A stretch of DNA of 64,000 bases from Candidatus Poribacteria bacterium (GCA_965232535.1 CBDDPW010000022.1:512519-576518), one strand, 5' to 3'; shown: positions 1-64,000, numbered from the stretch's first letter. Notes: generated by a model from the letters alone, not told the origin. Translations and numbers: made by a program.

Positions 1-1387
<1,387 letters not shown>

Positions 1388-1394
1388 CTAAAAT

Positions 1395-1685
1395 TTAGGT
1401 AATTTTTGCCAGAATATCGTCTTCGCGCAGAATCAGATACTCAAGGTTGTCATGAGTGGCTTCGGTACCACCGTACTTACCGAACAGCACTTTATCCCCG
1501 GCGACGACATCCACAGGTTGACGCTCGCCATTGTCAAGCAGGCGGCCCTTACCAACCGCGATAACTTCACCTTCCTGCGGCTTTTCTTTGGCGGTGTCGG
1601 GAATGATGATTCCGCCGCTAGTTTTCTGCTCATCTTCTTCAATACGCTTAACGAGAATTCTATCTCCAAGCGGTACAAGTGCCAT
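1395..1685 (-). CDS. groES: co-chaperonin GroES
   Basis: 96-aa [50 protein letters not shown]... is a typical Cpn10. An AAGGAGG RBS sits 7 nt upstream on the minus strand. Confidence 0.95.
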
Positions 1686-2059
1686 TAGTCGTATTCCTCC
1701 TTATAGGCTTTTTACTGACACTGTAGGATTAGATTGCGTTACCCCGTTCAAAGGCGGGGTTTACGATTGGTGTGAATAGCAGCAAGTGTCGTGCCATAGC
1801 CGGAAACCTGAGTCTGACGACGTATGGCGACATTTTGTCACCTACCTGGTGGTGCTAAAATGTCGTTATCTGCAGATATGGCCAGTTGAGTGACATTATG
1901 TCGCTAAAGTAGTTGACTTTAGGCATACCCCGTACGCCATACAATTTTCCTATTGAGTATATCTTAGCATGCAGGTATAATTAAATCGTTTCTTGGCTGT
2001 GAGCAATGACAACCGTAATCATTAGGGATTCCATCATCCGTTTGATAAGCGAGTTATTA

Positions 2060-2230
2060 AACCTTTGGTGCTAGTTAATTGGTACATGATTTTCAATGAC
2101 ATACTATATCTAGGTTGTTAGCAGGTCAGGTAGGCGCAACATTTGTCAACCGCGCATAATCGCACATCATCGTGTCAGTATATAGTATGTCATTTATGAT
2201 TTAAATACTACATATACTAGCACCATTGGT
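2060..2230 (-). mobile_element. MITE-like ~170-bp element, copy 1 (reverse orientation)
   Basis: Near-identical reverse complement of the elements at 5569-5738 and 18744-18913. Imperfect 15-bp terminal inverted repeats (ACCAATGGTGCTAGT / ACCTTTGGTGCTAGT). Flanked by TATTA on both sides, with a 1-nt boundary ambiguity. No coding capacity. Confidence 0.75.
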
Positions 2231-2374
2231 TATTAATCTATACTTCACGCTGCTAAAACTTGCGTGTTTTCATGCGTCTGGTAGGTAGGTGCGGTTTCCA
2301 ACCGCACCAATGCTCCGATCCGTGTAGGAGCGATCTCCAGGTCGCGACCTCCTGTTGCTGCGTAAATCCCAATT

Positions 2375-2950
2375 TTGTTTAGAATGTCCCATACCAATTC
2401 CAATCCGATTGTCGAAAATTACAAAGGTTTGCTCCAAGAGTATTGCCATGTGAGGAATCTCGGAGATCCGTCTTACGAGGTTACCCAATTCGGGAGTCCG
2501 AATGAGCCGAGTTGGGGTGTGGAGATCAGGTACGGCGGCGCGCGGCATAGTACGCCGGAACCGCTACGCGGCTCCAAACGATTGGCGGAGCAGATTGCGG
2601 CGAGGCAGGTGCTTGAGATCTTGGAATCACGGCAGGAGGCGTTCTTGGCAGGAGAACCGCTAGAAAACAAGGAATCGGCTACAGCAGCATTCACGCACGA
2701 GGCGCAGTCCAACGCCATAGAGGAAGCAGCGCTGCCGCCCATTGATGCGCCGGTTGAACTCGTTGCAACAGCCTTAACCGTGGCAAGTCAGCGTATGGCT
2801 GGGGTTTCGCGCCGCGGGGCAAAGTACCGCGAATCCTCGGATTCAAGAAAAGACAATGAAATCTACGCTCGAAACTTGGCGGAGCTAACGGTACAAATCG
2901 TAAGAGAACTCACCGCCGCCGCCGAATCAAACAACGTCAAGATTACATAG
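2375..2950 (+). CDS. hypothetical protein with N-terminal double-stranded-RNA-binding domain (dsRBD)
   Basis: Residues ~10-80 (NPIVENYKGLLQEYCHVRNLGDPSYEVTQFGSPNEPSWGVEIRYGG...GSKRLAEQIAARQVLEIL) fit the alpha-beta-beta-beta-alpha dsRBD consensus. This includes the conserved GxG-SKK/R-x-AEQxAAxxAL C-terminal helix of RNase III-type dsRBDs. The C-terminal ~110 aa have no recognisable domain. Start could be 2375 or 2384. Confidence 0.6.
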   Translation: MFRMSHTNSNPIVENYKGLLQEYCHVRNLGDPSYEVTQFGSPNEPSWGVEIRYGGARHSTPEPLRGSKRLAEQIAARQVLEILESRQEAFLAGEPLENKESATAAFTHEAQSNAIEEAALPPIDAPVELVATALTVASQRMAGVSRRGAKYRESSDSRKDNEIYARNLAELTVQIVRELTAAAESNNVKIT

Positions 2951-2958
2951 AGATAGTA

Positions 2959-2975
2959 GGGTGCGCACTGCGCAC
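2959..2975. repeat. REP-like palindrome GGTGCGCACTGCGCACC (variant of the GGTGGGCAGTGCCCACC family)
   Basis: Perfect 8+1+8 palindrome. The same variant recurs at 59040-59057 next to canonical family members. Confidence 0.5.
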
Positions 2976-3722
2976 CAGCCTTTTTGTACGTCTCACCCTC
3001 CTCTCTCCATGAACAACCCGACCCACCCACCGGACCGAATCTCCAAAATAAAACATCGCCTGCGCCAGTCCCGCTTTCTTTCGATCTTTATGGGATGCCC
3101 CTATCCGGCGCCGCGCTGGTCGAAAGCCGTGAAAAAGGTCTTGGGTGAACTCGGTCCGGAGGCAAAAATCCTTGATCTGGGGTCGGGGCTTGATCGGCGC
3201 ACGCCGAACACGATTAACCTCGAAATCGAAGCAACGCCGAATGTAGATGTGCTCGGGGACGGGCATAGGCTGCCGTTCAAGGATGCGGTTTTCGACGCCG
3301 TCATCTCGGAAGCCGTGCTTGAGCACGTGCAAGATCCGAATCGTGTCGTCTCGGAAATGCATCGCGTTCTGAAACCCGGCGGGTATGTGTGCGCCGCGGT
3401 GCCGTTCCTGCAGGGGTTTCACGCCTCGCCGCACGATTACCAGCGTTACACGGTGCCAGGATTCAATCATCTGTTTTCGGCGTTTGCGCAAATTGAGAGC
3501 GGAGCGTGTGCGGGACCGACGACGTCGTTGCACTGGATCTTCCGGGAGTATGTGGGACTGCTTTTCTCGTTCGGGAATCTGTTGTTGGCGAAGCTGATTT
3601 CGCTGATTATGGGGTGGATTACATTTCCAGTGGTTTGGCTGGATTATCTTTTGATGCGGAACAGGCATGCGCATATTTTGGCGTCGGCGGTGTATTTTAT
3701 TGGCAGGAAGGGGGAGAGGTAG
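2961..3722 (+). CDS. class I SAM-dependent methyltransferase (Methyltransf_11-like) with hydrophobic C-terminal segment
   Basis: Motif I LDLGSGLD and the post-I acidic and DAVIS..VLEH..D motifs are typical of small-molecule/UbiE-type MTases. The true start is probably internal (MNNPT at 3008 or MGCPY at 3092). The C-terminal ~60 aa are hydrophobic. Confidence 0.7.
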   Translation: MRTAHQPFCTSHPPLSMNNPTHPPDRISKIKHRLRQSRFLSIFMGCPYPAPRWSKAVKKVLGELGPEAKILDLGSGLDRRTPNTINLEIEATPNVDVLGDGHRLPFKDAVFDAVISEAVLEHVQDPNRVVSEMHRVLKPGGYVCAAVPFLQGFHASPHDYQRYTVPGFNHLFSAFAQIESGACAGPTTSLHWIFREYVGLLFSFGNLLLAKLISLIMGWITFPVVWLDYLLMRNRHAHILASAVYFIGRKGER

Positions 3723-3889
3723 AAAGGATTGTCTGAATCGCGGATTAAGAGGATTACGCAGATTACGCGGATTAAAACCAGAGCACATTTTTGCGTCGGC
3801 GGTGTATTATGTTGGTGGGAAGGGAGAGTGGTAGAAGAGCTTGTCTGAATCGCGGATTAAACAGATTAGGCAGATTACGCGGATTAAAT
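3672..3889. repeat. tandem duplication (2 x ~106-112 bp) spanning the 3' end of the methyltransferase gene
   Basis: 3672-3777 and 3784-3889 are ~85% identical (..ttttggcgtcggcggtgtatt..gtctgaatcgcggattaa..gattacgcggattaaa). Each copy carries internal GATTA(C/G)GC sub-repeats. Copy 1 contains the MTase stop codon. Confidence 0.75.
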
Positions 3890-4061
3890 ACGTGCTTTGC
3901 TCGGTGCACGGGAATAGTCCGTGGTATCCTCCGAACCGTGCAAATCCGCGATTTGGGTTTTTATACAAACACTCATGAGTTGGGTTTCACGAAGTTCAAC
4001 CCAACCTACGGACCGAGAAAGAGGGTATCTAACCTTAACCAAAACATACGGAGAATAAGAC

Positions 4062-5569
4062 ATGAACGGGCAAAAAAAGAAAATCGAAGATGCGCTGCAC
4101 CAATTCGCCGACGGTGACCTCGCCGACAACGCGAAACACCTTCTCAATGTCCTCGGCACGAAAGCGGACGAACCATGCGTCTTAGACCGAACGCCGCCGA
4201 GAGATTTCTTGAAGTTTTCAATCAAGATCCAGAGCGTCGCATGAACCCGGATAGGGCTCTGACGAAAAAATGGAAATCTATTGACCTTCTGTTTCAGTTG
4301 ACGGAGGAGGAAATCAGTAACAATCCCAATCTTGAGATTGACTTCGGAGGCGGCGGCATTGACAAGACGCGCATGGAATCCTACCTCTTTTTCGCCATCA
4401 AGCTAAGCGGTGGCCATTACACGCGGACACAACTGTCCCAGATTACGCGCGAAATCAACAAACCGTTCGACATGCCGGCAATGATTCTCTTTCAACACGG
4501 TGAGGCGCTCACCTTTGCTGTGATTGACCGCCGTCTCAACAAGCGCGACGAATCCAAAGATGTCCTCCTGAAGGCAACGCTCATCAAAGACATCAACGCC
4601 GCCGATCCCCACCCCGCCCACATTCTAATACTGTTCGACCTCTCAATTGCCAAGCTGCACGAGAAATACAGGTTCAGAAACTTTGAGCAACTTCATGAGG
4701 CATGGAAGAAGACGCTGGACACATCGGAACTCAACAAACGATTTTACGAAGAAATTGCTAACTGGTATTTCTGGGCTGTCAATGAGGTGACGTTCCCGGA
4801 CGGTGCCGAGAAGAACAAGGAAATTCGCAACGCGACCAGCGTTATACGGCTAATAACACGCCTGATTTTCGTCTGGTTCATCAAGGAAAAGGGGTTGGTA
4901 CCCGATGCTCTATTCAATGAAACGAAGATTCAAGAGCTTCTTGTCAACACCGACCTACGGGAGTGCACCTACTACAAGGCAATTCTTCAGAACCTGTTCT
5001 TCGCCACGCTGAATCAGGAAATGAACACGAAGAAAATGAACACGCCAACAAAATCCGATAACCGCAAATTCAGAAATCGGGCTAAGCACTCCAATGGACG
5101 TGATCAAAACTACATGGTGCATTCCTTGTATCGGTATGAGAAATTCTTCAGCGACAAGGATGAAGCTCTCGCTTTGTTTGACAAAATACCTTTTCTTAAC
5201 GGTGGTCTTTTCGAGTGTCTTGACAAATTTCTAGAAAACGAACACGAAAACGGAGGTACGAAGGAAATCCGGATTGACGGCTTTTCCGACAATAAAAAGA
5301 ACAAATTGGACGTGCCCAATCTTCTGTTTTTCTCTGACAAGAAAATCATTGACCTCAACGCTGCCTACGGCACAAGGAACAAGCAATATGAGGTACGCGG
5401 GCTAATTCACATTCTTGACAGTTACAAGTTCACCGTCACCGAAAACACTCCGATAGAGGAGGAAGTGGCGCTTGACCCGGAACTATTGGGAAGAGTGTTT
5501 GAAAACCTTCTCGCCGCTTACAATCCAGAAACCGGTGCGACTGCCCGCAAGTTGACCGGCTCCTATTAA
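4062..5569 (+). pseudogene. N-terminal fragment of a type IIG restriction-modification enzyme / BREX PglX-like protein, disrupted by a frameshift at ~4118-4244 and truncated by a MITE insertion at 5569
   Basis: The 464-aa ORF 4175-5569 has MmeI/PglX-like N-terminal-half motifs (LIFVWFIKEKGL, IPFLNGGLFE, LDPELLGRVFENLL). It ends ...ARKLTGSY* exactly at the MITE boundary. The YYTPREIV motif X continues on the other side of the MITE. ORF 4062-4244 overlaps in another frame (both frames open across 4118-4244). This suggests a frameshift, or alternatively a separate tiny ORF. Confidence 0.7.
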
Positions 5570-5738
5570 CCAATGGTGCTAGTATATGTAGTATTTAAAT
5601 CATAAATGACATACTATATACTGACACGATGATGTGCGATTATGCGCGGTTGACAAATGTTGCGCCTACCTGATCTGCTAACAACCTAGATATAGTATGT
5701 CATTGAAAATCATGTACCAATTAACTAGCACCAAAGGT
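5569..5738 (+). mobile_element. MITE-like ~170-bp element, copy 2, inserted inside the type IIG RM gene
   Basis: Identical to copy 3 except for 1-2 nt. Flanked by a TATTA direct repeat (5564-5568 and 5739-5743). Removing the element plus one TATTA restores the in-frame sequence GSYYTPREIV. The element supplies an in-frame ATG (5697) and a TTGACA box. Confidence 0.85.
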
Positions 5739-8084
5739 TATTACACGCCGCGCGAGATTGTCAACTACATGACCGATGAATCGCTGATTGCGTACCTGAA
5801 GAATGAATTCATCGCCTATCGTGAATCCGAAAGTGCATTCGCTCCCGCTACGCCGCCCTCACAGATAGATTTCAGCGGACAGACAGAACCCATACAGACT
5901 CAGCTTGATATGGGTACGGTAGTCCTATCCAATGAACAAAAAGAGGCGATAGAGAGCGATCTCCGCGCGCTGATTTCGTACAAAGGTCAGCCGCGCAAAT
6001 TCACTACAGGCGAAACGCAAACCCTGATAAAAGCCATTGACGGGCTAAAGGTTCTCGACCCGGCGTGCGGTTCGGGCGCATTTCCGATGGGCGTACTGCA
6101 AAAACTGGTGTTCGTTCTGGGAAGGCTAGACCCGCGCAACGAGGAGTGGAGACAGCGGCAGATTGACAAAGTTCGACACACCATTAAAACTGCCGAAGAG
6201 ATTGAAGATAGCACGGTACGTGAAAATACTATCCGTGATCTTGAACGCGAAATTGACAACATCAACGACGCCTTCGAGCGGAATGAACTCGACTACGGAC
6301 GCAAACTCTACCTAATTGAAAACTGCATCTACGGCGTGGACATCCAACCCATCGCCGTCCAAATCTCTAAACTCCGCTTCTTCATCTCGCTCGTCGTCGA
6401 TCAGAAGATTGATAGAGAGCGCGAAAATCTCGGCGTGCGTCCCCTGCCCAATTTGGAAACAAAGTTTGTGGCGTCGGACGCCCTAATTGATGTGGAAAAG
6501 CCTACCCAAATCGAGATTCGCAACCCGCACGTTGTGCGTAAAGAGAAGGAATTATCGGAGGTGCGTCGGAAACACTTTACCGCTCGGACGCCCCCAACGA
6601 AGAAAAAGTATCGAGATTTGGACACCGCTCTCCGCTCCGAACTCAGCGAGTTGCTCAAACGCGACGGTTTCCCCGATGACACGACCGAAAAAATCGCATA
6701 TTGGGATCCTTACGACCAGAATACATGCACAGATTGGTTTGATCCGGAATGGATGTTCAATACTAAGAACGGGTTTGATGTAGTGATTGGTAACCCCCCT
6801 TATGTTCAATTACAAAAAAACGGCAGTAAATTAGGGCGTTTGTATGAACCGTGCAATTTTGACAGTTTCACGAAGACAGGGGATATTTACTGTCTGTTCT
6901 ATGAGAAAGCGAATCAGTTGTCAAGAGACGGTGGACATGTCTGTTTTATCACATCCAACAAATGGCTGCTCACCGCATATGGGAAAGCGTTGCGAGATTA
7001 CCTTGTAAGACAAACCCAACCTGTTCAACTACTGGACATGGGACCGGGTGTGTTTGACGCGACTGTGGATACCAACATCCTACTGTTTCAAAACACGGCG
7101 CGCGATCTTCGCGCGACGCTCAGAGCAACAACCATCCGAGCCGACTTTGACGCACATACTGATAACATCGCCCAATATATGGGCAATAACGGTGTGGCGA
7201 TGGAACTACCCCCCAAAGGCAAGCCGTGGACAATCTGCTCTCCAGCTGGACTTGCCCTGAGATACAAGATAGAAGACGTTGGCATACCACTGAAAAAGTG
7301 GGATGCAAAAATCTACTACGGAATAAAAACAGGCTGCAACGAAGCGTTTTTCATAGACGAAGTCAAGCGAGAAGAATTGGTGAAGCAAGACCCGAAATCA
7401 GTCGAAATCATCAAACCACTTCTGCGTGGGCGCGACCTTAAACGCTACCATGTCCATCGGTCACAGTTGTATATGCTAGCAACCGGTTACGATTTAGACA
7501 TTCCAACTAAGTATCCCGCCGTCTACAATCATCTCCAAACATTGGGAAGCCAAATAGAATTGGGGAAGATGAAGGTAAGAGGCAAAGGGCTATTCAATAG
7601 AGATGATCAGGGAGAGAATTGGTGGAACCTCAGAGCTTGTGCATACTATTCCGCGTTTGAAAAAGAGAAGATTATTTATCCCAACATGACTAAGTTTCTA
7701 CCATTCGTTTACGACGTGAGGGGGTTTTATACTAATGATAAGAGTTTTATCATTACAAGCGGAAACTATCTGAAATATCTTACAGGCTATTTTAACTCAA
7801 GAATCGCAGCAAGATGGGTTCGCGAAAACTGCCCGGAATTACAAGGTGGGACGAGAGAATTGAGAAAAGTATTTTTTGAGAATATCCCCATTCCCCGTGT
7901 CACAGAAGCGAACCAACATCTTGTCGCGACGATTGAAGAGCGAGTTGACGGAATTCTCGCCGCTAAACGTACAAATCCAGATGAGGACACAACCGCGCTT
8001 GAAAAAGAGATTGATGAGATAGTATACTCATTGTACGATTTATCGCCTGAAGAAATTGCGATTGTGGAAGAAGCGGTGGATTGA
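5697..8084 (+). CDS. C-terminal fragment of type IIG RM / PglX-like enzyme: complete gamma-class N6-adenine DNA methyltransferase domain plus target-recognition region. The ORF begins at a MITE-provided ATG
   Basis: Carries motif X (GYYTPREIV), motif I (LDPACGSGAFPMGVL) and motif IV (VIGNPPYV). About 450 aa of C-terminal TRD-like sequence follow. It is continuous in frame with the upstream fragment if the MITE is removed. Confidence 0.75.
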   Translation: MSLKIMYQLTSTKGYYTPREIVNYMTDESLIAYLKNEFIAYRESESAFAPATPPSQIDFSGQTEPIQTQLDMGTVVLSNEQKEAIESDLRALISYKGQPRKFTTGETQTLIKAIDGLKVLDPACGSGAFPMGVLQKLVFVLGRLDPRNEEWRQRQIDKVRHTIKTAEEIEDSTVRENTIRDLEREIDNINDAFERNELDYGRKLYLIENCIYGVDIQPIAVQISKLRFFISLVVDQKIDRERENLGVRPLPNLETKFVASDALIDVEKPTQIEIRNPHVVRKEKELSEVRRKHFTARTPPTKKKYRDLDTALRSELSELLKRDGFPDDTTEKIAYWDPYDQNTCTDWFDPEWMFNTKNGFDVVIGNPPYVQLQKNGSKLGRLYEPCNFDSFTKTGDIYCLFYEKANQLSRDGGHVCFITSNKWLLTAYGKALRDYLVRQTQPVQLLDMGPGVFDATVDTNILLFQNTARDLRATLRATTIRADFDAHTDNIAQYMGNNGVAMELPPKGKPWTICSPAGLALRYKIEDVGIPLKKWDAKIYYGIKTGCNEAFFIDEVKREELVKQDPKSVEIIKPLLRGRDLKRYHVHRSQLYMLATGYDLDIPTKYPAVYNHLQTLGSQIELGKMKVRGKGLFNRDDQGENWWNLRACAYYSAFEKEKIIYPNMTKFLPFVYDVRGFYTNDKSFIITSGNYLKYLTGYFNSRIAARWVRENCPELQGGTRELRKVFFENIPIPRVTEANQHLVATIEERVDGILAAKRTNPDEDTTALEKEIDEIVYSLYDLSPEEIAIVEEAVD

Positions 8085-8455
8085 GTAACTGGTATACTGA
8101 TGCGTGAAGAAGGGCAAATCAGATAAAGATGGCGTCACCTTCCATAATCCGTAATTTAGTCAATGGCTAAAAAGACAGGGCACGAGATTGTCTTACGAAA
8201 AGCGATAGCGATACAACGCTAAGGGGATGGAAATAAATAACCTTTCAATATACGCCAAACCGTGCTATGCCCTGCGCTATTAAACCCCCAAAACTGGTGA
8301 AATGTTATTCTTTTCCAGCCCCTAACTGTAGAATTTGCTTGAACAATCTTATCGAGCGCCTCACGTAGTGCGATAGTCAATTGTGATAACGCAGGGAAAA
8401 TCATAGGCACTTGGCAATCGTGTGGTGATACGGCACCGATTGTGGAGGTATCAGT

Positions 8456-11098
8456 ATGAATGAAAGAGAATATGCAGGGGCTAAGTGGTGGAAATTTGAT
8501 TTTCATACTCACACACCTGCCTCGGAAGACTTCAGTCAAAGCGGAGTTTCACCTGAATCTTGGTTGAAAGCATTCATGGATGAGGGAATTGATTGTGTCG
8601 CGATTACCGACCATAACAGCGGCGGCTGGATAGACCACTTGAAGAATAAGTTGCAGGAATTGGCCAGCAGCCAGTCCGATTGGTACCGACCCCTGTATCT
8701 GTTTCCGGGGGTGGAAATCTCAGCAAATGGCAACGTGCATATTTTAGCGATATTTGGACATGAGAAGCATAAGAGCGATATCGATCAGTTGCTTGGTGCG
8801 GTTAGTTATTCGGGGACAAAGGGCAAAAGCGATGCAGTAACGAACACGACCGTTACCGAGGTCGTCAATGCAGTTGCGGAACAGGGAGGTATCCCTATTC
8901 CGGCGCATGCCGACACTGCCAATGGGTTGTTTAAACTGCAAGGACTAACATTGGACAATGCGATGGATAATCCCAACCTCTACGCGATGGAGTTATGCGA
9001 CACCGATTACCAAAAGCCCCAACTGTATACTGACATGAAGGTGCGGTGGACTGAAGTCCGAGGCTCCGATACGCATAACTTCAGCGACAGTGCATTTGGT
9101 ACGTTTACCTGGATTAAAATGGATAAACCTTCCATTAACGGATTGAAGCTAGCGCTGATTGATGGAACCGTCTCCGTTAATCGCAAAATGCACGCTGACC
9201 CCAACCGGCACGCGCCGCACTATCTAGAGGAACTCAAAATATGCAAAGCAAAACACATTGGCCGTACAGAGCCCCTCAATTGCAGATTTAGCCCCTTTCT
9301 TAACGCTATAATTGGTGGACGCGGAAGCGGTAAGTCCACATTGGTGGAATTCATGCGCCTAAGCCTGCAGCGCGTTGCGGAACTTCCGGAGTCACTAGAA
9401 AAAGGAACCCGTCAGTATTTTGATGTGAAGGAGGTTAACAGCTTACTGATTGAGAACAGCACGATTTCGCTAATCTATCGCAAAGGTGAGGTGCGGTACC
9501 GGTTGAAATGGTCAGCCGAAGCGGGTAGCACCTCTTTGGAGGAGGAAAAAGATGGCATTTGGAAACCTAGCCCCGGAGAAATACATTCGCTATTTCCTGT
9601 ACGAATTTATAGCCAGAGGCAAATCCTTGAACTAGCAAATGATACAGGCGCGCTGATTCAAGTTATTGATGAAGCGCCCGAAGTTGACTCTTGGACGTTT
9701 AAGACACAACACACGGATTTGGTCAACCAGTACAAACAGATTGAAGGTGAACAAAGAGAACTGAAGCATAAAATTTCCCACGAAAATCGGCTACAAGGAG
9801 AGTCAAACGACCTCGCACGGCAGATTGAGCAAATAGAAAAATCTGGGCACGAGGCTGTACTGCGAAATTTTAGTAAACGGCAGAGGCAGTTAAGCGAGAT
9901 TGACAGCTTGGAAGGAAAATGGAAAGAGATGAGTTGTCGTCTTGCTGACACGCTGCATGACATTACCCCGGCGCATTTCGATAAGCAGCATTTTGCCGAC
10001 GATACCGATATTCTTTCGGTTTTACAAAAAACAAACGAAAAATGGCAAACGATTCAAGACCAATTAGACCAATTGGTACAAGACGCTCAATTATCTATTC
10101 ACAACTGGAATACTGAAAAGAGTGCTGCAGACTGGATGCGACGCCTCAAGACAGATATGAAAAAGTACGAGTCTTTGTCCTCGGAAATGAAACAGCATAA
10201 TATTGATCCACAGCAGTACCCTTGGCTATTGACGAAACAGAAAAGTATACAGACGGAATTGAATCTCATTGCCGATTATCGTTCGCAGTGGCAAGAATTG
10301 GAACATGCGAAGAAACAAGTGTACAACCAGATAAATACAAACAGAACGAAGCTCTCGCAAAAAAGGAAAGAATTTCTAACGCGTGTTCTACGCGATAACT
10401 CTTCGGTCAGCATTGAAGTCAATCCGTTTGGCGAAGATTGGGGCGGCGAACACGGTATAGAAGAAGAGATCCGTAGAATATTACAATGCCAAGATGGCTT
10501 CGAAAAAGATATTGATGCCCTGAAAGAGGTTTATCTACGGGACGGTGGTGGAAAGGTTGAAGAACTCAAAACGGCAGTTAAAGATATTCGCGATGAAAAG
10601 CTGGCTGCCAAAGATAACCGCTTTACCCGACGTTTGCAGAACTTACCTCAAGAATCAATGATTGATTTCATCTTGTGGTTTCCCGAGGATGATTTGAAAG
10701 TTACCTTTGGCCCCAGAAATCAGCACATAGAACAGAGTTCTCCGGGACAGAAAACCGCCGCGTTGTTAGCATTTATCCTTTCCTACGGAGATGAGCCACT
10801 GTTGCTCGATCAACCTGAAGATGATTTGGATAACGAATTAATCTACAAGTTGGTTGTCAAACAGTTGCGAGGAATGAAAAGCAAAAGGCAGATTATCATC
10901 GTTACGCACAACGCCAACATAGTAGTCAACGGCGATGCGGAGATGGTTCTACCGCTTCAGGTCGGCGGTGGTGAAACCCACGTAAGGCGGGCTGCGAGCA
11001 TTCAGGAAAAAGATGTCCGGGAATCCATATGCGAAATTCTGGAAGGGGGGCGACACGCATTTGAAGAGCGCTATAAACGTATTCATTTGGGAACTTAA
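8456..11098 (+). CDS. PHP-domain phosphoesterase fused to Rad50/SbcC/SMC-like ABC ATPase (880 aa; Ppl-like defence protein)
   Basis: The N-terminus (WWKFDFHTHTPASEDF...VAITDHN...PAHADT) is a PHP metal-dependent phosphoesterase fold. A Walker A follows (IIGGRGSGKSTLVEFM). Then comes a ~400-aa coiled-coil-like insertion. The C-terminus has an ABC signature-like SSPGQKTAALLAFIL, a Walker B/D-loop LLLDQPEDDLD and an H-loop IIIVTHNAN. RBS GGAGGT lies upstream. Confidence 0.8.
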   Translation: MNEREYAGAKWWKFDFHTHTPASEDFSQSGVSPESWLKAFMDEGIDCVAITDHNSGGWIDHLKNKLQELASSQSDWYRPLYLFPGVEISANGNVHILAIFGHEKHKSDIDQLLGAVSYSGTKGKSDAVTNTTVTEVVNAVAEQGGIPIPAHADTANGLFKLQGLTLDNAMDNPNLYAMELCDTDYQKPQLYTDMKVRWTEVRGSDTHNFSDSAFGTFTWIKMDKPSINGLKLALIDGTVSVNRKMHADPNRHAPHYLEELKICKAKHIGRTEPLNCRFSPFLNAIIGGRGSGKSTLVEFMRLSLQRVAELPESLEKGTRQYFDVKEVNSLLIENSTISLIYRKGEVRYRLKWSAEAGSTSLEEEKDGIWKPSPGEIHSLFPVRIYSQRQILELANDTGALIQVIDEAPEVDSWTFKTQHTDLVNQYKQIEGEQRELKHKISHENRLQGESNDLARQIEQIEKSGHEAVLRNFSKRQRQLSEIDSLEGKWKEMSCRLADTLHDITPAHFDKQHFADDTDILSVLQKTNEKWQTIQDQLDQLVQDAQLSIHNWNTEKSAADWMRRLKTDMKKYESLSSEMKQHNIDPQQYPWLLTKQKSIQTELNLIADYRSQWQELEHAKKQVYNQINTNRTKLSQKRKEFLTRVLRDNSSVSIEVNPFGEDWGGEHGIEEEIRRILQCQDGFEKDIDALKEVYLRDGGGKVEELKTAVKDIRDEKLAAKDNRFTRRLQNLPQESMIDFILWFPEDDLKVTFGPRNQHIEQSSPGQKTAALLAFILSYGDEPLLLDQPEDDLDNELIYKLVVKQLRGMKSKRQIIIVTHNANIVVNGDAEMVLPLQVGGGETHVRRAASIQEKDVRESICEILEGGRHAFEERYKRIHLGT

Positions 11099-11100
11099 CC

Positions 11101-12321
11101 ATGTTTGACAGCCTGACTGAACTCCGTGAGAAAATATTCCTGGGTGAGGACTCAATGATTGAGTTCAAGAGAGAGTTGCCCGAACGAAAAGAACTCTCCG
11201 ATGAGATGGCGGCTTTCGCTAACGACCGTGGCGGGGTGATACTCATCGGTGTTGAAGATAACGGCGGCATCGTCGGGATTGATCGCGAGAGCTTGGAAAG
11301 GGTTGAGAAAACGGTGGTTGAAATATGCCAAGACAGCATCGATCCGCCGGTTCACATTGTGACGGAGAAGTTGTGCATTGACGAGAAGAACCTGATAAAA
11401 ATTGATGTGTCTCGCACCCCGTTTGTGCATCGATCAGCCAACGGTTATTTCATCCGTCAGGGCAGCACCAAGAGAGAGATGACCACCGAGCAGTTAGGGC
11501 GATTGTTACAAAATCGTTCGCAAGTGCATCGTATGGCTTTTGATGAACAGTTCGTGCCGAACACTCACAGAGACACATTGAGCAGATCGCTTTATCAGCG
11601 GTTTATAACCCCTGGCGTGGCTGAAGGCGAAGAGGAGAACCTGCTCCTTAAGCGGCGTTTGCTTGTCAAGGAAGGCGAGAATTACCGAGCATCCGTCGCC
11701 GGGGTGTTGATGTGTCATCACAAACCCGATGATTACCTCTATAATAGTTTCATTCAGGCGGTCTATTACAATGGCGTGGAAAAGGATGCCAACTACCAGA
11801 TTGACGCCAAGGATTTCAAGGGACCGCTGGATGAACAAATTGTGGACGCCTTCAAATTCGTTGAAAAGCACAACCAAGTGTCCGCGCGAAAGGAGATTGG
11901 CAGAATCGAGCGGCCGCAGTACAGCATGAGAGCCGTTTTTGAGGCAGTCGTTAATGCCGTCGTACACAGAGATTACTCAAAAGCTGGCTCAAAAATTCGA
12001 CTGTTTATGTTTGCGGATCGGCTGGAGCTTTATTCGCCCGGTGCGTTGGGGTACACCTTGACTGTGGAAGATTTGCCCTATAACCAAGCGACCCGTAATG
12101 AGCTCCTTGCCCGGCTACTTTCGGAAACGACGCTTGAGGACCATCTGGCAACTAAGACAACCCGGCGCCACTTTTTGGAACGCCGCGGCGAGGGCGTCGG
12201 TATCATTCTGAACGAGAGCGAGAGACTGAGCGGTAAAACGCCGGTATACGAGGTGTTTGGCGAAGAATTACGCTTGACAATCTTCGCGGCGGAATCTTTG
12301 CAAGACGACATTGCTGTCTGA
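11101..12321 (+). CDS. AlbA_2 (Schlafen-like divergent AAA) + HATPase_c_4 domain protein (putative DNA-binding / RecG-C-terminal-like ATPase)
   Basis: Starts 2 nt after the upstream stop, so it is translationally coupled. The N-terminus (IEFKREL..AFANDRGGVILIGVEDNGGIVGI) is an AlbA_2 fold. The C-terminus (AVVNAVVHRDYS...IRLFMFADRLELYSPG) is the HATPase-like module typical of this family. Confidence 0.8.
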   Translation: MFDSLTELREKIFLGEDSMIEFKRELPERKELSDEMAAFANDRGGVILIGVEDNGGIVGIDRESLERVEKTVVEICQDSIDPPVHIVTEKLCIDEKNLIKIDVSRTPFVHRSANGYFIRQGSTKREMTTEQLGRLLQNRSQVHRMAFDEQFVPNTHRDTLSRSLYQRFITPGVAEGEEENLLLKRRLLVKEGENYRASVAGVLMCHHKPDDYLYNSFIQAVYYNGVEKDANYQIDAKDFKGPLDEQIVDAFKFVEKHNQVSARKEIGRIERPQYSMRAVFEAVVNAVVHRDYSKAGSKIRLFMFADRLELYSPGALGYTLTVEDLPYNQATRNELLARLLSETTLEDHLATKTTRRHFLERRGEGVGIILNESERLSGKTPVYEVFGEELRLTIFAAESLQDDIAV

Positions 12322-12351
12322 ACTGTGATTTTTGTGATGAAGTGATGGACT

Positions 12352-12738
12352 ATGATTAAAGAGGAGTATAAGTATTCGGCGTTGACGGAAAAAGTGATTG
12401 GCTGTGCCATGCGGGTACATTCTAAGTTAGGCAGTGGATTTCAGGAAGTAATCTATCAGAGGGCATTAGCGCTCGAAATGGCTGCTCAAAAAATTCATTT
12501 CAGTCGTGAGCATGAGATGCCTGTCTACTACAGAGAGCAACAAATTGGCACGCGAAGAGCCGATTTCTTGATAGAGGGCGTTGTCTCCGTCGAATTGAAG
12601 GCTATTATCCAACTGGATGACATCCACCTGGCGCAAGCAATCAACTATCTGGAGGCGTACAATCTGGAGGTTGGGTTGCTAATCAACTTTGGCGCACGAA
12701 GCCTTGAATTCAGAAGAGTTACGAACACAAAACTTTAA
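12352..12738 (+). CDS. GxxExxY family protein (small PD-(D/E)xK-like nuclease-fold protein)
   Basis: 128-aa ORF with KVIGCAMRVHSKLGSGFQEVIYQRAL...ADFLIEGVVSVELKAI, the hallmark GxxExxY motif region. Confidence 0.75.
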   Translation: MIKEEYKYSALTEKVIGCAMRVHSKLGSGFQEVIYQRALALEMAAQKIHFSREHEMPVYYREQQIGTRRADFLIEGVVSVELKAIIQLDDIHLAQAINYLEAYNLEVGLLINFGARSLEFRRVTNTKL

Positions 12739-12801
12739 TCAACAAAATCATGGCAATCACCATAATCTCATGAATCACAGTTCAGACAAAGGGAAAAAAC
12801 C

Positions 12802-15800
12802 ATGGCAGAAAACACCTCACTATTCCCTTCCGGTATTCGTGATAACCGCCATCGCGGCACGGTCGGCAGATTCCTGCAGGACTATATCAAAGACGGATCG
12901 TCACTCTCTATCGTCTCAGCCTACTTCACGATTTACGCCTTCGACGCCTTGAGATCGTCTTTGCTCGGAATCAATGACCTTCGCTTCCTCTTCGGCGAAC
13001 CGCGATTCATCAACCGGTTAGATCCCGAAAGAACGGAAAAGAAATCATTCATCATAGACAGCGGCGGCTTGCAGTTGACGAACCAGCTTGAACTCAAGCG
13101 GGTGGCAAGGGAATGCGCCGCGTGGATTGAAGACAAGGTCGAGATTCGCTCAATCCAAAAGGAAAACCTGCTGCACGGCAAGATGTACCACATCGACGAT
13201 ACCAACCGGGAACACGCGATTCTCGGTAGTTCCAACTTCACCGTGCGCGGCTTGGGATTGGGCGAAAGTGAAGGCAACATCGAACTCAATTTGAAGGTTG
13301 AGGACAACCGGGATGTTACCGACCTGAAACAATGGTTTAACGAACTGTGGTATGACGAGAAACAGGTCGTGGATGTTAAGGATGAAGTGTTGTCCTACCT
13401 TAATCAACTCTATGAGAATTACGCGCCGGAGTTCGTCTACTACAAGACGCTTTATCATCTCTTTGAGCGGTACTTGAGCGATCAGGAGGGGTGGGGCCTG
13501 CTGGACACACCGCCGCAACTCGTCGACACGCAAATCTGGAACGCGCTCTACGGTTTCCAGAAGGACGGCGTAAAAGGGGCAATCAACAAAATCCTGACGC
13601 ACAACGGCTGTATTATCGCAGACAGCGTCGGCTTGGGAAAGACATACGAAGCCCTTGCGGTGATAAAATACTTTGAACTGCGCAACGAAAACGTGCTGGT
13701 GCTATGTCCCAAGAAACTACGAGAGAACTGGACCATCTACCCTGCATATACGGGCAACACACTCAATCCCTTCCCAAATGACCGCTTCGGCTATACCGTT
13801 CTCTCGCATACTGACCTGAGCCGGGCGGACGGCATGTCGGGGGATGTGGATCTGTCGTCGTTCAATTGGGGTAATTACGGTCTGGTGGTTATTGACGAGT
13901 CGCACAATTTCCGAAACAACACCCCCGGAAAAAAAGATCGGGACGGCAACCTGATACGCTTGAGCCGCTACAAACGGCTGATGGATGACATTGTCAAGAG
14001 CGGCGTAAACACCAAGATGCTGTTGCTGTCCGCGACGCCGGTCAACAACGATCTACGCGATCTGCGCAACCAACTTTACTTTCTTACAGAGGAACGCGAC
14101 GACGCTTTCAAGGATTCACTCGGCGTCGCCAATCTGAGAGAAACCATCTCAAGCGCCCAAACCGCCTTCAACAAGTGGGCAAAGCAGGAGGGGACGCGCA
14201 GCAGCCAGAATCTGCTGGAAGAACTGAGTACCCACTTCTTCAGACTGCTTGACGGTTTGACCATCGCGCGGTCGCGGAAGCAAATTCAAAAATACTACCC
14301 CGACTCGATGAGAGAATTGGGCGGCTTCCCGAAACGCGGCAAGCCCGAATCCATCTATACCAAAATAGATCTCAAGGATGAGTTCCTGTCTTACGACGCG
14401 CTGAACGATGAGATTTCCGAGTATCAACTGTCGCTCTACAATCCGACCAAATATCTCCGACCCGAACACGAGTCCGAATACAACTTGGAGTTGGTAAAAA
14501 ACTTTACGCAGATTGACCGTGAGCACTTCCTGATTGGCATGATGAAGGTAAACTTCCTCAAACGCTTGGAGAGCTCCGTCCACTCCTTCAAGATTACGCT
14601 GGAGCGTACGCTTGATAAGATTGAAAAGTTGGAGGAACGTATCCGGCGGTTTCAGGAGTTCCGCGACGAAAACCCCGACCTCGATCCGGCGGAGATGGAG
14701 ATTGACGCCGGTGATGACGAAGACCTGCAAGCGGCTTTGGAGGTGGGGAAGAGCCTGAAATTCAAGACGGCGCACCTTGACGTGGAGCGGTGGTTGGAGG
14801 ATTTGCGGCAGGACAGAGAACAGCTTGAGCGCCCCCTCCGCTCCGCGGAAAAAGTCAACCCGGCCCGTGACGCAAAGCTCACCAGACTGAAGCAGTTGAT
14901 TCGAGAGAAAGTTAAGAATCCTTCAACCACCAAGCGTGGAACTCTAAATCGAAAGGTATTGGTATTCACCGCCTTTGCGGATATCGCCGACTACCTCTAC
15001 GGGGAGTTGCATGAATGGGCGCAGACGGAATTGGGCATCCGTACCGGGATGGTGACGGGGGGCACCATGCCCAACAGAACCACCCTGGGCAAAACCAACT
15101 TTGTCGACATCCTTACCAATTTCTCGCCAATTGCGAAGAACCGGAGCAGCGATAGGGAAATGCTTCAGGACGAGGAAATAGACCTACTCATCGGCACGGA
15201 TTGTATCTCGGAAGGCCAGAACCTGCAAGACTGCGACTACCTGATCAACTACGACATCCACTGGAATCCGGTGCGCATCATTCAGCGCTTCGGACGGATT
15301 GACCGTATTGGAAGCGTCAACAACCGAGTTCATTTAGTGAACTTCTGGCCCACCCCCGACCTGAATCGTTACATCAACCTGAAAAATCGGGTTGAAGCGC
15401 GGATGGCGCTGGTGGATGTCACGGCTGCGCAGGGAGATAACCTGCTTGACCCCGACGCGCTCTCCGAAGCCATTGAAGGGGACCTCAAATACCGCGACCA
15501 ACAACTCCTGAAACTTCAAGAGGAAATCCTTGACCTTGAAGAGTTTGACGAAAACGTCTCCCTCAACGAGTTCACGCTTGACGATTTCCGTATGGAACTC
15601 ATCAGGTACATCGAAAGCAACAAAAAGAAACTTGAGGAGGCGCCTTTCGGGCTTTACGCCGTTGTGCCTCCGCCCGCGGGAGATCCGATAATTAAACCCG
15701 GTGTTATCTTTTGCCTCAAACAGAAATCGAAGTCGGAGGAGAACGAAAAGTTGAATCCGACCCATCCCTACTTCCTGGTCTACGTTCGAGAGGAAGGCGT

Positions 15801-16206
15801 CGTGCGGTTTACGTTTGCCCAGCCGAAGCAAATCCTTGAGATGTACCGTCAATTGTGTGAGACGAAGACCAGTCCGTATGACGAACTCTGTGCGTTGTTC
15901 GATGAACACACGGAAAACGGCGCCGACATGTTGGGTTACGACAAACTACTCCGGGAAGCCGTTAAATCCATTTCGCATACCTACGAGAAGCGCGCTTTCA
16001 CCAATCTTCGATCCGGTCGCGGCGGGGTATTGCCGCTCGAATCCGAGCAGGTTGGCGACACGACGGATTTTGAGTTAGTGACGTGGTTGGTGATTAAGGA
16101 CGAATCGTCTCCCATGAAGCTGAATGAGCTTCTGGATCAAGTGACAGAGTACAATATTCATGGCGAAGTTGACACCGGTTCTCCGGTGGGGCGTGAAGAA
16201 TGGTAA
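12802..16206 (+). CDS. PLD-family nuclease / SNF2-family helicase fusion with MazE-like antitoxin C-terminal tail (1134 aa)
   Basis: N-terminal HKD motif (HGKMYHIDD...GSSNFT). SNF2 motifs: I GLGKTYEAL, II VIDESHNFRN, III LLSATPVNN, V/VI QRFGRIDRIGS. The last ~45 aa (PMKLNELLDQVTEYNIHGEVDTGSPVGREEW) closely resemble the C-terminal half of MazE/PemI antitoxins (..[28 protein letters not shown]). Confidence 0.85.
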   Translation: MAENTSLFPSGIRDNRHRGTVGRFLQDYIKDGSSLSIVSAYFTIYAFDALRSSLLGINDLRFLFGEPRFINRLDPERTEKKSFIIDSGGLQLTNQLELKRVARECAAWIEDKVEIRSIQKENLLHGKMYHIDDTNREHAILGSSNFTVRGLGLGESEGNIELNLKVEDNRDVTDLKQWFNELWYDEKQVVDVKDEVLSYLNQLYENYAPEFVYYKTLYHLFERYLSDQEGWGLLDTPPQLVDTQIWNALYGFQKDGVKGAINKILTHNGCIIADSVGLGKTYEALAVIKYFELRNENVLVLCPKKLRENWTIYPAYTGNTLNPFPNDRFGYTVLSHTDLSRADGMSGDVDLSSFNWGNYGLVVIDESHNFRNNTPGKKDRDGNLIRLSRYKRLMDDIVKSGVNTKMLLLSATPVNNDLRDLRNQLYFLTEERDDAFKDSLGVANLRETISSAQTAFNKWAKQEGTRSSQNLLEELSTHFFRLLDGLTIARSRKQIQKYYPDSMRELGGFPKRGKPESIYTKIDLKDEFLSYDALNDEISEYQLSLYNPTKYLRPEHESEYNLELVKNFTQIDREHFLIGMMKVNFLKRLESSVHSFKITLERTLDKIEKLEERIRRFQEFRDENPDLDPAEMEIDAGDDEDLQAALEVGKSLKFKTAHLDVERWLEDLRQDREQLERPLRSAEKVNPARDAKLTRLKQLIREKVKNPSTTKRGTLNRKVLVFTAFADIADYLYGELHEWAQTELGIRTGMVTGGTMPNRTTLGKTNFVDILTNFSPIAKNRSSDREMLQDEEIDLLIGTDCISEGQNLQDCDYLINYDIHWNPVRIIQRFGRIDRIGSVNNRVHLVNFWPTPDLNRYINLKNRVEARMALVDVTAAQGDNLLDPDALSEAIEGDLKYRDQQLLKLQEEILDLEEFDENVSLNEFTLDDFRMELIRYIESNKKKLEEAPFGLYAVVPPPAGDPIIKPGVIFCLKQKSKSEENEKLNPTHPYFLVYVREEGVVRFTFAQPKQILEMYRQLCETKTSPYDELCALFDEHTENGADMLGYDKLLREAVKSISHTYEKRAFTNLRSGRGGVLPLESEQVGDTTDFELVTWLVIKDESSPMKLNELLDQVTEYNIHGEVDTGSPVGREEW

Positions 16207-16553
16207 GACCAACCAACTACGTTCCACGACGCGGTGATGCGGTGTGGGTTGACTTCAATCCTCAAGCCGGGCACGAGCAAGCGGGACGGCGTCCTGCCGT
16301 TGTACTATCACCAGAGTCTTATAACAGCACCGTAGGTCTGGCAATTCTGTGCCCAATTACCAGTAGAGTGAAGGGGTATCCTTTTGAGGTTACAATCCCA
16401 GCCGGGCTAGATGTAAATGGGGTTATTCTTGCGGACCAACTCAAGAGCGCGGATTGGCGTGTGAGAAATGCGGAGTTGATATGTTCTTTGCCCATGACCA
16501 CAGTTGACACAGTTTTGCAGAGAGTCCAAACGCTCTTAGGAAGAGATGGTTAA
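16200..16553 (+). CDS. mazF: MazF/PemK-family type II toxin endoribonuclease
   Basis: Has VPRRGDAVWVDFNPQAGHEQAGRRPAVVLSP...LCPITS, the MazF/Kid signature. The ATG overlaps the helicase stop (ATGGTAA), the classic antitoxin-toxin overlap geometry. Confidence 0.85.
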   Translation: MVRPTNYVPRRGDAVWVDFNPQAGHEQAGRRPAVVLSPESYNSTVGLAILCPITSRVKGYPFEVTIPAGLDVNGVILADQLKSADWRVRNAELICSLPMTTVDTVLQRVQTLLGRDG

Positions 16554-16689
16554 CTATTTGGCTCAAGTAACAAATCAAGGTGTTTTCAAGGTCGTTGGGT
16601 GCGCCGACAGAACGTGCTGTGGTAGCATCTCATCATTCCTTTCGGGATGATTCATTCAGCAAGCACCACTCGTTTTTCAATCCTCGGTT

Positions 16690-17557
16690 AGCTTTGAAAA
16701 AGCGTTCCTTAATAGCGCGCCATTATCCCTGTCGGAATAATTCTTTCAGCAAGTAACTACCTCACATTTCCATGTAGGAGGGGCATCTTGCCCCGACGGT
16801 TTGTCTATAGCGCACATTATCCTTGGCGGAATAATTCTTTCAGCAAGTAACACTCATCTTCGGATCTATGACAGGCTTTGGGGAGGTGTTCCTTCGTAAA
16901 ATGCTTTTCACTCCAGAGGATCAAGCGACTGAATAGGGAGCGCGATAGTAAATCCTATGCAATGTCAATAGAATCGCGGTGTCTCCCAATCTCCGCGCTC
17001 CAGCGGAGCGCAATGTGTCTAGCGCATCATCAAGTGTCACTCATATTTCGTTCTATGGCTAGCTCTGAAAAAGTGTTACTTGGTAGCGCCCCATTATCCC
17101 TGTCAGGATAATTCATTCAGCAAGTAACACTCATTTTTCGCTCTATGACAGGTTTTGAAAAAGCGTTCCTTCGTAGAATGGTTTCACTCCAGAGGAGTGA
17201 GATGTCAATAGAACACGATTCCCCATCGCGTCTGCACTCCAGAGGAGTGCAATGTGGAGTGTTACTTGAGAGCGTGCCATTATCCCTGTCGCGATAATTC
17301 TTTCAGCAAGCAACACTCTTGTACCGCAAACTGTCAGTTTGTGATCACAATTCATCAGCGGTACACGTTCATTTTTCGCTCTATGGCTGGCTTTCCGAGA
17401 GTGTTACTTGATAGCGCGCCATTATCCCTGTCGGAATAATTCTTTCAGCAAGCAACACTCTTGTACCGCAAACTGTTAGTTTGCGATCGCAATCCATCAG
17501 CGGTACACGTTCATTTTTCGCTCTATGACTGGCTTTCCGAGAGTGTTACTTGATAGG
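16690..17557. repeat. array of nested palindromic REP/MITE-like units (family A: GTGTTACTTG-N-CCATTATCCCTGTCGGAATAAT-N-CAAGTAACAC), including two tandem ~142-bp composite units (17269-17556)
   Basis: Full family-A units occur at 17073-17130, 17269-17316 and 17401-17458. Degenerate copies lie at 16718-16776 and 16806-16853, and a truncated copy at 17540-17556. The units are interleaved with other palindromes (CACTCCAGAGGAGTG, CAAACTGTCAGTTTG, GCGCTCCAGCGGAGCGC). The spacers are not unique. Confidence 0.8.
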
Positions 17558-18547
17558 TCATAATTGGGTTAGCGAATCCGCTCCGCTTAGGAATCCTTCA
17601 ATCCACGGGCGTACCCGCTCGCGCATACCTCCAAGATCGTGGAGATGCAGCCACAGCGTCATGCCCCGGAGGTAGGCGAGCCTGAGATGTGCGGGGAGAG
17701 CGCTTCGTTCCTCTTCTGTTAAAGGACAAACCGCCTCGTAAGCTTCAAGGAAAATAGACTTTTGCTGGGGCGTTAAAGGAGTGTCTTGGTAAACGGAGGG
17801 GAAGAAGACCAAGGCGTACGCGAGATCGTAGGCACGGTTGGCGGGTCGTGCGGAGTCGAAATCCAAAATAGCTTTCACTTTTCCCTCGGCATCGAATTTC
17901 AAATTTTGTGCGCGATAGTCGCCGTGGATAATCCAGTCTCCGTCGTCCGACTCGGAGATTTCCGCCGCCAATCTTTCCACTTCCCCCATCCATTCATCAA
18001 TCCGATTCCGCGATACGGGATACCCGTCAGCTTCCGACGCGGCGATACGTATCCGTTCAAGCCGCAGGCGCAGCAGATTGATAACCTCCTCGTGCATAGG
18101 TAGCCACTTGAAGCCGACCGTTGGTTGAAAGCCCTGCAATTTTCTGTGAATGCGTCCCAGGGTTTCGCCCGCGGAATGCAGCGCTCCAATCGGTTGTGCA
18201 ACGTCGTAACCCTGTCCTTCCACGAATTCAAAAATCGCGTAGATGTCGCTTCCTTCAACCGATAGCGTGTCGCCGTCACGATTTCGGAGGAGGCGAGGGA
18301 TAGAGAACTCCGGTTTCCCAAGATATTCCTGTACCGCATGGGTGAAGGCGATGCGGGGGATGTGCATTGACGGGCTGAGGTCAAGGTCGGATGCAGGTTT
18401 ATAGCGTTTTAGAAACAGTTTTCCCTGATCGGTATTGAGCGCCATTGTGGAACTCATGGCGCCTGTACCTATCGGGACAGCGGTGGTAACCTCTAGTCCG
18501 TAGTGTTGGTGGATATTTTCCTCTTGCTGAGGCGAAAGCGATTCCAT
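17558..18547 (-). CDS. phosphotransferase-family (APH/choline-kinase fold) protein kinase-like enzyme
   Basis: 329-aa ORF with the catalytic HGDYRAQNLKFD (HGDxxxxN) and a downstream DFDSA (DxD) motif of aminoglycoside/homoserine-kinase-type phosphotransferases. Confidence 0.8.
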   Translation of the reverse strand: MESLSPQQEENIHQHYGLEVTTAVPIGTGAMSSTMALNTDQGKLFLKRYKPASDLDLSPSMHIPRIAFTHAVQEYLGKPEFSIPRLLRNRDGDTLSVEGSDIYAIFEFVEGQGYDVAQPIGALHSAGETLGRIHRKLQGFQPTVGFKWLPMHEEVINLLRLRLERIRIAASEADGYPVSRNRIDEWMGEVERLAAEISESDDGDWIIHGDYRAQNLKFDAEGKVKAILDFDSARPANRAYDLAYALVFFPSVYQDTPLTPQQKSIFLEAYEAVCPLTEEERSALPAHLRLAYLRGMTLWLHLHDLGGMRERVRPWIEGFLSGADSLTQL

Positions 18548-18667
18548 TTGTTTGGGCGTTTACCTCAATTTAACGACTTCTCGCGATATTTTCAATCGTA
18601 GCGAAATCGTTGTCAAGTTTTAATCGAGATTGATTTCGCTTTGGTGATGGAGATTGTGCCAAAAAGG

Positions 18668-18700
18668 AATGGTGAGCCGTGCCCACCCTACTACAAGCAA
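18668..18700. repeat. REP-B family variant (AATGGTGAGCCGTGCCCACCCTACTACAAG)
   Basis: Matches the AATGGTGGGCAGTGCCCACCCTACA.. consensus seen at 51893 and 59066. Confidence 0.5.
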
Positions 18701-18743
18701 TACGCATCTGATTTTGCATTGACAACTTTACACGTGTATAGTA

Positions 18744-18913
18744 ACCAATGGTGCTAGTATATGTAGTATTTAAATCATAAATGACATACTATATACTGAC
18801 ACGATGATGTGCGATTATGCGCGGTTGACAAATGTTGCGCCTACCTGACCTGCTAACAACCTAGATATAGTATGTCATTGAAAATCATGTACCAATTAAC
18901 TAGCACCAAAGGT
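18744..18913 (+). mobile_element. MITE-like ~170-bp element, copy 3
   Basis: Full-length copy flanked by a TAGTA direct repeat (18739-18743 and 18914-18918). Same TIRs as copies 1 and 2. Confidence 0.85.
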
Positions 18914-19117
18914 TAGTATGATAAGGAACGGACTAATAAGTTGCGGAGTGGATGCGCTACTCTTCAAATTGCCGATTTCCCGTGTTCGAACGGGGCGGCG
19001 CTTCGGCTTCGCGCGTACTTAAAAACCTGTTTGAAATGCCGTTTCGAGTAAAATCATGCGTGTCGAAACCGAGTTTTTTCTTCAAAACTTGGTTTCTTTC
19101 TCGCACAATTCTGTAGG

Positions 19118-19245
19118 ATCAACCGACTGAATAGGGAGGGCGATAGAGATCCTTCAACCGACTGAATAGGGAGGGATCAAGTGAGTGAATAGCGAACGCG
19201 ATAGAGATCCTTCAACCGACTGAATAGGGAGGGCGATAGAACTCC
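19118..19245. repeat. tandem ~35-bp repeats (TCAACCGACTGAATAGGGAGGGCGATAGAGATCCT), 3.5 units with one nested variant unit
   Basis: Head-to-tail units with no spacers. Related single units lie at 16919-16952, 19770-19838 and 27440-27476, and in reverse orientation at 33181-33198 and 58911-58975. Confidence 0.7.
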
Positions 19246-19699
19246 CCTGCGCACCTGACAAATCGTGCGTTTCAAACAGGCTTTAAGAGTGACCTTTATG
19301 GCGACGAACTTTTTTTCTGTTAACATCTTGTTCACATTTGCTTACCTATGGACCCACGCTATCAAAGGAAAGTACTGAATCAAACCATGTGAACACCCTC
19401 TTGAAATCATGCCTCCGTTCACATTTTTGTACCTATATTTTGGGGAATTTTACAAGAGAAATAGGTACAAGTTCAGCCGAAAACGTCCGAAATGGGTAGT
19501 AGATCGGCATTTTGTTCACATTTTCGAGTTCTTGAGCGACAGAACAAGGGGCAATCAAAGGACCGTGAACATCTACTGATTTTATACACCTTCCACTCCG
19601 ATGATGTTGTAGTGTGAAGGGCCCATGAAGCCGCAAACAGCCGCCATGGTTAGTTTGAACGCGAGGCCGATGAAGTGATTTCAGATGCTTTTTCCTATA

Positions 19700-20165
19700 G
19701 AGCATGCCATTATCCCTATTGGAATACTTCTTTCAGCAAGTAACTGCCTCACATTTCCATGTAGGAGGGAATCAAGCGAACGGATAGTGAGTAATCAAGT
19801 GAATGGATAACGAACGCGATAGAGCTCCCATAAAGATCTTCTTGCCCCGACGGTTTGTCTATAGCGCACATTATCCTTGGCGGAATGATTCCCTCATCAA
19901 GCGACACTCAACTCTCGCTCTGTGACTGGTTCCGAAAGAGTGTTACTTGGTAGCGTACCATTGTCCCTGTCGGAATAATTCTTTCCACAAGTAACATTCA
20001 CGGGTAAAGGTTCTTAGCCCCAGCGGGGCGGCAGGTGTATAGAAAACCGGAATCCCATAGAAACCTAGCCCCAGAGGGGCGACACGTGTATAGAAATCGA
20101 GAGTGTTACTTGAGAGCGTGCCATTATCCCTGTCGGGATAATTCTTTCAGCAAGTAACACATATG
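19700..20165. repeat. second cluster of family-A palindromic units, with a segmental duplicate of 16718-16860 and 42-bp tandem hairpin repeats
   Basis: 19706-19905 duplicates 16718-16860 with a ~70-bp insertion inside the GGGGCATCTTGCCCC hairpin. Family-A units lie at 19938-19997 and 20103-20160. Tandem TAGCCCCAG(C/A)GGGGCG..TGTATAGAAA units lie at 20015-20100. Confidence 0.7.
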
Positions 20166-20229
20166 CTACAATAATGAGGTTTGGTTTAGGCATTGCAAAG
20201 ACGGAAATTTTCTTGGTGTTTGTAAACCC

Positions 20230-20418
20230 GCTTGAGAGCGTCGTCCGGGTTATGCATGTTTTGTTCATTGGTGGACGCAAGCAAGATTCCCTTTCATGGG
20301 ATTTACTGCTTTGGTACCCCGTTTGGTAGACTAGAGATTCGAAGCATAACCCCGCCTGAACCGGTTTTGAAACCCATGTTGTATATTCCGAACCCTATCT
20401 CGGCAAGGAGAACTCGCC
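20230..20418 (+). ncRNA. candidate structured non-coding RNA in the IS110 5' region (possible bridge/seek RNA)
   Basis: Non-coding sequence directly upstream of the IS110 recombinase. It has a long-range 9-bp stem (CGGGTTATGC 20245-20255 / GCATAACCC 20344-20352) and further local hairpins. IS110-family recombinases are known to use an element-encoded guide RNA. No homology test was possible. Confidence 0.2.
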
Positions 20419-21825
20419 ATGAAAAGACGGCGTAAAACCGGCATTTCGAGAAAAGGACGATTCAAAGAACGTCCTCCTACCCAAGAGATTCAAGACGTGA
20501 ACGCTCTTGAACAAATAAATTATAACGCGGCAGGTCTCGACATCGGAGACGCTGAAATTTATGCCGCTGTCCCTGAAGGACGAGATAAAGACTGTGTGCG
20601 AGTCTTTAAGACTTTTACCGAAGACCTCCATCTCTTAGTGGATTGGTTACAGCATTGTTGCGTGACCACGGTGGCGATGGAATCAACAGGTATCTACTGG
20701 CTTCCAATCTATGAAATGCTTGAAGCACGCGGCTTTGAAGTGTATCTGGTGAATGCGCGTCATATTAAAAACGTTAGCGGTAAGAAGACTGACATCGAAG
20801 ATTGTCAATGGATACAGCAGTTGCATACCTATGGGCTGCTTTCGACTTCATTCCGCCCGGCTGAAGAGATTTGTGCCTCGCGCTCATTGGTGAGACATCG
20901 AGCCAATCTAATCGCTATGTGCTCGACACAAGTGCAGCATATGCAGAAGGCATTGCAACTGATGAATCTTAAGCTGACCAACGTCATCTCAGACATTACC
21001 GGTTTGACAGGCATGCGTATCATCAGAGACATCGTCAAGGGTGAACGCGATGCCCACCAATTGGCAGCCCATCGTGATGAGCGATGTACCAAAAGTGAAA
21101 AAGAGATTCGCAAATCTCTTGAGGGCAATTACAAGTCCGAACATGTGTTCGCCCTCAAGCAAGCGTTGCAAGCCTACGATTTTTATCAGCAGCAAATCAG
21201 CGATTGTGATGTAGAAATCGAAAAGTTTTATCAGAGGATTGAACCCCAGATTGACATCAAAGCGCACCCATTGCCGGAGAGTCAAAGAAAGCGGCGGCGT
21301 CCAAAGGGGAATGAGCCCTGTTTTAATTTGCGTCAACATCTGTATCAACTGAGCGGGGTAGATCTCACTCAGATTGAGGGAGTCAATGTGCTCAATGCAC
21401 AAGCGATATTGAGTGAAATCGGCATCGATATGAGCAAATGGCCTTCAGTCAAACATTTCACCTCCTGGCTGGGTTTATGTCCGAACAACCAAATCACGGG
21501 TGGCAAAGTGATGCAGCGTCAAACGCAGAAAAACAACAATCGTGCGGCACGCGCTCTGAGGCTGGCGGCGCAAGGCGTGTCAAATAGCAAAGGCGCCCTC
21601 GGCGGTTATTATCGTCGTCAGCGAGCGAGGCTCGGTCCTGCTCAAGCCATCACGGCAATCGCTCATAAACTCGCACGTATTATCTATGCCATGTTGAGAA
21701 ATCGGACGCCCTACCGTGAACCTCCTTCCGGCTACTATGAAGAACAGGCTCGCCAAAGGGCGGTTAAAAACCTGAAACGCAAAGCCAATCAGTTGGGATT
21801 TCATTTGGTTGCACAAGCAGCTTAA
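20419..21825 (+). CDS. IS110-family transposase/recombinase (DEDD N-terminal domain + Transposase_20 C-terminal domain)
   Basis: LDIGDAEIYAAV..., MESTGIYWLPIYEMLEARGFEVYLVNARHIKN and a C-terminal ...WLGLCPNNQITGGK... are IS110-family hallmarks. The N-terminal 30 aa of the 468-aa ORF are probably 5' UTR, so the true start is likely internal. Confidence 0.9.
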   Translation: MKRRRKTGISRKGRFKERPPTQEIQDVNALEQINYNAAGLDIGDAEIYAAVPEGRDKDCVRVFKTFTEDLHLLVDWLQHCCVTTVAMESTGIYWLPIYEMLEARGFEVYLVNARHIKNVSGKKTDIEDCQWIQQLHTYGLLSTSFRPAEEICASRSLVRHRANLIAMCSTQVQHMQKALQLMNLKLTNVISDITGLTGMRIIRDIVKGERDAHQLAAHRDERCTKSEKEIRKSLEGNYKSEHVFALKQALQAYDFYQQQISDCDVEIEKFYQRIEPQIDIKAHPLPESQRKRRRPKGNEPCFNLRQHLYQLSGVDLTQIEGVNVLNAQAILSEIGIDMSKWPSVKHFTSWLGLCPNNQITGGKVMQRQTQKNNNRAARALRLAAQGVSNSKGALGGYYRRQRARLGPAQAITAIAHKLARIIYAMLRNRTPYREPPSGYYEEQARQRAVKNLKRKANQLGFHLVAQAA

Positions 21826-22014
21826 ATCGGTTTTCCCATCTACGAAATTGAGGTGAAATCGAATTGTCGAAAACGCCTTCCAACACGCTTATTTTGTTAG
21901 TGTTACTTGGTAGGTTATCTATATCTGTTGATTCACGCACGTCCTTTGATGTATGATGAGGAAAACGATCAATTTGGCGATGCTCATTTTTTTGTGAACG
22001 TTAAATTTACGTAG

Positions 22015-24036
<2,022 letters not shown>

Positions 24037-24114
24037 GATCTCTTGGGTTGCCATCGAAACTCGACGTTTTCCTCCATCCCACCGGTCTTTTCATTTACCC
24101 ATTCTCGGATTGGA

Positions 24115-24143
24115 TTGATACGTTGACGTCAACCTGTTATAAT
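24115..24143 (+). promoter_or_regulatory. candidate sigma70 promoter TTGATA-N17-TATAAT with a 12-bp perfect palindrome GTTGACGTCAAC in the spacer
   Basis: TTGATA at 24115-24120 and TATAAT at 24138-24143. The palindrome lies at 24122-24133. This is ~40 bp upstream of the 24182 CDS start. Confidence 0.45.
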
Positions 24144-24181
24144 GCGGCCGCGCCAAGATGAAACTTCAAAGGAGTTAAGTT

Positions 24182-24946
24182 ATGCCTACATCGCAAATTG
24201 CAGCGCAACTGTATACCGTGCGCGATTTCACTAAAACGCCGGCTGATGTCGCCCAGACATTGAAGAAGGTGAAGCAACTCGGTTACGATGCCGTTCAATG
24301 TTCAGCGCTTGGTCCGATTGAGCCCGCCGAACTGAAACGACTCGTTGATGGAGAGGGATTGTGCATATGCGCGACGCACACCGACTATGAACGCATGCGC
24401 AATGAACCCCAGTCCGTGATTGATGAACATCAACTATTGGGCTGTAAGTACGTGGCGATAAGCAGCATACCCGGCGCCGATCGCAGCGCCGAAGGGTTTG
24501 CACGTTTCGCCAAGGAGGCCTCTGACGTGGCGCGGCGCCTCGGCGAAGGCGGACTCGTCGTATCCTACCATAACCACAGCTTTGAGTTGGAGCGATTTGA
24601 TGGTCGTACTGGCTTGGAAATACTATACGATGAAAGCGATCCCGATCTTCTAAAGAGCGAGCTTGATACGTATTGGATTCAACACGGGGGCGGCGATCCG
24701 GCGGCATGGATTCGCAACTTAAAGGGACGCATCCCGACAATTCATGTCAAGGATATGGAGATGAAGGGGAGCACTCAACTGTTTGCCGAAGTGGGAGAGG
24801 GAAATCTGAATTGGTCGGCAATTCTTGAGGCGAGCAGAGCTTCGGGCGTGGAGTGGTACATCGTCGAACAGGACACCTGCCAGCGCGATCCGTTTGAGAG
24901 TTTGGGAATCAGTTTGAGGAATTTGAAGGCGATGGGAGTTGAGTAG
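24182..24946 (+). CDS. sugar phosphate isomerase/epimerase (xylose-isomerase-like TIM barrel)
   Basis: 254 aa. The pattern ...YVAISS...YHNHSFE...IHVKD...WYIVEQD is typical of AP-endonuclease-2/xylose-isomerase-fold enzymes. Confidence 0.85.
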   Translation: MPTSQIAAQLYTVRDFTKTPADVAQTLKKVKQLGYDAVQCSALGPIEPAELKRLVDGEGLCICATHTDYERMRNEPQSVIDEHQLLGCKYVAISSIPGADRSAEGFARFAKEASDVARRLGEGGLVVSYHNHSFELERFDGRTGLEILYDESDPDLLKSELDTYWIQHGGGDPAAWIRNLKGRIPTIHVKDMEMKGSTQLFAEVGEGNLNWSAILEASRASGVEWYIVEQDTCQRDPFESLGISLRNLKAMGVE

Positions 24947-25275
24947 GGGACGGATCGTCTAGAATCTCGAATTAGTTTTCCTACCGAAGGGTGTTGTGTC
25001 AGATTTTTGCTTGTAGGGAGTTGCTATCTAGGCGTACATTAAAGATAGGAGTTCTGCGATTTGCAATTCCGGATGGTGGGCAGTTACGAGTTGAGTTTTA
25101 CTCGAAGTTCGATATGTTACGGCGGCATGAAACCCGGAAACGCGCTTTCTGAACACGATCTCTCATGAATTTCAGTTCGACCCAACCTGCGTATCAAATA
25201 ACGTGACCGGTCAACCCTGAAGACGGTTCCTGTTTTCGCACGAAATCTAAATTATCAACTAGGAATGGAAGTTTT

Positions 25276-26236
25276 TCTTAGAGCCTGTTTGAAAAGTCAT
25301 TTGATTCGATTTCGCATCAAGTAGATGGAAGCGATGTATACCATAGTTTCAGCAGTCTTAGGAAAGCGTTCATAATCCAAAGTCAATCGACGAAACCAAC
25401 CAAGCCAAGAGAATGTGCGTTCAACAATCCATCGTAACGGAACAACTTCAAACCCCTGCTGCCCTAGCGTAGATGCAATCTCTAGTTGACACTGATGAGC
25501 CAGATATAACCAGTCTTCTAATTCGCCGCGATAGGCGGCATCGGCACACACCAACTGAATTGTTATGTACCAGCTAAACACTTCTGTTAGTAACTCGATA
25601 GCTATCTGATTGTCACTAACATTGGCATCAGTGACTTTGACCATCAATGGAATACCCGTCGTATCCGTTACCAGATGGCGTTTGCGTCCTTTGACCTTCT
25701 TGTGACCATCAAATCCTCTAGTCTCCGCCAGTTCCGTCGTCTTAACGGATTGGCTGTCAATGATAGCTGCTGTCGGTGATGGTTGTTTGCCGCCATCACA
25801 ACGTGTTTGTTCGCGAAGTGCCTGATGAATCAAGAGCCATGTGTTGTCGACTTGCCACTTTCTGAAATGGTAATAGACGGTTTGCCACGGTGGCATATTA
25901 TGGGGTAGCATTCGCCACTGTCAACCGGACTTGACGACATAAAAGATAGCATTGATGATTAAGCACATCTCCCATTTTGGAGGTCTGCCTAATGGTTGAG
26001 GGGCTGGCAGAAACGAGGACAGTTTCTCCCACTGTGCATCAGTCAAATCACTGGGATAACGCTTGCGGTTCATGTTTACTCCTTTCATTGGTTCAGATTT
26101 AACTGCTCCAATGAGTAAACGTAAACATCAACCGTTCAGACAACTTTTTTCTTTTTCTAATAGGTTCTTGAGGGCATTTACCCCAAAATAGCCCTTTCTC
26201 TAAGGCGATTCCGGACTTTTCAAACAGGCTCTTAGC
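25276..26236 (-). mobile_element. IS5-family insertion sequence (DUF4096 + DDE_Tnp_1_2 type), ~960 bp, with ~21-bp terminal inverted repeats
   Basis: TIRs are CTTAGAGCCTGTTTGAAAAGTC (25276-25297) and GACTTTTCAAACAGGCTCTTAG (26215-26236). The element encloses the transposase gene. Confidence 0.8.
25297..26072 (-). pseudogene. IS5-family transposase with in-frame TGA stop (25921-25923) separating N-terminal DUF4096 part from DDE part
   Basis: Minus-strand translation from the ATG at 26070-26072: MNRKRYPSDLTDAQWEKLSSFLPAPQPLGRPPKWEMCLIINAIFYVVKSG*QWRMLPHNMPPWQTVYYHF... The stop replaces the Cys codon of the conserved GCQWR motif (TGC to TGA). Downstream is the DDE domain (..LVTDTTGIPL..CADAAY..ERTFSWL). 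Confidence 0.8.
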
Positions 26237-26599
26237 TCGACTTTGTACAAAAGTATAACGATTGGATTAGACGGGAAGCCATATAACACCAAACCTGTAG
26301 GCGGGGCATCTTGCCCCGCTGTGATGATACTGAAAACGGCTACCGACTTTTTCACAGGTCAACCGAAAAGACCAGATGGTTAAAATCTCTCCCGCTTTTC
26401 TCCAACGCTTTATTACCACCATCTGTTATACGGCTTGAATGTACAGAGTCGAGCTTAGTTGTTAAGTTCCGCATTATTTACGCACGTAAAAAAGGCGTTG
26501 AAAAGCTGAGCCCCCTTTGGCGCCGAATAGTGACTGCCTAGCCGCCCAACCCAACCTACGGTGCTAAAGTCATCGGACGGCACGGAGCCCGACTCTTAA

Positions 26600-26863
26600 T
26601 TATTCGGATTTGGATGACTTGACCGTATAGAATTTTTGCTTGCAATAGCCTTCAAATTGTGATACTATTTCTGTCCAGCCGCGAAGAACCTTTCCATCAG
26701 TGGAGGGAAAAACATCGCGGTTTTTTTGTGCGTCTGGCACTGCTGACAGGTGTTGAATCGCCGATGTTGAGAGACTTGAAATATCAGGTATAAATGGCGT
26801 TAGTGGCGCATTTGGGGCGCCTTTATGCGCCTGGTCGTCCGTGAAAGTCTTGTTGAGCGGCAT
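26600..26863 (-). CDS. hypothetical small protein (weak call)
   Basis: 87-aa ORF with no recognisable motif. It lies in a non-coding gap between IS5 and rimP and could be spurious. Confidence 0.25.
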   Translation of the reverse strand: MPLNKTFTDDQAHKGAPNAPLTPFIPDISSLSTSAIQHLSAVPDAQKNRDVFPSTDGKVLRGWTEIVSQFEGYCKQKFYTVKSSKSE

Positions 26864-26920
26864 TATTCTGAGAGTGGGGTGTTATTCCCGCTCTTTTATT
26901 TTTAGTGCACTAAATTCCAA

Positions 26921-27379
26921 ATGTCATCTTTGCTGAAATCCTCAATGGTCGAACTTCTTTCGCCTGTGCTCGATCGAGAGGGAATTGAGTTTGTCGATGT
27001 CGAATTTCAGGGTGAAGGCAATGCAAGGACGATACGATTTCTGATCTACAAACCCGGCGGTATCACTGTAAGGGATTGCCAACAGGTAAGCCGGATGGTT
27101 CACCCAATCCTTGAAGTTCACGGGTTGATAGATAGCGGAGTATCTCTCGAAGTTGCTTCACCGGGAATCGACCGACCGCTTGCCACCGAGGCAGATTTTC
27201 GCAGGAATGTTGGCCGGGCGGTTGAGATAGAGGCAACCTCTTCAACAGGCGAATCACTAAGATTGAACGGAATCATAACGGATGTCAAGGACGGAATGGT
27301 TTCCCTTGATGAATCCGGAAAATTAACCGAACTTCAAATTACAACTATCATAAGAGCTCAAATCCAACTGATGTGGTAA
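26921..27379 (+). CDS. rimP: ribosome maturation factor RimP
   Basis: 152 aa, ...LEVASPGIDRPL...F.R..GR.VEI.., immediately upstream of nusA. Confidence 0.85.
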   Translation: MSSLLKSSMVELLSPVLDREGIEFVDVEFQGEGNARTIRFLIYKPGGITVRDCQQVSRMVHPILEVHGLIDSGVSLEVASPGIDRPLATEADFRRNVGRAVEIEATSSTGESLRLNGIITDVKDGMVSLDESGKLTELQITTIIRAQIQLMW

Positions 27380-27575
27380 TACCATTTCTCTTGAATAACA
27401 GTGCGTATCATGTCTGAATCATATCGTTCACTTTCTACGTAGGCGGGGATCAAGTGACTGAATAAGGAACGCGATAGAGATCCCATCTTGCCCCGCCTTG
27501 AAAGAACTTGATTGACGCTATTAATGCACTGCGAATGTAGAGAAATGGTATAACATCTTGGGTAGTGGAGAGTAC

Positions 27576-28874
27576 ACCATGACAAGTGATTTGCTGATGA
27601 TTGTTCGTCAAATCATGGATCAAACGGAATTGCCGCAAGAGACCTTCATCGAAGCGATAGAAGCCGCACTCTATTCCGCAGCGAAGAGACGTTACGGTTC
27701 AACGCACGGGGTTACCATCAGGATAGACCCCGAGTTAGGCGAAATCAAGTGTTTTGTGCCTAAGAAGGTCGTCGAAATCATGCAGAGTTTCGCTAAAGAG
27801 ATTCCGATTGAGGAGGCGGTAAAACTTAAACCCGACGCCCAACTGGACGAGATGCTTGAGGTTGAAGTAGATCCTAAAGAGTTTGGAAGAATCGAGGCCC
27901 AAACAGCACGTCAGATTCTCGTTCAGAAAATCAAGGAAGCGGAACGGCAACAGGTCTATGAGGAATACAAAGACCGGGAGGGCGAGGTGGTTACCGGGCA
28001 CGTGCAGCGAATGGAGCGCGGGAGCCTTATTCTTGATCTGGAGCGGACGGAAGGGGTATTGCCGTTTAGCGAAATGCCTCATCCGAACAATTATCAGCGG
28101 AACGACGTTTTGAAGTGCCTTATCTTGGAAGTTCAAGACAGCGTTAAGGGGCCGCAGGTTGTCCTCTCTCGCACTCACAAGACTTTGGTTGCCCGTTTAT
28201 TTGAGATGGAAGTTCCCGAGATTTATGATGGGCTGGTCCGCCTGAAAGCCATTGAGCGAGATCCGGGCGATCGCGCGAAAGTCGCTGTTACCTCGACCGT
28301 TGATGATATAGATGCCGTTGGTACCTGCGTTGGTGTCAAGGGTTCTCGTGTGCAAACAGTTGTCCGCGAGTTGGATGGTGAAAAGATTGATCTCCTCGAG
28401 TGGGACGAAGATCCTAAAGTGTTTATAGCCAATGCGCTGCAGCCTGCCACGGTAGCTCGTGTCACGATTGGCGAGGATGAGAATGCGGAGGTTATTGTAC
28501 CGGACGACCAACTTTCGCTGGCGATAGGGAGACGCGGACAGAACGCCCGGCTTGCCGCACGGTTGACGGGGTGGAAAGTTGATATCAAGAGTGAGTCTGA
28601 GGCGGGGTCGCAATTCAAGGAAGAGATTGTTGGCGAACTCTTTGGAACAGAACCCGATGAAGTAGACGCGGCTTCAACTCAAAATACAGAGCCAGACTTG
28701 TCTGAGTTGGACGGAGTCGGCTCAAAAATTGCCACCGCTCTCAAAGATTCAGCATTTCCAACTGTTGAACTGGTTGCAAATGCTTCGTTGGAGGATTTAT
28801 CATCTATCCCGGGTATTGGCGTCAAGACGGCTGAGAAGATACAGCAATCCGCATTGGAAATTCTTGAACCATAG
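27576..28874 (+). CDS. nusA: transcription termination/antitermination factor NusA
   Basis: N-terminal NusA domain, S1 domain, two KH domains (..GRRGQNARLAARLTGWKVDI..) and a C-terminal HhH-like tail. The ORF opens at 27558 and the likely start is MTSDLL at 27576. Confidence 0.9.
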   Translation, partial: TMTSDLLMIVRQIMDQTELPQETFIEAIEAALYSAAKRRYGSTHGVTIRIDPELGEIKCFVPKKVVEIMQSFAKEIPIEEAVKLKPDAQLDEMLEVEVDPKEFGRIEAQTARQILVQKIKEAERQQVYEEYKDREGEVVTGHVQRMERGSLILDLERTEGVLPFSEMPHPNNYQRNDVLKCLILEVQDSVKGPQVVLSRTHKTLVARLFEMEVPEIYDGLVRLKAIERDPGDRAKVAVTSTVDDIDAVGTCVGVKGSRVQTVVRELDGEKIDLLEWDEDPKVFIANALQPATVARVTIGEDENAEVIVPDDQLSLAIGRRGQNARLAARLTGWKVDIKSESEAGSQFKEEIVGELFGTEPDEVDAASTQNTEPDLSELDGVGSKIATALKDSAFPTVELVANASLEDLSSIPGIGVKTAEKIQQSALEILEP

Positions 28875-28923
28875 ATAGACTGAAGAGAGTTAGCGCGAGA
28901 GGCTTCCAAAGTAAGGAGGCAAT

Positions 28924-29223
28924 GTGGCTGCTATTGCTCTACGTACCTGTATCGGATGCCGCGGAAAATTTCCGAAGAAAACATTGCTACGATTCGTGAA
29001 TCATTTAGAGTCACACCTCCGTGCGGACGTAACAGGAAAATTGCCCGGACGCGGGGCGTATGTGTGCGAGTCAAAGGATTGTATTACGGAGGCTTTCAAA
29101 TCACACAAGCGCGTCAATTCACTGTTGCGAACCAATCTCTCAAAAGAGGTTGTTATGCAGTTCAAACAGTGTCTTCTACATTCGGTGAGCCAAGATAGCG
29201 CAAGAGGGGGAGGACATCAATGA
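28924..29223 (+). CDS. ylxR: YlxR/DUF448 family RNA-binding protein
   Basis: RTCIGCRGKFPKKTLLRF...GKLPGRGAYVCESKDC, the conserved YlxR signature. It sits in its canonical place between nusA and infB. Confidence 0.8.
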   Translation: MAAIALRTCIGCRGKFPKKTLLRFVNHLESHLRADVTGKLPGRGAYVCESKDCITEAFKSHKRVNSLLRTNLSKEVVMQFKQCLLHSVSQDSARGGGHQ

Positions 29224-31298
29224 GAAAACGCAACGAGAAAAAGAAACCAGCCGTTGCTAAAAGGCAGGCAGAAGAAGCCAAGAACATCCGAATATATGAG
29301 TTGGCAAAGCAGTATGAGATAACTAGCAAGGATTTGATTGAAGAACTCCAACGCTATGGCATTGCAGTCAAGAATCATATGAGTTCTCTTGACGCCGAGA
29401 CGGTTGCACTGATCGAAGCGGAACGTAAGGGATCGGAGTCGCCCAAGCCAAAAAAACCTCAGAAAAAAGCCAAATCAGATACCAAGTCCTCTCGTGACAA
29501 ACCAACCGAGGCAGTTGTCGAATCAAAGCAGCCTATACCGGACGAATCTGCGCGATTGCAAATTCAGGAAAACGTCACGGTTGGGGAATTGGCTTCAACC
29601 TTGGGTTTCCGACCGCCGGAGATGATCATGCGCTTGATGAAGTTGGGCATAATGGCAAATGTAAACCAACGTCTTGGTTATGATGCCCTCCAAGCGATTG
29701 GAGAAACGTTTGATTTCGACGCACTCCGCGAATTGACCTTAGCAGAAAAGTTGCTGGTAGATGAAGAGGACAATCCGGCGGACATGGTTCCACGCGCACC
29801 GGTGACCACGATCATGGGGCATGTGGACCACGGTAAGACCTCTCTGCTCGATGCAATTCGAGAGTCGAACATCATGGAATCCGAGGCAGGGAATATCACT
29901 CAACACATTGGCGCGTATAATGTAAAATTTGAAACGGGAAACGTCGTTTTTCTTGATACGCCCGGGCATGCGGCTTTCACTGCCATGCGCGCCCGCGGTG
30001 CGCAAGTGACAGACGTGGTTGTTCTTGTGGTGGCTGCAGACGATGGCGTTATGCCGCAGACAATCGAGGCAATTAACCATGCAAAGGCAGCGGATGTTCC
30101 GATAGTTGTAGCTATCAACAAAATTGACACGGAAGGCGCCCGCATTGATTATGTGAAAGAGCAGTTGGGAAATCAGAATCTGATACCGGAAGATTGGGGC
30201 GGTCAGACGGTCTTCGTCGAGATATCGGCAAAGGAGAAGATTGGTATTGACTTCCTTTTGGAGATGCTACTGCTGGAAGCCGAGTTGCTTGAGTTAACGG
30301 CAAATCCGAGAGGGCCTGCGCGCGGTACGGTTGTCGAGGCAAAGTTGGATAAAGGGCGCGGTCCCGTGGCAACCGTGCTGATGCAAAACGGGACGTTGAA
30401 GGTAGGGGATGCATTCGTAGCCGGACGCTATTATGGAAAGGTTCGAGCGATGATGGACGACCTCGGACATCGGGCCAAAACAGCGGGACCATCAACTCCG
30501 ATAGAGGTTTTGGGTTTCACCGGGGTTCCCGAGGCGGGTGACCGATTCTATGCCGTCGAATCCGAGCGGGATGCGAAAGCGATTAGCGATTCTCGACTGG
30601 AAGAACATCGACAAGTTCAGCTCGGCCCACATAGTCACGTAAGCTTGGAAGACCTGTTCCAACACATTCAAGAGGGTGAAATCAAGGAGTTGAATATCAT
30701 TGTTAAAGGTGATGTTCAAGGGTCGGTGCAGGCAGTTTCAGATGAATTAAACAAGTTGAGCACGGCTGAGGTTAAAATTAATGTCATCCACCAAGCCGTA
30801 GGCGGAATTACAGAACCGGACATTTTGTTGGCTTCCGCATCGAATGCGATCGTCGTCGGATTCAACGTGCATCCCACGACGGGCGCCGTGCAACTGAAAG
30901 AGACCGAAAAAATTGATGTGCGAACTTACAACATCATCTACAATCTGATTTCCGATGTTCAGTCAGCCATGGAAGGTTTATTAGATCCGGAGGTCCGCGA
31001 GGTGGTTATCGGCAGAGCCGTAGTGCGAGACTTGTTCAAAGTGCCGCGCATGGGAACCGCCGCTGGCAGCTATGTCAATTGGGGTCGAGTAGCGCACAAC
31101 CGGCCGGTGCGAGTACTGCGCGATAACCGTCTGGTGTATGATGGCAAGGTCGATTCGCTTCGCCGATTCAAAGAAAATGTTAATGAAGTCCAAGCCAATT
31201 ACGAATGTGGGATTGGCATCAATGACTTCTCGGATTTCAAGATTGACGATGTCTTAGAATGTTACGTCTACGAACACGTTCGCCGAACCCTCAAGTAG
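29220..31298 (+). CDS. infB: translation initiation factor IF-2
   Basis: 692 aa. G-domain motifs [17 protein letters not shown] and NKID. The C-terminal IF2 beta-barrel domains are present. Confidence 0.95.
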
Positions 31299-31342
31299 AG
31301 ACGTAGCATTCGTGCAATGCAGGTCAGTAATCAAGAAGGCAC

Positions 31343-31624
31343 ATGCAAGTTGGTGTATGCAGGATTTTCTTGAGGATCCCGGAGAGCCAGTCTCTAAAGC
31401 AGAAACGTCAGGTGGTAAAAAGTGTCATTGATCGCGTAAAGAATCGGTTCAATGTCGCAATTGCGGAAGTTGGTGCTCTTGATTCCCATCAAACCGCGGT
31501 TCTCGCAACCGTGACCGTTTCGAACGATTCCAGACACGTCAACCGTATCTTATCGCATGTCGTAAACTTCATTGAAGATTCCGCCGCCGCCGAATTGACC
31601 GACTACGAGATTGAGTTGAACTGA
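31343..31624 (+). CDS. DUF503 family protein (YlxP-like)
   Basis: MQVGVCRIFLRIPESQSLKQKRQVVKSVIDRVKNRFNVAIAEV... matches DUF503. Conserved position between infB and rbfA. Confidence 0.8.
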   Translation: MQVGVCRIFLRIPESQSLKQKRQVVKSVIDRVKNRFNVAIAEVGALDSHQTAVLATVTVSNDSRHVNRILSHVVNFIEDSAAAELTDYEIELN

Positions 31625-31638
31625 GAGGGTGAGCCGAA

Positions 31639-32019
31639 ATGTTGGACTATAATCGTTCGGATCGTGTGGGTGCTCTCCTACAAAGGGAGTTAAGCGACAT
31701 TATCCATCGTTCTCTTAAAGATCCGCGCGTTAGCTTCTGCACCGTTGGTCATGTTGAAGTGTCCTCAGACTTGAAATATGCCGATGTCTTGGTTAGCGTA
31801 GTGGGCGATAATAAACAGAAGCAAGCAACGCTTGCCGGCTTGAAAAGCGCCAGTGGTTTCCTGAGGCGAGAGGTTGGGAATCGAATCGACTTGCGTTATA
31901 CTCCCGAACTCCGTTTTGCGCTGGATAAGTCCGCGGACCATCTAATGAAGATAGATCGTCTCCTAAAGCAGGTGCAACAAGATACAGAAGAAGATGGTCC
32001 TGCGGCGACCGGCGAGTAG
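31639..32019 (+). CDS. rbfA: ribosome-binding factor A
   Basis: 126 aa, RVGALLQRELSDII...DPRVSFCTVGHVEVSSDLKYADVLVSV, a KH-like RbfA fold. Confidence 0.9.
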   Translation: MLDYNRSDRVGALLQRELSDIIHRSLKDPRVSFCTVGHVEVSSDLKYADVLVSVVGDNKQKQATLAGLKSASGFLRREVGNRIDLRYTPELRFALDKSADHLMKIDRLLKQVQQDTEEDGPAATGE

Positions 32020-32021
32020 CC

Positions 32022-33020
32022 ATGAACAATTATCAAGCGATTCTCGATGTGTTCGACCAACATCACTCATTTGCCCTGTCGGTGCACATCAATCCTGATG
32101 GAGACGCGTTTGGCTCACAGTTGGCGCTCTATTCGTTTCTCCGCGACCTTGGAAAGCAGGTCCGGGTCTTCAATACGGACGCAGTTCCTAACAACTACCA
32201 CTTCCTCCCTTTCAGCGAAGTCATCCAAGGGCCCGACGATGTTCATGACTATTCACCCGAGATTCTTGTCATCCTTGATGCTAGTACGCGGCGACGCATC
32301 GGAGACAAATTGTGCCAAACGCTTATTCCAACCAATGCAGTTGTCAACATAGATCATCATGACACGGGCGATCGGTTCGGTGATTATAACCTTGTAGAAA
32401 CAACTGCTTCATCAACGTCAGAGATTATTTATCGCTTAATCAAACTTCGTGAGATGCCTATCGGAAAAGATCGCGCGCTTTGCCTCTACACCGGTATCAT
32501 GTTTGACACCGGCTGTTTCCGATACGGCAATTCCGCTCCAGTTGCGCATCGAATCGCCGCAGAACTCATTGAACAGGGCGATTTTCCCGTTGATGGAGTG
32601 TATCGGCAGGTGTATGAGTCAGTACCGCTGGGGAAAGTGCGACTTTTGGCAGAAGTGTTGCCAACATTGCGTCTGACTCCGGACGGCAAGATCGGTTGGT
32701 TATGCGCAACACAAGAGATGTTTAGGAAAACCGGCACCACTCCCCATGACGTAGAGGGCTTCGTGAATCATGTTCGCGCGATTGATACTGTCGAGGTTTC
32801 GATTTTTGTAAGCGAACTTGAGGATGGAACATCGAAAGCCAGCTTACGGAGCGAGTCTTATGTTGACGTTGGCAAAGTCGCAGCCGATTTTGAGGGAGGT
32901 GGACACCAACGCGCCTCCGGGTGTGTAATCAGAGCGCCGCATCAGTTGGCAATTAAACGGCTCGTGAAAAACGCACAGGAACGAATTGAGCCTTCTACGA
33001 ATGGTGGTTCAAGGAGATAG
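32022..33020 (+). CDS. nrnA: DHH-family phosphoesterase (NrnA-like bifunctional oligoribonuclease / pAp phosphatase)
   Basis: HINPDGDAFGS (DHH motif I), DHH at NIDHHDTGD, and a C-terminal DHHA1 GGGH motif (FEGGGHQRASG). Confidence 0.85.
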   Translation: MNNYQAILDVFDQHHSFALSVHINPDGDAFGSQLALYSFLRDLGKQVRVFNTDAVPNNYHFLPFSEVIQGPDDVHDYSPEILVILDASTRRRIGDKLCQTLIPTNAVVNIDHHDTGDRFGDYNLVETTASSTSEIIYRLIKLREMPIGKDRALCLYTGIMFDTGCFRYGNSAPVAHRIAAELIEQGDFPVDGVYRQVYESVPLGKVRLLAEVLPTLRLTPDGKIGWLCATQEMFRKTGTTPHDVEGFVNHVRAIDTVEVSIFVSELEDGTSKASLRSESYVDVGKVAADFEGGGHQRASGCVIRAPHQLAIKRLVKNAQERIEPSTNGGSRR

Positions 33021-33223
33021 TTCGGCAATGCCTTCGGTGTTAAAGCGGGTTTGAATATAGTTGCATAGTAATGCGTGCACATTTGAGTTGTTATCACTTG
33101 TGAGATTTCGGTAGCATTCGTAATTAGACGCTCCTATTGCACTTGTTTGGGAAGATTTTTAAGGCATATCTATTGCGCCCGCTATTCACTCGCTTGATCG
33201 CAACGAGCATACTCTGAAAAACT

Positions 33224-33238
33224 GTGGGCAGTGCCCAC
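33224..33238. repeat. REP-B family partial copy (GTGGGCAGTGCCCAC)
   Basis: Core palindrome of the AATGGTGGGCAGTGCCCACC family. It is preceded at 33181-33198 by a reverse-oriented ATCAAG-CGAGTGAATAGC unit. Confidence 0.5.
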
Positions 33239-33281
33239 CTTACAACTTATTTGGCCCCATTTGTTCGCTTGGCTGGTCATT

Positions 33282-34016
33282 ATGCAGGTAGACGGTGTCT
33301 TCAATCTAAATAAACCGCCTGGAATAACGTCTAGACAGGCCGTCGATCGAGTGAAGCACGCCTTGAGAGTTCCGAAGGCTGGGCATGGGGGCACATTGGA
33401 TCCGGATGCCACAGGCGTTCTACTCGTTTGCTTGGGGAAGGGAACGAAGCTGTTCGATCAGCTACAGCAGGGAACCAAGGAGTACGAGGGTACGCTGACG
33501 TTGGGGATTACAACGGACACGCTGGACGCCAGTGGCAGTGTCCAAAAAGTGTCTGATGTCGGTCAATTTTCAGATGAAGAGATCCGAGTTGTTGTTCAGC
33601 AATTTGTGGGCGAGATTGAGCAGGCGGTTCCCATGTTTTCAGCCGTAAAGCACAAAGGCAAGCGATTGTACAAGTTGGCCCATCAAGGCGTCGCGTTGGA
33701 GGAATTGCCGAAGAGAACGGTTCACGTCAAATCACTTGAGGTGTTATCGGTGCGTCCCCCGCACGTTCGGTTCCGAGTTGTGTGCTCAAAGGGCACATAC
33801 ATTCGCGTTCTCGCTGCGGATATTGGTGTATCCCTCGGGTGCGGGGCTCATCTCTCACAGTTAACTCGTACACGTTCAGGGGATTTCACGCTCGAATCGT
33901 CTCATACTCTTGATTGGCTTGAGCAGCAGCCCTCTCGCGCATGCGAGGCTATTGTACCGGTGGATGATGTTTATGACATGGGTGTTGGAACGCCACCGAA
34001 TAAAGACTGTCGCTGA
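33282..34016 (+). CDS. truB: tRNA pseudouridine(55) synthase TruB
   Basis: GVFNLNKPPGITSRQAVD...GHGGTLDPDATGVLLVCLGKGTKL carries the catalytic Asp motif. The ORF opens at 33231 and the likely start is MQVDG at 33282. Confidence 0.9.
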   Translation: MQVDGVFNLNKPPGITSRQAVDRVKHALRVPKAGHGGTLDPDATGVLLVCLGKGTKLFDQLQQGTKEYEGTLTLGITTDTLDASGSVQKVSDVGQFSDEEIRVVVQQFVGEIEQAVPMFSAVKHKGKRLYKLAHQGVALEELPKRTVHVKSLEVLSVRPPHVRFRVVCSKGTYIRVLAADIGVSLGCGAHLSQLTRTRSGDFTLESSHTLDWLEQQPSRACEAIVPVDDVYDMGVGTPPNKDCR

Positions 34017-34140
34017 GTGCTTAGCGAAATCGAAATCTTCCCTTGGTCGGAACCCCTGTTGCACAGGAGCGCTCCTCATGAAATCCACTTTTCCGGGTAT
34101 GCGATTGGCATGTCCGATCCGAAGCCTTGGGGATTGAAGT

Positions 34141-35070
34141 TTGCAGATTTACTACAATCTGGAAGATTTTCCCGTACTTAAACGAGACTCGGTTACAACT
34201 TTTGGCGTGTTTGATGGATTGCACCTCGGTCATCAAGCCGTCATTCATCAAGTAGTCAAAGACGCAACCGTTCGTGACCTCTCGAGAACCGTTCTCGCGT
34301 TTTATCCCCATCCGATGGCGTTTCTCGCCCCTGAAAGGTGCCCGCCGATTCTTACCCCTCGACATAAGCGACTTGAGCTTCTTGAAGCACAAAGTGTTGA
34401 CATCGCTATCTTTGTTCGATTCGACGCATATTTGGCAGAAATGTCACCGCGAGTCTTTGTTGAAGACGTACTTATTGGCAAATTGCGTACGAGGCAGGTC
34501 ATTGTCGGATACGAGTGCCAATTTGGCAAGAATCGAGCAGGCAATACGGAAGTTTTACAGTCGCTCGGCACGCAGTACAACTTTGATGTCACTATTATGC
34601 CTCCAACATTGGTCGAAGGTATGCCAGTCCATAGCACTCGTGTCCGTGACGCTGTGGTACAAGGTAAGTTGAAACTCGTGGCGGAGTTACTCGGACGCCC
34701 TCACTCCATCATCGGCAAGATCGTTCAAGGCGACGGTCGGGGCCGCCAAATTGGATACCCGACAGCTAACATTCACGCCGAGAATCAGATTCACCCCCCA
34801 AACGGTGTTTATGCCATTCAGGCTAAACTGAAGGACGGGCTCTACGGGGGAATACTGAATATGGGGATGCGACCTACCGTTGGTGGAGAGAAGTTTCAAA
34901 TTGAGGCACACTTGTTCAATTTTAATGAGAATGTGTACGACAGGGAGATTGAAGTCTTTTTCATCAAGAATATCCGCGATGAACGGAAGTTTCCGGACGT
35001 GGAGTCCTTGGTCAAACAGATTAATCAGGATGTCGAATTTGCACACGGTATTCTGGACACCGAGGTATGA
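34141..35070 (+). CDS. ribF: bifunctional riboflavin kinase / FMN adenylyltransferase
   Basis: N-terminal FAD synthetase (FGVFDGLHLGHQAV). C-terminal riboflavin kinase (..GRGRQIGYPTANI...GVYA..). Confidence 0.9.
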   Translation: MQIYYNLEDFPVLKRDSVTTFGVFDGLHLGHQAVIHQVVKDATVRDLSRTVLAFYPHPMAFLAPERCPPILTPRHKRLELLEAQSVDIAIFVRFDAYLAEMSPRVFVEDVLIGKLRTRQVIVGYECQFGKNRAGNTEVLQSLGTQYNFDVTIMPPTLVEGMPVHSTRVRDAVVQGKLKLVAELLGRPHSIIGKIVQGDGRGRQIGYPTANIHAENQIHPPNGVYAIQAKLKDGLYGGILNMGMRPTVGGEKFQIEAHLFNFNENVYDREIEVFFIKNIRDERKFPDVESLVKQINQDVEFAHGILDTEV

Positions 35071-35344
35071 AGAACAGGTGAGTGTTCATGGTGTTGGCTA
35101 CTCACGGCGTACAACAGTCTATTGAAGAATATGGGATTACGGGGCAACAGAAGGTCGCGATTCGACACTCGCTCCTACAAGAGGACGATTTGGTGATCGC
35201 GGAAACTTCAGTGCCGGGAGTCGGCCTTAGTTGTTCCGCAGTCCCTTGAACTTTCCCTTTCGCAATTTTGACGCCGTGTGATATAATATGATTCAACCAC
35301 GCAGAGAGAAATGAATAATGTAATGAATAAGGAGGTGAAACTCG

Positions 35345-35635
35345 GTGGCACTGAATGCAGAAAAGAAGGAAGAACTGCGCCAAACGTACAGGCAGCACGA
35401 TAAGGATACCGGGTCGCCAGAAGTTCAAGTGGCACTCATCAACACTCGGATTCGGCAATTGACCGACCATTTTCGCACGCATAGAAAAGACCATCACTCA
35501 AGATACGGACTCTTCAAACTTGTGGGAAAACAACGTCGATTATTACGCTACCTTTATAAGAAGGACAGTCAAAGATATTATCAACTTATTAATCAACTCG
35601 GAATACGGGACACACTAGGATCGAGAGGGAATTGA
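35345..35635 (+). CDS. rpsO: 30S ribosomal protein S15
   Basis: DTGSPEVQVALINTRIRQLTDHFRTHRKDHHSRYGLFKLVGKQRRLLRYL is the canonical S15. Confidence 0.9.
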   Translation: MALNAEKKEELRQTYRQHDKDTGSPEVQVALINTRIRQLTDHFRTHRKDHHSRYGLFKLVGKQRRLLRYLYKKDSQRYYQLINQLGIRDTLGSRGN

Positions 35636-35669
35636 CCATCCACCGTAGGAGTGTTGAGGAGGAAACAAC

Positions 35670-37925
35670 GTGAAAGTAGAAATGCAACTTGGAGGGGAGC
35701 AACTTTCAATTGAAACAGGAAAAGTTGCCAAGCAGGCAGACGGAGCTGTCTGGGTACAATACGGTGGAACGGTCGTCTTAGTGACAGTCGTTGCCGAAAC
35801 AAAAGAAAGTAATCTCGATTTTTTTCCGTTAACGGTAGATTATCGAGAGCGCGCTTATGCCGCTGGACGAATTCCAACGGTTTATGGAAGGCGTGAGCCA
35901 CGCCCAGGGGTAGGAGAGCAGTTGGTCTCGCGTTTAATCGATCATTGCATTCGGCCTCTGTTTCCGAAGGACTTTAAGGCGGAAGTGCAAGTTCTGTGCA
36001 ATGTTCTTTCTTCGGATCAGGTGCATCCGGCTGATGTTCCGGCGCTGATTGGAACCTCAGCAGCGTTATGTATTTCAGATGTCCCGTTCAATGGCCCGGT
36101 TGGAGCGGTTACCGTGGGTAAGCTGGATGGGTCGTTGGTCATCAATCCGGTTTACGAACAACTGGAACCGGCCCAGATGGAACTTTTCGTCAGCGGTACG
36201 TCAGAAGCAGTGATGTCTGTCGAAGGCGGCGGGCACGAAATACCGGAGGACGAAGTAATTGACACAATCATTGTGGCGCACGAGGAAATTAAAGAAATCA
36301 TCAGGTTACAAGAAGGTTTGATAGCCCTCTGTGGGAAACCGACTCGTGAATACCAAACGAAGGAGATTGGCGAAGCGTTAAACACTCGAATCCGCAGCCT
36401 AGCTACCTCTAAGATTCAGGAATCCATCGGAATGGAGGACAAGAAAACCCGAGAGGATTACCTGGAGCAAGTTCAAGTGGATGTCCTGTCGGAAATCCTT
36501 AATGATGATGTCGAAGAGGAAGCCGTTGTCGCGATGGAGAAGGATACGATCTCCATATTGGGCGACATCGAAAAAGAGCAGATGCGCCAATCCATTCTGA
36601 ATGAAGGAAAACGGGTTGACGGACGAAGTACGACGGATATTCGGCAGATCTCGGGAGAGGTCTCGGTGCTCCCTCGGACACATGGTTCATCCATCTTCAC
36701 TCGCGGACAGACTCAAGCTCTCTGCGTGACGACACTTGGAACGGCTGGAGATGAAGACCTTCAACGCCGGCTAGACGGTGAAACAAGACATGCGTTTTTC
36801 CTGCATTACAACTTTCCGCCGTTTAGCACCGGCGAGGTAAAGCGAATGATGGGGCCGGGCCGGCGGGAGATTGGCCACGGATCGCTTGCCGAAAAAGCAA
36901 TCGAGCCGGTCATTCCATCCAAAGACGATTTTCGCTATACGATTCGAGTTGTGTCGGAGATACTTGAATCAAATGCCTCGTCATCAATGGCTAGTGTCTG
37001 CGGTGCGACTCTGGCACTCATGGATGCGGGTGTTCCCATTACGAAACCTGTCGCCGGGATTGGTGTTGGATTAATCAAGGAAGGCGATCAGGAGGTCATT
37101 CTGACCGATATGCTTGGCACGGAAGATTTCCTCGGAGATATGGATTTCAAAGTTGCGGGAACTCGCGACGGTGTCACGGCGATCCAGATGGATATCAAAA
37201 TTGATGGCGTTACTCCGGACTTGATGAAGAGAGCTATTTATCAAGCACGGGAAGGGCGTTTGGCTGTGCTCGATAGGATGGGGGAGGTAATCGCCGAACC
37301 GCGGTCTGACATCTCCGTGTATGCGCCGCGTATTTACAACATCCAGATTTCTCCGAACAAAATCAAGGATCTCATTGGGCCGCGCGGCAAGGTAATTCAA
37401 ACAATTCAGGAAGAGACGAATACCACGGTAAACGTTGAAGACAGTGGTAACGTCGAAATTGCCGCAACGAGCGCCGAAGCTGCGAATAAGGCGGAGGAGA
37501 TGATCCGCGAAGTCACCGCCATGCCAGAGGTCGGCAAGGAATACAACGGAAAAGTTGTGCGAACAACGACCTTTGGAGCCTTTGTAGAGATCCTTCCCGG
37601 GCAAGATGGGTTGGTGCACATTTCACAAATGGGTGATGGCTACGTCCGTAAAGTCGAAGATGTGATGCAGGTCGGAGATGAGGTTACAGTGAGTGTGATC
37701 ACTATTGATGACCAAGGAAGGGTAGATCTTTCTCTCGCCGGTGCAAGTGCAGAGTTGTCATCGACAGATTCTGCAACGGGCGAGGGAGAACGTGGTGCAC
37801 CTCGCGATGGTGATCGCGGACGTTCCGCCTCACGCGACTCCCGAAACAACCGACAGGGGCGCGGTGACAATTCACGCGATTCTCGTAACCGGAGATCACC
37901 ACGCATTCCGAAGGGACGGATCTAA
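35670..37925 (+). CDS. pnp: polyribonucleotide nucleotidyltransferase (PNPase) with Arg/Asp/Ser-rich C-terminal tail
   Basis: GTG start. Two RNase PH domains, KH and S1 domains. A ~55-aa low-complexity tail follows the S1 domain (GERGAPRDGDRGRSASRDSRNNRQGRGDNSRDSRNRRSPRIPKGRI). Confidence 0.95.
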   Translation: MKVEMQLGGEQLSIETGKVAKQADGAVWVQYGGTVVLVTVVAETKESNLDFFPLTVDYRERAYAAGRIPTVYGRREPRPGVGEQLVSRLIDHCIRPLFPKDFKAEVQVLCNVLSSDQVHPADVPALIGTSAALCISDVPFNGPVGAVTVGKLDGSLVINPVYEQLEPAQMELFVSGTSEAVMSVEGGGHEIPEDEVIDTIIVAHEEIKEIIRLQEGLIALCGKPTREYQTKEIGEALNTRIRSLATSKIQESIGMEDKKTREDYLEQVQVDVLSEILNDDVEEEAVVAMEKDTISILGDIEKEQMRQSILNEGKRVDGRSTTDIRQISGEVSVLPRTHGSSIFTRGQTQALCVTTLGTAGDEDLQRRLDGETRHAFFLHYNFPPFSTGEVKRMMGPGRREIGHGSLAEKAIEPVIPSKDDFRYTIRVVSEILESNASSSMASVCGATLALMDAGVPITKPVAGIGVGLIKEGDQEVILTDMLGTEDFLGDMDFKVAGTRDGVTAIQMDIKIDGVTPDLMKRAIYQAREGRLAVLDRMGEVIAEPRSDISVYAPRIYNIQISPNKIKDLIGPRGKVIQTIQEETNTTVNVEDSGNVEIAATSAEAANKAEEMIREVTAMPEVGKEYNGKVVRTTTFGAFVEILPGQDGLVHISQMGDGYVRKVEDVMQVGDEVTVSVITIDDQGRVDLSLAGASAELSSTDSATGEGERGAPRDGDRGRSASRDSRNNRQGRGDNSRDSRNRRSPRIPKGRI

Positions 37926-37977
37926 GTGTTTGGTGCCAACAACCGGATCAGTACTTCGTGTGTAGATGAATCCGTGC

Positions 37978-38010
37978 GGGTTCAGAAGTGGCTTAGCCAC
38001 ATCTGAACCC
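37978..38010 (+). terminator. candidate intrinsic terminator / stable hairpin downstream of pnp
   Basis: GGGTTCAGA-agtggcttagccacat-TCTGAACCC: a 9-bp stem enclosing an inner GTGGCT-T-AGCCAC palindrome. It is followed by a T-rich stretch (atcttctattctatctcttt) rather than a clean U-run. Confidence 0.4.
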
Positions 38011-38062
38011 ATCTTCTATTCTATCTCTTTCAGTCGATGAATTTTAGCGAGAGTTTTTTCCG

Positions 38063-38428
38063 ATGCAAGCAAGGAACCGCGTACCAAGGAGAACTCGCCT
38101 TTCAAAGGGCGATTTATTAGATCAGAAATGGCTAACATATCTCTTGGTATTGATTCTGATTGTGTTAATCGGTGTTTTTGTGGCATCGTTGAGATACCAA
38201 GACGCACTTGTTCGGTACGCTAAGGACTTTGTGCAGCGTGCAAAGGATGCGGTCGCCGCCAGTCTTGGTCTGAAAGAGATAATTAGAGGGCTTGAATACC
38301 GAAGTTTCGTAAACCGATTCGCATTCGCAACGGCTGCCGCGCTACCCAAACCGTGTAATTTCTCTCCTATTGATTCTTTCCTCCATATCCTGACAGTATC
38401 CGAATCCAAATCAATTGCCATTGAATAA
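38063..38428 (+). CDS. hypothetical small membrane protein (one predicted TM helix)
   Basis: 121-aa ORF with a basic N-terminus then LTYLLVLILIVLIGVFVASL. No recognisable family. Confidence 0.4.
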   Translation: MQARNRVPRRTRLSKGDLLDQKWLTYLLVLILIVLIGVFVASLRYQDALVRYAKDFVQRAKDAVAASLGLKEIIRGLEYRSFVNRFAFATAAALPKPCNFSPIDSFLHILTVSESKSIAIE

Positions 38429-38449
38429 CACGTGCCGGAGGACTGCCAC

Positions 38450-38965
38450 ATGCGCACTGTGATCCTTCATAGGTGTTTCCCAATCTTGACATGCCTCGTA
38501 CTCGGATGTGGTTACGTTTCAACCTCTTCCTACCTCGAACACATCAAAACCGTTCAAATTGCTCCAGTCCAAATCGAGGACTCGGATATTACGTACGATG
38601 TCCAGTCTGATCGACCTTACGATGAAATCCTTCAAGAAAAACTGACAGAGCGTTTTACGCGAAAGTGGCGCGACGGAAACGACGCAGTGCTTGAAGTTAG
38701 AATCATGGACTATGATTTGAGAGAGATTGACTTCGGGGCAACCAATCAAGCGGAAAAGTTACGCATGAGTCTGCAGGTTGATTATAGGTTTTTAGACCGC
38801 GTCAATAACAAGATTATAGATCAGGATGATAGTTATTTTCAGGTTTTCGACTTCTTTATCGTCTCGGGAAGAGATGAAGAGCCGAGAACGGTTCAACAAG
38901 CGCGTACCGAGATCTTTGAGGAGCTTGTTGACGATCTCTTTCAACAGCTTGCCGAGCAGTGGTGA
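38450..38965 (+). CDS. putative lipoprotein (signal peptide with lipobox LVLGC; LptE-like size)
   Basis: MRTVILHRCFPILTCLVLGCGY... is a type II signal peptide. The mature protein is ~150 aa with no strong motif. The alternative start is 38432. Confidence 0.55.
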   Translation: MRTVILHRCFPILTCLVLGCGYVSTSSYLEHIKTVQIAPVQIEDSDITYDVQSDRPYDEILQEKLTERFTRKWRDGNDAVLEVRIMDYDLREIDFGATNQAEKLRMSLQVDYRFLDRVNNKIIDQDDSYFQVFDFFIVSGRDEEPRTVQQARTEIFEELVDDLFQQLAEQW

Positions 38966-38986
38966 TATCGGGAAGGCAACTGCGTA

Positions 38987-39979
38987 ATGAAGACGTCGAG
39001 CACGAATTTCCTTACATGTTGCATTGCGGTTCTCCTGTGTTGCAGTGCCGACCAAAGGGACTACACCGCCCTCACTCGCGAAGGGCGATATCTGGTTGGT
39101 GTTTGGAATACACATTCGGAGAAAGTCGCGACGAAATTAATAGATCAGATGACCAATACAGGCGCCGAGGAAAGCGGGCGAATTCGGTCTTTAGCGATTG
39201 AAACATCTGTAAAACCCGTTGACCTACTACCCGTCAATGATGATGTCGCCGACTGGGTCAGATCGCGTAAACCTAGCGGTTATACTGCGGAGAACTTGTA
39301 CAAAGATACCCTTGGCGGGCACCCAGAGTTGTATCGTGCTTATGGTGTTATTGAGCAAGCCGAAGTGGAGTACCAAACTCCTCTTCTCGGCTCCTACCCG
39401 CTAATCCGAGTTGAAATTTTTGACATGGGCACCGCCGAAAACGCATTCGGGATATACAGTTTCAACCAATATCCGGAAGCGGAATTCGAATGGGTTGGCA
39501 ACCGAGCTGTCATTTCAGGAAAATTTTTGCGGTTTTGGAAAGGGAAGTATTTTGTTGAGATCGAAGGGTACGAATTTGCTACGAAGGTTCAGGAAGGGAT
39601 AGTTGAGTTGGCAAAGTCGGTTGCCAGTCGAATCAAAGATTCGCCGACTAAACCACACCTTCTAAAGCTACTTCCGGCAAACAAAGTTCCACACAGTGTA
39701 AAGTATTTCTTTGATGATACTACGTTGCGGAAAATCTATAGTTTTCTACCAGATGATGGTCTTGAGTTAGGTTCCAACTCAACGGGAATCACTGCTTCCT
39801 ACGCGCATAAAAAGAGCGAAAATAAGCATTGGGCGGACACCATGGTTGCCTTTCTCATTCGATATCCCACCGAGTCGGTGGCGACGGAAGCCTACAACCA
39901 CTATCGGAATTTCCTGGAGGCACAGGCTGTTTCCGTTCGTTCGCTTGAGGGAAGAGGAATTTTGGTTCAGCAACAGTAA
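38987..39979 (+). CDS. hypothetical secreted protein
   Basis: 330-aa ORF with an N-terminal hydrophobic signal-like segment (FLTCCIAVLLCCSA). No recognisable domain. Confidence 0.65.
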   Translation: MKTSSTNFLTCCIAVLLCCSADQRDYTALTREGRYLVGVWNTHSEKVATKLIDQMTNTGAEESGRIRSLAIETSVKPVDLLPVNDDVADWVRSRKPSGYTAENLYKDTLGGHPELYRAYGVIEQAEVEYQTPLLGSYPLIRVEIFDMGTAENAFGIYSFNQYPEAEFEWVGNRAVISGKFLRFWKGKYFVEIEGYEFATKVQEGIVELAKSVASRIKDSPTKPHLLKLLPANKVPHSVKYFFDDTTLRKIYSFLPDDGLELGSNSTGITASYAHKKSENKHWADTMVAFLIRYPTESVATEAYNHYRNFLEAQAVSVRSLEGRGILVQQQ

Positions 39980-40068
39980 AAATCAGATCTCGGATTGAAC
40001 AAAAAATTGGGAATGGTGTGAGGTTTCGTTGCATTGTTTTTTCACGCATCATGCTTTATTAAACCGCC

Positions 40069-41166
40069 ATGTCAGACAATCTAAAGCGTACCTCGCTCTT
40101 CAACATTCACAAACAACTCGGCGCGCGGATGATTGAATTTGGCGGTTGGGAAATGCCGGTCCAATATAGTAGCATAGTTGCAGAACATCTGGCGGTTCGG
40201 TCAAATGTAGGTATTTTTGATCTGTCGCATATGGGTGAGATTGAGATTAAGGGTTCTGGAGCGCTACCTCTAATCCAAAAACTCATCACCAATGATGCCT
40301 CGAAGCTCAGTGATGGACGAATTCTATATTCTCCGATGTGCACAGACACCGGCGGTATCGTGGACGACCTACTCGTATATCGTTTCAGTGCCTCCAAATA
40401 TATGCTGGTCGTTAATGCATCAAATACCGATAAGGACTATGATTGGATTCGTGTCCATAATAGAAATGGTGCGGAGGTCTCCAATTTAAGCGACGACATT
40501 TCCCTCATCGCGTTGCAAGGCAGAAATGCCCCAATTATCTTAGAGGCGCTGACAGATGTCAACGTCTCAGCTATTGAGTATTACGCCTTCAAGGAGGGCG
40601 AGATTGGCGGAATTCCAACCTGCATCTCGCGTACCGGATACACGGGGGAAGCGGGGTTTGAGCTGTATGTGGGTGCGAGTCGCGGCGCGGACTTGTGGAA
40701 CGCACTTCATGAGGCTACGATAAATGCGGGCGGAAACGCTGTAGGGCTCGCAGCAAGAGATACGCTGCGGCTAGAAATGAAGTTCTGTTTGTATGGGAAC
40801 GATATTGACGAGACGACTACACCGCTGGAAGCGGGGCTGCGCTGGACGGTGGCATTTGACAAGGAGGATTTCACCGGGAAAAACGCATTGACCCAGCAGC
40901 GTGACCGTGGGATCAAACGACGCCTCGCCGGATTCAGAATGCTAGACCGAGGAATTGCACGGTCGCATCATAACGTGTATCATGGGGACTTGTCCATCGG
41001 TGAGGTTACCAGCGGGGCACCGTCACCAAGCCTAGGGTATAATATCGGGCTCGCATACCTGCCGATAGAATGGAGTAAGAAAAAGACGAAAATCGACATT
41101 GAAATTCGAGGGAAGCGCCACTCTGCGGAGGTGGTAGCAACCCCATTTTATAAATCATCAAATTAA
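40069..41166 (+). CDS. gcvT: glycine cleavage system aminomethyltransferase T
   Basis: 365 aa, ...GGWEMPVQYSSIVAEHLAVRSNVGIFDLSHMGEIEIKG... is the canonical GcvT. Confidence 0.95.
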   Translation: MSDNLKRTSLFNIHKQLGARMIEFGGWEMPVQYSSIVAEHLAVRSNVGIFDLSHMGEIEIKGSGALPLIQKLITNDASKLSDGRILYSPMCTDTGGIVDDLLVYRFSASKYMLVVNASNTDKDYDWIRVHNRNGAEVSNLSDDISLIALQGRNAPIILEALTDVNVSAIEYYAFKEGEIGGIPTCISRTGYTGEAGFELYVGASRGADLWNALHEATINAGGNAVGLAARDTLRLEMKFCLYGNDIDETTTPLEAGLRWTVAFDKEDFTGKNALTQQRDRGIKRRLAGFRMLDRGIARSHHNVYHGDLSIGEVTSGAPSPSLGYNIGLAYLPIEWSKKKTKIDIEIRGKRHSAEVVATPFYKSSN

Positions 41167-41209
41167 GCAGCGCTAACTGTGAATTTTAGCGTGAATTTCA
41201 GGAGAATGG

Positions 41210-41599
41210 ATGTTTCCAAAAGATCTAAAGTATATGGAGAGTCACGAATGGGCAAAAAGTGAAGGTGATGTTGTTATCGTTGGTGTCTCCGACTATGCCC
41301 AGCAACAAATTCAAGATGTTGTCTACGTTGAACTTCCGGAAATTGGCCAAGAACTTGAACAAAAAAAGGAGTTCGCCGTAATCGAATCTGTCAAAGCGGC
41401 GTTCGACATCTACGCTCCCGCTAGCGGTGAGGTTGTTGAAATCAACAGGGAACTGGAGGACGCTCCTGAATGTATCAATGACGATCCTTATGGAGCTGGA
41501 TGGATAGTCAAGATTCTTTTGAGCAATCCCGGCGAACTAAACAACCTTATGTCTGTTGAAGAATATCGGACGAATCTTGAGGGTGACGTGGAAGCGTAG
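41210..41599 (+). CDS. gcvH: glycine cleavage system H protein
   Basis: 129 aa with the lipoyl-lysine motif ESVKAA. Confidence 0.95.
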
Positions 41600-41600
41600 G

Positions 41601-44504
41601 ATGGAAGCAACAAGAAGCAAAGCAGCCGAAGCTCTCGAAATTACTGATGCATTCGTTGATCGACACAATGGTCCCCGGTCAGACGACATTGAACTGATGT
41701 TGAAGAAGGTTGGTTACAGTTCCCTGGGCGCATTCATTGAAGATGTAATCCCATCTCACATCCGCCTGAACCGACCCCTAACCATTGACACCGGGTATAC
41801 CGAACACGACGCCTTGCAGAGGTTGAAGCAAATTGCCTCGCAAAATCAGGTGTATCGTTCATTCATCGGAATGGGCTATTATGATTGTATCCTTCCACCC
41901 GTAATCCAGCGAAACATCCTCGAAAACCCTGGCTGGTATACCGCGTACACACCGTATCAAGCGGAGATTTCGCAAGGGCGCCTGGAGGCCTTGTTGAATT
42001 TCCAAACGATGGTTATCGATCTTAACGGATTACCAGTCGCCAATTCCTCACTTCTGGACGAGGCGACTGCAGCGGCTGAAGCTATGGGAATGTGCCTCGC
42101 CACGACGAAACATCGGAACACGCCGACGTTTTTCATATCGGAAACTTGCCATCCTCAGACAATCGCTGTCCTCCGCACGCGAGCAGAATCAATGGGAATC
42201 AGTTTGGTTCACGGCGATCATCGTAAAGTGCAATTCGATGAACCTATTATCGGGGCAATTGTGCAATATCCTGCCAGCGATGGAGTAATTCACGACTATC
42301 ACAAATTCACGGAACAGGTTCACGAAGCCGGCGGATTGTTAGTTGTTGCGACCGATCTTCTAGCGTTGACTCTGCTCCTTCCACCGGGTGAGTTTGGCAC
42401 CGATATTGCGGTTGGATCTGCGCAGAGATTTGGGGTGCCCGTCGGGTACGGCGGTCCACACGCGGCATTCTTGGCGACAAAAGAGAAATTTAAACGCAGG
42501 GTGCCCGGGCGAATTGCCGGACTTTCGCGAGACACCGAGGGGCGAGCGGCAATCCGGCTTGCGCTTCAGACTCGAGAACAACATATCCGTAGAGAAAAAG
42601 CGACGAGTAATATCTGCACGGCGCAGGTGTTGTTAGCTGTGATAGCGGGCATGTACGCCGTTTATCACGGTCCGGCAGGGCTGCGCCGGATTGCGACGCG
42701 TATTCATGAACAGACCAGAGTTTTGCGGCGGGGTTTGGAATTATTGGGGTACACGATTGTCGACGGGGTGTTCTTTGATACCATATGTGTCGAGCTTGGT
42801 TCGACCAATTTAGAACGGCTGTTAGAAGCGGCTCGCAGAATGAAGATAAATTTCCGAGTGTTTGACCGTAGTCGTGTCGGAATTTCGCTCGATGAAGCAA
42901 CAAGGACTAAGGATGTTCAAGATTTGCTTCATGTCTTTGCGCTTGAAAGAAAACAGCCAACCGAATTTGAGAGTCTGGTTTTGGAAGGTGCCGTTCCGAC
43001 AGCGGAACTTCCGGTAGCGCTGCAGCGAAATACTCCGTATCTTTCACACCCCGTCTTTAACACCTACCATTCGGAGACGGAGATGTTGAGATACATCCAC
43101 AGACTTCAGGAGAAGGACATTTCCTTAACTCGTTCGATGATACCACTTGGCTCCTGCACGATGAAATTGAACGCGACAGCCGAAATGATTCCGGTGACTT
43201 GGAAGGAGTTTTCGCTGGTGCATCCGTTTGCATCTCGCGAGCAGGCAATCGGATACCAAACACTCTTTTCGCAACTTGAATCGTGGTTCTCCGAAATCAC
43301 AGGATTTGCCGGCATTTCATTTCAGCCTAACGCCGGATCTCAAGGAGAATATGCCGGGTTGTTAGTGATACGCAAATACCATAAGAGCCGAGGTGCAGAG
43401 AATCGAAATATCTGCTTAATCCCGACGTCTGCGCACGGGACGAATCCCGCCAGTGCCGTGATGGCGGGAATGAAAGTCGTCACAATTGATTGCGACGATG
43501 CGGGTAACATTGACCTCATTGACCTGAGAAGAAAGAGCGAGGAACACAGTCAAAATCTGGCGGCTGCCATGATTACCTACCCTTCCACACACGGTGTTTT
43601 CGAGAAGGAAATCCGGCAAATCTGCGAGGTTGTGCATCAACACGGCGGTCAGGTTTATATGGATGGCGCTAACATGAATGCCATGGTGGGCTTGTGTCGT
43701 CCAGGTGATTTTGGACCGGATGTCTGTCATCTGAACCTTCACAAGACATTCTGTATTCCACATGGCGGCGGCGGTCCCGGAATGGGGCCTATCGGAGTAA
43801 AAGAACACCTCACTCGTTTTCTCCCGACACATCCGCTTGTATCTGTGGGGGGAGAGGATGGAGTGGGAGCGATTTCGGCGTCGCCGTGGGGAAGTCCGAG
43901 TATTCTCCCAATCTCGTGGGCGTACATCGCGATGATGGGGGCGGAAGGTTTGAAGAGAGCCAGTGAGGTCGCTATTCTAAATGCCAACTATATTGCACGC
44001 TGTTTGGAACCACACTATTCAGTGCTTTACAAGGGTAGTCACGGGCTTGTTGCGCACGAATGCATTGTCGATCTTCGCGACATAAAGAAAGCAACGGGTG
44101 TCGGAGTGGGTGACATCGCGAAGCGCCTGATGGACTACGGTTTTCATGCCCCGACGGTGTCGTGGCCCGTCAATGAGACGATGATGATCGAACCCACGGA
44201 AAGCGAATCGAAACAGGAATTGGATCGGTTCTGCGAGGCGCTGATTTTAATCCGCGAAGAAATTTCCGAAATTGAAAACGGGGATGCGGATCGCTCGGAT
44301 AATGTCCTCAAGAATGCGCCTCATACCGCGTTCCACGCTACGCAATCGGAGTGGGCGCACCATTACACTCGGGAAAAAGCGGCGTTCCCCGCATCTTGGA
44401 CACGCGGAAATAAATACTGGCCACCGGTTTCGCGGGTTGATGAAGTGCAAGGAGATCGAACACTGATCTGCGCTTGTCCTCCCATTGACTCTTACGGCAG
44501 TTAA
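41601..44504 (+). CDS. gcvP: glycine dehydrogenase (decarboxylating), single-chain P protein
   Basis: ~965 aa from MEATRS (the ORF opens at 41556 and overlaps the gcvH end). PLP-lysine region ...[22 protein letters not shown]. Confidence 0.95.
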
Positions 44505-44555
44505 AGCGACGAACTCGTCATTGACGATTTACTTTTGATGTAGTCGTCTAACCAG

Positions 44556-45923
44556 ATGAAAGCAATTATAATAGGAGCCGGGGAAGTTGGCTTCCACACT
44601 GCGCGGGTGCTAACGGCCGAAAGGGACAACGATGTTGTGCTTATCGACCAGTCAGCTACGGTCTGTCAACGTGCCCAAGAACAGTTGGATCTAATTGCGC
44701 TTCAAGGATCGGGCGCGTCTCCAACCCTTCTGAAGAGGGCGGGGATTGAAGATGCGGGTTTGTTAATTGCCGTGACAAACAGTGATGAAATAAATATCCT
44801 CGCGTGCACGATTGCAGCCCAATTCCGAGTCCGAACAAAAGTCGCGCGCGTCTCCTCGCCGGAATACTTTGAAGAGCAGAGCAGCCTCCGTCCGGAAGAC
44901 CTGAAGATAGATCTTCTCATCAATCCTGAACAACTCTGTGCACAAGAATTTTATCGTCTCCTGAACACGCCTGAAACGCGTGAAATCGTCGAATTTGAGG
45001 ATGGAAAAGTTCGGTTAGTTGCCTTCCGCGTAAAATCGCCGAACCCGTTTCAGGGAAAATCCATGATTCAGCTTGGTAGGGAAGGGCTGGTTTCCAATCT
45101 GAGATTCACCGGGATTAAGCGCGTAGACGGCGCAACAGTTGTTCCTAAAGGCAACGACGTGATTTACGAAGGGGACGAGGTATTTGCAATCGGAAGTCAA
45201 GAAGCCATTGCAGTTCTGCTAGAACGTTCAGGGGTTTCCCTTGATGAAAAATTGAATCGCGTGGCTATCGCGGGAGCAGGACGAATCGGGATATATCTCG
45301 CTCAGACGCTTGAACAGGACGGCGTGAGCGTCAAGCTAATCGAAGTGGATAGAGAAAAGGCGGAGATTGCCTCAAGGACTCTGAAACGCACTACCGTTCT
45401 CCATGGGGATTACCTTAAACCCGGTTTTCTTGAGGAGGCGGGTGTCCAAGAAGTCGACGGATTCGTCTCCGTGACCGGGGATGATGAGAATGACGTTATG
45501 GCCTGTGTCACGGCAAAACAGAGCGGCGCCGCGCGTGTTCTGGCATTGGTTCAGCAACCGCGTTATCTACCCATCCTCGCAGCCATTCCCACACTTGATT
45601 CGGCGGTGAGCCGCCATTTGACCGCGGTCGGAAGCATCTTAAGCCTTGTTCGAAGAGGGCACATCGTATCGGTAGCATCACTTCGAGAAATAGACGCGGA
45701 AGTCATTGACATCGTAGCGGAAGCCGATTCCAAAATCGTTCGCAAAGATTTGATTTCACTGGGACGAAGGTTTCCTCGTGACGCACTCATTGGTGCCATT
45801 GTGCGGCGCGAAAAAGTGTTAGTACCTACGGGGAAAAGCGTTATTCAGGTGGGTGACCGCGTCATTATCTTTAGCATGCCCCACGCGATCCCAGAAATTG
45901 AGGATCTTTTTACGGCGCGGTAG
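44556..45923 (+). CDS. trkA: Trk potassium uptake system NAD-binding protein TrkA
   Basis: Two Rossmann GxGxxG regions (IIGAGEVG, IAGAGRIG), each followed by a TrkA_C domain. Confidence 0.9.
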   Translation: MKAIIIGAGEVGFHTARVLTAERDNDVVLIDQSATVCQRAQEQLDLIALQGSGASPTLLKRAGIEDAGLLIAVTNSDEINILACTIAAQFRVRTKVARVSSPEYFEEQSSLRPEDLKIDLLINPEQLCAQEFYRLLNTPETREIVEFEDGKVRLVAFRVKSPNPFQGKSMIQLGREGLVSNLRFTGIKRVDGATVVPKGNDVIYEGDEVFAIGSQEAIAVLLERSGVSLDEKLNRVAIAGAGRIGIYLAQTLEQDGVSVKLIEVDREKAEIASRTLKRTTVLHGDYLKPGFLEEAGVQEVDGFVSVTGDDENDVMACVTAKQSGAARVLALVQQPRYLPILAAIPTLDSAVSRHLTAVGSILSLVRRGHIVSVASLREIDAEVIDIVAEADSKIVRKDLISLGRRFPRDALIGAIVRREKVLVPTGKSVIQVGDRVIIFSMPHAIPEIEDLFTAR

Positions 45924-46100
45924 CTCTTTAGCAGTTGATTCCACGGTGCCCCGGACAGTGGGTTCGGTTGCCGCATGCGGCAGTATTAAGCGCTTCCGGG
46001 AATCGAGTTCTTACGCAGACAAGCACAACCCATCCCTTGTGCGATTTTAACCGTACTCCGCGATCCAATGGATCACAAATTTCCTACCCTCTAGTCAATC

Positions 46101-47597
46101 TTGAATTTTAGATTAGTTCTTTACACACTTGGCAACCTGCTGATTTTCCTCTCCGGGTCGATGCTCCTTCCTCTCGTTGTGACCTTGATTTATAGAGGGA
46201 CTAAAGGCGATACCGACCTTTGGGCATTCGTGTATTCTTTTGCGATTACATGTCTGATAGGTGTTGTCTTGCGCTTTACTACCAGGTCGAAGCAAGAACT
46301 GCGGAATAAGGAGGGAGCCGCAGTTGTCGCGTTCGGTTGGACCGCATGCGCGCTATTCGGGGCCCTCCCCTACCTCTTCCATGGCGTTTTTGGCGACATC
46401 GACGGGAATATCTTGCTTGAGTTTTCGTTCTGTTTTTTTGAATCCATGTCGGGGTTTACGACTACGGGAGCGACAGTCCTCACGCAGATTGAAGGGATTC
46501 CCGAAGGCATACTCTTTTGGCGCAGTTTTACCCACTGGCTAGGCGGGATGGGAATCGTTGTTTTGGCCGTCGCAATTCTGCCGATGCTCGGCGTCGGAGG
46601 GATGCAGTTGTTCCGTGCGGAAGCGCCGGGGCCTCAAAAAGAGCGTTTAACACCGCGAATCGCCCAGACGGCGAAATTACTCTGGGGCGTCTACGTGCTC
46701 CTTTCGGCGGTCGAGGTTTTATTGTTATGGTTAGGGGGCATGACGTGGTTCGACGCGCTTTGTCATACGTTTGGCACGATGGCGACTGGGGGGTTTTCTA
46801 CCAAAAATCTGAGCATTGGTCAGTATGACAGTGTTTATTTCGATGTAGTGATTACTATCTTTATGTTCCTCGCCGGGACCAATTTTGCTCTGCATTACCG
46901 CGCGCTGCGCGGAAACTTTAACAGTTATCTCAGAGACGCCGAATTTCGCTTTTACGGACTCATCTTCCTTCTGTGTACAGGGTTAATCGTTTGGAACACG
47001 ATGAGCATGAAAGTGGGAGAAACTGTCGTCTATGATTCGTTTGGAGACGCGCTGCGCTATGCTTCCTTTCAGGTCGGCGCCATCATTACAGGGACCGGTT
47101 ATGGAACTTATGACTTCGAATCATGGCCCGCACTTTCGCAATTTCTATTGGTGGTTCTCATGTTCTTTGGCGGGTGCGCCGGATCTACGACCGGCGGGTT
47201 GAAGCAGATACGATTTCTACTCCTAATCAAACAGGGGTATGTGGAGATAGAAAGATTTATACTCCCGTACGCGGTATTACCTGTCAAAGTGGGCGATCGA
47301 GTCGTTCCACAGGAGGTCATGACCAATGTGCTCGGATTCTTTTTTCTCTTTATCGGCATCTTCGCCATTGTGACCTGCTTAATGGCGGCGCTTGGATTGG
47401 ATCTCGTTAGCGCGGCGGCCTCGACTATTGCAACGATGGCAAACATTGGCCCGGGACTGGGCAGCGTGGGGCCTACTGACAATTACGCCCACATCCCGAC
47501 AGTCGGGAAACTCATTCTTAGCTTCTGTATGTTGCTGGGACGTTTGGAGTTATATACCGTGCTGGTTCTGTTCGCCCCCGAGCTATGGAGAAAATGA
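46101..47597 (+). CDS. trkH: Trk-type K+ transporter membrane subunit TrkH
   Basis: Multi-pass membrane protein with repeated selectivity-filter-like TTTGATV / TGGFST / GTGYGT / TNIGPG motifs. Confidence 0.9.
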   Translation: MNFRLVLYTLGNLLIFLSGSMLLPLVVTLIYRGTKGDTDLWAFVYSFAITCLIGVVLRFTTRSKQELRNKEGAAVVAFGWTACALFGALPYLFHGVFGDIDGNILLEFSFCFFESMSGFTTTGATVLTQIEGIPEGILFWRSFTHWLGGMGIVVLAVAILPMLGVGGMQLFRAEAPGPQKERLTPRIAQTAKLLWGVYVLLSAVEVLLLWLGGMTWFDALCHTFGTMATGGFSTKNLSIGQYDSVYFDVVITIFMFLAGTNFALHYRALRGNFNSYLRDAEFRFYGLIFLLCTGLIVWNTMSMKVGETVVYDSFGDALRYASFQVGAIITGTGYGTYDFESWPALSQFLLVVLMFFGGCAGSTTGGLKQIRFLLLIKQGYVEIERFILPYAVLPVKVGDRVVPQEVMTNVLGFFFLFIGIFAIVTCLMAALGLDLVSAAASTIATMANIGPGLGSVGPTDNYAHIPTVGKLILSFCMLLGRLELYTVLVLFAPELWRK

Positions 47598-47633
47598 TCC
47601 GTACGGCACATAGCGTGAAAGCATGGGATAAAT

Positions 47634-48272
47634 ATGGAAACAGATGAACTTCGTCGAGAGTACAATTCCGACGGCTTGCGAGAATCGGATGCGGCTGAAA
47701 ACCCGTTTGACCAATTTGAACTTTGGTTGCAACAGGCAGTTGACGCGAAAATCGATCTGCCGGACGCCATGACGCTCGCCACGGTGTCAAAGGATGGAAT
47801 CCCGTCGGCGAGAATAGTTCTGCTCCGGGGATTCGATGAACGCGGTTTGGTATTTTTTACGGATTACCAGAGTCAAAAAGGACAGGAACTGGATGAAAAC
47901 CCGCATGCCGCATTGGTTTTCTATTGGCGGGAGTTAGACCGGCAAATCCGGGTTTCGGGAACAGTAAACACGGTTTCGCATGAAGAATCGGAAAAATATT
48001 TCCGAAGCCGCCCTGTCGGTAGTCAGTTGGCAGCTTTGGCGTCAAACCAAGGCGAAGTCATTCCTGACCGGCAAAAATTAGAGAGTAAATACAAGCAACT
48101 GGCGGAAACCTATCGGCATAAGGAGATTCCACTTCCGTCGCACTGGGGCGGATTTCGTCTATCGCCCCACTGGTTCGAGTTCTGGCAGGGGCGCCCCAAC
48201 CGCCTGCATGATCGTCTCCGCTATACCCGGCGTTCCGATGAAGGCTGGAAAATCGAACGGCTATCACCATAG
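47634..48272 (+). CDS. pdxH: pyridoxamine 5'-phosphate oxidase
   Basis: 212 aa, ...RIVLLRGFDERGLVFFTDYQSQKG...FYWRELDRQIRVSG...HWGGFRL...EFWQGRPNRLHDR. Confidence 0.9.
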   Translation: METDELRREYNSDGLRESDAAENPFDQFELWLQQAVDAKIDLPDAMTLATVSKDGIPSARIVLLRGFDERGLVFFTDYQSQKGQELDENPHAALVFYWRELDRQIRVSGTVNTVSHEESEKYFRSRPVGSQLAALASNQGEVIPDRQKLESKYKQLAETYRHKEIPLPSHWGGFRLSPHWFEFWQGRPNRLHDRLRYTRRSDEGWKIERLSP

Positions 48273-48325
48273 AATATTTTCGTAAAGACACCAATTCAGC
48301 TCGTGTTCGAAGTCGAAAAAAGTCT

Positions 48326-48360
48326 TGACACCGTTCACAGAGTATGTGATAATATAGCCG
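48326..48360 (+). promoter_or_regulatory. candidate sigma70-type promoter upstream of the nuo operon
   Basis: TTGACA (48326-48331) followed ~18-19 nt later by TGATAATAT. It is ~310 bp upstream of nuoA. The spacing is slightly long. Confidence 0.3.
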
Positions 48361-48668
48361 CTTTTCGACTAATTGGCAGGTAGCATAGAGGACGGGTTGT
48401 TGTAACCTGTTCCCAAGAGTTGACACGGATTGTCCCACGGGTGAACCACGCGATTGGATATTGCGTGTGTCCGATGTCTTTGTCTTCTATATGGAATTAG
48501 GATTTGCCCCGTTGCAATGTATCTTCGTTCTTCGTAAATCGGATTTTGAAACTAGAAAATGGGCTGCATCTTGCCCACTTCTTTTTGGTTTGGGCATGTG
48601 AAAAATTTCACAAGCGCAACCGTCCCGGCGACATATCTTGATCTGAGCACATCGTTCAGCGCACACGA

Positions 48669-49037
48669 ATGCTAATTGATTACCTGCCTATTCTGCTGTT
48701 ATTGGTTTTTGCCATCGGGTTTGCGGCTATCAACCTCGTCCTTTCTCATCTCCTCGGTCCAAAGAAACCGACCCCATCGAAGCTTTCCGTCTACGAATCC
48801 GGCGTTCAACCTGTGGGAAACGCGCGCCAGCGATTCACCATTCGATTCGATCTCATCGCCATGCTTTTCATTATTTTTGATATTGAGGTGGTGTTTCTGT
48901 ATCCTTGGGCGATTGTATTCAAGAAATTCTCGGAGAGCAGCGGCTATTTCATTTTAATCGAGATGCTGGTTTTCATCGGCATTCTCTTTTTGGGTTACAT
49001 CTACGCGTGGAAGAAAGGTGGTTTGACATGGGATTAG
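48669..49037 (+). CDS. nuoA: NADH-quinone oxidoreductase subunit A
   Basis: 122 aa, three TM helices, conserved ...[23 protein letters not shown]. Confidence 0.9.
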
Positions 49038-49540
49038 AAAATAAATCTGACGATAATATCATCACCACCACTGTCGACAAGGTGATCAATTGGGGACGAA
49101 AAAACTCGCTCTGGCCGATGCCGTTCGGGACAGCATGTTGCGCCATTGAAATGATGGCTACGCTCGCATCGAAGTATGATCTGTCGCGCTTTGGGGCGGA
49201 AGCCATCCGATTTTCACCTCGCCAATCGGATTTGCTAATTGTTTCCGGTCGAATTTCGCTCAAAATGATGCCGGTGCTGAAGAAAATTTACGATCAGATG
49301 CCGGAACCCAAGTGGGTTATCTCAATGGGGGCGTGCGCGTCTTGTGGCGGCGTGTTTGATACGTACACGTTGATCCAGGGTGTCGATCAGTTTCTTCCCG
49401 TTGATATGTATATTCCCGGTTGCCCACCCCGCCCCGAGGATTTGATTGATGCGGTGATGCAGATTCAGCGCCAAATCGACGCGGGTGAATTGCCCAAAGG
49501 TACAATTCCCGACGCGAACAGCGCTAGTGTCGCAGGATAA
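49028..49540 (+). CDS. nuoB: NADH-quinone oxidoreductase subunit B
   Basis: Start MGLENKS (the ORF opens at 48905 and overlaps the nuoA end). N2 cluster cysteines are present (..[10 protein letters not shown].., [12 protein letters not shown]). Confidence 0.9.
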
Positions 49541-49546
49541 ATCATC

Positions 49547-50101
49547 ATGAGCGAAGAAGAAAAAGACACCACGAGTTCAGGAAAATCACCTGTTGTTTTT
49601 GAGAGGGTCAAGAAACAATTTCAGGATGGTGTCCTTGATCTCTCGGAGGAGTTTGACGAGTTATCGCTTGTCGTGCGCAAAGATTCTGTATACGAAATCT
49701 TGGAATTCCTCAAAAACGACGCCGAGCTCTCGTACGATTTTCTCGTTGATGTCACCGCGGTTGATTATTCTCAGATGGAGGACGTGCTGACGAAGTACGA
49801 TTATGCACGATTCATGGTGGTCTATCACCTTTACTCCTATAAAACGGGTAACCGCCTGCGTGTTAAGGCGCCGGTGCATGAAAAAGAGTTGTCGGTCCGC
49901 TCGGTAATATCACTTTGGAAGGGCGCGGCTTGGCTGGAGCGAGAGGCGTATGATATGTTTGGGATTACCTTCGAGAACCACCCGGATCTTCGACGAATTT
50001 TGATGCCGGACGATTTTGAAGGGTACCCGCTCTGCAAAGATTATCCGTTGCGCGGTCGCGGCGAACGTGAAACCTTTGATTTTGAACGTCAAAATGCCTA
50101 A
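49547..50101 (+). CDS. nuoC: NADH-quinone oxidoreductase subunit C
   Basis: 184 aa, 30-kDa subunit fold (..LWKGAAWLEREAYDMFGITFENHPDLRRIL..). Confidence 0.9.
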   Translation: MSEEEKDTTSSGKSPVVFERVKKQFQDGVLDLSEEFDELSLVVRKDSVYEILEFLKNDAELSYDFLVDVTAVDYSQMEDVLTKYDYARFMVVYHLYSYKTGNRLRVKAPVHEKELSVRSVISLWKGAAWLEREAYDMFGITFENHPDLRRILMPDDFEGYPLCKDYPLRGRGERETFDFERQNA

Positions 50102-50142
50102 CCTCAATTCAAACCGGTCTTGACGAGGGAGACAAACGAGAT

Positions 50143-51339
50143 ATGCACGCAGATATGGAACGGGTCGCGGGCGAAAAGATGATGTTGAACTTCGGTCCTC
50201 AACATCCGGCGACGCACGGCACGCTCCGGATCGTTTTGGAACTTGACGGCGAAACGGTCGTCAAAGCCACGCCTCATCTCGGCTACCTCCATACCGGTTT
50301 TGAAAAACTCGGTGAACACCTTGACTACAATCAGTACATTGTTGTCACGGACCGGATGAATTATCTCTCGCCCCTTTCCAACAACTTTGGCTACGTCCTC
50401 GCTGTTGAAAAACTGCTCGGCTTAGAAATACCCAAGCGCGGCGAGTACGTGCGGGTTATCATGGCGGAGTTGTCTCGTCTTGCCGATCATCTCATCTGGT
50501 TGGGAATGGGCGCTCTCGATCTTGGCGCTTTCACCGCGTTTCTCTACGGATTCAAAGAGCGTGAAAAACTGTACAATATCTTCGAAAAGACGACAGGAGC
50601 CCGCTTGACCACGAGCTACACCCGCGTCGGCGGTGTCTTGAGAGATTTGTATGACGGATTTGAGGAAGAAGTCAATGCGTTTCTTTCAGCGTTTCCGAAA
50701 ACGCTCAAGGAGGTGCACACGCTTCTCACACGAAATCGTATCTGGATGGATCGGACGAAGGAGGTTGGCGTTATCTCAGGCGAAGATGCCATCAGTTACG
50801 GTTTGACGGGACCTTGTCTGCGAGCCTCCGGCGTAGGACATGACCTGAGAAAGGCTGAACCCTATTCGTCTTACGAGGATTTCGATTTTGACGTGGCGGT
50901 GGGCGACAACGGAGACGTGTACGACCGCTATCTCGTTCGGATGGAGGAGATGGTGCAGAGTTGTCATATCGTTAGACAGGCGATGGACAATCTTCCCGAT
51001 GGGCCCGTCAATGTTCCGGATAACAAGATTATTCTCCCCGAGAAAAAAGACGCTTACAGTCACATCGAGGGGTTAATCCACCACTTCAAGATAATTATGG
51101 ATGGGCACGGCGTTCAGCCGCCGCGCGGTGAGATTTATTCCGCCACCGAGTCGCCGAACGGAGAACTCGGATTCTACATCGTCAGCGATGGAAGTGGCAC
51201 TGCCTATCGGATACGTATTCGTCCACCGAGTCTGCTGCAATACCAGGTGGTACCTCACATGATCGAGGGGGGCATGGTATCGGACGTCGTTGCTGTGCTG
51301 GGAAGCTTGAACGTTATTGCCGGGGAGTTGGATCGATAG
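50143..51339 (+). CDS. nuoD: NADH-quinone oxidoreductase subunit D
   Basis: 398 aa, ..FGPQHPATHGTLRI.. is the 49-kDa subunit. Confidence 0.95.
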   Translation: MHADMERVAGEKMMLNFGPQHPATHGTLRIVLELDGETVVKATPHLGYLHTGFEKLGEHLDYNQYIVVTDRMNYLSPLSNNFGYVLAVEKLLGLEIPKRGEYVRVIMAELSRLADHLIWLGMGALDLGAFTAFLYGFKEREKLYNIFEKTTGARLTTSYTRVGGVLRDLYDGFEEEVNAFLSAFPKTLKEVHTLLTRNRIWMDRTKEVGVISGEDAISYGLTGPCLRASGVGHDLRKAEPYSSYEDFDFDVAVGDNGDVYDRYLVRMEEMVQSCHIVRQAMDNLPDGPVNVPDNKIILPEKKDAYSHIEGLIHHFKIIMDGHGVQPPRGEIYSATESPNGELGFYIVSDGSGTAYRIRIRPPSLLQYQVVPHMIEGGMVSDVVAVLGSLNVIAGELDR

Positions 51340-51388
51340 ATTAGGCTGCCGCTTATGTTTAAGTTAAGATAACATTCGAGGGAGTTGT

Positions 51389-51730
51389 GTGAATCTCGGG
51401 GGCATCATACTCTTTATCAAGGATATGCAGGCTGCTATCGCGTATTACCGGGATATCATCGGCCTGCATCCGGACGAAGAGCAACCGTATTCGGCTGAGA
51501 GTTTTTTCCGCTTTGACACCGGACAGTGTAAACTCTGTCTCCACAAAGCGGGTAAGCCGAACGGCGGGAGACAGAAGATTGTCTTTCACGTTGAGAGCGT
51601 CAACGACATCCATCGAAACTTGAAGGCTAAAGGATTGCAACTGAGACCATTGAAGAACGAGGATGGGCTAGCCGTATTTGACATTAGAGACCCTGAAGGA
51701 AACCGGATTCAGTTTTGGGGGGCCTACTAG
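51389..51730 (+). CDS. VOC-family (glyoxalase/bleomycin-resistance fold) protein inserted between nuoD and nuoE
   Basis: 113 aa, GTG start, IILFIKDMQAAIAYYRDIIGL...DPEGNRIQFW is a typical VOC beta-alpha-beta-beta-beta module. Confidence 0.8.
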   Translation: MNLGGIILFIKDMQAAIAYYRDIIGLHPDEEQPYSAESFFRFDTGQCKLCLHKAGKPNGGRQKIVFHVESVNDIHRNLKAKGLQLRPLKNEDGLAVFDIRDPEGNRIQFWGAY

Positions 51731-51892
51731 CCGGTTTCATCTGTAAAATTTTTCACGTTCGCGTTGAGATTCTGTTTGAAGAATAGGTGGCAAACCAATC
51801 TTAGGTCATTTGAATTGGGATATACTCATAAATTCTATCGCACAAGTATCTCTATTGCCCTCCTTTATCGGTCGGTATCGCACCTGACAAGG

Positions 51893-51938
51893 AATGGTGG
51901 GCAGTGCCCACCCTACAGTTGTAAAAAGTCAGCTCAGG
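51893..51938. repeat. REP-B family element (AATGGTGGGCAGTGCCCACCCTACAGTTGTAAAAAGTCAGCTCAGG)
   Basis: Near-identical to 59066-59112. The core is an 8-bp perfect palindrome pair, GGTGGGCA/GTGCCCACC. Confidence 0.6.
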
Positions 51939-52051
51939 TATACCCCGGAAATCTGTACATCTTGCGAGCGTCGAATTGCATGAAGTGGGGTAAACTTAAA
52001 GGCTGCAAAAGGTTATAGTAACTTTACCTTTGGCTTAGAAGGAAATTGTAG

Positions 52052-52573
52052 ATGTCTGATGAGTTGATTCATATCGAATCACCATTTCAATTCTCAGAAT
52101 CAAACAGACAGGAAGTTGATGAACTCATCCAGCGGTATCCGGTGAAGGAAGCCGCTATGCTGCCCGTTCTCCATATCGCACAGAAGCAGGCAGGATACAT
52201 TACGCCGGGAGTCATGAGACACGTCGCAGAACTCTTGGAGGTGTCCGTGATGAAGGTCAAGGATGTGGTGACGTTCTATCCGATGTTCTTTGAGGAGCCT
52301 GTGGGCAAGTATGTGATTCGTGTTTGTTACACGCTGCCCTGCGCACTGCGCGATTGCAAATTGGTGCTGGATCATCTTAAAGAGAAACTCGGCACAGGAG
52401 TGGCTTCCGAGACGGACTTGGCGAAGGGAACAACCGATGACGGAAAATTTACCGTTCTCAAGTCGGAGTGCCTCGCGTCTTGTGATGTTGCACCGGTAAT
52501 GATGGTCAACGATGACCTATACAAAAACCTCACTCCGGAAAAAGTCGACGAAATTCTGGGCGGCCTAACGTAA
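52052..52573 (+). CDS. nuoE: NADH-quinone oxidoreductase subunit E (2Fe-2S)
   Basis: 173 aa with the thioredoxin-like [2Fe-2S] cysteines (..VCYTLPCAL..CLASCDVAP..). Confidence 0.9.
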   Translation: MSDELIHIESPFQFSESNRQEVDELIQRYPVKEAAMLPVLHIAQKQAGYITPGVMRHVAELLEVSVMKVKDVVTFYPMFFEEPVGKYVIRVCYTLPCALRDCKLVLDHLKEKLGTGVASETDLAKGTTDDGKFTVLKSECLASCDVAPVMMVNDDLYKNLTPEKVDEILGGLT

Positions 52574-52588
52574 GGTGAGGACAGAGCC

Positions 52589-54061
52589 ATGATTCAAGAA
52601 CGACGAATACTTTACGAACACCTTGATGTCCCAGGTATGAACACTTATGATGTGTTTCGCCAGTACGATGGCTACAAACGCTTCGAGCAGGCGCTTGAGG
52701 AGTATCAACCGGACGAGATTTCCGACATGGTGATGAAGTCGGGATTGAAAGGCAGAGGCGGCGCGGGATTCTCGACCGGACTAAAATGGAGTTTTGTGCC
52801 GCGCGATATCGAGCCACGTTACCTGTGTTGCAATGCCGATGAGAGCGAACCCGGCACCTTCAGCAATCGATATGTCTTGGAGAAAAACCCGCACCTGCTC
52901 ATTGAGGGCATTCTTATATGTTGCTACGCGATGGGGATTCATACCACATACATCTATATTCGCGGCGAATTTACACTCGGCAAGCAAATGCTCGATCAAG
53001 CGATCGCGGAAGCCTACGAGCACGGGTATTTGGGCAAGGATATCCTCGGCAAGGGTTTTGATTTGGATGTGTATTCTCACCCGGGCGCCGGAGCCTATAT
53101 CTGTGGCGAGGAGACGGGGCTGATTGAATCGCTGGAAGGAAAACGGGGCCAACCTCGAAACAAACCGCCATTCCCGGCAGTGTCCGGCGTGTTCAACAAA
53201 CCGACTGTCGTGCAGAATGTGGAGACATTGTGCAATTTGCCGTTCATCATTGATAAAGGCGTCGAATGGTACACGAGCATGGGTCCCACCTACGGCGACA
53301 CGAGATTCGATCCGCCTCAGGCTGACCAAAACACCGGCACAAAACTTTACTGCATCAGCGGAGATGTAGAAAAACCCGGCGTTTATGAGCTAGACCTCGG
53401 ACTCACCTGCGAAGAACTGATTGAAGTTGCGGGAGGACTCAGGGGCGATCGCGTAAAAGCCGTCATCCCAGGTGGCAGTTCGGCACCAATCCTGACGCAC
53501 TATGAGTTGGACACGCGCTTGGACTTCACTTCCCTGACGTTGGCAAAGTCGATGCTCGGCTCCGGGGGTATCATTGTAATGAATGATTCCCGAAACATCG
53601 TCGATTGTCTGCTGAACATCATAAAATTTTATGCCCACGAATCGTGTGGACAGTGCACACCGTGCCGTTGGGGGACACCTTGGGTGCGGGATATCGTTCA
53701 ACGAATCGCGGATGGCGAGGGACGTAAATCCACGATTGCCCGACCAAAGTTTGGTGTCGCGGAAAACGGCAGATGGGGCGACACCGGGGAGATGGAGGAA
53801 ATCTTTGAGGATCTTGACTTGCTGGAGAGCGTTGCGAACAACATCGCGAATGTGGATACGATGACGTGGAATACGATTTGTGTCTTTGGTATCGCTGTTT
53901 CATGGCCTGCCGTGAGCTACATGCGCAAGTTCCGACCCGAGTTTGAAGCCTGCATTCGCGAGAGCAAGCTGGTTACCCTCCCGGTCGACGAAGCGACGGT
54001 TCCACCCGAAGAAAATTATGCGTACCAACAGCGGATTATCCCCAAGCTGCTTGAAACGTAA
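52589..54061 (+). CDS. nuoF: NADH-quinone oxidoreductase subunit F (FMN, 4Fe-4S)
   Basis: 490 aa, GRGGAGFSTGLKW (FMN/NADH site) and the ESCGQCTPCR N3 cluster motif. Confidence 0.95.
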   Translation: MIQERRILYEHLDVPGMNTYDVFRQYDGYKRFEQALEEYQPDEISDMVMKSGLKGRGGAGFSTGLKWSFVPRDIEPRYLCCNADESEPGTFSNRYVLEKNPHLLIEGILICCYAMGIHTTYIYIRGEFTLGKQMLDQAIAEAYEHGYLGKDILGKGFDLDVYSHPGAGAYICGEETGLIESLEGKRGQPRNKPPFPAVSGVFNKPTVVQNVETLCNLPFIIDKGVEWYTSMGPTYGDTRFDPPQADQNTGTKLYCISGDVEKPGVYELDLGLTCEELIEVAGGLRGDRVKAVIPGGSSAPILTHYELDTRLDFTSLTLAKSMLGSGGIIVMNDSRNIVDCLLNIIKFYAHESCGQCTPCRWGTPWVRDIVQRIADGEGRKSTIARPKFGVAENGRWGDTGEMEEIFEDLDLLESVANNIANVDTMTWNTICVFGIAVSWPAVSYMRKFRPEFEACIRESKLVTLPVDEATVPPEENYAYQQRIIPKLLET

Positions 54062-54437
54062 ATTGTAGTGTAACGGATTGCGCGTCTTGGATTAGATGTC
54101 ACATGTAGATTCGAAATTGTATAAGTACCTGTTTGAAGAGTCCGAATCCGTCTTGGACGAAGGCTATTTTGAGTTAGATGCCTTGAGAATCCGATGACTT
54201 TACCCCTCAAATGACCAAACAATAACTTTACTACCTACTTTTCAAACTGGTTCTAAGCTGGGCTTTGTACATTTGAAAGACACAACAGTCAGCAATAATC
54301 AATTGTTTCCGGATAACGGAGAAGATTTTTATTCTCTCGGCCTTTGTGGTTGACCTTTGAAAAAATCGCTGGTAATTTCCAGTACCATCACGACGGGGCA
54401 AGGTGCCCCGCATGATTCCTATGAAGGAGATAAATTC

Positions 54438-57400
54438 ATGAGAGTCAAATCTTTGTTGCTTCTGTTGATATTCGTCTCAATCTCGCTGACGGCAACGGCA
54501 CAAACGACGGTGGATATCCCCGATCCCAACCTCCGCGCAGCCATCGCGGAGGCGCTCAGCAAAGCGCCGGACGACCCGATCCTCACGAGCGAGATGGCAA
54601 CACTAACCCAACTTTTGATGGGCGATGCCGGAATTAGCGATTTAACCGGGCTTGAGTGGGCAACCAACCTGACAGGGCTTAATCTTGAAGGCAACTCACT
54701 ATCGGATATCTCGCTCTTGGCGAACTTGACCAACCTGAGAGTGCTTTCTCTTGGTTTTAACTCACTATCGGATGTCTCGCCCTTGGCGGACTTAACCAAC
54801 CTGACACAGCTTTCTCTTGGTTTTAACTCACTATCGGATATCTCGCTCTTGGCGAACTTAACCAACCTGAGCGTGCTTTCTCTTGGTTTTAACTCACTAT
54901 CGGATATCTCGCTCTTGGCGAACTTAACCAACCTGACAGTGCTTAATCTTAGTGGCAACCCACTATCGGATATCTCGCCCTTGGCGGACTTAACCAACCT
55001 GACACAGCTTGCTCTTGGTTTTAACTCACTATCGGATATCTCGCTCTTGGCGAACTTAACCAACCTGAGCGTGCTTTCTCTTGGTTTTAACTCACTATCG
55101 GATATCTCGCCCTTGGCGGACTTAACCAACCTGACACAGCTTGCTCTTGATGGCAACTCACTATCGGATATCTTGCCCTTGGCAAACTTAACCAACCTGA
55201 CAGTGCTTAATCTTAGTGGCAACTCACTATCGGATATCTCGCCCTTGGCGGACTTAACCAACCTGACACAGCTTGCTCTTGGTTTCAATTCACTATCGGA
55301 TATCTCACCCTTGGCGAACTTAACCAACCTGAGCGTGCTTTCTCTTCGTAGCACCTCAACATCGGATATCTCGCCCTTGGCGAACTTAGCCAACCTGACA
55401 CAGCTTAATCTTGAGAGAAACCCTCTGAATTACCCGGCAATTCATACGCACATCCCAGCCCTCGAAAGCAAAGGGGTTAGCGTCTCTTATGACGATCGCA
55501 CCCCGGCCTCACTTCACAAAATCTCCGGTGACGAGACCGCGTCAGATAACTCGCTGCTGATTGTGGAGGTCAAAGGGAGCGACAACCGCCCGTTCGAAGG
55601 GGTTCCGGTGACGTTCGCCATTGTGTCGGGCGGAGGCGCTCTCGGTGTCACAAGCACAACCACCGATGCGCAAGGCAGGGCACAGAGTGAACTCACCTTG
55701 GGTTCCGACGGGGAACCGAACCGTGTCGCCGTGTCTGCTGTCCCGTTCGGGCTGGAGACGCTCTTTAATCTGTCGGCGGCGGTGAATGTCCCCGATCCCA
55801 ACCTCCGCGCCGCCATCGCGGAGACGCTCGGAAAAGCGCCGGACGACCCTTTTTTCACGCATGAGATGGCAACCCTAACCGAACTTGTTGCGGGTGCGTG
55901 GGCGATCAGAATTAGCGATTTGACCGGGCTTGAGGAGGCAACCAACCTGACCTACCTTCATATTTCTAACACCTCAACATTGAGTCTCTCGCCCTTGGCG
56001 GACTTGACCAACCTGACAACGCTTACTCTTTCTAAATCAATATCGGACCTCTCGTCCTTGGCAGACTTAACCAACTTGACAGCGCTTTCTCTTTCGCCTT
56101 CTTCAACATCGGATCTCTCGCCCTTGGCGAGCCTAACCAACCTGACAACGCTTACTCTTGGCGGCTCAATATCGGACCTCTCTCCCTTGGCGAGCTTAAC
56201 CAGCCTAACAACGCTTACTTTTGATGGCTCAAAATCGGACCTCTCTCTCTTGCCGAACTTGACCAACCTAACAGCGCTCTATATTTATAACACCTTAATA
56301 TCGGATCTCTCGCCCTTGGCGAATTTAACCAACCTGACACACCTCAATCTTAGTCTTTCGTCAACATCGGATCTCACTCCCTTGGTGAACTTGACCAACT
56401 TGACAACGCTTACTCTGGGTGGATCAATATCGGATATCTCGGGCTTGGCGAACTTAACTAGCCTGACAGAGCTTGATCTTCATGGCTCAATATTGGATCT
56501 CTCGCCCTTGGCTATCTTAACCAACTTGACACAGCTTCGTCTTCGTCTTTCGCCCGACTCAACATCGGACATCTCGCCCTTGGCGAACTTAACCAATCTG
56601 ACACAGCTTTTTCTTGGTCTTTCCCCCAACTCAATATCGGACATCTCGCCCTTGGCGAACCTAACCAACCTGACAGACCTTACTCTTTATGGCTCAATAT
56701 TGGATCTCTCGCCCTTGATGCACTTAACCGACCTGACATACCTTAATATTCGCGGAATCCCACTGAGTTATCCGGCCATTCATACGCACATTCCAGCCCT
56801 CCAAAGCAAAGGGGTTAACGTTTCTTATGACGATCGCACCCCGGCCTCACTTCATAAAATCTCCGGCGACGAGACCGCGTCAGATAACTCGTTGCTGATC
56901 GTGGAGGTCAAGGGAAGCAAAAACCTCCTGTTCGAAGGGGTTCCGGTGACGTTCGCCATCGTGGCTGGCGGAGGCGCTCTCAGTGTTACAAGCACAACCA
57001 CGGATGCGCAAGGCAGGGCACAGAGTGAACTCACATTGGGATCCGACGGGGAACCGAATCGTGTCACCGCGTCTGTCGTCCCGTTCGGGCTGGAGGCGCT
57101 CTTTAGTGTCGGGCAGTCGGCTGTGGATATCCCCGATCTCAACCTCCGCGCTGCCATCGCGGAGGCGCTGGGCAAAGCGTTGAACGACACATTCTTCACG
57201 AGCGAGATGGCAACCCTAACCGAACTTGCGACGACGCGGGGAGGCGGAATTAGCGACTTGACCGGGCTTGAGAGGGCAACCAACCTGACAACGCTTAATC
57301 TTCGTCTTTCGTCAGGCTCAATTCCGGGACTCTCGTCCTTGGCGAAATTAACCAACCTGACACAATTTTCTCTTCAAGGCTCAATATCGGACCTCTCGCC

Positions 57401-58846
57401 CTTCGCGAACCTAACCAACCTGACAGGCCTTTATCTTTGGGCAAATTCAATATCGGACTTCTCGCCATTGGCAGGATTAACAAATCTAAAAGAACTCTCC
57501 CTTGGCGACCCTGTCCGATTAGACTCTTCAACCCTGCCAAGTTTAGCCAACCTTCAAGTGTTGAATATTTTTGGCTTCACCTGGCAGTGGGCAGGCGACC
57601 CGCCATTTCATGGACTCAGTGGGTTGTTAGACCCGACATTCTTGGCAGGATTTCCGAACCTGACAGAGTTAGTTATTTCCAACGCTGGCTACGCAAACTA
57701 CAATCTTTCAAACATTTCGCCCGTAGCAGGTTTAAGCAGGCTGGAAAAAATCACTCTCAGTCATTGCCTAATTTCTGACATTTCGCCTCTGTTAGAAAAC
57801 ACGGGCTTAGGACAGGGCAGCATAGTCGATGTACGAAGAAACCCTCTCAGTTATGTTTCCCTGCACACCCATATTCCCGAACTCCAAAGCAGGGGCGTCA
57901 CCGTACACTTTGACGATGGAGCATCCCCGGCGCTGCTTAGGGTCTCGGGCGATTACCAAAACGGCGCGGTCTCCACTCCACTGCCTCAACCGTTAGTTAT
58001 TGAGGCGCACGACGAAAACGGTTTTGCAGTCGCAGGGGTTCAGGTCGAATTCACCGTATCTCAAGGCGATGGCGCGCTTGGCGCCGCAATCGCAACGACC
58101 GATGAAAACGGCAGAGCGAAGACTACATTCACACTTGGACCGAATCCCGGAACGAACTCCGTTCACGTGTATGCCCCTGAATTTGAAGGTCACGCTGTGT
58201 TTCACGCTTTCGCCGATTCTGAAATGCCACCGGTTTCGTCAGATGTCAACGACGATGGAACTACGAACATCTTGGATTTGGTTTTGGTCTCCTCCGCGTT
58301 GGGGAGCGCAGGCGACAATCTTGCGGCGGATGTGAATGGAGACGGGGTTGTCGATATTCTGGATTTGGTGTTGGTTGCGGGTATGCTTGGGGATGCGGCG
58401 GCTGCGCCTTCGGCGCGTCTACAAGCGCTTGAGACATTTACGGAGGCGGAGGTCAAGCAGTGGCTGAACGATATAAGACTCTTGCGGTTAGAGGATCCCA
58501 TAGCGCAAAGAGGGATAATGATGCTTGAGCGGCTTTTGGCATTACTAATCCCGGAAGAGACGGAACTGTTAGCGAACTATCCGAATCCGTTCAACCCGGA
58601 AACGTGGATACCGTATCGACTGGCGGAGAGCGCTTTCGTAACGTTGACTATCTATGACCTAAGTGGTCAGGTGGTACGGACTCTGGATGTTGGGCGCCAA
58701 ATTGCGTCCGCCTACGAGAATCGGTCAAAAGCAATCTACTGGGACGGCAGAAACGAGTTGGGTAGCGGGCGGCAAGCGGCGTCTATTTCTATCACCTGTC
58801 TGCCGGGGATTATTCGGCGACGCGGAAAATGCTGATTCTGAAGTGA
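54438..58846 (+). CDS. large secreted surface protein: signal peptide + three internalin-like LRR blocks + three Ig-like (Big) domains + type I dockerin repeat + T9SS C-terminal sorting domain (frameshift near 58783)
   Basis: Start MRVKSLLLLLIFVSISLTATAQ (the ORF opens at 54357). 22-23-aa LRR units (LSxNxLSDISPLAxLTNLTxL). Ig-like modules (..LLIVEVKGS..VPVTFAIVSGGGAL..TTDAQGRAQSELTLG..). Dockerin (DVNDDGTTNILDLV..DVNGDGVVDILDLV). CTD (NYPNPFNPETWIPYRL..LTIYDLSGQVVRTLD..WDGRNELG). The annotated frame ends at 58835. The canonical CTD end (..SGVYFYHLSAGDYSATRKMLILK*) is in the -1/+2 frame and ends at 58846. Confidence 0.85.
54640..55410. repeat. ~11 tandem 69-bp (23-codon) LRR units, nearly identical at DNA level, inside the surface-protein gene
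   Basis: Units such as aacctgacacagctttctcttggttttaactcactatcggatatctcgc(c/t)cttggcg(a/g)acttaacc recur with >90% nucleotide identity. They generate long antisense ORF artefacts (54419-55393 minus). Confidence 0.8.
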
Positions 58847-58904
58847 ACGCGCCGGCGCCCTATCGGATCTCTACCGCCTTGGGATCTATATAGGAGTTCT
58901 ATCG

Positions 58905-59112
58905 AGTTCGTTAATCACTCACTTGATCACTCGCTATTCGCTCGCTTGATTTATTCGCTCAGTTGATCCCACGCTGAGGCTTTGGTTTAGTGTGGCTTGG
59001 CCTGCTATACACCTTTCGCGCCGCTGCGCTCTCAAAGGCTGGTGCGCAGTGCGCACCTTACAAGAAATGGTGGGCAGTGCCCACCCTACAAATGTACAAA
59101 GTCGAGCTTAGC
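58905..59112. repeat. cluster of small palindromic elements between the surface-protein gene and nuoG: reverse-oriented ATCAAG/GAATAG units (58911-58975), GGTGCGCAGTGCGCACC (59040-59057), REP-B (59066-59112)
   Basis: Direct sequence matches to the families seen at 19118-19245, 2959-2975 and 51893-51938. Confidence 0.65.
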
Positions 59113-59144
59113 ATCATACTCTTTGCCTAGATTTTGAGGAAATC

Positions 59145-60815
59145 ATGGCACTCATCAAACTAAACGACCTTGAAGTTGAAGTACCGGACGGAATCAATGT
59201 TGTCGAAGCTGCGCGCATGCACGGCATCGAGGTGCCGCACTATTGCTATCATCCGGGATTGAGCAGTCCGGCGAACTGCCGCATGTGCCTTGTAGAGCCT
59301 CATGTGTTTTTCCCACCCGCCGGTAAGGTGGTGCCAGACCGCCAGTTAGCGACGGGATGCACCGCCGTGATTAGAACCGCGCCGCCCGACCGGAAACTTG
59401 ATGGGAAATTTGACTACATCGTTCAGACAGACTCCCCGCGTGTCAAGAAGGCACGTGAGGATATCCTTGAGTTTTTGCTGGTTCATCACCCATTGGATTG
59501 CCCGGTGTGTGATCAGGCTGGCGAGTGCGACCTCCAGGACTTCAGTTACCGGCACGGGCATGACAAGAGCAGGTATGTCGAGGTCAAGAACGTTCCGCCC
59601 AAGAAGGATTTGGGACCCGATGTTCTTCTTTATTCCACGCGATGTATTGTCTGCACCCGCTGCATCCGATTTTGTGACGAAGTGGCGGGTTCCGGAGAGC
59701 TGGGACTAATTCAACGCGGCTCACATGATGAGATTGACATCCCACGCGCGCATGATGGAACTCCTCTGCAACTGTTGGACAACAAGCTAGCTGGCAATGT
59801 CGTGGATATCTGCCCCGTGGGAGCGCTGATTAGCAAAGATTTCCTGTTCAAGTCCCGACCATGGTTCATGAAGAAGGTGAACAGCGTCTGTCCCGGATGC
59901 AGCGTGGGGTGCAACATCACGGTTGAATTCAAAGAGGATGGCGTTTACCGCTTGAAACCGCGATACCACGCGGACATCAACGAGCACTGGATGTGCGACG
60001 ACGGTCGTCTCGGTTACGAATATGTCAATAGCGAGGACCGGCTCCAAATTCCGATGAAACGAGAAAACGAGGAACTTGCCCCGACCTCTTGGGAGGACGT
60101 GCTACAACTGATGGCGGACAGGCTGTCGGCAGCGGAAGCGGATTCTATCGTCGTCATAGGATCGGCGCAGGGCACCAATGAGGAGAACTATCTCTTGAGG
60201 AAATTGGCGCATGATGTGCTCAAAACGGATCGGATCGGTTTGTTCGGGCGAAAGGCGGGCGAAGAACACAAGTTCCCGCAGTTCACGATTGAATCGGACA
60301 AGAATCCGAACACACGCGGCGCACGAGATATGCTGGGCGCATCTACAAATGGAAATGGGACCGCTACAGCCGTCATTGAGGAGGAAAAACTCTGGGAGAG
60401 TTTATCCGATGCGAAGGTCGTGTACCTCGTAAACGGCTCGCCGGAACGTCCTCTCACCGATACGGAGAGAGCCGCTTTAGAAAACGTGGATTTTCTCATT
60501 GTGCAGGATATCTTCCTGTCCGATGTTGCACAACTCGCGGATGTGGTCTTGCCGAGTACAACCTTCACGGAAAAGGATGGCAGTTTTACCAATTCAGCGG
60601 GATGGGTACAGCGCATCCACAAAGCCACGGATCCCCCCGGTGAAGCGCGCATTGATTGGGAGATTATCCAGCAGGTAGCAAAGCGGCTGGCTGGGGAGTT
60701 CGAATACCACTTTGCAGGAGAGATTGCGGCGGAGATTGCAGCCACCGTGCCCGGTTATTCTGAGGCAACGCATCAGCAGATTGGGGATAGTGGCGTGAAA
60801 CTTCAGGACGAATAA
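59145..60815 (+). CDS. nuoG: NADH-quinone oxidoreductase subunit G (short form, 556 aa)
   Basis: N-terminal 2Fe-2S ferredoxin (CYHPGLSSPANCRMC), a His-ligated 4Fe-4S (HHPLDCPVCDQAGECDLQ) and further 4Fe-4S cysteines (CIVCTRCIRFC). The molybdopterin-like domain is truncated. Confidence 0.9.
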   Translation: MALIKLNDLEVEVPDGINVVEAARMHGIEVPHYCYHPGLSSPANCRMCLVEPHVFFPPAGKVVPDRQLATGCTAVIRTAPPDRKLDGKFDYIVQTDSPRVKKAREDILEFLLVHHPLDCPVCDQAGECDLQDFSYRHGHDKSRYVEVKNVPPKKDLGPDVLLYSTRCIVCTRCIRFCDEVAGSGELGLIQRGSHDEIDIPRAHDGTPLQLLDNKLAGNVVDICPVGALISKDFLFKSRPWFMKKVNSVCPGCSVGCNITVEFKEDGVYRLKPRYHADINEHWMCDDGRLGYEYVNSEDRLQIPMKRENEELAPTSWEDVLQLMADRLSAAEADSIVVIGSAQGTNEENYLLRKLAHDVLKTDRIGLFGRKAGEEHKFPQFTIESDKNPNTRGARDMLGASTNGNGTATAVIEEEKLWESLSDAKVVYLVNGSPERPLTDTERAALENVDFLIVQDIFLSDVAQLADVVLPSTTFTEKDGSFTNSAGWVQRIHKATDPPGEARIDWEIIQQVAKRLAGEFEYHFAGEIAAEIAATVPGYSEATHQQIGDSGVKLQDE

Positions 60816-60837
60816 CCCGTGCCCAAAATAGGTCGAT

Positions 60838-62022
60838 ATGGATTTACCACTTCATGTTTTCATCATTAGTTCGCTAATCAAGATTCTCATCGTCGTCCAT
60901 GTGCTACTGATTGGAGTCATGGCGATGATTCTCGCGGAACGAAAGGTAAGTGGATGGATACAGGATCGGCATGGGCCGAACCGTGTCGGACCGTGGGGGA
61001 TATTGCAGCCTATTGCCGACGGCATCAAATTTTTCCTGAAGGAGGACTTGATTCCCGACCATGTGGACAAACCGATATATGTGCTTGCGCCCGCGATACT
61101 CCTCGTACCGGCGCTTATCATCTGTGCGGTCGTCCCCTTCGGGAGTTCGATCACGGTCGCCGGATATGAGATTCCACTCCAGATTGCGGACATAAATATC
61201 GGTATTCTTTATGTTCTGGCGATTACTTCGTTAGGGGTATACGGGGTTGTGCTTGGCGCCTGGTCATCGAATAACAAATACTCGTTACTCGGCGGCTTGC
61301 GGTCTTCGGCGCAAATGATCAGCTATGAGCTAACGTTGGGGCTCGCCATTATCGGAGTGCTCATGTTGTCGGGTTCACTCAGTCTGCGAGAGATTGCCAT
61401 AGCGCAGGGCGCCAACCCCTGGAATTGGAATTTCCTGATTCATCTCCCCGCGTTCCTGGCTTTCACGACGGCCGCATTTGCGGAAACCAATCGCTTGCCC
61501 TTTGACCTCGCCGAAGCCGAACAGGAACTTGTCGCCGGATACCACACCGAATATAGCAGCATGAAGTTTGCCATGTATTTCATGGCGGAATACATGAACA
61601 TGATTGTGGGTTCGGCCGTCGCAGTTACGCTGTTTCTCGGCGGTTGGCACCTCTTCGGATTGGAGAACCTCGGCGGTCCCTTTTGGAGTGGCGTGATTTC
61701 AATCGCAATATTCTCCGCCAAGACGGCGCTCTTCCTTTTTGTATTCATCTGGGTTCGCTGGACACTGCCGCGATTCCGATACGACCAGTTGATGAATCTG
61801 GGATGGAAATTCCTGCTGCCGGTCGCTCTCACTTCAATCGTTGTTACGGCGATAGTATGGATTGGAACGCAGTCGAAGTTGTTGGTAGGGGTGTGCAACA
61901 TCGTAGCCGCCTCTGTTGTTGTCGCAATCGTGGCAAGTACGCTGGCGATGCGCCGTGAACCGGAGCAGGTTGAACGTCAGGAACCTAGCTTCATGGAAGG
62001 ATCCTCGTCTGGAAGGACTTAG
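60838..62022 (+). CDS. nuoH: NADH-quinone oxidoreductase subunit H
   Basis: 394 aa, ..AERKVSGWIQDRHGPNRVGPWGILQPIADGIKFF.. is the ND1 signature. Confidence 0.9.
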   Translation: MDLPLHVFIISSLIKILIVVHVLLIGVMAMILAERKVSGWIQDRHGPNRVGPWGILQPIADGIKFFLKEDLIPDHVDKPIYVLAPAILLVPALIICAVVPFGSSITVAGYEIPLQIADINIGILYVLAITSLGVYGVVLGAWSSNNKYSLLGGLRSSAQMISYELTLGLAIIGVLMLSGSLSLREIAIAQGANPWNWNFLIHLPAFLAFTTAAFAETNRLPFDLAEAEQELVAGYHTEYSSMKFAMYFMAEYMNMIVGSAVAVTLFLGGWHLFGLENLGGPFWSGVISIAIFSAKTALFLFVFIWVRWTLPRFRYDQLMNLGWKFLLPVALTSIVVTAIVWIGTQSKLLVGVCNIVAASVVVAIVASTLAMRREPEQVERQEPSFMEGSSSGRT

Positions 62023-62058
62023 CGATGGGTTGCGGTATTGTGCAGGGTAAGAAGAGAG

Positions 62059-62766
62059 ATGAACGCTGAACCGATTCTATTCATCGCATTCGGAGCACTC
62101 GCCCTCATTGGCGCGGTTGCCGTCATCGGGTTCAAGAATCCGGTCTATAGCGCCATTGCCTTAATCGTCACATTTTTCGCGCAAGCGGGGCTTTTTATCT
62201 TGCTCGGCGCGCACTTTGTCGCCGCCGTGCAGGTCATCGTTTATGCAGGTGCGATCATGGTGTTGTTTCTGTTTGTAATCATGCTGCTCAACTTGGGTAG
62301 CGTTGGCGTAGATCGTCCGAAGGCTGGAATAGCAAAAGGCGCGGCGGTCATTCTGGGCATTGTATTCGCGCTTGAAGGCGTCTATATCGCCGTAAATGCG
62401 TCCAAAGATACGGCTGTGGCGCGAGTGAAGCAGGAAAGCGCTGTTGGCGGAGGGGCAATAAGCGCAAAGCAACTTAAAGAATTGAACAAGATACAAACGA
62501 CCTATCAGCTAACGCGCGATGAGATTAACACGGAATACGTCCCGAAGGTAGCTGCGGCAGACAAAACAATGGAAGATCTGACAGCGGACGAGGCTCAGGG
62601 GCTAATTAAAACACTTCAAGGTGAAATGGGGAAAACCGAACGAATCGGAACCGTGTTGTTTAGCAAATTCCTTCTTCCTTTTGAGGTAACTTCGCTAATT
62701 CTCCTCGCTGCCCTGATTGGCGTTATTGCGCTGGTGAAACGGGAGGAACCGAAAGAGGTTTCCTAG
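62059..62766 (+). CDS. nuoJ: NADH-quinone oxidoreductase subunit J, with extended hydrophilic loop
   Basis: Start MNAEP (the ORF opens at 62038). ND6-like TM helices. A ~90-aa hydrophilic insertion (..KDTAVARVKQESAVGGGAISAKQLKELNKIQTTYQL..TLQGEMGKTERIG..) precedes the last TM helix. Confidence 0.85.
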   Translation: MNAEPILFIAFGALALIGAVAVIGFKNPVYSAIALIVTFFAQAGLFILLGAHFVAAVQVIVYAGAIMVLFLFVIMLLNLGSVGVDRPKAGIAKGAAVILGIVFALEGVYIAVNASKDTAVARVKQESAVGGGAISAKQLKELNKIQTTYQLTRDEINTEYVPKVAAADKTMEDLTADEAQGLIKTLQGEMGKTERIGTVLFSKFLLPFEVTSLILLAALIGVIALVKREEPKEVS

Positions 62767-62796
62767 CCGCGACTTGAGATCGTTGAGGATTGAGAT

Positions 62797-63096
62797 ATGA
62801 GTTTGGAATGGTATCTGGGTTTAAGCGCCCTACTTTTTACCGTTGGCGTAATTGGGGTGTTGATTCGAAGGAATGCCATCATTATCTTCATGTGTATCGA
62901 GTTGATGCTCAACGCGGCGAATCTTGCCTTTGTGGCTATATCGCGTGAATTGGGAGACCCTTCGGGACAGGTTTTTGTCTTCTTCGTGATGACCGTCGCG
63001 GCTGCCGAGGTGGCTATCGGACTGGCGATTATTGTGAGTGTTTTCAAGCATCGCGAAACGGTGAATGTTGATGAGGTTGATTCGCTAAAGGGATAA
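62797..63096 (+). CDS. nuoK: NADH-quinone oxidoreductase subunit K
   Basis: 99 aa, three TM helices, conserved ..[16 protein letters not shown].. with the essential Glu residues. Confidence 0.9.
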
Positions 63097-63120
63097 GCAG
63101 TCTCAACGTAAAGATTTGAT

Positions 63121-64000
63121 ATGTCCATAAACCTCATAGTTCTTCTTCTAATTTCTCCGCTGATTGGGTTCCTCATCAACGGCCTCTTCGGCAAATGGTT
63201 GAAAAATGCCGAAAAGTTGAGTGGATGGATTGCGTGCCTTGCCGTCCTAGTTTCATTGATTTGCTCGATTATCGTGTTTACACACGTTAAGGGCGGAGCA
63301 GAGCTGAATCAGACACTCTACCAATGGATTGCCGCCGAATCTTTTGGGTTTAGCAAAGCCGAACTAGGATCTGCCGAGTCACCTACCCCTATATTCGAGT
63401 GGATTACCGGCAACTTTGCGTTCAACATCGGGTTTCACGTCGATTCCCTTACCGCCGTGATGCTGCTGATTATTACCGGTATCGGTTTTCTCATCCACGT
63501 TTATTCGATCGGCTACATGCACGGTGATCCGGGGTACACGCGCTATTTCGCCTATCTCAACCTCTTCGTGTTCGCGATGTTGATTCTAGTCTTGGCGGAC
63601 AACTATCTGATGATGTTCGTCGGTTGGGAGGGCGTTGGACTGTGTTCCTATTTGTTAATCGGCTTTTGGTATGAGAAAAAGTCTGCCACCGACGCGGGCA
63701 AGAAAGCCTTCATCGTTAACCGCATCGGTGATTTCGGCTTCCTGCTTGGCATGTTTACCCTCGTCGCCGCGTTTGATGGGCTAGATTTTATTCCTATCTT
63801 TGAACGCGCCGAATCCGGAGGCTTCATCCCAGTGTTCGGGGAGCATACGCTCGCCGTTGCGACCTTACTGCTATTTGTGGGTGCCGTGGGAAAATCGGCG
63901 CAAATCCCGCTGTATGTCTGGCTGCCCGATGCGATGGAGGGACCAACGCCCGTGAGCGCACTCATTCACGCCGCGACAATGGTCACGGCGGGTGTCTATA
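63121..64000 (+). CDS. nuoL: NADH-quinone oxidoreductase subunit L, 3'-partial (continues past window end)
   Basis: From the ATG at 63121: [27 protein letters not shown]...[45 protein letters not shown]... is the ND5/NuoL N-terminal half. It is absent from the ORF track because no stop lies within the window. Confidence 0.9.

Follow-up and report, generated by a model that had tools for sequence, protein, structure and literature searches.

Empty and filled hairpins in the window

The window, i.e., the whole 64,000-nucleotide stretch of Candidatus Poribacteria DNA analyzed here, carries the bacterial chromosome genes ligA, rimP-nusA-infB-rbfA-truB-ribF-pnp, the glycine cleavage genes, trkAH, and the nuo operon. 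Its first 16 kb form a defense-type island, transposases of the IS110 and IS4/5 families are present, and an LRR gene sits inserted in the nuo operon. There are only four HIP1 sites.

Among these genes lie copies of a short hairpin, here designated Ha, with the sequence GTAGG(A/C)GGGGCATCTTGCCCCG (full unit, GTAGG(A/C)GGGG-CATCTTG-CCCCG), which is a GTAG-tagged REP. Exact matches to the 15-mer GGGGCATCTTGCCCC are located at positions 16780-16794 and 26303-26317 (chance expectation, 0.13), flanked in both cases by GTAGG(A/C) on the 5′ side and by G on the 3′ side, with a one-mismatch version on the minus strand at 54395-54409. The two exact copies belong to empty Ha hairpins on the plus strand, at 16774-16796 (layout GTAGGAGGGG-CATCTTG-CCCCGA, with GTAGGAGGGGCATCTTGCCCCG at 16774-16795) and 26297-26319 (GTAGGCGGGGCATCTTGCCCCGC). 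Folded as single-stranded DNA, the hairpin at 16774 has an 8-bp stem (−10.9 kcal/mol, z = −4.8), and Ha is thereby a short palindrome of the 20- to 40-nt, single-strand-folding kind by which GTAG REPs are recognized. The GTAG tetranucleotide lies directly 5′ of the hairpin foot in every Ha copy, i.e., in the 127 empty copies of the sampled loci and in those of the window. In many genomes Ha is found at 1 to 2 copies per 8-kb locus, in loci that had been picked for carrying it.

The original prediction, made from this same DNA, was that the hairpin is empty at two sites and filled at two others, with inserts of 70 bp and 35 bp between GGGG and CATCTTG. This proved correct, save that the second empty copy had been placed at 26290-26312, about 7 nt off. 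As resolved over about 1 Mb of Poribacteria loci, the inserts are built of three modules. Module A is 22 nt long, ATCAA NN GA NN G R ATA NN GA NN, and consists of an imperfect hairpin, NN-GA-NN-(GRATA)-NN-GA-NN, immediately preceded on its 5′ side by an invariant TCAA. Module B is 13 nt long (GCGATAGAGATCC; 14-nt variants exist), and the optional module C, 11 nt (CATAGAGATCC). B usually follows A, and C sometimes follows B. AB (35 nt) is the commonest architecture, others being AAB, AABC, ABB, ABAB, longer arrays, and nested inverted units. The ends of the unit, GGATC...GATCC, are mutually complementary over 5 bp.

The cleanest insert in the window is a single A+B of exactly 35 nt on the plus strand at 27449-27483, between GGGG (27445-27448) and CATCTTGCCCCGC (27484-27496). 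Read from 27439, this site consists of GTAGGCGGGG, the insert ATCAAGTGACTGAATAAGGAACGCGATAGAGATCC, and CATCTTGCCCCGC, with the insert exactly between GGGG and CATC and no target base duplicated or lost. The filled Ha is at the center of a MITE-like repeat (27376-27556, plus strand) in the rimP-nusA spacer, which has the terminal inverted repeats GTAATACCATTTC...GAAATGGTAT. The second filled Ha (19761-19849, plus strand) has the left half GTAGGAGGGA, an A A B C insert at 19771-19839, and the right half TCTTGCCCCG; from 19761 it reads GTAGGAGGG(A), A (19771-19792), A (19794-19815), B (19816-19828), and CATAAAGATCT (19829-19839), the latter a degenerate module C, followed by TCTTGCCCCG. The insert size is about 69 to 70 nt. 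Here the host has also changed, the last G of the left arm being A and the right side lacking the host bases CA.

Units are present elsewhere in the window as well, including the tandem array and the reverse-oriented copies already noticed in the original prediction. The array occupies a multi-unit-filled REP at 19113-19255 (plus strand), in which the GTAGG tag is followed by A B A A B A B (19118-19245) and then by CCTGCGCACC, the right arm of an Hc-type REP. A repeat of another family, He1 (CACTCCAGAGG^), is filled at 16909-16955 (plus strand) by one A+B unit (16920-16955) with the B variant GCGATAGTAAATCC, and has empty copies in the window at 17185 and 17235. The reverse copies correspond to a solitary, slightly degenerate A+B at 33163-33199, (G)ATCAAGCGAGTGAATAGCGGGC GCAATAGATATGCC, between the DHH-family gene and truB, and to an array at 58865-58967 (truncated A, A, A, B, C, a 4-nt spacer, and a B-like module) between the LRR gene and nuoG; both are antisense to their two neighbors. 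Also on the minus strand, a degenerate unit at 51846-51880 (ATACCGACCGATAAAGGAGG GCAATAGAGATAC) adjoins an Hb REP (51896-51916). Two further REPs, an Hc at 2956-2976 (plus strand, GTAGGGTGCGCACTGCGCACC) and an Hb at 59069-59089 (minus strand, GTAGGGTGGGCACTGCCCACC), are empty here and filled in their counterparts at other loci. In all, the module A skeleton TCAANNGANNGNATANNGA, with at most one mismatch, occurs 11 times in the window versus 0.39 expected, and a degenerate 21-mer spanning empty and filled junctions occurs 3 times versus 0.00 expected.

Covariation in module A

The key feature of the unit, missed in the original prediction, is a hairpin of its own. Module A copies were collected on twelve fixed positions only, leaving the eight variable positions free of any selection for pairing, and this yielded 163 copies, 124 of them distinct. 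The variable positions combine into four base pairs: 89.5% of the cells were paired compared to 61.6% in shuffled data, and 193 cells had changed on both sides compared to 36 in the shuffles. The covariation score was 0.874 (0.32 when shuffled) and fell to ≤0.19 when the partner column was slid by 1 to 3 positions. Three or four Watson-Crick types are frequent at each pair, as in the outermost one (CG 28, GC 27, AU 26, GU 26). Between the two stem halves lies an invariant tandem mismatch, 5′-GA-3′/5′-GA-3′, mostly in the context Y-GA-R, and the loop is G-R-A-T-A. The structure belongs to the strand reading ATCAA, with only that strand folding, because G·T pairs outnumber A·C pairs in the module A copies (71 versus 21) and the tandem purine mismatch becomes a pyrimidine mismatch on the other strand.

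A mutual-information scan of the whole unit revealed no further covarying pair and no second paired region. RNAfold recovered the covarying hairpin in a 37-nt unit, enclosed by GGATC/GATCC, with an energy that is not significant by itself. For pairing of module B with the 5′ ATC there is only a hint (ACC with GGT, 1 to 3 cases). None of the Rfam 15 covariance models matched any part of the window at the gathering threshold, and the region 19050-19900 gave only noise at E values up to 10; derivation from a known RNA or a tRNA was dropped for want of matches. Snap-back synthesis was ruled out as the source of the covariation, the GA/GA mismatch being kept rather than complemented.

Insertion sites and polarity

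The initial idea that one specific stem-loop is targeted did not hold: units are found in at least six repeat families in addition to heptamer arrays, with empty and filled states within individual families. In the sampled loci, which were selected for the presence of Ha so that the counts per host family are biased, Ha (GTAGGNGGGG^CATCTTGCCCC; carets denote insertion points) was empty in 127 cases and filled in 6, Hb (GTAGGGTGGG^CACTGCCCACC) in 22 and 4, Hc (GTAGGGTGCG^CACTGCGCACC) in 6 and 3, and Hd (TGTAGG^AG^CGATCTCCAGGTCGCGA, with two insertion points) in 8 and 5. Both states are also present for He1 (CACTCCAGAGG^AGTG) and He2 (GCCCCAGNGGGG^CGACAGGTG). In Ha, Hb, and Hc the unit enters where the 5′ arm ends, in Hd beside the tag, and in He1 and He2 within the 3′ arm. 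The only feature common to all sites is a run of G's immediately 5′ of the unit. At array boundaries, the base at −1 was G in 77 of 94 cases (82%) and that at +1 was C or T in 87 of 95. A variant subfamily resides within ACTAGCC heptamer arrays, for which no clean empty/filled pair could be established.

The left junction is exact in filled copies and the ends, ATCAA...GATCC, are conserved; the right junction, in contrast, varies by 1 to 4 nt (CATC, TATC, CC, AC, or CCC in Ha; CACT becoming CCCT in Hb and Hc), and the extra C's often enclose the unit in a GGGATC...GATCCC stem. A target duplication, of ATC or GATC, was rejected, the empty sites being without the needed bases. In GTAG-tagged hosts, units directly after the tag lie on the strand of the tag in 36 cases and on the opposite strand in none, a polarity that is not trivial given the near-palindromic unit ends.

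Repeats larger than Ha provide paralogous comparisons. In an alignment of nine copies of the approximately 145-nt MITE-like repeat from several genomes, seven were empty and two, the window copy and one from locus L017, were filled at the identical nucleotide. Their A modules, AAGTGACTGAATAAGGAAC and AAATGAGCGAATAGCGAAT, differ by compensatory changes, and the two insertions are thus independent events. L110, L017, and L106 had been considered as orthologous rimP-nusA spacers; according to tblastn they are not, and represent paralogous copies of larger repeats. A further locus, L102, has a 144-nt MITE-like insertion with two Ha hairpins. Between species-level genomes of 82 to 92% identity, the coding regions align and the intergenic regions are remodeled beyond alignment, and no clean single-unit indel was recovered from this comparison.

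Identical module A variants were found across different host contexts and different genomes. Arrays contain 1 to 5 units, and single A, B, or C modules can be repeated alone. One array (L036) is a tandem of five near-identical 34-nt units, and in nested inverted units the two A modules differ in sequence. The copies avoid coding sequence, with 11 of 98 in stop-free stretches that span 80% of the DNA. Relative to neighboring genes, 29 were sense and 16 antisense, 16 were in divergent gaps, and 13 were in convergent gaps; this lack of a strict orientation argues against a purely transcript-level role.

Distribution among Poribacteria

Species-representative genomes were scanned with the degenerate 21-mer (RTAGRVRKSSCATCTTGCCCC), which fits empty hairpins as well as the right junction of filled ones. 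At least 117 stretches were found and, among the matches listed, nearly all were from Candidatus Poribacteria metagenome-assembled genomes (MAGs) of sponge symbionts. In the sampled loci, 98 perfect-skeleton copies were present in about 500 kb from ten genomes including that of the window. The density in element-bearing genomes, ~0.2 per kb, would correspond to an order of a thousand copies per genome if extrapolated from these Ha-selected loci. In contrast, there were no perfect-skeleton copies in about 500 kb of sampled loci from 18 other Poribacteria genomes, all 18 of which had empty Ha. Complete chromosomes bearing the element include OZ244829, OZ240209, OZ246960, OZ242326, and OZ242354, and among those free of it are OZ242036, OZ220744, OZ242335, and OZ252032. 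Hb and Hc REPs were seen only in the element-bearing genomes of the sample. That hairpin-bearing Poribacteria genomes exist without the element indicates that the empty hairpin is the ancestral, wider feature and the unit a later, clade-restricted invader, which sets the direction of the event as insertion.

The A+B pattern had no match in IMG/VR or in JGI metagenome contigs, and given its absence from IMG/VR, a phage origin was set aside. The hairpin pattern recovered 93 metagenome stretches with G+C contents from 0.38 to 0.71, in 623 kb of which there was no convincing unit. Exact-protein lookups (RimP, MazF, and the DHH-family protein) gave, beyond the window itself, only two short Logan contigs, which encode its RimP protein. 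Both contigs are filled as the window is, at about 97% DNA identity to it, and in one the sequence stops within the insert. Long-read chromosomes contain the units, as do MAGs assembled with MEGAHIT and SPAdes and an independent Logan contig; the element copies are not an assembly artifact. In the literature, we found no description of such elements in Poribacteria.

Search for a mobilizing enzyme

The resemblance to hairpin targeting by IS200/IS605 elements suggested in the original prediction stands in one respect, namely, that the hairpin is a GTAG REP, the type of Y1 substrate used by RAYTs. No Y1 transposase or reverse transcriptase gene was found in the window, nor any linked to the element, and no IS200/IS605 TnpA was detected in about 1 Mb of sampled Poribacteria DNA. 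A search of the sampled loci with an IS200 consensus gave nothing further, and no autonomous parent element was seen between pairs of A modules in copy-rich loci.

Two RAYT genes were nevertheless identified in connection with the host hairpins. On the metagenome contig L202, a gene matching Pfam Y1_Tnp and NCBIfam NF047646 (REP-associated tyrosine transposase; E = 1e-34) is flanked by GTAGGCGGGGC-loop-GCCCCGCC copies, including the exact Ha 23-mer. The other, the sole RAYT found in Poribacteria, is in an element-bearing genome (L018, 5565-6140), where a 191-amino-acid protein matches NF047646 with E = 5e-52; containing the sequence NPVKHGY, it was missed by a RAYT motif regular expression and recovered only by tblastn. 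It has an Hc REP upstream and Hb-type REPs downstream, followed by a partial duplicate of the gene, so that its flanks are of the Hb/Hc type and not Ha. The association of RAYT genes with these REPs (the Ha 23-mer in L202, Hb/Hc in L018) suggests that the host hairpins are genuine GTAG-tagged REPs of the RAYT type. No A modules adjoin the L018 gene, which is flanked by REPs and not by units. The element-bearing clade has, then, at least one RAYT, with nothing linking it to the element. Insertion into a preexisting hairpin, as first proposed, is upheld by the empty and filled MITE-like copies, by five host families with members in both states, and by the 18 element-free genomes.

Relationship to known repeat elements

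The closest precedent is that of the small dispersed repeats SDR1 to SDR8, which Elhai et al. reportedly described in 2008 in Nostoc punctiforme and relatives. SDRs are said to be about 21 to 27 nt long, noncoding, dispersed, nested in other repeats (hairpins, heptamer arrays, or themselves), lineage restricted, and without target duplication or an identified transposase. Both kinds of element are tiny, nested, lineage restricted, and inserted without duplication, and neither has an identified transposase; module A has 22 nt and A+B has 35 nt, with six host families. SDRs are cyanobacterial and the present element is poribacterial, and the likeness is one of description. Unlike the SDRs, the element has an A/B/C build, a TCAA tag beside a covarying hairpin whose tandem G·A never varies, and a rule of insertion 3′ of a G run.

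Pneumococcal BOX elements (boxA-boxB(n)-boxC) and enterobacterial BIMEs are likewise modular and intergenic, with a variable number of internal modules, in their case of 45 to 60 nt. We know of no BOX element or BIME nested within other hairpins, nor of a comparable covarying mini-hairpin described for them. Typical MITEs have 15- to 30-bp terminal inverted repeats and a target-site duplication, and the unit has 5-bp ends and no duplication.

Y1 transposases, both those of IS200/IS605 elements and the RAYTs, work on DNA in single-stranded form and integrate without target duplication; in their substrates an imperfect hairpin carries a 4-nt guide or tag at its 5′ foot, and binding requires the hairpin mismatches (PMC3479197). 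Module A, with its 4-nt tag and its imperfect hairpin on the same strand, is laid out like the REPs associated with RAYTs. It differs in that the tag is TCAA and not GTAG and the stem is much shorter, with 2 + 2 pairs around the G·A tandem. A REPIN, moreover, consists of two inverted REPs that form one long hairpin, whereas the units are single or head to tail and not an inverted doublet; they reside inside REPs rather than beside genes, and no RAYT is linked to them. The unit may resemble IS200/IS605 elements and their noncoding derivatives, the PATEs, in strand-specific insertion 3′ of a short target without duplication and in the logic of a hairpin plus a guide tetranucleotide (PMC3479197). 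It is, however, 10 to 50 times smaller, has one hairpin instead of two, and inserts at a G run where they use a defined tetra- or pentanucleotide, with a variable right junction. Within some REP families (GTAG-3, GTAG-14, and GTAG-15), certain members have short loops and others loops of up to about 27 nt whose inner part is self-complementary (Di Nocera et al. 2013, PMC3733652). In our case, the same segment is shared by several unrelated REP families and non-REP palindromes and also stands alone, which indicates an independent element and not a loop variant of one family. The unit does not qualify as a MITE, a REPIN, or a canonical IS200/IS605 derivative. By analogy, it may be classed as an SDR-like nested mini-element with a putative tag-plus-hairpin recognition structure, in a phylum that would be new for such elements.

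Origin of the inserts

The reading we favor, with a probability of about one-half, is that the inserts are very small, noncoding, nonautonomous insertion modules spreading in one Candidatus Poribacteria clade. It builds on the anatomy of the units, their covariation and strand polarity, the insertion rule, the empty/filled paralogues, and the clade restriction, from which we infer present-day mobility. Units would be copied to new places on one strand only, landing immediately 3′ of a G run within another hairpin-forming repeat (a REP, a MITE-like element, another small palindrome, or another unit copy) without target duplication, and would then multiply locally by tandem duplication. The gene for a Y1-type enzyme would lie at some other place in the genome, and its product would move the units in trans, in the form of single-stranded DNA. 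HUH/Y1 enzymes use substrates in which a fixed 4-nt tag adjoins the base of an imperfect hairpin, and it is on the likeness of module A to these that we infer a mover of this type, an assignment that must be regarded as tentative. Module A would in that case be a TCAA-tagged mini-hairpin, with a critical tandem G·A, serving as the substrate of an unrecognized single-stranded DNA transposition by a clade-specific Y1/HUH enzyme; this is conceivable, if rather doubtful. A single A+B unit has one hairpin as opposed to the two subterminal hairpins of IS200/IS605, and Escherichia coli TnpA-REP cleaves C^T, with no obvious match to the G^A left junction of the unit; both points count against the favored reading. 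It is weakened further by the failure to find any enzyme linked to the units, by the observation that the sole close relative found (97% identity) has the same filled state as the window, by the ragged right junction and the independently repeatable modules, which copying errors or recombination would explain equally well, and by arrays such as that of L036 that are plain tandem duplications.

These last points are the ground for an alternative in which no dedicated enzyme is needed and the spread of the units results from template switching during replication or from gene conversion between repeats. On stalling at a REP hairpin, a nascent strand would reanneal via G-run/C-run microhomology to a unit-bearing copy, copy the unit, and switch back. 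Hairpin-forming repeats, which are known stalling sites, are indeed the hosts, a G run and a C or T bracket nearly all units, and the process would account for the heterogeneous right junction, as well as fitting the frequent extra C's of filled copies with their GGGATC...GATCCC stems, the single-module duplications, and the pure tandem array. It sits poorly with the exact left junction, with the occurrence of identical variants across unrelated host repeats, and with the strand bias, since the near-palindromic ends GGATC/GATCC would permit both orientations and these were seen in a 36-to-0 ratio. A first copy in the clade would still be required, and related genomes with Ha hairpins have zero copies. 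We consider this route somewhat improbable.

The strong covariation and the invariant loop and tandem G·A could instead reflect purifying selection on each copy, and not on transposition competence, if the unit were a host-selected structural motif that works wherever it is located, e.g., a protein-binding DNA or RNA hairpin acting in transcript stability, termination, or nucleoid organization. Intergenic placement would agree with this, as would the modest excess of sense over antisense copies (29 versus 16) and the GRATA loop, which we take to fit the GNR(N)A pentaloop pattern of protein-binding RNAs. However, copies also lie antisense and in divergent and convergent gaps, their number and arrangement vary freely (1 to 5 units, nested inverted units), sister genomes manage without the element, and there is no Rfam match. 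A role of this kind leaves the entry of units into other repeats unexplained and would complement the insertion model, being compatible with either mode of spread; as a full explanation it is quite unlikely. That the similarity among copies arises by chance or through assembly error has practically no probability: short-read contigs do break at these repeats, which is all that speaks for it, and it is already refuted by the 11 copies in the window versus 0.39 expected and by the hundreds of copies that several projects assembled independently from long and short reads.

Biological significance

How very small nested repeats spread has been a standing question since the cyanobacterial description of 2008. 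The insertion modules favored here offer three handles on it: the one-strand rule of insertion 3′ of a G run, the invariant structure of tag, loop, and tandem G·A, and the presence/absence contrast between about ten complete or near-complete element-rich Poribacteria genomes and eighteen relatives with empty hairpins only. A comparison of gene content across this contrast could name the enzyme. The elements break short-read assemblies of sponge symbionts and remodel intergenic DNA, for example in the rimP-nusA spacer and in the one that follows the LRR gene in the nuo operon. The element seems to rank among the smallest mobile DNAs so far known. If the reading as a TCAA-hairpin transposition substrate is true, it would be, at 22 to 35 nt, the smallest mobile DNA with a defined recognition structure and would open a route to understanding how cyanobacterial SDRs move.

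Repeats and gene content of the window

The first part of the window (1-16553) is a defence-type island encoding a dsRBD protein, a methyltransferase, and an Eco57I-like methylase that carries a TaqI_C domain. It also encodes an SMC/AAA protein, a Schlafen protein (AlbA_2), a PD-(D/E)XK nuclease, a 1134-aa SNF2+PLD helicase, and MazF. Distributed around the defence genes are three copies of a 176-nt repeat (2060-2235, inverted; 5564-5739; and 18739-18914) that are 98-99% identical. The copies look recent and may represent either a MITE or the ends of IS elements.

An IS110-family transposase gene (20419-21825) is surrounded by arrays of palindromic repeats of about 55 nt (TTACTTGATAGCGCGCCATTATCCCTGTCGGAATAATTCTTTCAGCAAGTAAC; families D5, D6, and D16) at 16630-17560, 19690-20190, and 21895-21913. 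This cluster of small palindromes appears to house the IS. REP-targeting relatives of IS110 have been reported to lie inside clusters of small palindromes, a setting that the IS in the window resembles.

Further downstream, nuoF (52589-54061) and nuoG (59145-60815) are separated by an inserted gene (54357-58835) with 66-nt tandem repeats, encoding a leucine-rich-repeat (LRR)/Big_1/dockerin protein of 1492 aa. The product is a eukaryote-like repeat protein, of the kind typical of sponge symbionts, and its gene breaks the nuo operon. The same nuoF-LRR gene-nuoG layout was found at another sampled locus, L038, with an extra 2.7 kb.

Element arrays, mobile composites, and the RAYT-REP system

At locus L036 (5797-5967), five nearly identical 34-nt A+B units are arranged head to tail, which shows that element arrays can also grow via plain tandem duplication. 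A variant element subfamily, in which AGCAA or ACCAA replaces ATCAA and GCGGTAG replaces GCGATAG, was detected at five loci (L018, L055, L079, L101, and L106) within ACTAGCC-type heptamer arrays (e.g., L018 3449-3500 and 4546-4600, minus strand). Because ACC and GGT change as a pair, the element's 5' end may make an additional contact with module B.

Composites containing the Ha host hairpin are mobile themselves, as indicated by a 144-nt insertion (L102 2835-2980) in which the inverted repeats AGGACTTACGCA...TGCGTAAGTCCT enclose two Ha hairpins; this insertion is present in the genome of one species but precisely absent from the orthologous site of another (L056 6386).

The region 5450-6560 of L018 carries a Poribacteria RAYT gene (191 aa; NF047646 match, E = 5e-52) with REPs of the Hc and Hb hairpin families on its flanks, followed by a duplicate of its last ~72 codons at 90% identity (6340-6555). 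Identical copies of the 23-nt REP GTAGGCGGGGCATCTTGCCCCGC were found across metagenome contigs (L120-L212) with a G+C content of ~0.45 to 0.71, and its carriers are therefore very different lineages; in one such contig (L202 2950-3960), this REP belongs to a REPtron that surrounds a RAYT gene. The presence of the same REP in different lineages was unexpected and suggests that a RAYT-REP system has spread horizontally.
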